Shown here: piece by piece, positions 1-64,000 of the stretch
How the letters are laid out: the number at the start of each line of letters is the position of its first letter
Numbering within the stretch: the first letter of the stretch is position 1
NCBI GenBank assembly: GCA_003344405.1
Contig: NOWV01000133.1
Location: forward strand, 124,001-188,000
DNA: 64,000 nucleotides
Direction of reading: 5' to 3'
Source: Trichoplax sp. H2
Taxonomy: Eukaryota
Position numbers and translations under genes: made by a program
Notes under the pieces: generated by a model
The model's database searches: none
What the model was told of the DNA's origin: nothing
What the model saw: the letters and a program-made list of their open reading frames with translations, nothing else

Positions 1-3000
1 TGAGTCACTTTTAGAGGAGTTGGATGCCGCTAAAGAGTTATCTGTACTATTCGACATTGCCGATTCACTAGGATTGGATATTAATGCAACGGATATCTCA
101 GAATTCAAGAATAAGCTTACTCAATGCGTACGTCAGTTGCAGCCTAACGAAAAACAAGTTACATATCATGATGTAAGTACTTGCTTCAATTATTTTTTCG
201 AAAAGTTTATTAACGCTAATTGATCCTTTACTGACACAAAAAATCAATTATAGATACTATATCATCTTTATACCATTTCTATTTCATTTTTATGTGTTGT
301 CACTAACCAACTTTTTGATGAGGTTTACGTCAAGATAAATCTCTCAATTTCTAAAGTCTCTAAGATTCAGTATCCCTTAAATACTCACAAGAACTTAGAT
401 GCCTTTGCTTCTAGGTTATAAAACTAGCCAACTGATTTTATTCAATTATTTACTGAGCTTATATATCTCTCGGAAGTAGCTAACATTGATGAATCGTTTT
501 GCAACAATAATTGTCAATAATAATTATCGATACTGACATCTACTGATTGATTCTATATAATTGGACCTCAGTATGTCCATTCACAGAGTCATTTCAGTAC
601 ACCTGCTATCTACTATTAGTCAGAATTCTGTTACAAGAGCTTGTACTGTATTCGATTACTATAAAAGAATTTTATTACAGTACAATAAAAAAATTTGGTG
701 TAAAATGTTATAACTCCAGTGATTCCTACTTTAAGCTATTAATTGTAATCTCCTAATATAAATGTTAAAGTCGTAAAGTTTGCTTATTTGATTCTCCACA
801 GTAGTTTGTACCGTAACAGTATTAATGATATCAAATAATATTGAGATGTTTAAAGATCTCACATAAAATATCGCATAAAGTGATTTCACTCTGTAATGGA
901 AAGAGATTTAGCTTATTTTAATTCATTACTAGTTAACACGAAACATTGTCATCTTTAACATTTAGTTATAACATAATATTATTGTCTTTAACATTAATGG
1001 ATATTATATTTATGATAGCCAATCAATAGAAAAGTAACATTCCAACTTGCCTATCTATTACAGCCTCTGGCACAAAATACAAGTAACTAGTTTTTAATAA
1101 TACTACCATTCAAAACTAGTCTTAACTAGCTGAGCAATCTCTTCAAAAAGAGTGCTAAACTTTGTCAAAATCTATCGATTATATTATATACGATACTTTA
1201 TGAAATAAGAATTGATCTAACTTTGATAAAAGTATCGCATAAAATAATCGTCTTAGATTATATAGTTTTTATAAAATAAGGCTTCTATGGCAAAATTTAA
1301 GATTAGTGAAGTAATAATTAGTTTAGAACAATAATCCAATCTAAATTGTCCTGAGCTCAAACAAAGGGAAGTCTAATCTAGGTTCATCTGTGTCGTTGTT
1401 AAATGGATTTCCTTTAGTCAAATTACGGCAACAAAGTTGTTTACAATCAGACGTGAATCATTGAACAGGATGCTTTTCCATAAATAGATCATCACTATGT
1501 TTTGCAATATAAATGAATCTGCTTTAAAATATCGCTACTCTTCTGTTAATGTTCAATATCACAAGATTCTGAGCATCTTCACAATTACAGCACTCAAGTC
1601 ACATCAACCTTGTACCATAATTAGTTGACTGGCTAATATTAGCAATCAATAATTTCTAATATGGTATTTAGCATTCACCTAATATTAGTGGCGGGTAATG
1701 AGCTAGTCACGGTAATAACTATTCTTAGAAACATAACTATATCAAAAATAGCTATCAATGCAATTGAATATAAATTCGTACTCAATCGGGTACACCTGCA
1801 TTATCAAACCGATATACAGCGTTCATGAGTAGAATCTATGGATATTCATTCTAGGATTGCTAGCATTGCCATGAAATTGATATCCTAGTTCTCAATCAAG
1901 CATCGAACTTATCATGTAGCAATAATTACTAATTTGTCGATTGTTGCTAATTATTTGAAGGAATCTGAAGAAGTGGTTTTCAATGCTTCTACATCTAATG
2001 AAACAACGTTTTATGAATTTTCATGTTGATATGTACGCATAGATAAACTATTAGTATTTTACGAAGCTTTCTTGAAATAAAGTATTGAATTTTTTACCAA
2101 TCAAATAAATTAGAAGAAAATAGCAATCACCAACAGCTTAACATTTAGTAATGCTAATCAATTAATTCACAATAGCTATAATTTAATGCAACAAGAAAAT
2201 TTAGGGCTAGTTCTTAATATAACTAAATCGTCTAACTTATTTATATGGAATGGTAATCACTAATCTTTTATCTAGCTTATTATTATAATTATAACATTTA
2301 ATATTCATTCACGATCAAAGCTTGCTATTTGATGTCCCAATTTTAATTCTCACGTAAAGTTTTTATTACTTTTCTGTAATAACTTCTTAATAACTAAATT
2401 TATGATTAATTTATGTTTAATTTTTTTACAGCAAATTAAGAAATTAAATGTTATTAGAAATGATGATGATAAAGCAAGTAAGGCGCTATCAGCTCTGCAA
2501 GCAGATATTAACGATATGGAAAAGAAATTTGATAAGTTACTTCCTTGCGGAATAAATGGGCTTAAGATGGAATGCCCGGATAAAAATGAACAAAAGGACA
2601 ATTCAAAAATATTAGACGATTTTAAATATCCTATTCTTGTTACGGGTACTACGAACTATAGTCGCTACTATGCCATCATTTTTTGCCCTTAAAATCTAAC
2701 TTTAAATGCTTAAGTAAATATAGAATACCTAAGAAAAATGTTTAATAAGATATTTATGAGAATATAAACTGATCTTGAAATAAATTCTTAGGCGAAACTA
2801 GCGCTGGAAAATCTTCATTGCTAAACTATCTGCTTGGCTTTGATTTATTACGGAATCATACACTAAGTTGTACGAATAGAATATGCGAAATAATGTACGG
2901 AGAAGAGCCAAAAATTAGCATAATAAACGTTAATGATGATAGTCAACTCTTTACTAGAAGTTGGACACTGGATGAAAAAGATATTGCTAAAAGAGAAATT

Positions 3001-6000
3001 CAATCATTGACAGCAGAAACAGGTCTTATACAGGGCTCCAACGAAAGCAAAGAAATAAAAATCGATGGTATTGCGGCAAATATATTGGTTAGGATTTATT
3101 GGCCATCAGAATTTTTAAAGGTAACCTACAAACAATTCTTACTTTCAAGTGAAATAGGATTATGATTATTGTGGGAATATTTAGCTAATAACTTGTCCAA
3201 AGACATCGAGTGATCTAATTCTGTATTCTTTAGAGAATATTATTTCGCATGGAGACTTATAATGCGGCAGAGTATATCTTATTCTGTATAAGTTTACTAA
3301 ATAATAATAAAGTTAAACCTACTGAAACTTAAGATAAAAATCTGCTTTTAGTACAATATTTAAAACGTTCATCTAAGCTAGTTTATAATAATAGAGCAGT
3401 AAAACACGCGATACTATCTCTAAACTTCTATGATTTCTATCTAAATCAAATCATCAAAGGTTCTCCTTATACGTGCTCGATGCTTACATCGAGTTAGTAA
3501 ATAATTTTCCCCGTAAATACTTGTATGATTGCAAGCATGAAAGATTGAATTATTAATTGCTTTACGCTATAGAGTCATGGGAATTGCAGTATGCTATTAT
3601 TACCTCTTTAATTCAAAAATCCGTCATTTTGCAAAATAAATATATTTTAGAGTGGCTTACAAATTGTCGACAGTCCAGGAATTGGCGAAGAAATTGAGAA
3701 TCCGAAAGCCTTGAAAAATTATATCTTTAAAGCTGTTGCCTACATTATTGTCATTAATGCTGCTAATGCTGGAGGGATTCAGGAGGAAAGGGTAAAGTAC
3801 ATGTCGTACTATATATACGTTTTGCATTGAGGGAGGCGATTTGTTTAATGGTCTAACTAATGTCTGATCACGGCTTTCTTCAACACAATTATACTTAGCT
3901 TCAATTATTACTACAACAAATATCGGGCGTACTGAGACAGAGTGGTTATTTTAATCCCTCTATGGCTCTATTCATATGCAATAAGTGGGATTCTGTAAAT
4001 TCTACTGAAAGAAAGGAGGTAAAAGCTTACAGCTTAAAAAAACTAAGAAAGTATTGGGCTGGAATAAAGGAGTCTCAAGTAATCTTCCTCTCTACCAAAG
4101 AGTTATTAACGGCTAGAGCATGTAATGAAGATGTACTAATTCCACCAGAAGCTGTACAACTATTTGAAAGGCTTAATGTCATGGTTCCACTTAGCCGTCA
4201 ACAACAGTTATTTAAAATTTATTGGTAGGTCACAAGCAAAATTAAGATTAGTGAAAACGTGCTAAGATATACCGTATAATTGTTTATCGGTACATGTTGG
4301 AATTTACAACAGTATTGCTGTATTTAAACACTTTAATATTATGTTTTCGCCTTTACTTTTAGCTCAATGGTTGCTCCCGTTGAAGGAGTGCTGGAAACGT
4401 GTAGAAGCTATCTTATGAAAGCACAATTAAAAAAGGACAATCGAAAAAAAGCTAAATTTATGCTAAAACAGTTACAAAACATTATTAAAGAGTCTTCTAA
4501 GGAATTAGCAAAGAAAAAGAATGCATTAATTAATGATAGTGTGAAAAGATATCAGGAATTTGTTCAAGGTTTGAATAATGATTCTATAGTCAATTGGTCA
4601 AAAAATGACCTTTTAGACGAAGAATTAGAAGAAAATGATTCGAAGAAATTACAAGAAAATGTTGTTAACAAAGTTACGCAACGATTAAATTGTCATCTGA
4701 AATACATTGCTACAGAAATACAAAAAGATCTTTGGGTTGTTAGAGAATTGTTACGAAAAGAATATATTACTAGGCTTAATAATGTTACTGATCAATCACA
4801 ATTTAACTTGATTGAAACTAGTGGTGTCGAATTTAGTACTCATGTTGACAATTTCTACTTAGACGAAACATTTAAATATTCTATAATATCACAATCATAT
4901 AAATTACGCGATATATGGCCTAACACGATCACGAGTAAAGGCTCTCCACTACATTATTTTGGGAAATCGCAAAATCGATTAGAGATTCAGAAGTTTAAAG
5001 AAAACAAAACTGAAATATTGCAACAGTATACACTAATGATTCTTGAATATATTGCTTCAGATAATTTTGCGGAAAAATTAATTATTAAAAAATTTTATTC
5101 CTTAATAACTGCCTTACTAGATAATGTGGAAAATAGCGTATTAGAATCTTCACAGCGTAAAATTAAATTTATCAAGAAAATTTTGGCCGATAAATCGGAT
5201 AAAGAAATTAACAGAATTTATCTACCAATTAAAGATGAAGCTAAGAAACAATTGAGAAAATTGCATAAATTTTATTTACAACATTTAAGCGAATCAGCGA
5301 TTAAATTTGAAGATCTGCAGGAATGTCATACAGAATCTGCTCCATTATCTGTCGGTTTAAAAGTAAACTTATATCGGAAGAAGCTGTGTGAAAATGATAC
5401 AGTAAATAACGTAATTATTCAAGCTCCGGTTAATGAGTCAATGCATGATATGCAAGATTTTATTAACGACTGCTATATCATCAGGTAACTCATGAATATT
5501 TTTATAACATAATAATTTTATGAACAGTAAATCTAATTTTCCTCACGTGCATTACCATACATTTATTGACGGGTGTTCAAACTACTGCTATGTTGCATTT
5601 GATATATCTTTAAATTTCTCATTATAATTAGCACACTAGAATCCAGGAATATCGCAAAATTTCTAGGTATTTGCTATGTTTCATCCCCAGAAATAACGGC
5701 TATTGGCATTTTTGAAGATTGCCATGAAACTTTATATGAGCTAATCCTATATAATCAAACTATTATTGGTGAAAATGATGCAGCTATTACTCGATTGAAT
5801 AAGATTTATTCCTTTGTTATCCAAATTATACAAGGAATTAAGTATTTACATGAGAACGACCTAATTCATGGACATTTGACAGCCGGAAATATTTTGGTAA
5901 ATTGTATAGCAAATTATAATTACAATTTTTTAAATATAGGGTATCATAGTTATTCAATATATTTGATTTGCAAATTATTTTAAAGAAAAAGCCGTCATCA

Positions 6001-6654
6001 GTTCTATAGCAAAACATATGTTATAATTAAATTTCTCTAATGAAAACAAAATTATTAATTAATTAATTATTTACGTTAGATTTATCGACGAAAAGATCAC
6101 TATAAAATAAAGCTGTGCCATGCAATAAAGCATTGCACAATCTACCCGAATGTTCAATTCGAGAAATCAATAATCCATTATTTAGGACCAGAAGTCTTAA
6201 AAAGTAATTACATGAATGTTTATTAACGTATTAGCTTAATCATAGACCTAGAAGTATTAGAATAATAGCTGCAGTGCTCTAACTCCTTATATAAACCGAA
6301 TATATTTAATAATTCTCTAATAATCAACCTATTTCTCCTCCTCCGGGCATTTCACTAAATTTAATTAATTTTATTTTAGATCACAGCTTTCAAGAAGCTT
6401 CAGATATCTACAGCTTTGCGGTGTTATTCTGGGAGATATGGTATTGGAAATTGATAGCTAATCTGTTTAACTGGAATATTTATACTGATTATGACGAAAA
6501 AAAGAAGTACTTATTTGCAGCAAGTGCATTAATTCCTGAATTTCATGAAAATATGCTGAATATATGTGTCCAATCCCTGTCTGCTAATCCTGACGATAGA
6601 CCGACTATAAATTTCTGGGAAGAAAAGCTAGATGAAGCTGCAAAGTTACACTAA
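1..6654 (+). CDS. Gene A (family P): dynamin-like GTPase fused to C-terminal pseudokinase, DSTYK-like architecture; 5' end lies outside the window
   Basis: Exons <1-172, 2432-2645, 2792-3120, 3651-3791, 3899-4224, 4363-5484, 5632-5896, 6080-6203, 6380-6654 have GT-AG boundaries and join in frame (~988 aa visible). Motifs: G1 GETSAGKS, G3 DSPG, G4 NKWD; kinase-fold segments GIKYLHENDLIHGHLTAGNIL, YLGPE, SDIYSFAVLFWEI, PDDRP. Confidence 0.9.
320..815 (+). repeat. Diverged direct duplication: gene A intron segment, second copy at ~6815-7235
   Basis: Shared words in the same order: attcagtatcccttaa, acaagaa(c/t)ttaga(t/c)gcctttg, gctaacatt, tatgtccattcacaga(g/a)tcatttcag. Confidence 0.8.
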
Positions 6655-6814
6655 TATTATGTATCATATTGTATGGGCGATTTACAGAAGAATAAATGTA
6701 ATTCAATGGCGATACATGCGTAGTAGTAGTTTATGTAATAAGGCTTAATTTTTAGAATTCTCTTTCGAGCTTTTCTTATTTTAATAAATATTTGTCACAA
6801 ACCAGTTTCGTGAC

Positions 6815-7235
6815 AAGGATAACGTAAAACAAATCTCTAAATTACGATAGTCTTCCGGAATTCAGTATCCCTTAACTACCTAACAAGAATTTAGACGCCT
6901 TTGATTCTACGTTAAAACAATTATACAATTGAGAACTGCTTTATTCAACTATCTGACGGGTTTATATACCCTTCTACAGCAGCTAACATTCACAAGTCAT
7001 CTTATAAAAATACTTGGGTGAGAACATCTACTAACTAGTTTTTCACAGTCGGACTACAATATGTCCATTCACAGAATCATTTCAGCACACATTACAGCAC
7101 AGCAATAAATTTACTGTAACACATTTATAATTAGAGTAATTCCTATTGTAAGTAACTAGTTGTAATATAATATCACTATATTATATTAACCAAATTTAGA
7201 TATCTATTTCTTCACGGTAGTTCGCACCGTGACAT
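6815..7235 (+). repeat. Second copy of the 320-815 segment, just downstream of the gene A stop
   Basis: Colinear word matches to 320-815. Confidence 0.8.
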
Positions 7236-7689
7236 GTAGCTGTAAAAATAACTTGATTAGGTTTAATTTAGTATCGTAACATATTGTAAACCTGACTTCT
7301 ATATTCAGGTTAGAACTTCAGAATATTCTATAGCATAATTTTGATAAGAAAATCACGATGTTAGATTGTAATTTATATGACATATTTAGTTAGTACAATA
7401 CTCATGCTTTAATTATGATAAAAAACTTGTAGCCAACTTTGATTACAGAGTACAGTAGAAGTAATGTTATTTAGTTATTGAATACAGTGTAAACCCAAAT
7501 ATATTGATCTGGATTCTAATTTAATATTATTAGTTTGTCTTAGTATTTTTAGGTTTATGTTATATACCGTAGATAAGTAGAATTTGTAGATTTAGTTATG
7601 CTGGGAATCTACAGTACAATTTATCTGGTCATATAAGTTCAATTGCTAGTTATATTTGGAATACTTTAGAATAATAATTTGATAGTTTG

Positions 7690-8085
7690 ATACCGTCAAC
7701 TGCTGTAAATGCAAGAAATTCGTAAGATTTGCATGGACGTTTGTAAAATATAAGACTGAAACGTAGACCTGATAATAATTTCGATAATTAATTGTAGAAA
7801 TAATCTCGAGGTCTAGAATCGTCTAAAGAAAATATCGTAACAATGCTTGAAAATGCACTTAAATACTCTCTAACATAGATAATCCAAATTATACAATGTT
7901 CAGCATGAGCAATTTACATTTTAATAAATTTAACTAAATTTCTTCTACTTAGCCGTAGTGTTGCCCCAAAGTAGCTTACGGTTAGAACTACAATATTGCG
8001 CTTTTTACATTAGAATAACAATTCTTGACCTTCTATCTTCTTAGTTAGCTAGTAGCTACACGTTAAACTTGCACACTTTATCTTT
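7690..8085 (+). repeat. Diverged repeat; direct copy at ~10835-11240 and partial inverted copy at ~41315-41400
   Basis: gaaattc(g/a)taagattt, caatgtt(c/t)agcatga, cttctatctt and ttgcac(a/g)cttta are shared; ggtaaagtgtgcaagct near 41320 matches the reverse complement of aacttgcacactttatc. Confidence 0.75.
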
Positions 8086-8224
8086 TCTTTCTTATAATGG
8101 CTACCACCTTGTAATGAAACTTAGTATTATGAATGTAGACTTTTAGCTATGTTTAGTAAGATGTACGGAAGCGCAACTTTCTATATTTATCTTAAAACGT
8201 ATTTGGTAGCTCGCTACTATGGCT

Positions 8225-8500
8225 GCTAAGAATAATATATACGGAAATACTGTAATTGTTTCCATATCGAATTCATGATGGTCCGCAGTAAAATGTTGTT
8301 GCTAACAATAGTTTGACTATGTGTAAATTATTGTAGATTGCTGCTATGCTAATTGTATCTGCGAAGGCTACGCAGAGCATAAAAGCAGGAGACATTAGAT
8401 TGTCTAATTATTCTTTCTAGAAGTCTTTCAGTAGTTCTATTCGGCTAGAATAGAGCTGTATGTAGCTAGTCTTTGTATTAGATCTAATAAAGTTCTAATT
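8225..8500 (+). repeat. Diverged repeat with an inverted copy at ~43370-43640
   Basis: tgatggtccgcagtaaaatgtt vs aacattttacagcggaccatca; tttgtattagatctaataaagttct vs agaactttattagatctaatacaaa. Confidence 0.8.
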
Positions 8501-10545
8501 TTCTACTACTTGGAATATTCATGATCGGATTTTATCTCACGCCTAGGTCGTGTTATCTACCCTCGCTGTAGTCTTACAAATGGTATACTTTCAAATACTG
8601 ACTGCAATAAAAGCTACTACCGATATTTTTCATATTAATGCTTCGTAATGTCATACTGTTATAACAAATTTGCAATCTTTCGAAATATTATACCTGCCAT
8701 TTTACTGTATTTATATAATAATTCGGTAGATAAAGTGATCCAGGAAATAAACGAAGCTTTACAGGATATTAAAGTTTTTTGCATAATAATTCTAAGACAT
8801 TTTAAAATTATCAGCATAAAAATTCTTATGCTAACATTGAAATTAGTTATTAAACGAAATGTGCTGACCATCTACTGCAAGCTAATCATAACTTATTAAT
8901 GTACTTCATCAAGCCTAATGTACTCTATCTTAGAAACCTTCTGATTTAGCTTTACTAAAAATGCTAGCAATAAATTGTTTTTAATAAATCATGAAAGCTT
9001 TAATCAATTTCCAGATTCTCGAAACGAAATTTTAATCTCAATTCATACTCACAATTAATAAGGTATTTCAAATAGCCTTAGTTTCCATTTTTAAAAATAG
9101 TCTTTTAAATCGTAGTGATATGCTATCGCCATGTTAAAATAGCAATTTATATTCGAACTGTATATTATAAATGTAGAACGAATCTGCCCAATGCAGGCAA
9201 TCGTATACGATATGTAAAAGCTAAAACAACCTATAAACTTCGATCGAAGGTAGCTCTTGGGATTCATTACGAAATACGCAGTAAATGATACTGTGCAAGT
9301 ATGAACTATTAGAATACTCGACATCAGGATAATCGCTTTATGCAGCGATTTAATTTGTAAAACACTTTAACTTATCGTAATCCATTTCCGCTGAGCAAAA
9401 TATATACAGAAAACTGAATACATTAGTAAGCTTACTCGATGGAGCGATTATTGGCTCCGCTAGTTAACAATATTCATTATTTAAATATAAATTACGTCTT
9501 TCAACAGTATAGAGAACATAACCTATGAAAAGCACTAAAACAGAACAGTAATCCTAAATCAAAACCCAGATCAAAATCAAAGGTCCGATCAAAATGTATA
9601 GTTTCATATTCATTTTTGTTTTTGCAAAGTAACAGAACATCTACTGTATTTTTTAATTACAGTTAACAGCAAATTTTATCGCAATTAAAGCACCAATATT
9701 ATAATAACTGAATGCATCGGTTAAAATTGTAATCTTACAATTTAGGATACCATTTAATAAAATATCTTACCTGATATTATTAAATTCTAACATGAATAAG
9801 GTAGCCAGATTCACTATGTGCACATATACAAAGTAAATTATAGTGTAATTAGAATATACTGTAACTATATTTTACTCTTAAATATAGACATGTTGTATTT
9901 ATCTTATATTTAGACATATCTACAGTCCGCTTACTTCACATTCATATATAGGCTACTTTACAGTATTTAGTTATTACAGTCCTCGCTGTTTGCTACAATC
10001 GTCAGCTATGTTGTAACCTGTTATGGTATATGTTGTATCTAATTCTACAATCCTATTCTCTGCTTGTGCTCTATCTTTAAAACTATAAATACCGCCGTTT
10101 TCCACCTCAGAAATCGTTAGTTTCCTGGTTAGTCTTCACACGTTACTCACGACAGCTTGCACGCTGGTCTACCGTAACTACCTCACTGTACTTACTTTAC
10201 TACTTAAAATAAAGTATATTTTTTATACAACTTTTGGTGTACTAATTGTAAATGGCAACTAAATCTCAATCCTCCAAGATATCGAACCCTCCATCACATT
10301 TCATTAGTTGAATATTATAGTAATTAAAAACTTATCAGGACGGCAAATGAGTTTGAGGCTACTAATAATACAATATTAGTAGATTTATTAACTATTGTAC
10401 TCGAAAAATTTCGCTACGTTTAAAAGGTTGATATGAGGCTAGCAGTTGTCTTAATTATCCTATCCCAATTTTTGAAATGAACATAACATTTGGCAGTATA
10501 TCTTTGTCTTACACTTTTAACTCAGTACTTCTTATTCTATATTAG

Positions 10546-10811
10546 ATCGTAACTATGTGAAAGCTTCAGATATTTACAGCTTCGCAATGTTATTTTGGGA
10601 AATTTGGCATTGGAAATCGATAACAGATTTGTTTGACAGGAATATTAATACTGATCAGGGTCCAAAAACAGACGATTTATTTACAACAAATACACTTACC
10701 CCGAAGATTCCTGAAAACTTATATACTACTTGCTTTAATTCCATAGCGACCAATCCTAAAGAAAGACCGGATATTCCATTTTGGCATGATATACTTTCAA
10801 GTGCTAAATAG
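10546..10811 (+). pseudogene. Isolated copy of the family P terminal (kinase C-lobe) exon; paralog remnant or alternative last exon of gene A
   Basis: Intact acceptor (tattag|at) in the same phase as gene A exon 6380; open frame KASDIYSFAMLFWEIWHWK...NPKERPDIPFWHDILSSAK*. No other family P exons seen between 6654 and 10546. Confidence 0.75.
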
Positions 10812-11359
10812 TTCCATAATTTATTGCAAAATATCAACAGTTTCACACGGCAAATACGAGAAATTCATAAGATTTTCATAGATGATTTACGAAATATACG
10901 TTGTCTTAATTGCAATTCTAGTATTTAGCGGAAGCCACAAATGCTAGGTCTAGAATTGCCAGAATCAATTTCGTAAGGAGTTTGCGCTTACACTTACTTT
11001 TATACGTATATTTTACTTTAGCGTAGATAGTCTAAATTGCGCAATGTTTAGCATGAATAAGTTACACATTTTATTCCAGCAAATTTACAACTAAATTTTT
11101 TCATGTAGCCAAAGAGTAGTCCTAAAATAATTTAAGTTTAAATCTGCAACGCTTTGCTCTCTACATTCTATAGGTAATTCCTAATCTTCTATCTTGTTAA
11201 TTAACTGTAGTTTTTACATGGTAAGTTTGCACGCTTTAATTATTCGACTTTACTATAGCTATCTGATTTAGTCTCGTCATTTATCTACGGTGTTATCTAA
11301 GACGATATCCCCTTAAAACTTTAATTGCAATAAAAAATATTACTCCTATTAATCCTTCG

Positions 11360-11423
11360 TAATTTCTTGCTATTATATCGGATTTACAATCATAATTTCT
11401 TGCTATTACGTCGGATTTACAAT
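11360..11423. repeat. 33-bp tandem duplication, 2 copies
   Basis: taatttcttgctatta(ta/cg)tcggatttacaat repeated at 11360 and 11393. Confidence 0.85.
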
Positions 11424-13400
11424 AGGACTATCTCTGGACTATATCTTACAGCAAAAGCTCACAGTTTATATATCCTTTGTTACAGAATGAATCGTGCACA
11501 TTACAATCATATCTTGGCAATTAAGTCGCAAGATAACAGTTTATCATCTCGCGAGCTATTCATTATTCACGCATCTAATTAAAGCGCGGTAATGCAACTC
11601 TCACAGTAATAACATAATTAGCGCTATCTATTATTATCATGAAATCTTAATATCAAGATCTCAAAAGTATCAAGACAGTACGTATTGTAAACCTCGTCTA
11701 CAAATAGATATCTTCAAAATCATATAATCTAACATACGAGAACTACTACTCTCGTACAGTCTTATAAACACAATTCAAGCTATATTTGGGGCTGCATTAC
11801 GACATCGCTTAGTGTCTAATGTGCCATCAAGTCTTAGAATCTATTGCTATCGAAAAATTGCAGCATAAATGTTGCGATTTGATCAGCGTAATAATCAATA
11901 GCTATTTTAATATCTTTGTGATAATCTTGGTTTCCTGCAACGATTTCAGCTGCTAATATCCTATTTATCAGACTGTTTAAGTAGGAGATAAGACCATTAC
12001 GAACTAAGTAGGAGCAATTCGTTATAGGTTGGTACAGATGGGTCTAAACCTTCACTTTGCTGTTAAACCAAGTAAACATAATAAATACAAGACAATCACT
12101 ATTAATACCTAACCTATATCCATTTTAAATGTAACTATGGTATAAAATGATTGCGAATACATTACTTGTCACCAATATGTGTGTATAATTCTGTAATAAA
12201 GATACACTAGAGGTATTTCCGGGTCTCATTTTATCTCTAGCTACTAATTTACGCGTAATTCATATTCTAAACCGTACGCGATTATAAAAATAAGATTACA
12301 ACAAAAGCTTGAATCATTCCACAATAAGAATTATGCGGAGCGATGTTTCAAGAATGCAACTTAATGCATAATTTAATAACTGGATTAAAACTAAAGCCAG
12401 AAGACAAAGTCTTGAGTTTGGTGAAGAGGCGTAGAGAATCAAAATTTATAGATTTCGATTTTTTAAAACGCCTCTTTAAGAAAATCTAGATTTTTACATA
12501 GATACTCCTGATCTTCTAAACTATAATAATCACTATAGCATAAACGGATGGGTATCACTGCACTTATTAACCGAACATACATTGGTACACATAAGAGGTT
12601 TCTATTTTTATTATAAAAAGAAGAAATAGCAACAGATATCATTACATTGCCAAAAAATCGCAGTCTTCATTATGTTTAATGTGTACATTGTAGTTCAGCA
12701 AAGCAGCTAATTAGTTTAATTTAATAATGCCACTTGAAATACTACGACAGCACCAGCGAGAGTTATCATAACATACAAGAAATTGATCAAATATTATTCT
12801 ATAATATACCGTAAATGTGATGTTTTAAGGCCCTTATTAAGAAACTGCAGTAACTATAAAATGAATCTAAAACGATGCAAATATTTTTTATTTACAGTAC
12901 GCGTATCTCTCTACTTATAGTTATTTAGACCTAACTCATGTGATAATATTGCATATAGTTTACTCATACTAGAATTAAACGATAAGAACATAGCAGTTTT
13001 ACAATGATATTAAAACGAAAATTGATTCTTCCTTCTATGACTGCAATATAAGTAGCTGGTGATTGAAAAATAAAGACTTAAATCATAATCGAAATTATAA
13101 TTTGAGTATGCTAACTCAGCATGCTACGTAAATTTGAAAGACTTCAATCGTATCCACAAGGGTAACTATGACAAAATATTGATGGACCGGTATCCTGTAT
13201 GGTATTCTACGAGTGTAATACTTACCAGAGCATTAAAAAGATTAAAAGATGCCGAACATCCTAGAGACTTCTGCTAATTACTGTAATTGCATACTTCTAA
13301 AGTATGGTAGTAGTGTGGATTAAAAAACTGTGTTACACGAAATAGTTGATTGTGCCTAATAGAGTAATTATGGATTGTGGCTGGTTTGATGAAATAGTAT

Positions 13401-16400
13401 TCAAGTATTTTTGGTATAACTTGCGCGGACATTATCTATCTCTACCGTAAGTTTCTCAATATCTTCAATCTTACGAACTACAGAATCATTTGATTGAGGA
13501 TTTCTTTTAGTAACTTCCATAGCGAAATCTTCCTTTTTCTCTAAACCCTGAAGTATTTGCTTTTGTTTGCTCTTAATTGACTTTCTAATTGGCTCAGCAT
13601 AAGCCCAAGCCATTTTATTTTCATCTACGTCGGCTAATTCTGTAACAAGTTTAGGCGTCCAATGTTGTAATATATGTAAAACTTTCAGCTTTTGTCTTTT
13701 AATTCTATTTTTAGACCATATCACGTCAGATATTTTAGCAATAATTGCAGAAATTCCAGCAGAGGTTAACCCTACAAGCGAGAAAATGTTTCGCCATGAT
13801 CTCTTTTCTCTAAATGGCGAAGAAGTCATATGGAAATCATAATCATCGCTCAATTCGTGGTCATCCAATTTGAATACATTATCGAAGTTCTTCAATTCCC
13901 GTAAAATGTAATCGTAATATAAATTCATACATTCTCTTATTTTTTCAGAAAAGTACTTAAGTGGGATACATTCTTTTTCCCAGAACGTTAATAGACGCTC
14001 AAATCGATCCAAAAATAAATTGTAGGCAACGTCTGTGATATTAGTAACTCGTCCCCGAATTGGAATATCTTCTAGTTTCCAAGATATCATGCCAGTTTTA
14101 AATTTATCGCTTTGTAAAAAGTCGTTTAAAGAATTGGCAATTTCTTCGACTCCTACATCAAATGTTTTATCAATATCTATGTGGAAATCTTGATTTTCTA
14201 TGACCTTCTTAGCTGATTGAACACTATTTTTTATCGCACGTAAGTGAGTCATCCGATCAGCAGTATTTAAGGAATTTAATTTAGCCATCGTTTTGTAACC
14301 TTTCTTGACCTCTTTCAGAATCGAATTCATCTCACTTATAGATATACAACAAGTAAAAAACACCTATTAATAGGATACTTACTATATCCATTTCGATATT
14401 ATACATGTTCTTTGAGAATAGCTTTATTGACATATGCTGAGTACGATTAATTCAAAAATATTAACTTGCATAGTTATTTGATTAAGTAGGAAATACATAG
14501 AGTATTTAATTAAAAAACGCCCGATACCTGCTATGAATCAATGTTATCTTCTTCAGACTGTCTTCTATTAGTTGAGAAATAAGTGAATAAACTGCTACCA
14601 AATCGTCCGATATGTATCCTGCTTCAAAATGACTTTGTGTCTCCTCAGTTGATAAAAATAATAGTTGTGAATCGCGAAATCCAGGCCAAATTGTTTTCAG
14701 CTTATCTTTAGTGTCTTTTTCAACCGTACTTTTTTCTGCATCTGGGACCTCATCCCATTTATTGCAGATAAAAATAGCTGATTCCGGAGAGAATTTGTTG
14801 AATTTTTCCTTCTCTACATTTCTCATTGTGCTAGTAAGTCTCACAAGCTGTGAATCAGCGAAAACATCTGTTATCTTCGATAGATACCGGAACTTAGATT
14901 ATAATCACTTCGTATTAAATCTGATTATTTTAAAAGCTTACTCGATCTGTATGTATACCACCAGCATTTGCAGAATTGATGACATAAATAATTGAGCATG
15001 CCTTGGGTAAGTACTTTTCGATTTGCTGATTTGCTAAAGATGTTTCCCCAATTCCTGGGCTATCTGCTACGAATATACCGGCCTAATTCAATTTAGAAAG
15101 AATTCCGTATAAACTATTTCTGTCCATGTTTGCTAAATCACAATAAAGGGTATTGGTAACTGTAATAATAACCAGCTAATACCATCTAATAGATTAATAT
15201 TTTTTGAATGTCTAGAAAATAAACTAAACAGTATTATAGTTGCATAATTAAACGTTCCATTAGTCAAATGTTGAATTTTTTCTCATTTGCCTTACAGTAC
15301 TCCGATCACTGTTCTTATCAAATTCAATCGCACTAGACAAACCTTTAAAAAATTAAAATTCCAATAAATTTCGAGCTTTCCAGTTGTTAATTGTGTATCA
15401 TCCGAATCCTCATCAGCAGATTCATCATCTGTAGAGACAGATAATTCGGGTATGTCTTCAATGCCTGTATTGACTTAATCTAGTAGAGAAATCCTTGATA
15501 TTTACCTGCTATATTTGTGAAAAAATTTTTCTTGCCTATCGATCTCATGGCTTCTTTAATCTTTGATTTCATATCGTGAGCATCTTTAATTTGAGTTATT
15601 TGTTCTAATTGTTCCAACTTTTTATTAACTGGATTCCAAGCAAATGGCTTTATGCAAGCATCTGTCGAATAATATAATTCGCATATACATGTTGTTGAAT
15701 GCAAATGACTGGCAGTTAGCAAGGATTCGCCTAGGATTAAATTAATAAAGCTGCTCTTTCCAGCGCTTACTTCTCCTAAATTCATATACAAGTAAAATGT
15801 TAGCTATCATCAAAACCGTAATGTATTTGAGAGAGAATCCACTATGCAGGATAAAATTAAGCAACTATTATTCAATCGACTTGACGCAACTAAACTGACA
15901 GAAGATAAAGTTTATCGTTAAATGGTACAGCTTAAATAGTTTACATGCTAAATCATATACAGTTAGCTACATTTTTGCATTGCAGTATTATTTAATATTT
16001 TATCGAAAAAGGATATTATTAACTATGGTCCATTCTAAATACTGCGTAGGTTACATTTGTTAGTGGAGACCAGGTAAACATAAAAAAACGGAATAAATCG
16101 TTACGCTTAAGCACATAATTGGCCACTTTAGCAAGTATTGCAAACTGTATGCATATTGTTTCTAAATGCGAATTACATATAATAAATGCCTGAATAATGT
16201 GTTGTTGCGGATTATTAGCAATAAATGACTACTATATTGTTATAGTAAAAGATTAGCTATTTTTGATAGACCTGCAACAAGTATTGGATATTCCATGTCG
16301 CGTAATTTGCTAATATATTTGCCTATGTTTTGCAGATAGTGGCGATGCTCATCATTTGCATTGACTATATTAGCAATCTCTGGTTCTAATTTTTGAAAGA

Positions 16401-16867
16401 TAAGCTGATTTGCTGTTTCTAATATACTGATTAACTGTATCTTTATTTCTTCAAATTTGATAATGGCGTTTTTGATCCTTTTGTAAGACTGCAATCATAA
16501 AGAGAGATTAACTTAAAAATCAGATTTTCATCAATAAGAATAGTGATGTTTTAATTCAAGTCTTGTAAACCTTCGTCATAATAAATGATACTTTAATCAT
16601 GGAATACAAATATAGATGATATAAATAATTTAGTAAAACAATACAGATTGTGGAAAAGATAGATTTATTCGAATAAATAGTAAGTCTTACGTTGGAGTCT
16701 TTATAATTCCTCACTGTTTGATTTTTTCTAAATAAATCTAATCGGTATCTAAAATCTCGCAAGTTTCTTAGTCCTTTTATACTGACTCCGTACTCTTTAC
16801 AGATAATTCTGCCGCTCTTTAATTCGTTTATTCCTTCAATTTGACTTTGAGTTATAGTAGATGCCAT
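13401..16867 (-). CDS. Gene B (family Z): dynamin-like GTPase with shortened hydrophobic hairpin; frameshift and stop in exon 3 (possible pseudogene)
   Basis: Exons 16867-16691, 16488-16272, 15775-15343, 15082-14942, 14847-14528, 14334-13401. GEVSAGKS, DSPG and NKWD are present. Exon 3 is 433 nt (out of frame) with TAG at 15482-15480; all other exons are open. Confidence 0.75.
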
Positions 16868-19199
16868 TTCTAGATGATTAGTACGCCAAAATACCTTGTG
16901 AAGTAGATCCTGTACTATGCCAAACTGTCAATCTATTGCTTTAACCCTAAACTGAAAATAATGGCCAAAATAAATTTTATCAACTTTAGACTTTGTTAAA
17001 TTTCTAGGTTTTCTAATAGTACCGTTTAAATGATGCAAAAAAATTTTCTTCAAATGTTGATTGGCACTGTCTATTCAACTTAAATCAAATTATAGTAGAT
17101 TAGCTACCTTATACTCATAACTACTTTGACTATCATCTTTCTAGAGGAAATAATATAGATTTTAATGAGGATTAAACTAACAAATTTGAGAATACTCGTA
17201 TACAATTGTAAAGCTTGTCTCTCTGATGGTATTTCTTGCCCTCTGCCGAAATATCTTAAGAGAATATGGTCAGTCTACTAATTATCTACAAAGATGAAAT
17301 TTTTTTTCCAAATTTAACCCTATAAACCCAATGTAACTTACGAAGTCATTACATTATAGCACATTCGCTAGAATAGTAGTATAATATTCACATTCTATAG
17401 ACTTTAATATTATGAATAATTATAATCATTCGATCGATTAGATCTGATGATACTTTGTACAGCGCATTGGTCAAATTTTAAAGTTAGAAAACAAAGTTTA
17501 GTATTACATTTCAAATCTCACACAATATATAAATAGCTAAATTACATTGCAATAAAGCTCTAAGATAATATAGATCTTACCAATTGGAATAAGTAATTGT
17601 AGCACACGAAAGTTGACGACGTATCATACAATGTTCAATCTAATAGTAAAATCAAAAAGAAATGCGTGCATACAGCGTTTCAAGCGTCATAAACTATTTG
17701 TTAGGAAAATGCCTGTATAATAAAGCACAATTAGGCTTTATATCGACTGTGTCTGATGATAAAGTGGCGTGAAGATCAAATAATTCGATGTCCAGCGCTT
17801 CTTAAATCACACTATTCGAAGGTATGGATGTTGATTGCTTAACACATTGCATAAATGATTATGTATAATTAAACCTTGAGGTCTTAAGGCTTTTAATTAT
17901 AGTCTCAGTATCCAATGTTTTAATAAATTCTCTAGCGACAGCACAACCGAATTGGATATACTTTCTCTGCGGTCGTGAATACAACCTATTCCATTCTTTT
18001 ACTTTATGTATAGTATAGTTTTAATAATGGCATTGTAATAGACAATATGAGCCTGTGTCTTATTATGTAATTATCGAATTTACCGAACATGCTATTCATG
18101 ACTATCTTCACTAAGAAGTATTAATTTTTCATGATATAAATGCATATACGGAGATCGTGTAGTACTGTACTGTCGTTACGTTTGGCAATAACAATTAAAA
18201 CAAATTATGAATTATCGTTACGAATAATGTACTGCGACTACAAAGATTAAATATAATCTCACTAACGTAGGCATGTTGACTAAAACAATTGAGTAGCAAT
18301 AGACGATAGCGTTGATTCTATTCGATTATACATTTCTTTTACCAAATGCAGTAATAATGTCGAAGCAACAAGTTGTGTTTTCTATGAGTGCTAACCGTTA
18401 AGGATTAAAAGAAAAGCAGACTTTATAGCAGGTTTTTGTTAACAAGAACTTGTACTATTGCAGATTAAAATTGCAAGAACAGTTCTTACCGTATTGATTC
18501 AGATACTCACATTTGCATTCCTAGCTTGCTTATGACTTAAAGATATACAGTAATTAATGCTTGATTTATTATAAGAATGGAGCTCGATGATGACTGTAGC
18601 CTCCTACGAAACCAAAATTGATGCATCCTTGTACAATAACTCAGCAAACTCGATCTTCTCCTGTATCTTGGCACTTTCAGTATTGGTAACACAAATAAAT
18701 TATGATTTAAAAAAGGCTGTTTTACTAAATCCTAGACTATCCAAAGAGAATACGTTATCCTAACCGATTGTACGAGCAATCTTATAAAATAATTTCCCTA
18801 AATAGATAGATCAGGAAAGCATGATGAGGAAACGAACCATAGAATCTTGAAAAGCAAAGATTTTATAAATTTCATAACGATTCAATCAAACGTCATAACC
18901 AATTCTTTCACATTAAGAAAATCACTAAGAAATAAATTACAACCTTTCCACTTTTTAATTCTAAATCATCAATATCATCGTAGGCAATAGATATATTATT
19001 TACTGAAGGAGATACTAGAGCCATTACTGCACACACTATCATCATTTCCGTCCCATTTCGACGGTCTGTCATGCTTACTTTAATTGAATAATTTCCAGAT
19101 AGAATCTATAGAATAATGTAGTTTTGTAAAATGCAATGTAGTGTAATGAAATGAAATGAAAGTGTAGAGATCAAGCTACAAAACTTTAATAAACTTTGA

Positions 19200-20060
19200 T
19201 TGTACTTTCGTTGCGCTCCGGTCGACTAACGAAACTTTGACACCAAATAAAATTTGGAGAAATAATCGATCAACAATTTATTACCAAAAAAAAATGGAGG
19301 GAAGTATAAGCCGAACAACCTTACAAATACTTAGCTTTAAGTATTAATTAAATAAGTGACAGACATAAAAACTGTCAACAACCAAACAACCTTTCAAAAA
19401 GAAGAACGTTTTAATTTATGACAATTCGACCCCGAAGGCCTTTTAAATTCAACAAGTTCTGCAAAAGAATCTTCTTCTACTCTCCCTCTAAATTTTCTAA
19501 TTGCACTATCATTAATAGGCTTCGTAGAGCTGTCAGAGGTATTTAAAACTAGACATTTACTAACCAATCGTTCTTAAGATCTGTTTTAGAAAACTACTTT
19601 GCACCATTTAAGAAAACAAAAATCATTCAAAGTTCAGATACAATTTACCCTATGATTCCCTTACAAAACACTATAAAACCAACACGTTGACAATAAAATA
19701 TATCAAACTTCACTTCTATCATTAATACATTATAAAAGTCTAAAATTTAACCTTTAAGCATCAAGATTTAGTCATAAAAATAACAGTCTAACTACTTAAC
19801 AATCAACACAACCTCTGCCAATTTCCTTCTTATTTTCTATTTTCCTAACTAAACTTTCCTAATGTGACTTTCATGTCACGTCACAAAATTCCAAAGTTTC
19901 AAATTCATAACAAAAAGTTCAAATTTCAAAAATCAACTCTTACAATATTTTTCATAAACTAAAATCCAAAATTTAAAACAGATAAATTAATACAGAAAAA
20001 TTATAAGGGATAAATTACATCGGACATAATTCCGACCGATTCCAAAATCCGGATTTTATA
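19200..20060. mobile_element. Putative non-autonomous element insertion (strand-skewed, hairpins near both ends)
   Basis: Visibly A/C-rich and G-poor on + compared with flanks; hairpin tttcgtt...aacgaaa at ~19205-19234; tcgga...tccga and palindrome aaaatccggatttt at ~20020-20057. No ORF or clear TSD. Confidence 0.3.
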
Positions 20061-21916
20061 AAGATCACAGTATGTTTTATGATGTTTTAGCGTCAGGTTG
20101 TACGGTTACTGTACGATTATAGACTACATTGCAGGACTCTACTGTCATGTTATAAATCCCCTTTCTCTATGGATAGGGTTTTGTTACTAAGTCAAATTCA
20201 TATATAATTTAAATAGACTATCAAACGCCCTTTCTTTAGATTAGGCAATTGCTTTAGGGCTACTGCTATAGTAATCTATATAATACCTTGTAAAATAATG
20301 AAGAAGAAAAGATGGCGACATGATGATTTGGTAGCGTAAAACTTAAAGACACTATCACTTTATAGGTATTTTCTATAGTAAAATAATACTAGTTACATAC
20401 TAAAAGCTATAAAGGATTCTACTTTTAGTCCTTTACTACAGCAGCATACAAATAGCCAACACTTACCGTAGCACTGATTCTCCAAAGGGTAAATTAATAG
20501 AGCGAATTTCTCCTGCACTTATTTCTAATTAAATATTATTTCAGAGTTGATTGATATTGCTATGATTTATGGTAAGTCTCAACTTAATGTAAATTAGATG
20601 TCTGTTGATTATAGTTACTGAATTTTGGAGTAACAGGATCGATAAAGTATAATTTTACTTATGGAAGAGACTATGCGTACGAGGCAATAGTTCTATTCTT
20701 ACAATCTAACATAATAGTTTATTCTTCTCTGTCAAATCTTCAAGAGAGGGATACAGAATATTCAAATATTTATTTAATATTTATGGAACTTCTTTTAGGC
20801 ACTATAAATTATCTTTCAATAAATCTGACATGATCAAACACCTGTTGGGTATCTTTATGATAAGGTTTGTCGATTCTATTAATACTATAATCAATAAGCG
20901 TTAGAATTTAAAAATCGTTTCAATGCCACCGGTACTAATGCGATAAAGGATAGATGGCAAGTTGTAAACTTGTGAACTCTATTATCAAATTAGCTCAACA
21001 ACTGCAGTACTCAAATCAGCTCTTCAATACGGTCTTTGACATATCATAGAATACATTCATTTAACAAATCCTAAATACTAGCATAAAACTTTCTGAATGA
21101 CTAACTAGCCAACTCGACTAGCTGAACTAACTCAACTCTGAGCTACTGTTACGCAGTCGCTTACGTACTGTACTGTGCTAAAACTAGATATCAATGAGTT
21201 TAGTCATTTGACTTAATACGATATATTAAGACCGACTACATTTATATAGTCTGTACAAGTTAAGGTAGTGCAGAAGTACCGAAACCGCATAGTCCTAACA
21301 ATGTATTATGTCGGACATGTTATTACATTATGCCAACTTTGATAATTATATAAATAGTACCGTACTTAATAAGCTACATTCGACGAAAACAATATTTATT
21401 TTTCAGTATAATTAGCCAATTTAATTGAAATCATACAGCATTGCCAATATAAACTATAGTAAAATCCCAAAATTAACCTAATAAATGTACCCTATCATTG
21501 GCATAGTGGAAGTATATCATGAGTTCTTAGTTAATTTATAGCATCTATGAAGTAAAGCTGACTTAAAACCATTAATTGCAAATTACTAGGACCTATAGCT
21601 ATCTAAAGTAAGAATTAATTTTTGCCTACCATTGCAATAAGCTATGTTACGTTCATATTGGAAATGAAATGTTTAAATTATACATCGACAGCTATTCTAC
21701 AGAGCTTTGTACGAATATTTATTTATGGTATTTGGCAAGTATAGCTTGTTTGAGCAAAAAATTTTGTCAAAGAATTTAGGTATAATAAAATCGTGAATAT
21801 TATCATAAGCAGTATCAAAATGGTTAATTAAATAATACAATATAATAAACTACGTTTTTACTACTGATTTTAATACACGTAGATTTCTTAGATAAATGAT
21901 ATGCGATATCTATAAT

Positions 21917-24900
21917 TTAAATGTCGCTGTCATAAGTTTTCAGGACATCGTTAATTCTTGTTCTAAGTTTATTAATGATATCTATCTTTGCTACTGCAAT
22001 ATCGCTAGTTATAGAGAAATCATTTTCAAAAATTCGAATAATAAGCTCTTCATTTGCTTCTAAATGCTGAAATATCTGTTTTCGCATATCCTCATTAGCC
22101 TTCCTAATTGGTGTTGTATAAGCCTGTGCAATTTCAGACGCTTTGTTTTCGTTCGCTAATTCTGAAACAACACTAGCTGCATTTCCTTTCATGACTTGTA
22201 AAATTGTCTTTCTTTGTCTGTCGATGCTTGCTGCTATTAAAACACCATCTATGATAGCTATACTAATCAAGGAAATAATAAGGCCAATGCCGCCTGTTAC
22301 GCCACCGATTACTCCTCCAACAGCTGCAGTAGCAATGCCTTCAGCCATAGAGGCCCCAGCTACTGCAGCTGCAATCCCACTGCCAACAGTACCAGTGATA
22401 ATACCAGCTCCAGCGTAAAAGGATTGCCATGATTTTTTTCTTGTAGCCACAGTGAAATCCAACTGTGGTTTAATTTCCTCAAATGATGAAATCATACTCA
22501 AGTCTGGTAAACTATCAATACTGGAAGTATCTAATTGTAATGAATTTTCTAAGTCCTCCATTGCCTGCAAAATATCACTGTACTGCGCCCTTAAAGATCG
22601 CTGTACATTATCATAAAATAGCCTAAGTTCGCCATTCTGTTTTTCCCACATCATTAATAACCGAATAAATCGATCACAAAACAAACCCCGGGCAACTTTT
22701 TTAATATCGACGATTTTTTCTCGAATTGGAATATCCTCTAATTTCCAGGATGACATACCTTCTTTAAAATCTTCGGTTTTTAAGAACTGAAGCAAAGAAA
22801 TACTTATGTGTGCAGTACCGTGATTGATAATTTTTTCAGGCTCGCTATGAAAATTTTGACTTGCCATGATGCTTTTAGCTTCGCTGTTCCTATACTTTAA
22901 AAGGTGTAGGTAACTTGATTTGCCATCATTGTGCATGAAAGAGCGTGTATCAAATAAACGGTATCGATTAGCCATAACCCCTAATAATGAATGAAACCAG
23001 CTGCGTACGGTATGTGTATATGTAATAAACGAAAGAAAACCGAATGTTAAGGTATAATCTACTACATCAATTTTAATAAGCTACAAAATGTTAATGCTCA
23101 ATTTACTACATTAATTTTAATACGATCCGTTTCGAAAGCAAGGTATATTTTGTAATGTACTCAATACTAATTTGAACTAAAATTAGCATCTTAGTGAATA
23201 TGGTCAGTGATACAATTAAGAAACACAACACACCTGCTATAGTTTACTATGGCCCCCTTCAAGCTGTCTTCTAGTAGTTGGCCTAGAAGGGAGTAAACTG
23301 CTTTCAAATCATTTGATACAAAGTTAGCTTTAAGGTGACTGCGTGCATTCTCAGTTGATAAGGTAATTAGCTGAGAATCGCGAAAATTGGGCCAAATTAG
23401 CGCTAGCTTTTCTTTAATTTTATTTTTAACGGTACTCCTCTCAGCCTTTGGAATAGTATCCCATTTATTACAGATAAAAATAGCTGATTCTGCAGAGAAT
23501 CGCTTTAATTTTTCTTTCTCTAAATTTTGTTCTTCTGTTATAAGTCGCACCAGCTGTCGAGTAGAAAGTGGTTCATTATTTTAGAAAGAAAATTTAGACT
23601 ATTTTTCGTATCTTATACGATTATTAAACACTTACTCGATCTTCTTGTATGCCGCCAGCATTTGCAGCATTAATAATGTAAATAATTGAACATGCATTGG
23701 GCAAATAATTTACTATTTGTTTTGTTGCTAAACATGTTTCGCCAATTCCAGGGCTATCTACCAAAAAAATACCGTCCTAATTTCAATTTGAAAAGAATCT
23801 TACTTCAATTATTTTTGAAAACATTGGCTTGAATTTTGCATTCAATGTAATCTACTAACACCAACAATAGTCAGCTAAATCCATTTAATAAAGCAATTTT
23901 TGTTAAACAGCCAGATGGCAAAAATGTTTCGTCAATGAAAAAACTGATTTTTCTTATTTGCCTTACGATATTTCAGTTAATCGATTAATTCAATTCTATT
24001 CTACTAGCCGAACCTTCAAAAGTGGGAAATCGCTATAAATTTCAACCTTTCCGCATGTTAATTCTAAATCATCAGAATCACTGCGATCGATACAAATACC
24101 ATCTACTGAGGTATTCGATAGGTTTTGTTCTTCTTCGTTCCAATTATCTTCAACTAAGTTAGAAGTTGAACTCCGCCATTTTACTACGAAATCAGTAAAG
24201 ATGTTTTTGCTTGATACCGAATTCATGCTGCTTTTGATCTTTGCTGCAATATTAGAAATATTCTCGATAGGTATCACTTGAGACTCCTCCAACTTTTTCT
24301 TACTTGAATCCCAAGTAAATTGCTTAAAAACAGAATCTCTAGAACTACGTAATTCACATATACATGTTGTTGTGTGCAAATGACCAACAGGTAGCACCGA
24401 TTCGTTCAAGAGTAAATTAATAAAGCTACTTTTTCCAGCACTTACTTCTCCTAACATGATAACCAGGGAGAAATATTGACTATTATTATAATAATACACA
24501 ATTCTAAATCGTTATTGACTCTAAAAGCAATTCTATTAGCATAAAGATTATATTTCTCGAACCTGTAACTAAGATTGGACATTCCATGTTGCGTAAATGT
24601 TTAATGCATTTTTGGATATTTTCTAAGTAATGTTGATCGAAAGCTTTGACTATATCAACAAGTTCTGGCTCTAATTCTTGCAGGATAAACTGGTTTGCAC
24701 TTTCCAATAAATCGATAATTCGCATCTTTGCTTCCCTAAATTTAGCCACTGCACCCTTGAACCTCTTGATGAGCTACAATTATTAGGGAAATTTGACATT
24801 AAAGTATAAGATGTTATTTGTAGTGCACTGTAAAGTGTCAGCTTAGGTTGTACATACTCAGTGGCAATAATATCTTTCTTTAAATTATATAACATATAAT

Positions 24901-25231
24901 TAATAATCTAGGCCTGAGATAGTTTAAGAATATCTTTCTTTCCAATCAACTACAGATCGTAAACGAATATCTTCTAGCTGTAATGAAGACCAAATGTAAT
25001 TGTGCAATAAAATTAAAAAGTGCAACCGGCTAAAAAAATATTTATAGCACTTACAGAATTGCTCTTATAATTTTGGATAGTTTCATTCCTTAGCATTAAA
25101 CCTAATCGTTCTTTAAAATCGCCCAAAGTTTTTAATCCCTCCATACTGATAGCATACTTCTTACAGACCTTTTTAGCATCTTTGAAGCTGCATATTTCAT
25201 CAATCTCGCATTGAGTTATGAGATTCTCCAT
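21917..25231 (-). CDS. Gene C (family Z): dynamin-like GTPase with glycine-zipper hydrophobic hairpin, ~789 aa
   Basis: Exons 25231-25055, 24773-24563, 24450-24014, 23776-23636, 23553-23234, 23000-21917 are in frame with GT-AG boundaries. GEVSAGKS, DSPG, NKWD; GGVIGGVTGGIG hydrophobic segment. Confidence 0.92.
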
Positions 25232-26429
25232 TTCTTATTGTTATTATTCGTCAGCAACAGTAGTTCCAATAATTTTCAGTAGAATATCCTATATACCAAA
25301 CTACAGATTCCTAGAATTGAATCCTTAATTAGAAATTTGAAAGGAAGACATTAATTTTCATATTTGCTTCAAAATTTTTCTATAACTATGCAAAAGAGTA
25401 TACGCGTATGTAAAATGTATTAGTTTTGTAGGAAACTTTTATTACGTTAAGGAAAATAGCTGTCATTTAAAGATTTAAAAATATGCAGTATACCACACTG
25501 GCATCAAGTTTATTTGCCAGGATAGAATGATGATTTTTGACTTGATTTTTCGCAGCATACTGCAGTGATTAACGTGGAGGGCTAGGGTATGCTTTTAAGA
25601 ATTGTAGAAATTTCGTAAACGAGAGAATATATCATAAAGATAGGACAATAAACTACAGTATAAACTCAACTTAGTTTTAAACATAATACGATTTTTTAAT
25701 TTATAAAACTCAGGAAATTTGTCTCGGCGAATTTAATTGGCTAAACGTTTCAATAATAGTAATGCTCGATTTTATTTCGGTTTCTCATTAAGCAAAAATG
25801 TCCCTACTTAACTTAAATTACTTAGTAACTTTTGTGAATTTATATAAGTGGATAATATTTTGGTCTTTGATGGATATTGATTCATTTACGGCAAATAAAA
25901 CATAATATTATTTTAGTTTTAAACTAATAGATGCTGAGATCATCCAGAGAGTTTACATTTTACAAATTCTAGCATGTCAAAATCTTTCATAAATTGCATA
26001 TTTCAGCCGTTTGGATTGACTGATACTAATAGAAAATAGTTATACAAGTTAAGTAAACCCTTCTGCGAGCAAGTGACTAACTGGCAAAATATCTTCATCA
26101 TAATTGACAACCACATTCTGGTGTATAACTATACAATAATTAAAATGCTATAGTAATTCTGTACATACTCGTATATTTTATAGCCGTGCATTAATATAAA
26201 AAAGTTCATACTGAGAATTTTTACTCTTACTGCTATGGGTTGACAAACTGAGAACTATCGGGTTGCTAGTGATAGCTGATTCGACAACCTAACGTAATAA
26301 CTACGATTAATATTTTAAACAAAATAAATTTTACGGCTTGCAAACTGTTTCCAGGAATAGATCTAAAATAGTAGATTAAATAGCGTACGGCATTTAAATT
26401 TCTTTTCCTTCCTAATTACTGACAAAAGT

Positions 26430-27000
26430 TTAAGTAGTTTAGACGCGTATCAGCAGCAGGTTGAAGAAAGTAGACTAGGTGAACATGGATCGTTTGCCTA
26501 CACTATTTAGTATATCAATTGATCCGTTAGCTAATTGAATGATTTTGATATTGCATTTCAATGCTAATAAAGTTAATTAATTACTTTAGGTCTAAGCTTA
26601 CTGATAAAACACCATACCCTTCCAAAGAAATGCTTGCAGTATCTTGATAGCCAATTTTATAAGTATTCGGATATCTGATGTTTCAAATGCATTAAACTAA
26701 TCCTGTTATCGTATTAATGTTGCTGCTGTAGTAGAATGATCGCGATCTACTTTATTAATTTGATCTGGAACGGAAGTACGTTGCGATTCAATATGAAGAT
26801 CAATCAATATGATGAATCATGTCAAGCATAGACATTATTAATTTACGTCAAACCCTGTTGACGTTACGCTGGCATGATGATTGATTAAGCTTAGGCGACA
26901 AAACAAAGTTCATTACAACCCCAGGCGACTAAAAGTTTTATTGTCTTTAGAATAACTGAAACTGTATGGTCCTCCCATGTAATCGCGCTATGATAAATCA
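26430..27000 (-). pseudogene. Heavily decayed coding-like segment, paralogous to ~31890-32450
   Basis: Minus-strand frames align: SPGVVMNFVLSPKLNQSS vs LPKAVIESVSSSRLN*LS; FFNLLL vs YFNLLL. Many stops; product unknown. Confidence 0.35.
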
Positions 27001-28649
27001 AATATCTTGCTGTTCTAATGTTCGTATCGCGTTGATGGAGGCGTGCAGCATTGGATAATAATTTCTTTTACCTAATTAGGCATTATTTTCTTCGATCATA
27101 GCGCCATAACAAATGATGTTGCTAATTAAACAATTGCTATATTGTTTTTTGATTTCATTTATAGTAGTCCTACTAGTTTCGTCTAGGAGCATCACTTCTT
27201 AATTACGCGATTTTACAGAGTACAATGTTATGTATATAGATGACTATGATAATCACCCTAAATAACATGAAAACTGTTGTTGGTTGTAGCAGAATGAATT
27301 CTGCAGTAATTGCTATTCTCGATCCTTCGGAATCATAATATCAGATTAGAATATGTTGTGTAGGCGAAGTCTCTGAACTCGCGCTATAAGCAGTTTTTCG
27401 ATTTCTAAAGTAATCAAAGGATAACACTAGCCAAAAAGATCTCTTTCTGAGTTTATTAAGAGAGTAGAGGTCTAGGGGGATTTCAAGATGCTGTAACCAC
27501 AATAACTTGAAATAGTATTATGCTTGCAACGCGATGAAAATTGATAGACCAAGTTCGCTACATTTGAATTTGCCTAGAATAAGTATGAGGCCGAAATAAC
27601 GGGTTAACTTCAATCAAAGCTAACAGTCTAGCTGGGATATTGAGTATTAATTTTAGTTAGTTGCAATGAATTTTGAACATAGTATATGATGGAGCATTTT
27701 AGATAGAGGAGAGATCTCCTCTATCTCAATTTATAAAGGCTACTGTAGATTCTAACAAACTAAGCGCTCTTTAAAATGTCCAAAGGCAGTGCACATATTA
27801 AGATTGAATATCAGCATGATTTTTTAAATGGATGGTAACATGTTAAGGTAGAATGTGAACTTTAAATATGTTTTACCGTGGTAATCAAGATATAACGCGA
27901 CGTAGCAATAATAAGGTATAACGCAGTTTTAAGTTATATCAAGTTTGTCAGCTAGATTCTAAAATATTAGATGTAACTGTTGTGACTGCGATATAAATTT
28001 AAAGATGGCTTTGGTAAAAAAACTAATTAATTTAACAATGTGACATTGTAATGTGTATTACTTCCAACCCTACAGTATCTAGTTACACAAGGAGATTTAG
28101 TTTTCTACGTAGCGGTGGTTAAAAATAATTTATTACTTGAAATATTTCGTTGAATTTTACAGTAGTAGAACTAAAGATAATGCAAATACGCACATAATTA
28201 GCTCAAAGCTATCGGCCCCTCTCCCACTCTAAGGAGTGGGCATTTTAGACCTTTCTAGGAAGGATTATTGATAAACATATTTACCCAATCCCTATTTCAG
28301 TCTATTCAAGTAATATCTTATTTTAACTTCCAATACTACTCCTTATTCTAATTAACACTTAATATGGCTCTTGCAAGTGCGAGACCCCAAGCTACGTATG
28401 ATTGCCATCCCTCACTTTGGGTCAATCATATGTCAAGTACTGAGACGTGCAACACTTAATAAGGGTGCCTCTAGCACCGCTAATCTACTATCTTATTTAC
28501 GCGGGGGCTCAGCTTAATCTAGTTTTCCTACTGATATTTAGCAGGAACTCGAAGCTTTGACATGCTATCTTGAAATACTTCATCACTGTACAGTACATAC
28601 AGACTTTAATTAATGTATGAAATCAGCTAATTTTTAATCATAACCCTAG

Positions 28650-28822
28650 CTGAGTCACTCCTGGCCGAACTAGAAGTTACTGAGGACATCAGTGAAGTTT
28701 ACGATACTGCAGATCGATTAAAATTAGACGTCGATGCAGATAATATCTCATCCTTAAAGGTTCAGATTATGCAGACTATCCTTAAACTACTGACTATTGA
28801 TAGCCAAATTACATATCAAGAT
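28650..28822 (+). pseudogene. psiP: remnant N-terminal exon of a family P gene
   Basis: Translates ESLLAELEVTEDISEVYDTADRLKLDVDADNISSLKVQI...ITYQD, homologous to the first visible exons of A, E and H. Acceptor is intact, donor reads ATAGAT instead of GT, and no downstream exons remain. Confidence 0.85.
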
Positions 28823-29563
28823 ATAGATAATTACTGCCTGATTAATTGTCTTTTACAGTATTTTGTAACGATCATTAATAATTAATAATTTCATCAATTA
28901 ATAAATCAATAACATAAGATAATCGCGTCTTAGTACCACTTTATTTTCATTTAAATCGATCATTGCTAGTAGATCATATTCAATTATGTTGCATAATGTT
29001 ATCGTATAAGTGATGCATTCTGTTAAGATAAAATTTAACATGTTATAATGTATATCCAATATGCTAATCCTGTATAGTACATTACTTTTGATATAGCATG
29101 CCGTGTGTAAAGAGTTCGATAGAGTAATCTCAATGTAACATTAATGAATGCATGAAATCAACACCGATACTATCCTGTATGGCCGTTTATGAAAATTGAG
29201 TAAATTATCAATAAAGTGACCAGTAGTTAGCTTCTAACGATAAATAAAACATCAAATATTTACGTGGTAAACACTGAGCTTATATTTTATATAATACGAT
29301 CAATCACGCAAAACTAAACCTATACAAGAAATGATCTTAAACAAAGAAATAGTCACCTTAATATTATCATTCTGACACTAATCCGACTGCCCAAAGTATA
29401 ATTATAATTTACGGAAATCGGAGTATAGTTTTACAGAAATTCCACTCAATAATTACCTTAGTATTTAAAAGAAGTTTCTTTCGATACTACCGCAAATATC
29501 TATCTTATCACTAGTGTAGATTTCAAAGAAGTAGATCGCTCTAGATAAATGGTATACTTAATT

Positions 29564-30981
29564 CTATATTTCGTCGTTATAACTTTTTAATAGCAGTTTG
29601 GTTTGTAAGAGTGTAATCATATCGAGAAACTCGATCAGTGAGAACTTCGTTTGCCTCTAAATGATGACCCATCTATCTTTGCATTTTCTCAATGGACTGC
29701 CGAATTGGCATGATATATCCTCCACAATTTTTCATAGCTATACCTTCATTGGCTAATTCTAAAATAATTTTAGGAGCATTTTTTACCAATGAAAGAAAAA
29801 TCCGATTTCTCTGCCCAGTAAAATTTGTTGACAGTAGTGTACCTGTTGCTGCAACTAAGCCAACTAAGGAAATAACAAATCCGATGCCAGCTATTATAGT
29901 ACCATCAATTATTCCTCCAGTAACAAGGGCATGAGCTCCTTCAGCTATAGAACTCTCAGTTAGAGCAAATGCAATACCACCGGTAACAGTTCTCGCCACA
30001 ACATTAAACCAAAAAGCAATCTTTAGAATAATGTAGTTCACATATACATGTGGTTATATACAAATGAACAACCGGCAGCACTAATTCGTTTAAGATTAAA
30101 TTAACGATGCTAATTTTTCCAGAACTTATTTCTCCTAAGACGTACAGAAGAAAATATTAACTGTTACTACATCTACAAAAGAATCTAATTAGAGACAAGC
30201 ATGTAAATGCACAGGATGCGTTTCAATGGTTATTAGCTTAATAATTCAGTATTAAGTATATTTTTTGCACCTGCCACTAGGATTTGATATTCCATATTGC
30301 ATAAATATTGAATATGCTCTTTGATACTTTCTAAATACTGTTCATCGAAACGTTCGACTATGTCAATAAGTTCTGGTTCTAATTTTTGAAGGACAAGCTG
30401 ACTTGTCCTTTCTAACAATCTAATTGTTTCTAATTTTACTTTCTCAAATTTAGCAATAACTTCTTTGATTCCTTAAGCAAGCTATAGTCGTTAGGGAAAT
30501 CAGATATTACAGCATAATTTGACGAGCGTATTGCACAATGCATGTTAAATCAATTTATATAAACTTTGGTAAAAATAAAATTTTTCTTTAACTATTAAAA
30601 TTACAGATTATTTAAAGAGATGTTGGTAATTAATTAATAAGTAGAGATGATTTACATCAATTTATATCGTCATAAATAATTTCAGCTCCTATTTTTATAC
30701 ACTTTCAAATAAAACTTTACTATTTACTTCAATAAATTTACGTAATTCTAGAATCAAATATTAACAAGAGTAAAAGATTGGAAAGAATTTTTATAGCACT
30801 TGCAGAAGAATGTTTATAATTTGTAATTGTATGATCCCTTAGAAGCAAACTAATACGTTCTTTAAAATCGTCCACGGATTTTAATCCCTTTGTATTGATG
30901 TTGTACTTCCTACTATTAGCCATAGCAGCTTTGAAGTCATTTATTTTTAAAGATCTCATCATGAGTTTTGATACCAGCCAT
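29564..30981 (-). pseudogene. psiD: family Z pseudogene with large internal deletion
   Basis: Exon 1 (30981-30804) is 178 nt vs 177 in paralogs (frameshift) with a GC donor. Exon 2 (30481-30271) has TAA at codon 3. Exon 3 from 30134 has a degenerate P-loop GEISSGKI and joins directly (~30015) to the glycine-zipper part of exon 6; the G3 and G4 exons are missing. Confidence 0.9.
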
Positions 30982-31889
30982 TTTAGTTGTTAAAGGTAGT
31001 TCTAATAATCAGAAGCTTGCCAGTTTCTTCTATTATGCCAAAAATATAAATTTTAAAAACTGAACGCCTTAAATTAACGTCTTGAATCATGCACCTTTTT
31101 TAAGATTTAGATATATATCAGCGTGTAGAATATTTATTAAAATACAGAATTGATAGCTTTCGAAGTCATTTCTAGTAATACTCTGAGGTAGTTAAAGTAG
31201 TGCACTCGCTTAGGAATTGGAGGAAAATTAGTTTTCTATTACACATATCAATCTAAATGCCATATTGTAAAGGTTTAAAATTTCTCGCTTATAAATCCTA
31301 TGCAGATATATCTTTATATGAATAGGAAAAGCAGAGCAAAATTATAATCGGTTGGTATAGTACATGTATTCCGATAAAGAGGTAGAAACAATGTTTTAAT
31401 TTTGCAATTGTTTTCCTCAAAATCACGACAGATTTACAAACCGAAACTTTAATCCTGTATTGAAGATAAAATGTTATTCTGACAAAGTCCCACAAAACTC
31501 CAAATCTCTAGCTGGTTAAGAACTTGCCCCGTTCGTCTTACCATATATTTATTTAAGATTTATGTAGCCATTTGTGGCTTACACTAAAAATCATACATGG
31601 TAATATTTTTATCATCTTATGGTACCCTTATCTTTAAGAGTCTAATATCATAAATTACCGTAGACAACCAGCGGAAACTTGTAATAAATTGAGTATCATA
31701 CATTAGTGTCTGTAATTACCTTAAATTACGTAGTAACCTTTGAAGTTTAATATATCTGAACTACGTTTCCTTTATTGAAGTGCGTAATACAAGTGTATTT
31801 ATATGATTCATTTACGATAAAATAAATCACTTAATGATATCTAGAATTTCAAAACTATAACTACTAGTAGAGTTTACGTTGTTCAAAAG

Positions 31890-32450
31890 TACACCAGCAG
31901 AAGGTTGAAATAGTAAGCGACGCATCACGTTCATACTGTACGGTATATACGTAGTAGACATGTCGGTTAGTAAGCTAAATAATAAGTTTTAAACAGTATT
32001 TCAAATCTAGCAAAATTAATATAATTGTATTAAAGTATTTCGATGATTACAATGTATCAAACCAGCACAACGAGAGATATGTAACATCCGGATCTTAACG
32101 ATTTAAGATTATCAACCTAAATAGTCAATTTTGTGTCTTCATACGCGAATTACTAATATTTGAAGTGCATTCAACTGATCCCGTTGCATTAAAATTATGC
32201 AATGAAATAAAATTCTTTCTATTAGCTCTATCTAGAACAATAGCACATGGTGACTAATTTGAAGATCAATATAAAGGCGTCATGCCGAGGATTGTCGAGC
32301 AAATTGTTTCCGATCTATTGGCGTTATATGCGTCTGATAATCAATTCAACCTAGAAGACGAGACGCTTTCAATAACTGCCTTAGGCAATGAAATTTTAGT
32401 GGATCTTTAGCCAAATTGAATTTGGTAGTCCTTCCACAAGGTAATGCTAC
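31890..32450 (-). pseudogene. Heavily decayed coding-like segment, paralogous to ~26430-27000
   Basis: Colinear nucleotide similarity (cagcag(c/a)aggttgaa, tgaagatcaat, gtcctyc) and an alignable minus-strand frame with stops. Confidence 0.35.
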
Positions 32451-35235
32451 AATAAAAAAAATTGATTTTACTATTTTAGCACGTTTATTTACCATGGATG
32501 GAAACTTACAGTCAAGAGTGATTAAAAGATCACTTCATTTATTAATTCAATTAAACTATCATTCTCATTTAATTAATAATCGTACCATACCTTTAAATTT
32601 GTTATGAATGATGAAATATCCTAATTTACCTTAATCCAGCCTTAACACGAGCCACTCTTTACTACGATGGTAGCAATTACATGGGAAACGACTAGGGATG
32701 CTGATGAAATTATCGTTATCACCGATCTATTCACTTTGAGCATCGATGGAGACGATAATTGCCCTTGGGCAATATTTATTCTATTTGCTGTCATAATGAT
32801 ATACATCATACAGTGTACGACACTTGCAGATACGGTAACTTATCATATAGCGTATTTTTCTATTTCGCATTGCATTCGCCAATTCTAAACTTTACTGTAT
32901 TATACTAAAGAGTACAATCATTTGCGAATATCAAACCATCTCGACACGCATTATAGTTAATCCTGCTGTAGTGTTACTTAGTAAATTAGTTCCATTCCAA
33001 AAGGCTTCATAATACCGCTGATTTCAACCCCTAACTTGTTGCACGTATTGTAAAAATACGAAAGCTCAAAAAATAGAAATGGCAATTCTATTCACTTAAA
33101 ATGTTAATTTCATTTAACAATAGCGCGGTAATAAGTAAAGTATCATGTGGTGATCACATTTATTTTCGATACTATTTATGGCCTTCTCGATAAGAAATCA
33201 TTAGTATTCATCTTATTATTATTGTTTTCTATATATTGGTTATATTCATTAAAATTAAATTAGTCCAACTTAAATGTATGCATAGGGACGGAAGTATCCA
33301 GAAAATTGCTATCAAAAGTATTAATATTGGTTGCTAAAATGGAGAGCACAGGTACTGTTGCATTTCTAAAGATTTAATTTATAATCTTTTGGCAACATAT
33401 TTATAAAAAAGAGGATACAGATAGTTCATAAATTGCTCTTTGATACTGGAAAAAGGGTAAAGTAGTAATACCGATTCACTGCTAGTACCATAAGCTGCTG
33501 CTCTAGATGCTCTTAAATTGCTCTTCGTAGAAACTGTTATACAGATTAAATTTTCAGCCTAATGCTACTTTGATCTTATCGCAAATACTAACCGATTACT
33601 ATCACTACTTGTTTATACAAAAAATTACTATATTATCAGTACATTCATGTAAAGTTGTACGAGAGAGACATTTTAGTAAATAATAAGCATATAGGTATAG
33701 AATCCAATACTAAATATAGCCAAGAATCAAAATTGAAAGGTTGTGAGAGAATAGTCCAAGCTGTGCTTTAGATTGTGAGACGATACTAGTGTCTCCTATA
33801 TTTGTAGATGATATTTTAAGGCACGTACTGGATCTATCCTACTGCAATGCTTGCTTGTATTGCAACACTGATATCTTAATAGATTCTATTGGGTTATTTG
33901 GAATTTGAAAGATTTACTGTCGCGATTTCATTAAAAGTACTTGCTATAACATTTTTGAGACACTATTACAACATAAAAATTTACTAAATTAGCTCTGTAG
34001 CGTTCAAAATTATTTTGATTACCTACACAAGTAGACATAGAATAAATAATACTACTTCATGATATCATTTATGAATAGATAAAGGTCAGAAATCCTATAT
34101 TTTGATATTATCTAGTATTGAATGTTTTTTAAATGTCAAACCCACTGTGAATGCGAGGATAGTGCATATGATAAATGCAAAAGTAACTTCTCAAAAAGGC
34201 AAAAAAGAAACTTAGACTAAAAGCTTATTCTGAGATGCGAATACAGCAAACTTTAATAAAGACTAATATAACTTTATGCTGCTATAATAATTTCATTAGT
34301 TATATAAGAATAAAATATAGTATATAAGATAACAGGCAATTTTAAGGAAGGTTAATTTTAAAATTTTCCCTTACAGCCATTATTGCATAAAGCTGTATTG
34401 TTTTTCCAGTTTCAGATTTACGCTTACCGATCGTAGTTGCATTTGTACCATACTAGACTCTGTAGTTGATAATTGTAGATAAAACGCCCTTATAGCTAGA
34501 TTAGGATTACACTATTAATTTAGTGACATTAAGTAATTAAGGGCAGTTTGCAAAATGACAGATTTCGCATACGGTCTCGTTCATATTAAAGGAATAGTAA
34601 TACTCTTCAAAAATTAATATCAGTAGTGCATGTTAAGTAGCTGTGAAGTTATGCAGATATAAAATGCTCCGTATATTCAGTTGTAAGTAATTCAGTTTTG
34701 TATTTTATTTTTTGCTTATTAGATTGATGGAGACATTATCAACGTGTCTCCTTCTGATTTATACGCATATTGCACTCATTGCTCGCTGTATCTTCGTGTA
34801 TTTATTGATTCTTATTAGTTTAATAGGCATTTTCTTATAAATTACGTAAGTTCAACGTAATGACACCGCAGTTGTAGTAGAAAAGATCATTTTATTATTT
34901 CTCTTTAAATCCCTAAAATACGTTAGGAAATCTACAATCTTCTACTTATGGTTTATTCCAAACTTTAATAAATTACCATAAATTTCGTTACCGGTATAGA
35001 TGTTATTATAATTAATTAATAGTATTAGAAATGTAGTAAAATTGGATCCTAAGCTTTAATCAGGTACTGTTGCGATTATGACTTGGTAAATTTTTATGCA
35101 TGATTAATTGATTTAAAATTATTCAAATAGTCAACATTCGTATGGTGTGTTATTCGGTTTTACACGATATATTCGTAAATCTCGATCGTACAATAAAAAA
35201 GGAAGATTCTAAGTTTCCTCTATCTGATCTAATAG

Positions 35236-38200
35236 TCCAATCACTCCTAAGTGAACTGGAAGCAGCAAATGATATCAAAGCAATTTTCGATCTTGCAGAA
35301 AAGCTGAACTTAGACGATGTCGATGGAGATGATATTTTACTATTAAAAATTCAAGTTAGGGAACACATATTCAAACTACAACCTAGTACGGATCAAACCA
35401 CATTCTCTGACGTGAGTAATACAATCTTTGTATACTAAATTATGAAGACAATCATTAGCATACTACATAGCTTAAATAAATGTTTTACTTCGAACATGTT
35501 TGGAATGATACATCCAATATTTACAAAGTCAGTTATATTAGCATTTATTATGATATACAAAATAAAAAATGAAAGGTTAAAGTACTTTAAACCAAGTAAA
35601 ATGCAATCCAAGACATAATTCTGATAATGTAAAGCCATTAAGTATATATATCTTATGTAGCAGATCTATCGTATTATCGTTCTGATAGATGTCAAAATAT
35701 AGGATATAATTACGAAATAAAATAAGTCATAGCCGATCGGAAGCGTTATTAATTTCATTTTAAATAAATAAAAGAAATTCCGCTAAAGAATTTATTAACT
35801 GAATAATCTTAAAAATGATCGGATATACCTGGAGTATTTTCTATGAGTACTTTAATACCCTAAAATTATTGAGGCTTTAATCTTTAGAATTAGTACAATA
35901 TTGTCAGCTATTTGTTGTGTTATATATGTAATCAGACTAAATATGATACGCTAAGGCCTATGATTTACTACTGCAGTAAAATACATCAGTTTTCCAGATA
36001 CTGTATAGAAAAATTCAAACGAAAATGATACTTGCCTATAAACTGCACAAATAAATTTAACAATACTTATCGTAGCAGCGACTACACTTATGAAGGTGAT
36101 TAAACGGATCTTTGAGTGATCATAATTGTTAAACATACATTAATCTTTTATCGCCTTGCCAGTCTTATATCTAATATGATTTTAAAGCAAGTATTTAATT
36201 AGTAGCCATCAGATATATGATGTACAAAGACTTTGTTACTCATCCAAGATGATGTTTAAACTTTCACGCTACCAACTATTGCCTATTCTGCCTCATTAAC
36301 TTCTTATAAGAAGTTGAGAAATTAAATAGTAGAACCATTAATACTGAAGAAACGAGAAATATTCTATCTAATCTTTACAAAGATACGAAATCTCTAGCAG
36401 AAAAATTTGATAAATCCCTTGACAGCGAAACAGATTACCCTCAGAAGACAAATGTGGAGAAAATGCAATGTGATGAGTCGTCGTTGCTAGAAGAATTTAG
36501 GTATCCAATTCTTGTTATAGGTAGCATTTGTTTTACCTAACCGTCTCTGATAATTTTACAACATTAAAGATCTATTTAGAGATGCTTTTGCAGTAGAATG
36601 TAAACTGGTATTTTAATTATGCCTTTATACCATAGAGTAATCATATCTTTATTTAAATTGCTAACACCGTATTCAACGAAAATTTTAATGGACTTCTAAT
36701 CATATTTTAGGTGAAACTAGTGCTGGAAAATCCTCCTTTCTAAACTATCTACTTGGCATTGACATATTATCAGTTCATACGTTAAGTTGTACTAACAAAA
36801 TATGTGAGTTAACGTATGGCAAGGAACCTCAAATTAAAATTATAGATACCTCGGATGGTAGACTTATCAAATCCAAAATTTGGACATCAGAAAATGAGCA
36901 AACTGCTATTCAAGAAATTCGATCGATAATTACAGAAGCAGGCCTCATTAAAGACTCCGGTACGGATAATCGAATTCAAGTTAATGAGATTAGCATCAAT
37001 TTGTTAATTAGAATATATTGGCCATCTGAAATTTTGAAGGTAACATGAAAGTAATCTAATGACTTGAATTTGAATATATAGAATCGTACTCCATACCTAC
37101 ATCCCTTTTAATCATGAGTCGTTTATCTACCTAGAAAGTGATCAAATATTTGTCTTTTCAAGATTAACTATCCTTTCAGTGTAGAATTTTCAAATCTAAG
37201 ATCTAATAAAATAATTAATTGTAATTTAATTTTTTCTATAATAATTACCATTATAGCATATTTAATCCTATGCAGCGATTTCTGTCTACGAAAAATACTT
37301 GTGAACAGTTATAGTTCATCACTTCCATCACTTTATATGGTCTACGGAATTGCTACTTAATTGAACAATTTTTCTGTAGGGTGGTCTACAAATTGTTGAT
37401 AGTCCAGGATTTGGTGAGCAAGTAGAACTGCCACACGTTCTGAAAAACTATATCTATAAAGCTGTTAGTTACATCTTTGTTATCAATTCTGCCAATGCTG
37501 GAGGAATTCAGGAGGAGAGGGTAAAGTATAGTCTTATCTATTGACATTAAACATAAAGAAAAACGGTTCGATAATAGCCTACTTAATTATTGATCACAGT
37601 TTAACCCATGTAATTTTGTTTCAGCTGCAGCAAGTGTTAGTTCGAATATCTAGCACTTTAAGGCAGGAAGGGTATCTAAATTTTAATCCATCTATGGCAA
37701 TATTTATTTGCAACAAATGGGACACTGTACCTGTAGACGAGAGAAAATGTGTAAAAGATGACAGTTTGCAAAGGTTGAAACGGTGCTGGCCAGGTATAAT
37801 GGAATCTCAAGTAGTATTCTTATCCTGTGTTGAATTATTGAAAGCTAAGACTGCCAACTATAATGGAATATTGCCACAAGAAGCTGTGCAGCTATTTAAA
37901 CTGCTTTATAATTTGATTCCAATTAGTCATAAACAAAAACTATCCAGATTATACAGGTATGCATACCCGCTTAATCTTAAATTTTCAAAATAAATCTAAG
38001 ATAATAAGCCATTCGATTTAATTTTAAATGTTATCATTTATCAGCTGTTAAATTTTCAAATGATGGACTACGTTACTTAATTTTACAGCTTCATCGTTGC
38101 TTTCGTTGAAGAAGTAAAAGAAACTTGTCGATACTATCTGGAGCTCATGGAAAGCGAGTTAAAGGAAAACCAAATAAAATTACAACGGTTAGCGAAAACA

Positions 38201-40539
38201 ACGCAATTATGCATCACAGAATTGTCTGTGGAAAAGAATAAAATAATCGACAGAATTGTTGATAAATATGTGAAACACATTAAAAGTGCTGATATTGAAG
38301 GTTTAACCACTTGGTCAGAGGATGATTTCTCAAATGAAGAATTTGATGAAGATAATTTGAAGAAACTACAAGAGTGTGCTGCTACTAAAATTCAGGAACG
38401 ATTAAATATTTATTTGCAACCTGCTGTTCAACAAATACAGAAAGATCTCTATATCGAAAAGGATTCGTTATTAGAAAAGCTCACTACTAGACTAAACAAA
38501 ATCAATGATCAGGTTCAGCTCAGATTAGTTGAACAGTCTGGAAAGGAAAATAAATTGCAAACGATTCATTTCGACTCAGATTCAAGAATTGGATATTCAA
38601 ATTTCTCAGAATTGTACGGGTTCTATGATGTATGGGCTGATATGAATGCTGCGAAAAAAGTTACATTGGTTCTCACTAGTCCAGTGTGGATGGCTCCTGT
38701 ATTTATAGCCAGATCGATATACCTTATTGCGATGCTAATAAAAAGTCAAAATCATCAAGAAGAGATTCAGGAATTTAAACAAAATAAAGCTAGAAAAATG
38801 AAAGAGTATACATTCATAGTTCTTGAACATATTAGTTCAGAAGATTTTGCTAGAAAATTTATTGTTGATACCTTTGATTCATTAGTAAATTCACTATTGA
38901 TTAGCGTTAAAAAGAATATATTAGAATCATGCCAGTGTAGAGAGGAGGCTATTAAGAAAGTTTTAAAAGATAAGCGACCAGCTAAAGAACGCAGTAGACT
39001 CTATCGGCCAATTAAAAGACAAGCTGAAAATTTATTAGCAAAATTAAAGAACTTTTATTTGCAACACTTAAGTGAATCATCGATTAAATTCGAAAATCTT
39101 CATGGATTTTGCGAAGAATCCGTTCCATTATCCTTTGGATTAAAAGTAAATTTATACCGGGCGAAATTTCAAAGAAATGGTCAATTGACTCCTGCTATAA
39201 TCCAAGTTCCTGTTGATAAATCCGCGCACTCAATGCATGATTTTATCAGCGATTGCCAAATTATTAAGTAAGATATGATATTCGTTACTAAGAATAATGC
39301 AGCAAAATGAAAATTAAAATTTAATGATATTGTTTGCTTACCTTGAAAAATTATTGATTGATAAACTACTGTGTAATTATAAATAATAACTTCTACCATT
39401 ACGTTCTGATTGATAATTAAATTCATTATACTATTTCTGATTATAAATAAATTAATCTTAAAATAAGATCACAAGAATCGCAATATTTCGCCAAATTTCT
39501 TGGTATTTACTATACTCCATCGCCCACAATAACGCCTATTGGAATTTTTGAAAATTCAATTTTAACCCTTCAAGACTTAATCCTAAACGATCAAACGATT
39601 GTCAGTGACACAGATAAAGATTTGACTAGATTAAAGAAGATTTATTTTATGGTTAATCAGATTATACAAGGTATCATGTATTTACATAAAAGTAAACTAA
39701 TCCATGCCCATTTGACAGCTGGAAACATATTAGTAAATTGTACTGCTAAACAATCTCACAACTATAAGTATAGTGCACTATGGATACTTCAGACATTAGC
39801 TTGTAAAGTAGTTCAAGAGTAACAACATACCAGTTTTTCTAGATATCTACCTTAATAAATTAAAAATATCTAAATTTGGTCATGGTGCAGACAGTAATTT
39901 TTTTAGTGATTAAGATTGTCCAATGTCGACTTATATTAAGCGATCTATTATTTATTGTAATAGATTATTTTCCGAGAAGATCAACTCGAATTAAAACTGT
40001 GTCATGCAACGACAGAATCTACACTCTATCAATGCAATAATTTCGAAAAATCAACAATTCACTATTATTTGGCTCCTGAAGTCTTAAAATGTAAGTGTAT
40101 ACATATATATATATATAATAGCTAATTAGCTAAAGTTATAGATATATAAAAGAATCGGTAACTTTATTTATACTATCCTAATTTCTGATATAGATCAAGT
40201 AATTTAATATGAGCAAATATTTTATCACAAACTTAGCCCATCGTATTTTATTCTATGCGATTAGATAATAGTTATGAAGAAGCTTTAGATATTTACAGCT
40301 TAGCCATCTTATTTTGGGAGATTTGGTATTGGAAATTAATCGCTAATGCGTTTAACTGGAATATTGGTACTGATCACGATCAAAAGATAAAAGATTTATT
40401 TGCAACAAATGAACTTGTTCCTAAGCTTCATGAAGATATGAGCAATATATGTGCCGATTCCCTAGCTATTGATCCAGAAAGGAGACCGGATATTAAATCT
40501 TGGCACCATAAGCTAGAGGAGGCGTTAAAGTCTCATTGA
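35236..40539 (+). CDS. Gene E (family P): dynamin-like GTPase-pseudokinase, ~1010 aa; start exon not identified, one acceptor non-canonical
   Basis: Exons 35236-35411, ~36310-36520, 36711-37039, 37380-37520, 37625-37956, 38089-39267, 39468-39732, 39964-40090, 40265-40539. GETSAGKS, DSPG, NKWD; IHAHLTAGNIL, YLAPE, DIYSLAILFWEI. Confidence 0.85.
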
Positions 40540-43369
40540 TAAAATTTTTAGAGGTTTCTCTTATTAATGGGTGATAATTTTTAAATCAATAATGTCGATT
40601 AGTTAGATATACAATTATCCGTCGATAGAGCTTCGAGGAAATCTCAGAATAAGTACTCGTCAGTATATAGGTTTATTAATTGCAGTGACCAATAGTAATT
40701 TGAAGGTAAAGATAATACGATAATAATTATATAGAGCTGGAGACATTGCCAGATAAATGCATAGTAGAATACAATATACAAACGATTGAATATGCTTATA
40801 GCAAGGATTGGATAAGAAATACATGTTTATAAATTATTGATGTAATGGTTATAATTAAAAATATAAAATATCGTCTATGTGTGTATTTATTCTTATCTAG
40901 AGTGAGATATTGTATTATAGAATTATTTCTTACACAAGAAAATCGCCATTATTACTCAACGTAGAAATATCAGACATTTATCAGCAACTGCACACGATAT
41001 TAAATCTGATTTCGTGAAACTGTGTTAATGTAAGCCTGCATAAGATGCTGTACAAACTGTCACAAGAAATAACATTAATATTCTGTTATTATTATAAGAT
41101 TACCATTATTAATGTAGCAAAATCTTTTAATCCCTTATGTTACAAATAGCCTCAGTGATCGTGTTTAGTGTGATGTTTCGGAAGGTTTACGGTCCGTCAT
41201 AATCGCAATTAAATTACCAGAGAAGTAGAATTTATTGGAATTAGTTTACGAAAAAACCGTGTGAGATTATAGCGTATACAACGACGTGGCTAGTCGAATA
41301 GCTATAGCAATGTAGAATGGGTAAAGTGTGCAAGCTTACCGTGCAACTAGCAGAAATAGCTTACGAAATAGATGTAGAATTAGCGCTTTTATAATATAAG
41401 AAACACAGCTCGAGGAAATTATTCATAAAACATGAATGACTATTGAGAATGGCTTAATTCTATATTAGGTTAGTTCGATGATACAATCAAGCTAGAGTAT
41501 AAGAGATTTCCACAATATAAATAGTTAAATGTTGATTATACAAATAAGGATTTTTGTTACAATCTATATGAAAATTAACTTTACTAAGAGTATAATATAC
41601 CGTATTCAGAAGTATACACTACATTTAGATTTCAGGAATAATATGTTGATAGGAATAAATCGTGAATAAGACATGTTTGAAATTGATTTTTTGCAATTAC
41701 ATCCCATATCTTTACAACGTCGGATTTACTATTTAAGAAAACATACCTTAGAATTCATAGCGAAATTGGCTCATCATTGCCTAAGGTGGTACTGTATAAA
41801 AATGCAATAAGAGCAATGCATAGATATAACCTCATTATCAAGTCATTTGTAACTTTCCAGTAATTATTTTCTTTTATCAATTCAAAGCAAAATATAAATC
41901 ATAATTTTAAATTTAATTATGATTTTATTTACTATGCTATGCAATAAGCACTTACATGATATCTAGTCTTAATAAAACAGTAATAAATATACATATGCAA
42001 TATATGTACTTACTTCATCCCATAAATAATAAAGTAGAACTCGAATTGCCACTTACTTTCAGAATAATCAACTGTAGATTTTCTTCGCCGACTTTAAAAT
42101 AGCCTAAGAAGTTTAAAAAACTTTTAGCCTCTAAACTTCTAAATTCTATAGTTACCCCAGCAATGTCAACTAGTACTCGCATTCCTTTTAAAGTATTCCA
42201 TGAAGTGATTAAAGCAGATTACAAATAAATAACAATGAGAAATTGGAGAAGATGATCATGTTGTCCAAACTCCTATCTCAATTATCTAGATCTGTTGCAA
42301 AGAAAGAGTTTGTCTTTTCATGTCTGGAGGAGAAGAGGATGACAACCGAGGCCTTGATAAATAGAATTTCTTATTTCGATAAAAATTATCTTTTACGCCT
42401 CCCATCAATCCTTAATATATTCGTAAAGTTGTTTATCAACAATTGCTGATCATTATCTTGTATTTCATTTTTATGCTATTTGTGATCTAATTAATGTATT
42501 TAGGAGGATATTAGAATTCATGAAAAGGCGGTTACATTTTTCGGATTTTCTTATAAATCTTTAAATATAATTCCTACTATTCTAGGTGATCTAGTCCCAC
42601 GGTAGCCTTTTCATACAGTGCGAAGTAAGCCTTATGAATGATTTGTTTATCAGCTAAATTTCTTGTTGAAATCAATACAAATTTGACTTATCATAATTTA
42701 TACGAGATTATTTCCTACAATGTTATATTCAACGAATAAAATATGCAAGTATCGGTAAAATGAAAGTTTCAATTAAAATTTTGCAGAATTATGCACGCAA
42801 GTCGAAATCATTTAAAGAATCACATACTATTATAAGGTTATAATATTGTGCACGCTTAATTGCAAACTGTAATATCATAAGTATATCCAGCATAAAATAA
42901 TGTAGTTTTTGGAACAAAATAGAGGGATTCTACTATGAAATAAAATTAAATTATTTCTTTATTGTTACAATCACTTGCAATACATTGTAACACAGTGCAC
43001 GTATAATTCGCAGAAAATAACTAAAATCATCTAGTACTTCAGGGTAAAATAATCCTCTGTATCACAAAGTAAATTAAAGACTTTAATTTAAGATACCGGT
43101 ATTACAATTACTCCGAAAGCTGTAACTGTGGTATAAACGAATTGCGCTATTCTAAAAATTATTTTCGGAGCTATAATTTTATGGTACCCTTAAATTCTCA
43201 GAGCATAAAATTTCGTTAAAAGTGAAGTTGATACATACAGTAGGTGTCAGTAAATTAATCAGGAAAATATTAGTGCAATAAAACATAATGGATTTCATTT
43301 ACCGTAGAAATACTAATAAAACGTAATTCGCTTTAGCTATATAATACTGGTATAAAATCCGATCACGAA

Positions 43370-43640
43370 AATTCAGAACTTTATTAGATCTAATACAAAG
43401 GTTAGCTACACACGTCGCTACTCTAGCTGAATACAACTACTGAAAGACTCCCAGAAAGAAAAATCAGATAATCTAATATCACTTACTTTTATACTCTCCA
43501 TAATCTTCGCAGCTAAAATCAATATAGCAATATTTCACCTTATAAACATAAACAAATTATTATTAGTAATAACATTTTACAGCGGACCATCATTAATCCA
43601 ATATAGAAACGATTACAGTAATTGCGTAGACATTATTCCT
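43370..43640 (-). repeat. Inverted copy of 8225-8500
   Basis: Reverse-complement word matches as listed for 8225-8500. Confidence 0.8.
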
Positions 43641-44537
43641 ACCACTCAAAGTACAATGATCTAATCATTTCCTAATCTATAATTTACCGTTCTATTTTTA
43701 CCTCTGACTCTATTATTAGCTGTCACAAAACAACTTTCGTGATGGAACCTAAACTAGTCTATCTACTCTATTCAATCTCCCGACTAACTTCAGAATATAC
43801 TCTATAAGGAGCTAATCAATTCCAGTATTAGAGAGCTGAGTCAATCGATAGGGTTTAGGTTAATCAAACTTTATTTATTACTAGCTATTAAAGCAAAGCA
43901 CCAATGTACTCTACATCATCTTCAGTGGAACTGAAGATAAAACTAATTAACATTTCTTGTATAATTTTTCTAATCTTATACAAATGCACCGGTGCTAACC
44001 AGTATTAACATTAACAATATCATAGAAAGTCATGCACAATTTATCAGAGGTTTAGTATAGACTAGACCAAGTGTTAATGTTGTTAAGTATCACTAATAAA
44101 TATTAATTAGCAACTATGAATAATTATAACACCTTTACATCATATGTTCGCTATCGTTATTTACTATCATACTAATCAATATTATGAAGATATAGCTTAA
44201 CTCAAGACGTAAATAATAATAATTATCTAACATTTAAGATTATTGTCTGCCAAAACTCGCGCTTAACAATTATTAATGATCAATATTTTTGATCACATAA
44301 CTCTAATTGTAACTTAATTCTAAAACTAGAACGAGGAACTTAGCTCCGTAACAGTGGCTCAACACCCCCACTGTATACAGTCATCCGTACTCTAACATAG
44401 AATCTATCATTACAGTCTATAATTATATGCTACTAAATATACCATAAGATATATATATAGAAACGATACCACCATACATTATACTAAACATGGCTAATAA
44501 TCTACAATCACAATACTAAGTTACTTTACAAATACAT

Positions 44538-47500
44538 TTACATGTCGTGGTCATATTTTCTCAAGATAACATTAACGCCTTCTCTAAAATTTTCAATGAT
44601 ATCAATCTTATCTTGCGCTGTATCCTTTGCCTGATAGCCATTTTTCTCACTAGTTTGGCTAATAAAAGTTTCATTGGCTTCTATTTGCTGATATATTTTC
44701 CTTCGTATATCCTCGACAAACGTCTTAATTGGATTAGCATATTTCTGTGCGATTTCGTCAGCTTTCTGTTTCTCAGCTAATTCTAAAAGTATTTTAGGCG
44801 CATTTTGTTGCAATATTGATAAAATTCTCTTTCTTTGTCTATTTCTTTTATTTCTAGACCACACTACACCAACTAGAACACCCAAAACAACAACAGAAAT
44901 AATTGCTCCAATGCCACCTGTTACACCACCAATGACTCCTCCAATAACGGCAGCAGCAACACCATCGGCTATAGTAAGGCCGATAGCAGCACCTGCAACA
45001 CCACCGCCAACAGCTCCAGTGGTAATACCAAAAGTAGTATAAAAGTTTCGCCACGATTTTGTTACGTTAGGTGGCGTAACATCAAGCCTTAAACTAATTT
45101 CTCCAAGCGATGAAGTGATATTTAAATCGTATAAACAATCGAAACTGTCATCATTTATTTGTAATAAATTTTCCAAATTCGCTAAGGCAAGAAAAACATC
45201 ACCATAACGTGCATCTAAAGATATTTTGATATCATCTTGAAATTGTCTAAGTAAGCCATGTTTCTTTTCCCAGAGCGTTAATAAGCGAATAAATCGATCA
45301 CTGAATAATATACAGATAAGTTCTTTAATATCCTGGTCAGCAACTTTTTCCCGAATTGGAATATCCTCTAATATCCAGGTCGTCATACCGTTTCTAAAAT
45401 CGTCGCAGTCCAGAAATATACGCAAAGAATTAGCGATTTGTTTAGTTCTATCATCAATAGTCTTTACGATATCTCCATGAAAATCTGGATTTTTTAAAGT
45501 GCTCTTAATACTTATTGTATTATTCTTCAGACTCTTTAAGTAAGAGATCCGAACAGCATCATTTAAGTAAGAACATCTGGATATGAAGCGGTATCGATTG
45601 GCTATGACCCCCAATAAACTATAGAACCAACTATACATATATGTGTACGATAGATAAAATAAAGCCATCGTTAATGCATAATCTAATACATCAATTTTAG
45701 ATTTATTAATATACACATCTTTTAGAAAAGGCTTTTAAAATAAGTGGAGATAACCATAATTGAAACAAAAAATAGGCAGCGTAGATTAATGATTACTATT
45801 TACTTTGGCAAATAATTTAAAAATTATTGGGAAACTTACCAGCTACTGTTTGTTATTATTTTCTTCAAACTGTCTTCTATGAGTTGAGCAATAATGCAAT
45901 GTAACGATTTCCATTCGTCTGAAACAAACCCAGCTTTAAGGTGATTTATTACATTGGTACTGGACAACAATATTAGCTGAGACTCGCGAAAACCAGGCCA
46001 AAGTCGTTTTAACTTCTCCTTAATACAATTTTCAACGTCATGTTGGTCTTCACGTGCAATGGTGTCCCATTTATTACAAACAAAAATTGCTGATTCCGGA
46101 GAAAATAGATGAAATTTTTCTGTATTGAGATTTTGCGCTTCTGTTATAAGTCTTATAAGCTGTGAAATAATGAAAGATTGAATATTAGATACACTTTTTT
46201 ATAGCTAATCAGTATAAATCAAATACGGTTATCAATGCTTACTCGATCCTCCTTCATACCCCCAGCGTTGCTGACATCGATTACATAAATAATCGAGCAT
46301 GCATTTGGTAAATATTTCATGACTTGTTCAGTTGCTAAAGAAGTTTCACCAATTCCAGGGCTATCTACTAGTAATATGCCATCCTAATGGATTTATAAAA
46401 AATCCAATTTAATAATCTCCATGTCGTGATGCACCCCATATTTGATTTTAAAAATAGCTATATTTGATAAAGCTAAAATACTAAGAATAGGTACTATCGT
46501 GAAGCTAATATTAGATGATTGATAAATACTATAATGATAGCTAATATTAGCTAGTTAACTAATTATGGTATAAGATATATGTGACTAGAAATATTGTAAT
46601 TTCGAAGATGCCCAACATCGAAAGGTGCTGAAGGTTAATAGAAGAGTAGTGATATCTTAAGTAGAATAATTTAGATTGTAGAAGATAATGATGTTCAATT
46701 TGACAGAAAATGTTTTGTTTGACGACTCATGTCTTATTTTAAATTAATCAATTTGTCATAAAAGGATTTAGCGAAATATATTTAAGAACTGCAGAGATGA
46801 GCTCAGTGAGAGAGAAGAGACTTCACTTTGTTTTGAGTTCGGAAGACTTTAGATTTTAGACTAGATTCTTCTAGTAATCAATCATTGCTCTACTATTCCT
46901 AAAACTTTGTAAAAGCCTTTAGAAACACCATTGACTAAAACTGCTATTGTGAGACACTTTTACTACACCCCACTAATACTAGATGAAACATCAGTTATAT
47001 ACAGTGTTATAAATTTTACTAACGTCGAATAATAATTAATTAGCTAGTTCCATACAATGCGAGTTCAACGATCTCTCAACTCACTAGAATCAGAAAGTCT
47101 TATTCTACTCTATCATATTGGACGAACCTTCAGAAACGGGAAATCCCATTGAATAGTCAGTTTTCCGCTTGCTAATTCTAAATCATCAGCGTCATCGCAA
47201 GCGATATCCACATCGTCTGCAGAGATTGAGGCTAATAGCATTGGTGTTTCTTCATAAGTCTTATTATCTCTGTTCGATTGAAAAGAACCTCCACTTTTTG
47301 CCCCTCTGTTAGTAGATGTTGACGCTTTCGACATCGATTTCATGGCGTTTTCAATTGTTGCAGCCATATCGGAAATATTATCAATGTTTATTTCTTTACC
47401 AGATTTTAACTTCTTATCATTCGCATTCCAAGTAAAGAGATTAATGCAACGATTTGTAGAATAGCGTAACTTGCTTACGCATGTTGTGGTATGTAAATGG

Positions 47501-48285
47501 CCAACAGGTAACAATGATTCGCCTAAGATCAAATTAATCAGGGTACTTTTTCCTGCACTTACTTCTCCTATAATTATAACCAGATAAAATAGTCACTATC
47601 ATCTTGTCGTTTACATTATATTTTTAATCAGAAGTTTAGTAAATATACATTATGTTACCGCATGCAATATAAACACGAAATCAGTAGATATTAATACCAA
47701 AGACCAATGTTTGAAAGCAGAAAAGATTACTATTCGAACGAACCTGCGATTAAAATCGGACATTCTACGCTACGCAAACGGCTAATGTACTTATTCATAT
47801 TTTCTAAATATTGTTCATCATAAATTTCGACAATGTCAACCAATTCTGGCTCTAATCCTTGAAAGATTGATTTGTTCACTCCTTCTAATAAACTAATTAA
47901 TTCCTTTTTATTTTCCGCAAATTTTCTGAAGGCGTTTTCAATCCTTTGAGCTGACTGCAGTTATTAAAAAAGCAAGTTGATAGTAGGTAACGTATGTATC
48001 ATACACTAATCAGAATAGCCTATTAGTTACAGTACATCGATAATTTTATTCAATTGCATAGACTAGAACGGTTAAAATAGAACTGACCAAAAAATTGACA
48101 GCACTTACGCAGGAGCGATTATAATTTTCAATTGTTTCGTTTCTTCGAAATAAATGTAATCGTTCTTTAAAATTTTCGATTGTTTTTAATCCACTAGCGT
48201 CAATTTTACACCTTTCGCAGAGATTCATGGCAGTTTTGAAGCTTTGTATTTCGTCGATTTCATTTTCTTTTGGGATATAATCCAT
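44538..48285 (-). CDS. Gene F (family Z): dynamin-like GTPase with glycine-zipper hairpin, ~793 aa
   Basis: Exons 48285-48109, 47954-47744, 47567-47128, 46383-46243, 46159-45840, 45630-44538 are in frame. GEVSAGKST, DSPG, NKWD. Confidence 0.92.
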
Positions 48286-51200
48286 TTTTAGCTGATATGT
48301 CTAGCGGTAAGAACAACGTATCGTCGCAAGATTTCGTTTTATATGAAATTGTACTTCTAATCACTTTAACTGAGAATATAATAGGTAAAGATTAATAAGA
48401 CTATCGTGTACTGATTTCAACTAATCACAGTAGTAGTGAGATTTGAAAGGATAATGGAAATATGAATAAAGTATTATGTGATATGGAATAGTCTGATTCA
48501 TATTTATTTCACTTTTCTGCTACAGCCTTTATAAATAATTATGAAAAATGATTTTGATGAAGATATTTTTATGTTTCTACTCGAAGATATCTGACGTTGA
48601 TTCTATCTCTTGGCACTCGATGTGTTCATTACTAATTTAGATATTTTCAAAGCATGTAGGCTATAATCGACCTCATTAATTAAAAAAATTCTGCCATAAT
48701 GGATAGTACATAAAAGACTGGCAGCATCTACTAATTTGTAGATATATACTACTGTCATGTGAAAGGCCGTATTACTTTACCTACTTTATATATGTGTACT
48801 GTAAGCTAACGAAAAATTTGATACCGTATTTTATATCTGCCATAATTACATTATATTGCATTAATGTTTTATAATGATTGATTTTACCACCTTATAGCTT
48901 CTGGATAGAAACACTGCACGATGGCTGATCTGCTAGCGAATTCACAGTCAACAAGTATGCCAATGTCGAATTTTTCTAGCGTTGGAAATTTGAATTTTGT
49001 TAAAGCTGTGTTCAAAAGCGATCTATTAAATAAAATGGGTGTGTCGGTACAGATTATGGATTAGTTTGATAAGGATATATTTTATCTAGCCTTGACAAGG
49101 CGTTGCTATTATCTACTTCAATATGATAAAAACTATCGTCTAAGAGCACCGTTCAAATATAAAATACGACCTTATAAGGTTGTATAGAACATAAATCGAA
49201 AAGCTTCAATCCTTACTGATATTCATTTCACCTGCTACTAAAAGTATGAGATGATATAACCTGAAGATCAATCAAGATGTTTCAAAGTGGGAATATATCA
49301 AGCTGTGTTCTATGCTGCTGTGCATTATGAAAACCCATCAAACCAGAATGGCGAAATGCTTTTAATTGAGTTGCCTGATGATAACAGTTTAACAATATCT
49401 CTCGTGACAGCAGGATTTAGGTAGATATTCCTCCTATAAAGCTATAGTAAATAAAACCTATTGGATAGTTCTACTTTTATGTGCATATGTATGCATATAT
49501 TGTATTTATTCATAAAAAAACTTTTCAATAGATAGGCAATAATTGAATTCAACTTTTCCGTTAATTTTTGTTAAAAAATAAGACTGTAGACAATCATGTC
49601 TGACTCTATCATGGTTGCATTTGTTTCGACGCTATTTAAGGCAGCCATGAACAATCAAACGTCGATTTATGACCTTGCTAGCTCTTTAGTAATCATGAAC
49701 GGGATTTATATACTTTCAACAGACTGACTGGACTTATTTTTCTTCATTGGTGTCCAATTTCAGTACCCGACCAGTTAGTTATAATATCTTGTTTCAGATT
49801 TTAAAATGACCAAAACTACCCGATAGATCGGTTCAAAATCAATTATAGTAAATTCTATTTAACTTTGTTTGATTTAACAGAGATAAAACAATTAACAGAT
49901 AATTAACAGCAAGATATATCCGACGTCCCTTGCATTTACTTTCGATGCCACATATGGCGGTCTTAAGTTAGAAAATATTAATAATTCGGCTTATTATTTG
50001 TTATTGTACTCTATATTTATAACTTGACGAAGTTTATTCTATTCAAATCTGCGAAATACAGACATATAATCCAAGCTAATCTAATATTTTCGACCAGGAA
50101 AGCAACGTATGCCATATTATCAAAATGAATAGTGTAGATTTGATTGCGTTTATGCTATGGTTTAGTTTATCGCCAATTTGTAAGAGAACAATAAAATAAT
50201 ATGAGTATACGCATGCACTGCTTTGATGATCAGAATATGAAGCACTTTGAACATCTAACCTGATATTAGTAAGGCATCTCTCTAGTTATGCTTAAAGCTA
50301 CCCTTCTACCCTACTATCATAAAAACAAATTTTCGAGTTGATTCCACGTTAATTCCTACCTAGACAACAAACGACTGCTATTACTAGTCTCACCTAAAAC
50401 TAAAGTACGAATAACTGTCAATCATCCTTGTAATAATAACTACAGTCGACAGCAATAACGATTTGCAGTGTCAATAATTTATGTAGGCAGAGGCGTAAAG
50501 CAATTCAGTGTAACGCTCAGGCAAAGGTATGAAGAGAAGTCCTACATTCCATGAATAGAGTGCTAAATCGTACAATGAAACTAAAGTAACTATATGAGTT
50601 TAATAGCTATTGTAATTATCTTCTTTATTATATGGATATAAGATTTAGAATTGTAAAACTAAAACACAATCTTACAGCTTACACACATCATACTGTAAAC
50701 ATGCATGGGATATCAAGCCTTGCTGGAGCAGCGAGAAATGTACAAATGCTACATTTCAAGTACTAGCTTTTTTTATAAACACTAAACAAAAAACCTTTAC
50801 GATAGTGGAGTAGTCCCAAAATTGGCTTGAAATTATAATTAAATTATAATGATTAAAACTTACACCTCACAGCAAAATTGCCTTATTGAATAAGCTATAA
50901 GTACAGTTATTACCATGCTAATGCATTATTTAGAGGATTAAAATAAGGGAACCTATAGTAATATACATTTTTATTGAAATAACAAGGAAACAATAACATA
51001 AAAATAAAAATGTATCTATCTACATTTTGACCATTTATTGGGCTTGATACACCATCAAAGACAGGAAATTCATATTATATCTTGATCACGAAAATTTATC
51101 AGACATTTCTTGTTCTTGGTTAAAAATTTTAAAATTTACGGTAGAACTAATTTCTCGATAAATGTAATTGCAGTGAAAAAAGTTAACAGTCAGTTATTCT

Positions 51201-51395
51201 ACAAGCCTTTCGTGAGTATTTTTAGTTGCAATATAGAGTATCTTTAACTTAGTGGATGACTTGTAAAACAAGTCATATACGTACAAATACAGAAAATTAA
51301 TTCATAGTATAATGGAAGAATTCAATAAAATGATATTACTTCATAGATACTGTTGCTTCGTATGGGATAATAAAATAAAATAAAATACCTGCAGT

Positions 51396-54300
51396 TTATA
51401 TACCACAATCATAACTTTTCAGGACATTATTAATTCCATTCCTGAGCTTACTAATAAGCTCAATCTTATCCATGGCAGCACTCCGCATTGTTGAGTAATC
51501 TATTTGATTAGCTTCGTTAAGGAGAACTTCGTTTGCTTTTAGCTGTTTTATAACCTGCATTCGCGTATGCTTAATAGATTCTTTAATTGGATTAGTGTAG
51601 GCCTTGGCAATCTCTTTAGCTCGATCACCAGTGGCTAATTCTGAAACTACATTGGGTACACTTTGCTGTATAGCAATCAAAATTTTCCTTCTTTGTCTAG
51701 AAATTCCAGTTTTCGACCACATATAACGAGCTAAAACTGCTATAACAACTATAGAAATGACAATACCTATGCCACCTGTTACGCCACCAATTACTCCACC
51801 AATGACGGCAGCACCAACACCTTCAGCTATAGTAAGCCCGATAGCAGCGCCGGCAGCGCTACCGCCAATAGTTCCAGTAACAATACCAACACCAGCATAA
51901 AAATTCCGCCATGATTTACTTGTTTTAGGTGATGAATTGACGTGTAAGTCTCGTAGATCATTAAGATCAGCATCAGCTATTTGCAGCGCATTTTCTAAGC
52001 CCTCCAATACTTTTAGAATACGGCTATAATGCAAGTTTACTGATTCTCGTATTTTATTATAAAATCGCCTGAGTAACCCATTGTCTTCTTCCCAAAACGT
52101 TAATAAGCTAATAAATCGATCATCAAATAAGTTAGTAATGACCTCTTCGATATCAGTGACTTTTTCCCGAATTGGAATATCATCTAAATGCCACTTTGTC
52201 ATACCAACTTCAAATCTATTACTTTTTAGAAACTGAAGCAAAGAAACAGTAATTTCTGCAGTGCCATTATCGATGATTTTTTCGATATTATCATGAAAAT
52301 TTTGGTCTCCTATGGTAGACCTAGCTAATGCGATGTTATTTCTTAGATTGCTTAAGTAAGAGCTCCGAATATCACCTTCTAAGAAGGAGCAATTAGTCAG
52401 CAAGCGGTATCGATTAGCAACAATACCTAATAATGTATGGAGCCAACTGTTTTACGAAAGAAAACATTGAAGGAAGATGGGTTAAATGTAGTATATTATA
52501 ATAATTTTAGACGTATTTATAATCTGAGTCATATAGACAATCGACTATCTTACAAAACGAGCTTTTGCATATCTTACAAATAAGATATTGCAACGGGAGC
52601 CATAATGTTAGTTTAGGTAAAAAAAGCGGATTGATAATATAATTAACATAGTAACCTATGAATTAATAGCTAAATTTTTTTAATTGTAAACTTACCTGGT
52701 ATAATCCACAACTTTCTTCTTCAAGCTTTCTTCTATTAAATGAGCGATAAGAGAATGAAGTACTCGTAAATCATCCGATACGAATCCGGCTTTAAAATGA
52801 TTAGCAGCATTTGTACTCGACAATAATATTAATTGAGAATCATGAAAGCCAGGCCAAATTCGTCTTAACTTTTGTTTAATAGAATTTTCAACAGTATCTC
52901 TGTCTGTCTTTGGAATACTATCCCATTTATTACATATAAAAATAGCTGATTCCGGAGTAAATGTCTTAAATTTTTCTCTTTCCATGTTTTGCTCTTCTAT
53001 TAAAAGTCTAACAAGCTGTAAGTTATGAAAGACATTATTACTGGATAAATAAGTTCATTAATCAATTGTAAGTAAAATTCGATCATTAAAGCTTACTCGA
53101 TCTTCTTGTATGCCGCCAGCATTTTCAGCATTGATGACATAAATAATTGAAGACACCTTTGGTAAATAACATACAATTTGTTCAGTGGCCAACGCTGTTT
53201 CACCAATTCCTGGGCTATCAACTAAGAAGACACCATCCTAACGATTCAGATACAGAAAGAGTCTTACATTAATAATTCTTTATGATACCATTAAAAAACG
53301 TTTAGCTTCTACCCCATTTAAATACTTGACGACAGTAACAGATCATTAATAGTATTTAATACATTGTATTTGTTTGTTTGAGGTTAAAAAACGAACAAAG
53401 TTTACTAATTTAAGATGCTTTATCAGACCTTAGGACGAGTAGCTCACAAGGCAACAATAAAAGATATCCAGGTTCATATACGTTTTAACACACTGCGATA
53501 CAATTATATGCGTTAAATCCGTTAAATACTAGTTTGTTATCTATATCATAAACCTAATAATGAAAAAGCAGGATTATGATCATACAGTAGGCACATTTGC
53601 TACTAAAATGCTATATTTGTACGTATTTGTATCTGTGCTGATATAGAAGCATACGGCGTAGCACACGAATATCTCAAATGCTTTCAAAATAAGAGAAAAA
53701 TATGATAACATAACCGAATGTATTACCAACATAATCCTAAATTATATATCGTCTCAAACGGATTATGATCCTTATCCAGAATTTCTCTATACCAAACCAA
53801 CCTTTAGAAAATCAAACTCCCAGCAAATTTCAAGCTTCCCGTTTGATAGTTTCAAATCTTCAAAATTATTACATTCGACATGCACATCATCAATTGAGGT
53901 AGATAGTAAGGCCAATTCCTCATCATTCGTACTATTTCCATCTAGCCCAGCAAAACCTTGACTGCTTCTTAAGCTGTCCTTGGAGTCTTTTTTTTTCGAT
54001 GTCAAATGCATAACCTTTTGAATCTCAGTCATCAAATCGGAAGTACCATTGATAGGAGTTTCTTCATGAGGCTCTAACTTTTTTTCACTTGCATTCCAAA
54101 TAAAGGATTTTAAGCAGGGATTTGTAGAATAGCGTAATTCACATATACATGTAGTTGTATGTAAGTGACCGACAGGTAACACAGATTGACCTAAAATTAA
54201 ATTGATCAGGCTACTCTTTCCAGCGCTGACCTCGCCTAAAATGTGTTTAGATGAACAATTAATTTTATAAACATCTTGTAAATGTATGTATTGTAACTTA

Positions 54301-55020
54301 TATCGTGTACATAAACCATTTAAAGTTATTTGAATTTCAATAGTGGATAAATAGTACGCATAGAATATTTGTCAAACCTGCGACTAAGATCGGGCATTCC
54401 ATACAATGTAACTGCTTAATATGCTTATTCATATTATCTAGATATTGTTCGTCGAAAGTTTTAACTATTTCCACAAGCTCTGGTTCCAACTCCAGGAAAA
54501 TAAACTGACTTGCTCTTTGTAATAAGTCGATGATTTGAATTCTTGTTTCCTTAAATTTATCGATAGCACTTTTGATCCTTTGCGATGACTACAATAGTTA
54601 AAAGAAAATTGAGATGGAACTCTTGAGGCTTTATCTACGCATGAAACATTATGGTTACGTTGAGATAAGTTTGGTGTATGATTAATTAAATAAATTAAGT
54701 AGTATTTCAAACATAATACCACTACATGTAATTCACAACGGACGATCGCGCCACCGGAAGCATCAAAAACTGTTATCGAATTTTATTGAGCTAAATTGAA
54801 AGGTTTAAAATTGTCATTTTCACCAAAAATTTGCAATATTTACCGCAGAGCGTTGATAATTTTCGATGGTTTCATTCCTTCGAAGTAAATCTAGCCGTTC
54901 TTTAAAATCTTGCACAGTTTTTAACCCTTTGGTACTGATACCATACTTTTTACATACATTTCTTCCAGCTTTTAAGCTTTGTATTTCATCGACCTCATTT
55001 TGAGTTATTATGTATCCCAT
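51396..55020 (-). CDS. Gene G (family Z): dynamin-like GTPase with glycine-zipper hairpin, ~777 aa
   Basis: Exons 55020-54844, 54588-54378, 54235-53802, 53237-53097, 53015-52696, 52446-51396 are in frame. GEVSAGKS, DSPG, NKWD. Confidence 0.92.
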
Positions 55021-57639
55021 CCTGGACCAATAAACCTAATAACAGCTGACTTTATTCCAAGTCAAAATACCGTTTAATTCTGTCACTCGATTACTCCTTC
55101 ATTGAAAATATAAAGATAAAAAGGATGATTTAATTGTCAACTTTAGGTGTCTTTAACGAATGAGGGGAAATGAATGCATGCAAGTTTGATAAATAAAAAG
55201 CGTATCATGACTATTATTTTAAATAAGGTTCAGCGTCTAAACGTTAGAATTGGTAAGAGTTTGCGGCACATACAGACAGCGTGTGTATTGCATACAGTTT
55301 TTCAACTATTAGAATAAAGGAGCAACCTTCAAACTTATTTTTTGCTGCTGCAGCTACGATGTGGTGCTAAAATAAAGTTTACAGCATATCAGATTAACTT
55401 TAAACATAAAATTAAATTTCAAGTTATCCTTGAATGACTATTCAATGAATACCTCGATATACGCAAGTCATCAATGGTATAATTTTCACTCAAATCACGA
55501 TGAATTGGGAGCAATAGTATCCACTGCATACAAAAATTAATTGCGAGTATTTCAGTTAATATAGTCGTATTTTGACTGATAGACTGATCGAGCATTGATA
55601 GCTACTTCGTTAATAAGATGTTTTATTTTATACTTTGTTACTTCAATTTTTCTTCAAATCTGGCAAATAAGCTCGATGTGATGTCAAGCAGTAATGCTTG
55701 TATCTAGAAACCTTTCGAGACTGAGATTTATTCGGCAAATTCAATGCACTCCTACCCTTACGTGTGCAATCACGTTTATTGCTTGGCAGTAGTGTAAACA
55801 ATAATATATAAATTATGATTTACTTTTCGAAAGTATTTATTCTACGGTTTAGTATTATCCTAGAAATACGTATATTACAACGTTTCTAAATGCCCATGAA
55901 CAACAACAGAAGGCGGAAGTTGAAAGTCATTTTAAATAAAATAGATTTAAAGGGTAGCATTTGACTGTAGCACGGGCATCGCAATCAAACTCGTACTATC
56001 TGTACATCAATTTCATGATATTCTTGCCAAACATTGAAATATTAAAGTATTTCACCAGACCAACTTCTGCGTAATACGTCATCGATCATTTTAACAGCTT
56101 AGAGTAATATCAAATCGAAAGTAATACAGTACTATATCTCTCTAAAGACTGTCAATATATCATGTTTAGTTCACGATCAAATCACAATTAATGCAATCTT
56201 TAAAATTGATAAAGTTCCTCGGCTGCAACCTATGTGATATATTGTAGTAGTAAGTTCATGTCATGTCGGTTAAAATTGCTGCTATAAGGATTCATACAGT
56301 ATTACGATGATCATTATTTATTAGTTATAGAGAGCGTTTTGTTGTCGGTAGTATCGATGGTGATTGCTGGTGATGTAGACTAAATTACTCTTAGAGTGTA
56401 GTAATAAATCCCTATCCAGAGATGCATTTTACCGTACTACGATGCCGTATCGCTTTTATTCCATTTCCATCTCTGTACAAGCTCGAGTAGACAATAATTT
56501 GGGAAAATAAAATTGTAGTCTCATTTTTTAGGGCGTGACTAATTGCAATAGAAAAAATATTCTTCTATCAGATATACAGTATAATGAGCGATAAAACATT
56601 TTACAAATTAATGTTCCCCTTCTTAAGGAAAAAAGAAAGCATGATTAAACTTGATGGAGCAATAGCCTTTGACATAGTCGTATCTGAATCGTTATTCTAT
56701 AAATAATTTAATTAAAAGTGGTCAAATTAATCGCACATCAGCAAGGACTACAAGGTGATGCATTGATTGTATTATAATTTATTCTTCGAAATTTCTGTCC
56801 GCTTAACATTAGCGTGTTATTATGGCAAAGGTCGACCAAACAAAATATTTCAAAATTGAATGCTGAACACGTCTAATTCTTAATCGATTGTAAGGCTACG
56901 TAGTGACCAAACAATTTTTAGTTACGCCTATCATGTCTGTAGAATAAAGGCTGGCCCTATCTGCTCGGTTTCAAACAGCTACTAACTTTAGCAGATTGGA
57001 GTTGTAATTTTAGAATCATCGCCACTCCATTTTCTAGATTAGAGTACGCGTATAAGTTAGTACTGATAAGTGTTATCGTAGTTTAAGGAGGAGGTTAACG
57101 ATGCATTTGAAATCCGCTTAAGATAAAAGTAATCTGCTTACAGGAAATTTACGGTCGACCATTTCAACAGTACAGCATGATGAAATCGTTATGATGTAAA
57201 AACTCTAAATTGGAGTGTCAAGTTTATTATGCTTTCATGGTAACTATCTCTACTATACAGTACTTCAATATTTATTTGTATAATTAAAGATAAGATTATT
57301 GAATGCCTTGTTTATTACCAACAAAATACCCTACTACACTTATTTCGATATTCATTAGCCGTTCAATTTCATGGAATCATGACTATTTATAAGAATTGCA
57401 GTAGAAACTTTAACGTATACGTAGTTGTATTGCAATCAGGCTTGACTCTATTTACTCCGCATTCAATAGTTCATTATACAGTTATTAAATTACGCACCTG
57501 CTCTATTTCTACCGAAACGATGAAGACGTTCAATCAATCAGACTACATTACAAATATATCCATTTCAAGGCTACTAGCAAGCAATGCTGCAGAATCTTTC
57601 AAAATTAGCAACCAATCAACCGCATCAAGTTATCACGAC

Positions 57640-58440
57640 GGATTGATTCTATCTTCATGATGAGATAGTTGGACATGTTTTAACATAGAAGGATGACAGA
57701 TCCAATCGATTGGATTTAGAAAAAGTAACGACTGCAGTTGAGAATAATTAGTCCAGGGTATCATCAATGCATTACTTAACAATATTTAAGTTGTTATAAT
57801 GAATCAATTGTACCCCTAATGATGAGATAGTTAGGCATGTTTTAACATGACAGTTCAAATGGATTGAATTTGGAAAAAGCAACGACCGCAATGAAGAGTA
57901 ATTATCCCAGGCTATCATTCATGCTTCATTCCTAGAACAGTATTCATGCTGTCATACTGGGCCAATGGATCGATTCTACCCTGATGATGAGATGTTGGAC
58001 ATGCTTTTAACATTGCAAGAGAAGAGAGTCTCAACGGATTGAATTTGAAAATACAACGACTACAGTAGAGAACAATCATTCCAGACTATCATTAATACAT
58101 CATTCAACAGTAATGAAGTTGTCATGATTGATTGATTCTACCCGGATATTGAGCTCGTAAAAGACGTTTGAACGAACATAAAAGGATAATAGTCAAAATG
58201 GGTTAAAAATAGGAAAAAGGAACAACTGTAATAAAGAGTAATGATTCAGGGTTATCATTAGTGCATCCTTCAGCAGTCTTCAAGTGGTCATGATTGATCG
58301 ATTATACCCTACGGATGAGATCATTCAATTTGTTCGCTTGATGATAGAAGGATGTAAGTTCAAATGGTTGAATTTGAAAAAAAGTAACAGACTGCCATGG
58401 CGAATTCCTCCTTCATGGCCAGTTAATATCCATTCAACGA
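57640..58440. repeat. Diverged tandem repeat, ~162-166 bp unit, ~5 copies
   Basis: Anchor gatgagat at 57659, 57821, 57986, ~58148 (degenerate) and 58314; ttgaatttg, aacgac and tatcatt recur in each unit. Confidence 0.85.
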
Positions 58441-59444
58441 TACACTACTGTATATCAACTCAACCATGATAGACTGTGGCAAAATGGCAAAGTCATAACT
58501 TACGGTTATTTTATAGAGGTCTGCTAGTATGATGATAAAAAGTTGGAGAAGATCTTGAATAATGATGGTGCTATACAATTGGGGCATCAATTAAAATAGA
58601 CGGCCTACAAATTTTCACGAATTTCGATGATGAAAAGTGATGTTGAAATAAACAATCCAGCGCTTGCAACGATGGAATATCGGCAAACCATTTTACAAGT
58701 TACGTCATACTGTGAGACCGGTCAACATCGTCGATGTGTTCAAACCCCCTGGTCCAGTGCCCAGGGTACAGTACACAGTTCGGTACAGTACTGTGCACTG
58801 TACACTGTACTGTACACGACGGCCATCCTCTCCGGCGATATGGACTTCAGTAGCAAAATCAGGTCTTTTTGCGCATGAGTAGTCCAGAGTAGCGATATAC
58901 AGTACTGTCATGGTACCGTACAGTATCGGACAGACCGATACATGATCCTTCTAGGGTCTGGGTGAGCATTGGTGAACAAGAAACGATAAACGCCAGCGGA
59001 GATTGCTGCCAGTTCCCAATATAAACTGCCAGAATCCACTTCAAATACAAACTCTCGAGAGAGAAATCGATCGATATCGATTTTAGCCTAGTTAAACTAA
59101 TCTCTACTATTGTAATTAAAGTCTTTTCAACGCCAATGGATTCTTCTGCTTCCTTTCCGTTTAAGCCATCATCATCCATTCAATGAGGAAACAACCTGGT
59201 CAACATTGATCACCATAATGAATAACACAGGTAAAAACTTGCATGGACTCGTCTACCTACTAAATTTAGTCAGGTATTTGTCAGAGAAAGGGAATCTCTC
59301 TTACAAGCCCTTCCTCTAGTCATGTTACTCTATTTATAGTCTAACGCATTATCAATACAATGGCTGATAAACTATATTTTACCCAATGAGAATATTGCTA
59401 TCATTCCTAATTTAAAACCCTAATATTCATTACAATGACAAAGA

Positions 59445-59930
59445 ATTCTGGCTGATCATAATTCAATCTTAGCTGAACTGGAAGTAGTTACTAAAACTGC
59501 TAAATTGAGCCTGTTATCTAGATGTATATATACTGAACATATCAAATAGGAGGCTACTTCATTTCAGAATAACCTTTAAAATTAGGCTATAAATGAGAGA
59601 GAGAATCCTAACTTGTCCCAATTCAATCTCAGTTGGAGCAATCGTAGCCAAACTCGAAACGGTTACGAAAGTCAATAAAGTTTTTACGATAGTATGCTGA
59701 TAATGTGATATTACATTTGTACGCCTTCCTCACAGCTCGCTCTAGATTCGCTCTAAATGCCTATACTAGGCATATCAAAATAGAGAAAGCTGCTTCATTT
59801 TAGAATAATTTCTAAAATTCGATTATAGATCAGAAACAATTCTAATATATCCTAATTGAATTTTAGTTGAATCACTTTTAGCTGAAATTGAAGCAGTTAC
59901 TGAAGTCGATGAAGTTTTCGATATTGCCGA
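59445..59930 (+). repeat. Tandem partial duplications of the intron end and exon start of gene H
   Basis: catatcaaa...cttcatt...agaataa block at ~59530 and ~59765; exon-start copies ttagctgaactggaagtagttact (~59470), gtagccaaactcgaaacggttacg (~59645) and intact ttagctgaaattgaagcagttact (~59880). Confidence 0.75.
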
Positions 59931-62900
59931 TCGATTGGAATTAGATGTTGATGGAGATGATTTCTCATCATTAAAGATTCAAGTTAAGCAGCATTTACTC
60001 CAACTGCTGTCCGATACAGATCAAACTACGTATCTAGAAGTAAGTAATAACTACAACTAACTTCATAAGTACTTTCAGCTAAATACAAATAGCTAGATAT
60101 GAGCTAATATTGTAATTGTATGCCTTTACTTCTATTATCTTATCTCCGGAAAAATATCTTTACCCATGATCGACGTAATGATACTAACGTTATTAAGATC
60201 AACTACTTATTCTTAAAACTGTCATAGATTGCAGCCTTTATGGTAGCATTAGCAAATAATAACAATTATCATTTGCTGATGCTAAATCTAAATAATATTG
60301 TCATAAATACCTGGCTATTACTTACAGTACGGTAATCTCGTTGAACTTCTTCTCAATTTTTTCGATATAAATAAAAGCATCGTACACCATCAGATGCAAA
60401 TTAACCTAATCAATTTTAACATTCTCTTCACAGTCTACAGTACATTACAAGTAATATTACCAGCTATTCAATGATAGCAAATCACGTAAAATATACACGT
60501 ATATACGGTATACTATACGTTAACTATGGTCGCTTATGTTGTTGTTGTACTGTAGTATCTACTCATCATCAACCAGCCTCGTTTCATTCAAAGTGTAACA
60601 CCACAAAGATTGCATTGATATTGCTACATCGTCTCGACTTGAAGTAATCTTTACTTATACAATTAATTTTCTGTAGGAGGTTAAGAAGGTAAATGCTGTA
60701 AGTGTTGATGACAATGAAGCTAGAAACACATTATCAAAACTTTACGCAAGTATTAAAGCCCTAGCGGAGAAGTTTGATAAATCGTTTGCCGGTGGAAGCA
60801 ACTATCCTTGTAAGGAATACGTGGAAGATATGCAAAGTGATTATTCCTTACTATTGGAAGAATTTAAATATCCAATTCTTGTTACGGGTAAACGATTACA
60901 ATTATTTCTAAATTAGTAATATTGCACCCTTGTATGCCGTTGAAATGTGAATTTATGGTGAACTTTAACCATGAGTATCTCGGTTTCGATTATAAGTTTT
61001 AGTGTACGTATGTTTAGTTAAATTCAAAATTGATTGCTATGCTAATAGGTCTTGCATTAAATATTAGGTGAAACTAGCGCTGGGAAGTCTTCCTTACTAA
61101 ACTATCTACTTGGCGTTGATTTATTATCGGTTCACACACTAAGTTGTACTAATAGAATATGTGAAATAACGTACGGAGAAGAGCCAAAAATTAAATTGGT
61201 AAATGCCTACGATGGCAAAGTGTTCTATACTGAAAGTTGGACCGCAGACAATAAGGACATTGCTATAAAAGAAATTCAGTCTCTAATATCTGAAAGGGAA
61301 ACTCTGCAAGGCTCTAATAGTAATCATGAAATGAAGTCAAGTGAAGACGCACCTTATTCACTAGTTAGAATATATTGGCCATCTGAATTTCTTGAGGTAC
61401 TGTGGCAATTGTTGTAGTTTTTAATGACGTATATCGCATTAGTAGCATTATGTATCATTTTTTATTTATTATGCGTTTACCTATATAGAAAGATAAATAA
61501 ATTTTCTTACTCTCTTTAATTACAATCTTATGAATCATTTACAAAGTTGTAAAAACTTTTCGCAACGAATACTATCGTAATAAGATTTAGATCAAAATGC
61601 ACATTTTATAAATACACTAGGATATGTATACTATACAGTGTATGTCGCTATGTCAAGAATATTCACAAGTGCACCATCGGCGTAGGCCGAGACTATAAAA
61701 GTCGAGCACTAGCTTAGCTGCTCAGTTCCATTTAGTCACTTGCAGGATCACTTGACTATTATTGCTAAGAATATTCTTACCTTTTTCTTTAGTACATTTT
61801 ACGACTAAGATTAACGTAAATAAAATGAAGTATTTAAACCTATTACTCATTAGTAGCTTATTTGTGTAGCTGAGAGTTAGTTCAACTACGATAGGTCCCT
61901 AAGTTAGTTGGAAACACAAGTACTAGTGAAGATAGTATTTAAGACCCGTTTTCTAGTTACAAAGGAGATTTGTAACAAATAGCAACTTGAATATTTATAT
62001 AGTAATTGATATACTTATTTACTATAGTTTACCAGACTGTATTGGAACAACCATGATTCATAATCGTGTAGAGTGATCTAAATAATTTGTAAAACATATT
62101 TATTTCCTCAGAGTGGCATACTGGTCGTTGACAGTCCAGGAATTGGTGAGAAGAAAGAAGTACCGCACGCCTTGAGAAGCTACATTTTTAGAGCTGTTGC
62201 GTACATCATTGTCGTCAATTCTGCCAATGCTGGAGGAATTCAGGCAGCTAGGGTAAAGTGCTTAATTATACGTTAATGTAGGAGATTGCGATTTATAAAT
62301 ATCTTTTATTTAATTTTGTTAGCTTCAAAAATTACTACAACAAATATCAGGTGTGCTAAGAAATGATGGGTATTTAAATTTTAATCCTTCTATGGCACTA
62401 TTTATATGTAATAAATGGGATACTGTAGCCGTACCGGAAAGAGAGCTTGTAAAAACTGATAGTATCACCAAGTTGAAGCGGTGCTGGCCAGGTATGATCC
62501 AAACCCAAATAATATTTCTATCCATCAAAGAATTGTTGATGGCTAGAGCCGCCAATAATAATGCATTGGTACCACCCGAAGTTGTGCAACTATTCGAAAT
62601 GCTTCGTGATTTGATTCCTATTAGTCGAAAACAGAAATTATCGAAATCCTACAGGTGAACGTGATTAAACTATTAGCTTAGAAATGGTTATTCAATCTAA
62701 ATTTCAAATATTAAATTTAAAATACTATCTGATTAGAGTTCTGTCTTGGATTAAATAAATCGTATTTAATATTTACTGTTCATTTTTAAGCTTTATGGCT
62801 GCTTTCGTTGAAGGTGTACAAGAAACATGTCGATGTTATCTTCTGAGGGCAAAATCAATGGAGAGCGAACTAAAGGAAGATAAATCAAGATTAAAACTAT

Positions 62901-63978
62901 TGGAAACAACAACGCAAAAGTGTATGAAAGAATTAGTTACGGAAAAAAATGCATTAATAAACGCTCTCATTGCAAAGTATCGGAAATTTGTTGAAAGTCT
63001 GAATAATGAATCCATAGTAAGTTGGTCGGAAAATGACCTTTTAGATAAAGAATTTGATGAAGATAATTTAATGAAATTACAAGAACATGCCGTTCTTAAA
63101 GTTAGGCAACGCTTAAATAATCATTTAGAACTTGTTGCACAAGAGATACATGAAGATCTTCAGATAGCAAAAGACTTATTGTTAGAAAAATTTACCACGA
63201 GACTTGATGAAATTTTTGATCAGACTCAGTCAAAATTAGTTGAATCAGCTGATATCGAAAATGATACACAAACGAATGACTTCTACTTAGATCCAAGAAC
63301 TGGGTATTCGAAATTCTCAGAATTATACGGATTATACGATGTATGGACTAATATGACCGCGGCAAGGAGGGCTGCATTTATCCTTACAAGTCCTGTATGG
63401 GTGGCCCCAGCATTCATAGCTAGCCCTATCTACTATATTACAAAGTTGGTGAAAACCCGAAATCAACAAGAAGAGATTCAGAAATTTAAACAAAACAAAC
63501 CTGAAGAAATGAAAGCTATCACGCTTCTAATTCTTGACCATATCGGTTCAGAAAACTTTGCAAGAAAATTTGTTGTTGAGAAATTTGATTCATTAGCAAC
63601 TTCTCTACTAAACAGTGTTAAAAGTACAATACTAAAATCTTTGCAAAGTAGAATTGATACCATTAAAACGGCTTTAAAGGATAAACGATGCCCTAAAGAA
63701 ATCAACAAGCTTTATAAACCGCTCAAAGAAGATGCTCGAAAACTATTAATAAATTTAAACAACTTTTACTTACAAGAATTAAGTGAATCATCGATTAAAT
63801 TCAAAGATCTACAGGGATTCAATGAAGAATCTACCCCACTGTCATTAGGATTAAAAGTAAAATTATATCGGGCAACGCTGCACAAAAATGATGAAGAAAA
63901 GAACGTTATTATACAAGTCCCTGTTGACAAATCTATGCGTGATATGCATGAATTTGTCAGTAATTGCCAGATTATCAG
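59867..63978 (+). CDS. Gene H (family P): dynamin-like GTPase-pseudokinase, runs off the window end
   Basis: Exons 59867-60039, 60677-60887, 61068-61396, 62112-62252, 62323-62654, 62791-63978 are in frame. GETSAGKS, DSPG, NKWD; kinase N-lobe start LSLGLKVKLY...VIIQVP as in A and E. Confidence 0.9.
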
Positions 63979-64000
63979 GTAACCTTTTAATTAATGCATA

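What the first reader, a model, noticed from the sequence alone, without database searches (positions are those of the whole stretch)
5340..6654. Kinase domain is a conserved pseudokinase attached to an intact GTPase
Seen: Gly-loop reduced to LSVGLKVNLY, VAIK lysine replaced (VIIQ/AIIQ in A, E, H), alphaC Glu position D/N, HRD replaced by HGH (A) or HAH (E), DFG replaced by HAI/HAT, while the C-lobe scaffold (xPE, DIYS, FWEI, RP) and reading frame are preserved. GTPase G1/G3/G4 are intact. Established: these residues are needed for phosphotransfer; MLKL and plant ZED1/RKS1 are pseudokinases used as switches or decoys. Inference: the fold is retained as an allosteric switch or effector bait controlling GTPase assembly, unlike catalytically active DSTYK.
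Basis: partly seen in the sequence, partly recalled or inferred. Interest (0 to 1): 0.75.

Follow-up and report, generated by a model that had tools for sequence, protein, structure and literature searches.

The report
Dead kinase domain on dynamin-like GTPase
A Trichoplax gene joins a working-looking membrane GTPase to a kinase-shaped domain that has lost the residues needed to phosphorylate yet is expressed and conserved, one case of a loss that recurs in an unstudied animal gene family.

Summary
Window 5300-6654 (+) encodes, in four exons, the C-terminal kinase-fold domain of a 9-exon, roughly 990-residue placozoan (Trichoplax) gene. Its N-terminal two thirds are a BDLP-type dynamin-like GTPase with G1, G3 and G4 intact. 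The kinase domain lacks the beta3 Lys (Gln), the alphaC Glu (Asp), the catalytic Asp (HGH) and the DFG Asp (HAI), and keeps one Gly-loop glycine. It retains the fold's scaffold residues.

RNA contigs from two studies span the whole spliced transcript, including the HGH exon. Between paralogs A and E the domain is as constrained as the GTPase (59% identity each; dN/dS 0.27 against 0.16). An AlphaFold model of paralog H gives a complete bilobal kinase fold.

The genes belong to a large family I did not find described, present in corals, molluscs, amphioxus, hemichordates and a sponge. Of 87 two-domain members, 43 keep all five catalytic residues and 44 do not, with at least 5 switches. The GTPase motifs stay intact in both groups.

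The "switch or bait" function is untested. The DSTYK link rests only on database names and language-model similarity.

The parts
1..172 (+). Gene A, first coding exon inside the window. The transcript continues about 150 nt upstream of the window start.
   Evidence: RNA contigs join 172 to 2432 with GT..AG. The frame is open.
2432..2645 (+). Gene A exon 2, N-terminal helical region. It ends in the first base of the G1 glycine codon.
   Evidence: Joints; translation.
2792..3120 (+). Gene A exon 3, start of the GTPase domain, with the P-loop GETSAGKS ending at 2814.
   Evidence: Pfam Dynamin_N E 1.8e-13; joints; coordinates.
3651..3791 (+). Gene A exon 4, carrying G3 DSPG at 3669-3680.
3899..4224 (+). 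Gene A exon 5, carrying G4 NKWD at 3980-3991.
4363..5484 (+). Gene A exon 6. It holds the helical stalk and then, from about 5300, the start of the kinase-like N-lobe: Gly-loop remnant 5342-5374, VIIQ 5411-5422, alphaC 5450-5482.
   Evidence: The stalk of paralog H superposes on BDLP 2j69.
5632..5896 (+). Gene A exon 7, running from the hinge to the catalytic loop. LIHGHLTAGNIL lies at 5861-5896, with His replacing the catalytic Asp and the Asn kept.
   Evidence: Pfam PK_Tyr_Ser-Thr E 8.9e-8. Joints 5484|5632 and 5896|6080 are present in RNA contigs of two studies.
6080..6203 (+). Gene A exon 8. KLCHAI at 6110-6127 replaces DFG, and YLGPEVL at 6179-6199 replaces APE.
6380..6654 (+). Gene A exon 9, the C-lobe helices alphaF to alphaI. 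SDIYSFAVLFWEIW lies at 6400-6441, DDRP at 6592-6603, and the stop codon at 6652-6654.
   Evidence: Pfam PK_Tyr_Ser-Thr E 1.8e-5.
35142..40539 (+). Paralog E, with the same architecture. Its kinase-like exons are about 39100-39267, 39468-39732, 39964-40090 and 40265-40539, and its motifs are AIIQ, HAH and KLCHAT.
   Evidence: Public models P0002 and P0004 match it.
59860..64000 (+). Paralog H, which is TRIADDRAFT_54954 (P0001). The window end cuts it just after VIIQVP (63905-63922).
   Evidence: tblastn identity of 88-100% per piece to P0001; motif scan.
10545..10805 (+). A lone last-exon copy of the kinase-like C-lobe (DIYSFA...KERPD). No other exon of such a gene was found nearby.
   Evidence: Pfam E 2e-4; tblastn; motif scan.

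Best explanation
Window 5300-6654 encodes the C-terminal domain of a BDLP-type dynamin-like GTPase, gene A of a tandem placozoan array.

The domain has a complete protein-kinase fold but cannot carry out canonical phosphotransfer. These residues are replaced:
- the ATP-anchoring Lys is Gln;
- its alphaC Glu partner is Asp or Asn;
- the catalytic Asp is His;
- the Mg-binding DFG Asp is His;
- all but one Gly-loop glycine are gone.

These structural residues remain:
- the HRD His;
- the catalytic-loop Asn;
- the APE Glu paired with the alphaH-alphaI Arg;
- the alphaF Asp.

The gene is transcribed, and selection keeps the domain as tightly as it keeps the GTPase. This much is shown.

The rest is inferred. 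The domain most likely works without catalysis, as the regulatory or partner-binding module of the GTPase. It would hold or release the stalk, or recruit a partner, and so decide where and when GTP-driven assembly on membranes takes place. The family-wide pattern fits this. The GTPase motifs are intact in members with canonical and with non-canonical kinase residues alike, while kinase catalysis has been given up at least five times. That suggests the kinase fold's lasting role in this family is structural or regulatory.
For: Fold and missing residues:
- Pfam hits on single exons.
- Residue-by-residue phmmer alignments to FGFR4 and the insulin receptor.
- AF2 model of paralog H: mean pLDDT 81.3, pTM 0.74, kinase part mostly around 90, with all expected strands and helices.
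- Foldseek: BDLP 2j69 at E 2.4e-15 over 732 columns for the N-terminal two thirds, and JAK2, JAK3 and ACK1 with target-normalised TM 0.70-0.74 for the C-terminus.

Expression: contigs of 3078 nt (X15) and 3018 nt (X17), from two studies, carry all eight GT..AG joints of gene A, including those flanking the HGH and HAI exons. Two RNA-seq runs, X19 and X20, carry parts of it. The open frame is 988 codons.

Constraint, A against E:
- kinase-like domain: identity 0.59, dN 0.281, dS 1.05, ratio 0.27;
- GTPase: 0.59, 0.287, 1.82, ratio 0.16;
- stalk: identity 0.40, ratio 0.43.

Across four paralogs, 107 of 282 kinase-like columns are invariant against 108 of 258 in the GTPase. The invariant columns include IIQ, LIH.HLT..N and KLCH.

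Family:
- 169 proteins at E<1e-30.
- 43 of 87 two-domain members are canonical K/E/D/N/D.
- At least 5 state changes on the tree built from the N-terminal part.
- Of 76 rows with ungapped G motifs, 70 have G1, G3 and G4 intact: 35 with a canonical and 35 with a non-canonical kinase.
Against: - No biochemical data exist, so loss of activity is predicted from sequence only. Several kinases that lack canonical residues are nevertheless active; WNK and CASK are examples I recall, not ones I tested.
- One Lys in the Gly-loop remnant (GLKV) is invariant in all four paralogs and could reach the nucleotide. By alignment it sits at the Phe position of GxGxFG, one residue before the place I recall for the WNK lysine.
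- The replacement residues themselves (His, His and the adjacent Cys) are invariant. That would also fit a new ligand or metal site.
- dS between the paralogs is near saturation, so the ratios are rough.
- Nothing here shows contact between the kinase-like domain and the GTPase or stalk.
- Gene A lacks the hydrophobic segment of its paralogs, so its relation to membranes may differ from theirs.
Confidence: 0.6

Rival explanations
1. The domain is repurposed rather than dead. The two histidines at the former catalytic-Asp and DFG-Asp positions, with the Cys just before the second, form a new metal- or ligand-binding centre, or an active site with different chemistry. The conserved Gly-loop Lys may help. 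The domain would then sense or catalyse something.
For: - H.H, C-H and the Gly-loop Lys are invariant in all four placozoan paralogs, although overall identity is only 54-61%.
- The same set of changes (Gln at beta3, HGH, KLCH) occurs in a bivalve protein, P0106. Both the N-terminal tree and the kinase tree with the motif columns removed place it among canonical relatives. That would make it a second origin.
Against: - The nucleotide-binding apparatus is degraded as a whole: Gly-loop, Lys and Glu.
- The AU test does not reject P0106 forming one clade with the placozoan proteins (p 0.113, 30 rows), so a second origin is not established.
- No tool here could test metal or ligand binding.
Confidence: 0.15
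2. The domain is an integrated decoy. The pseudokinase mimics a host kinase that pathogen or symbiont effectors target. Binding or modification of the bait would release an immune, membrane-attacking GTPase. The analogy is with plant ZED1 and RKS1.
For: - Tandem arrays with divergent paralogs: three kinase-type and four GTPase-only genes in 64 kb.
- Large lineage-specific expansions in amphioxus, corals and bivalves. This pattern is typical of innate-immunity families, which is an inference from general knowledge.
Against: - The surface of a bait is expected to evolve fast, but the domain is one of the two most conserved parts of the protein.
- No effector, infection-response data or interaction evidence was seen.
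Confidence: 0.15
3. The domain is a decaying relic of a formerly active kinase, carried along neutrally behind a functional GTPase.
For: Several catalytic residues are lost together, and kinase catalysis has been lost repeatedly in the family.
Against: - The frame is open through four exons in A and E, and splicing is correct.
- pN 0.235 is far below pS 0.564, and identity equals that of the GTPase.
- 38% of columns are invariant across four paralogs.
- The fold is predicted with confidence.
Confidence: 0.03

Closest known systems
Bacterial dynamin-like protein BDLP of Nostoc punctiforme (PDB 2j68, 2j69) and related DLPs (SynDLP 7zw6, IniA 6j72, Campylobacter DLP 5oxf); the mitofusin class
   Same: - The GTPase with G1 to G4, followed by long helical neck and trunk bundles. 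BDLP is the best structural match of the paralog H model (E 2.4e-15, 732 columns).
- Bacterial dynamin-family and mitofusin clusters are the nearest by language-model features for residues 1-715.
- E, H and P0003 carry a hydrophobic segment at the place in the stalk where, from recall, the BDLP paddle lies.
   Different: - The bacterial proteins have no kinase-fold domain; here about 290 residues are appended at the C-terminus.
- Gene A has lost the hydrophobic segment.
The animal Dynamin_N plus protein-kinase family itself, which I did not find described. [quoted passage not shown]
   Same: Same length and same domain order over the full length, at E 1e-60 to 1e-190. The taxa include cephalopods, bivalves, gastropods, hemichordates, amphioxus, corals, a nemertean and the sponge Oscarella.
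   Different: - 43 of 87 members keep K/E/D/N/D and look active.
- The placozoan clade has Q, D or N, H, N, H.
- A large mollusc and cephalopod clade carries a different degenerate set (HME or HPE, and TGA in place of DFG).
[quoted passage not shown]
   Same: - Similar length, about 930 residues, with a C-terminal TKL-like kinase domain.
- A chordate DSTYK cluster is the third-nearest set by features for the whole protein (score 0.92, 215 of 256 features).
- NCBI names many family members 'DSTYK-like'.
   Different: - DSTYK is reported to be an active kinase. Listing abstracts say, for example, that it phosphorylates STING.
- The Atlas DSTYK cluster shows no Dynamin_N Pfam hit.
- DSTYK did not appear when only the N-terminal 715 residues were queried.
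- Homology of the N-terminal regions was not tested, because I could not fetch a DSTYK sequence.
ROCO proteins (LRRK2 type), in which a GTPase and a kinase sit in one chain
   Same: The logic of a GTPase and a kinase fold in a single polypeptide, with possible cross-regulation. This is a recalled analogy.
   Different: - The GTPase here is Dynamin_N/BDLP type, not Roc-COR. Roc and COR were not among the families Pfam reported for the exons scanned or recorded for the public models.
- The kinase here lacks the catalytic residues.
Pseudokinases used as switches or decoys (MLKL; plant ZED1 and RKS1)
   Same: A kinase fold that lacks catalytic residues yet is kept under selection. Their use as a switch or bait is recalled, not tested here.
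   Different: - There is no sequence relation beyond the shared kinase fold.
- The partner domain is a dynamin-like GTPase, not a four-helix bundle or an NLR.
- No evidence of a switch or bait function was obtained.

Membership tests
Protein kinase superfamily (fold) | Bilobal kinase fold recognised by Pfam PF07714 or PF00069 and by structure comparison | tested here: met
   - Exon hits at E 8.9e-8 and 1.8e-5.
- PDB kinases at E down to 9e-11.
- AF2 pLDDT around 90 for residues 720-1004 of paralog H.
- TM 0.64-0.74, normalised to the target, against JAK, ACK1 and RET kinase domains.
Catalytically competent protein kinase | beta3 Lys of VAIK | tested here: not met
   Gln in A, E, H and P0003.
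Catalytically competent protein kinase | alphaC Glu that pairs with the beta3 Lys | tested here: not met
   Asp in A and E, Asn in H and P0003.
Catalytically competent protein kinase | Catalytic Asp of HRD | tested here: not met
   HGH in A; HAH in E, H and P0003.
Catalytically competent protein kinase | Catalytic-loop Asn | tested here: met
   The Asn is kept in all four (LT..N).
Catalytically competent protein kinase | DFG Asp that binds Mg | tested here: not met
   HAI in A, HAT in E and H, HLM in P0003. The insulin receptor alignment pairs this His with the Asp.
Catalytically competent protein kinase | Glycine-rich loop GxGxxG | tested here: not met
   L-S-x-G-L-K, with only the middle Gly kept and Lys at the Phe position.
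Pseudokinase (kinase fold lacking at least one of Lys, Asp, Asp, and under selection) | Missing catalytic residues together with purifying selection and expression | tested here: met
   Absence of activity itself cannot be tested with these tools.
Dynamin-like GTPase, BDLP/mitofusin class | G1 GxxxxGKS, G3 DxxG and G4 NKxD | tested here: met
   GETSAGKS, DSPG and NKWD in A, E and H. Pfam Dynamin_N at E 1.8e-13.
Dynamin-like GTPase, BDLP/mitofusin class | Helical neck and trunk after the G domain, similar to BDLP | tested here: met
   Foldseek 2j69 at E 2.4e-15 over 732 columns, for paralog H.
Dynamin-like GTPase, BDLP/mitofusin class | Hydrophobic membrane paddle or hairpin in the stalk | tested here: not met
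   For gene A, no 19-residue window exceeds Kyte-Doolittle 1.6, and 21 residues are missing relative to its paralogs. The segment is present in E, H and P0003.
DSTYK | N-terminal region homologous to that of vertebrate DSTYK | not tested
   No DSTYK sequence could be obtained. Only names and feature similarity of the whole protein point that way, and the N-terminal-only query did not return DSTYK.
DSTYK | Active kinase domain with canonical residues | tested here: not met
   See the catalytic-residue rows above.
ROCO (LRRK2-like) | Roc GTPase with a COR domain | tested here: not met
   Pfam reports Dynamin_N and MMR_HSR1 on the GTPase exons. Roc and COR are not among the reported families.

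The most novel reading that the evidence does not exclude
The pseudo-active site is a new functional centre rather than a scar. His at the catalytic-Asp position, His at the DFG-Asp position and the preceding Cys, perhaps with the invariant Gly-loop Lys, would bind a metal or small ligand, or carry out non-kinase chemistry, that gates a dynamin-like membrane GTPase. The same solution would have arisen twice, in placozoans and in a bivalve.
Probability: 0.15. Interest if true: 0.8.

Novelty: new variant of a known kind. Interest (0 to 1): 0.55.

Why it matters
Pseudokinases and dynamin-like GTPases are each well studied. I did not find a BDLP-type GTPase carrying a kinase or pseudokinase domain described in the papers I could search.

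The family offers a natural experiment. On one constant GTPase chassis the kinase has stayed canonical in about half of the members and has been silenced at least five times, each time with its own conserved replacement motif.

The family is also strongly expanded in corals, bivalves and amphioxus, a pattern that suggests innate immunity.

If vertebrate DSTYK, a human disease gene, proves to be a member with the opposite half silenced, these proteins would explain its uncharacterised N-terminal region. That link is open and could be settled with one profile alignment.

Tried and rejected
- Whole genome: none is held for this window.
- First Pfam call: failed because I gave a wrong frame. I repeated it with the right frame.
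- Vertebrate DSTYK sequence:
  - The profile search with 12 canonical members returned 334 hits, of which the best 120 are listed. All of those are invertebrate family members or unnamed.
  - The PDB search with an active-looking member gave no DSTYK entry among the 60 chains shown.
- The Atlas query with residues 1-715 returned bacterial dynamin and mitofusin clusters, not DSTYK. This is no evidence either way.
- Earlier notes of this scan: none exist for this genome. The word search returned only bacterial dynamin operons, which are unrelated.
- Literature: seven searches found no description of the family or of the Trichoplax gene ids. I saw listings only, apart from passages of PMC9573974, which do not describe DSTYK's N-terminal region. 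Supplements were closed, so expression tables of placozoan cell atlases could not be checked.
- WNK-type relocated Lys: the conserved Gly-loop Lys aligns to the Phe position, not to the position I recall for WNK. I treat this as unresolved, not excluded.
- P0106 convergence: FastTree places it away from the placozoans, but the AU test does not reject one clade (p 0.113).
- Strain differences in RNA contigs: there are only 6 in the exons of gene A, 4 of them synonymous. That is too few to use.
- RNA coverage of the lone exon at 10545-10805 was low or absent. No conclusion can be drawn.
- I did not run complex prediction, because I claim no specific binding pair.
Full report
**What the window is**

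The DNA is AT-rich (about 30% GC) and has introns. Its long open pieces translate to a dynamin-type P-loop, helical regions and kinase-like segments.

Database searches place it in a placozoan. Gene H at 59860-64000 matches TRIADDRAFT_54954 of Trichoplax adhaerens (P0001) at 88-100% per tblastn piece. Gene E at 35142-40539 matches a Trichoplax sp. H2 model named 'Bacterial dynamin-like protein' (P0002) and TRIADDRAFT_54951 (P0004).

The 64 kb hold:
- three plus-strand genes with the architecture GTPase, stalk, kinase-like domain (A, E, and H cut by the window end);
- one lone kinase-like last exon at 10545-10805;
- four minus-strand GTPase-only paralogs.

**Gene model and expression of gene A**

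I read splice sites from the sequence and then tested them with public runs. One contig of 3078 nt (X15) and one of 3018 nt (X17), from two different studies, cover the gene with eight GT..AG joints. The resulting exons are:
- 1-172
- 2432-2645
- 2792-3120
- 3651-3791
- 3899-4224
- 4363-5484
- 5632-5896
- 6080-6203
- 6380-6654

Two runs recorded as RNA-seq (X19, X20) hold partial contigs with three of these joints. X15 and X17 are labelled RNA only by a guess, but contigs that lack all the introns can hardly be genomic DNA.

The joined exons give one open frame of 988 codons ending at 6652-6654. The transcript includes the exons that carry the altered catalytic loop and the altered DFG.

The public models for paralog E (P0002, P0004) skip the part of the corresponding exon that encodes the catalytic loop. 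By analogy with A, I read E with a donor after 39732. No RNA was laid on E.

**Checking the observation**

| Element | Sequence in gene A | Coordinates |
|---|---|---|
| Gly-loop remnant | PLSVGLKVNLY | 5342-5374 |
| beta3 | VIIQ | 5411-5422 |
| alphaC | MQDFINDCYII | 5450-5482 |
| Catalytic loop | LIHGHLTAGNIL | 5861-5896 |
| DFG position | KLCHAI | 6110-6127 |
| APE position | YLGPEVL | 6179-6199 |
| alphaF | SDIYSFAVLFWEIW | 6400-6441 |
| alphaH-alphaI | DDRP | 6592-6603 |
| G1 | GETSAGKS | ends at 2814 |
| G3 | DSPG | 3669-3680 |
| G4 | NKWD | 3980-3991 |

The equivalences rest on alignment. In the phmmer alignments of P0001 to FGFR4 and the insulin receptor kinase:
- VAVK pairs with VIIQ;
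- the alphaC Glu pairs with Asn;
- HRD/HRN pairs with HAH;
- the catalytic-loop Asn pairs with Asn;
- in the insulin receptor alignment, KIGDFG pairs with KLCHAT.

A MAFFT alignment of 87 family kinase segments gives the same columns.

That Lys, Glu, Asp, Asn and Asp are needed for phosphotransfer is established kinase biochemistry, which I recall rather than test.

**Fold**

Single exons reach Pfam PK_Tyr_Ser-Thr above its cut-off.

An AlphaFold2 model of paralog H, built with a 65-sequence family alignment (A3), has these properties:
- mean pLDDT 81.3 and pTM 0.74;
- residues 720-1004 mostly around 90;
- the full set of kinase strands and helices;
- low confidence only in loops and in 537-599, the hydrophobic stalk segment.

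Foldseek against the PDB:
- BDLP of Nostoc ranks first (2j69, E 2.4e-15, 732 aligned columns).
- Other bacterial dynamin-like proteins also appear (SynDLP, IniA, Campylobacter DLP).
- JAK, ACK1 and RET kinase domains fit the C-terminus with target-normalised TM 0.64-0.74.

The protein is therefore a BDLP/mitofusin-class dynamin-like GTPase with a kinase-fold domain added at the end. I modelled H, not A, because only stored, unjoined proteins could be sent to that tool.

**Selection**

Nei-Gojobori estimates on a codon alignment of A against E:

| Region | Identity | dN | dS | dN/dS |
|---|---|---|---|---|
| Kinase-like domain (282 codons) | 0.59 | 0.281 | 1.05 | 0.27 |
| GTPase | 0.59 | 0.287 | 1.82 | 0.16 |
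| Stalk | 0.40 | | | 0.43 |
| N-terminal region | 0.37 | | | 0.31 |

dS is close to saturation in this AT-rich genome, so the ratios are rough. The raw proportions (pN 0.235, pS 0.564) already exclude neutrality. The E model used here carried one extra codon at an exon end, which does not matter.

Across A, E, H and P0003, invariant ungapped columns are:
- kinase-like domain: 107 of 282;
- GTPase: 108 of 258;
- stalk: 66 of 308;
- N-terminal region: 16 of 118.

The invariant set includes the replacement residues themselves: GLKV, IIQ, LIH.HLT..N and KLCH.

**The wider family**

A profile of four full-length proteins was searched against 1.84 billion representatives. It found 65,083 proteins at E up to 0.001 (mostly ordinary kinases), 2,520 at 1e-10 and 169 at 1e-30. 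The top of the list consists of proteins of about 1000 residues matched end to end.

Named members come from these taxa:
- cephalopods, bivalves and gastropods;
- hemichordates and amphioxus (very many copies);
- stony corals and an octocoral;
- a nemertean;
- the sponge Oscarella.

From the 155 proteins then in hand I kept 85 that match both my GTPase profile and my kinase profile. I left out P0002 and P0004 (truncated models of E), P0006 and P0007 (bacterial), and the multi-kinase repeat proteins. I then added A and E.

Of these 87 rows:
- 43 have the canonical five residues K, E, D, N, D;
- the four placozoan rows have Q, D or N, H, N, H;
- a mollusc and cephalopod clade has R or K, E, E, T, G (HME or HPE, and TGA);
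- other clades have further combinations.

On a FastTree of the part before the kinase domain, the minimum number of changes between canonical and non-canonical is 5. That tree has 85 rows; two canonical rows with short N-termini, P0053 and P0120, were dropped.

The GTPase motifs do not follow the kinase state. Of 76 rows with ungapped G motifs, 70 have G1, G3 and G4 intact. Of those, 35 have a canonical kinase and 35 do not. Eleven further rows had alignment gaps only.

**How it most likely works**

Shown:
- a complete kinase fold without the canonical catalytic residues;
- expression of the gene;
- constraint equal to that on the GTPase.

Inferred: the domain acts without phosphotransfer, as a regulatory or partner-binding module of a membrane-remodelling GTPase. 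The family pattern, in which the GTPase is always kept and kinase chemistry is repeatedly dropped, suggests that the fold's lasting role is structural or regulatory. I put this at about 0.6.

Rivals:
- **A repurposed His/His/Cys centre, about 0.15.**
  - The replacements are invariant.
  - A bivalve protein, P0106, carries the same Gln, HGH and KLCH.
  - Trees place P0106 among canonical relatives.
  - The AU test does not reject a common clade (p 0.113).
- **An integrated decoy in an immune GTPase, about 0.15.** The tandem arrays and expansions fit this, but the high conservation of the domain does not.
- **A decaying relic, about 0.03.** The open frames, the splicing and the conservation contradict it.

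One caveat applies to all readings. An invariant Lys sits in the Gly-loop remnant, at the Phe position of GxGxFG. Whether it can replace the missing beta3 Lys cannot be decided here.

**Comparison with known systems**

By fold and motifs the N-terminal two thirds belong to the BDLP/mitofusin class.

The C-terminus is a member of the kinase superfamily and meets the usual definition of a pseudokinase.

It is not a ROCO protein, because no Roc or COR was reported.

The link to DSTYK is a lead only:
- database names;
- whole-protein feature similarity of 0.92 to a chordate DSTYK cluster that has no Dynamin_N hit;
- no DSTYK among the neighbours of the N-terminal part alone.

I could not obtain a DSTYK sequence, so homology of the N-terminal regions is untested.

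**Novelty**

The gene models are public and carry automatic Pfam labels. I found no paper describing the family, its pseudokinase members or these Trichoplax genes. I saw listings only, plus passages of PMC9573974. Supplements were closed.

I rate the finding a new variant of a known kind. It is a real, selected pseudokinase on a BDLP-type GTPase, and one of several independent silencings in a large family I did not find described.

Noticed in passing
window 4931-4969 (gene A), compared with E near 38690-38790 and H near 63390-63490 (these two positions are approximate): Gene A lacks a stretch of about 21 hydrophobic residues (LTSPVW.AP..IA...) that E, H and P0003 carry in the stalk, at the place where, from recall, the BDLP paddle lies. 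A has no 19-residue window above Kyte-Doolittle 1.6, so it may be a soluble variant.
   Followed up: partly
window 39640-39735 (gene E): The public models P0002 and P0004 splice out the catalytic-loop part of this exon (KKIYFM joined to IIFRED). RNA contigs show that the homologous exon of gene A is used in full, so the E models may be mis-spliced, or E may have an alternative form. This was not tested for E.
   Followed up: partly
window 10545-10805 (+): A lone copy of the last kinase-like exon (DIYSFA...KERPD), closest to P0003 (67% identity). No upstream exons were found by tblastn or by the motif scan. It is probably a gene remnant.
   Followed up: partly
window 13401-15803, 21917-24511, 44538-47592, 51396-54371 (all on the minus strand): Four GTPase-only paralogs (GEVSAGKS, NKWD) whose stalk carries a long Gly/Ala/Ile-rich hydrophobic region and which have no kinase domain. 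They alternate with the kinase-type genes.
   Followed up: partly
window 28646-28825 (+) and 29673-30053 (-): Isolated pieces: an N-terminal-exon-like fragment of the kinase-type genes, and a fragment of the Gly-rich hydrophobic region of the GTPase-only type. These are likely remnants of further copies.
   Followed up: no
window 6607-7340 and 9543-10276: The contig depth is very high in all four runs (about 17 to 250 per bin, against 0 to about 30 over gene A), with many variant letters and loose ends. This looks like a repeat or a highly expressed unrelated transcript lying between gene A and the lone exon.
   Followed up: no
protein P0106 (Sinanodonta woodiana, database hit): This bivalve family member has the same changes as the placozoan proteins (Gln at beta3, HGH, KLCH), although trees place it among canonical relatives. 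The AU test leaves a shared origin open.
   Followed up: partly
proteins P0054, P0045, P0027, P0022, P0030, P0005, P0008 and others (database hits): A mollusc and cephalopod clade has its own strongly conserved degenerate motifs (LVHMELS.DTV, KLTGACLPR), with the alphaC Glu kept. It is a second, independent pseudokinase type in the family.
   Followed up: partly
proteins P0034, P0065, P0079, P0097 and others (database hits): Long proteins of 1300-2900 residues carry 4 to 10 tandem kinase-like stretches that match the profile of this family's kinase domain. Their origin and nature were not examined.
   Followed up: no
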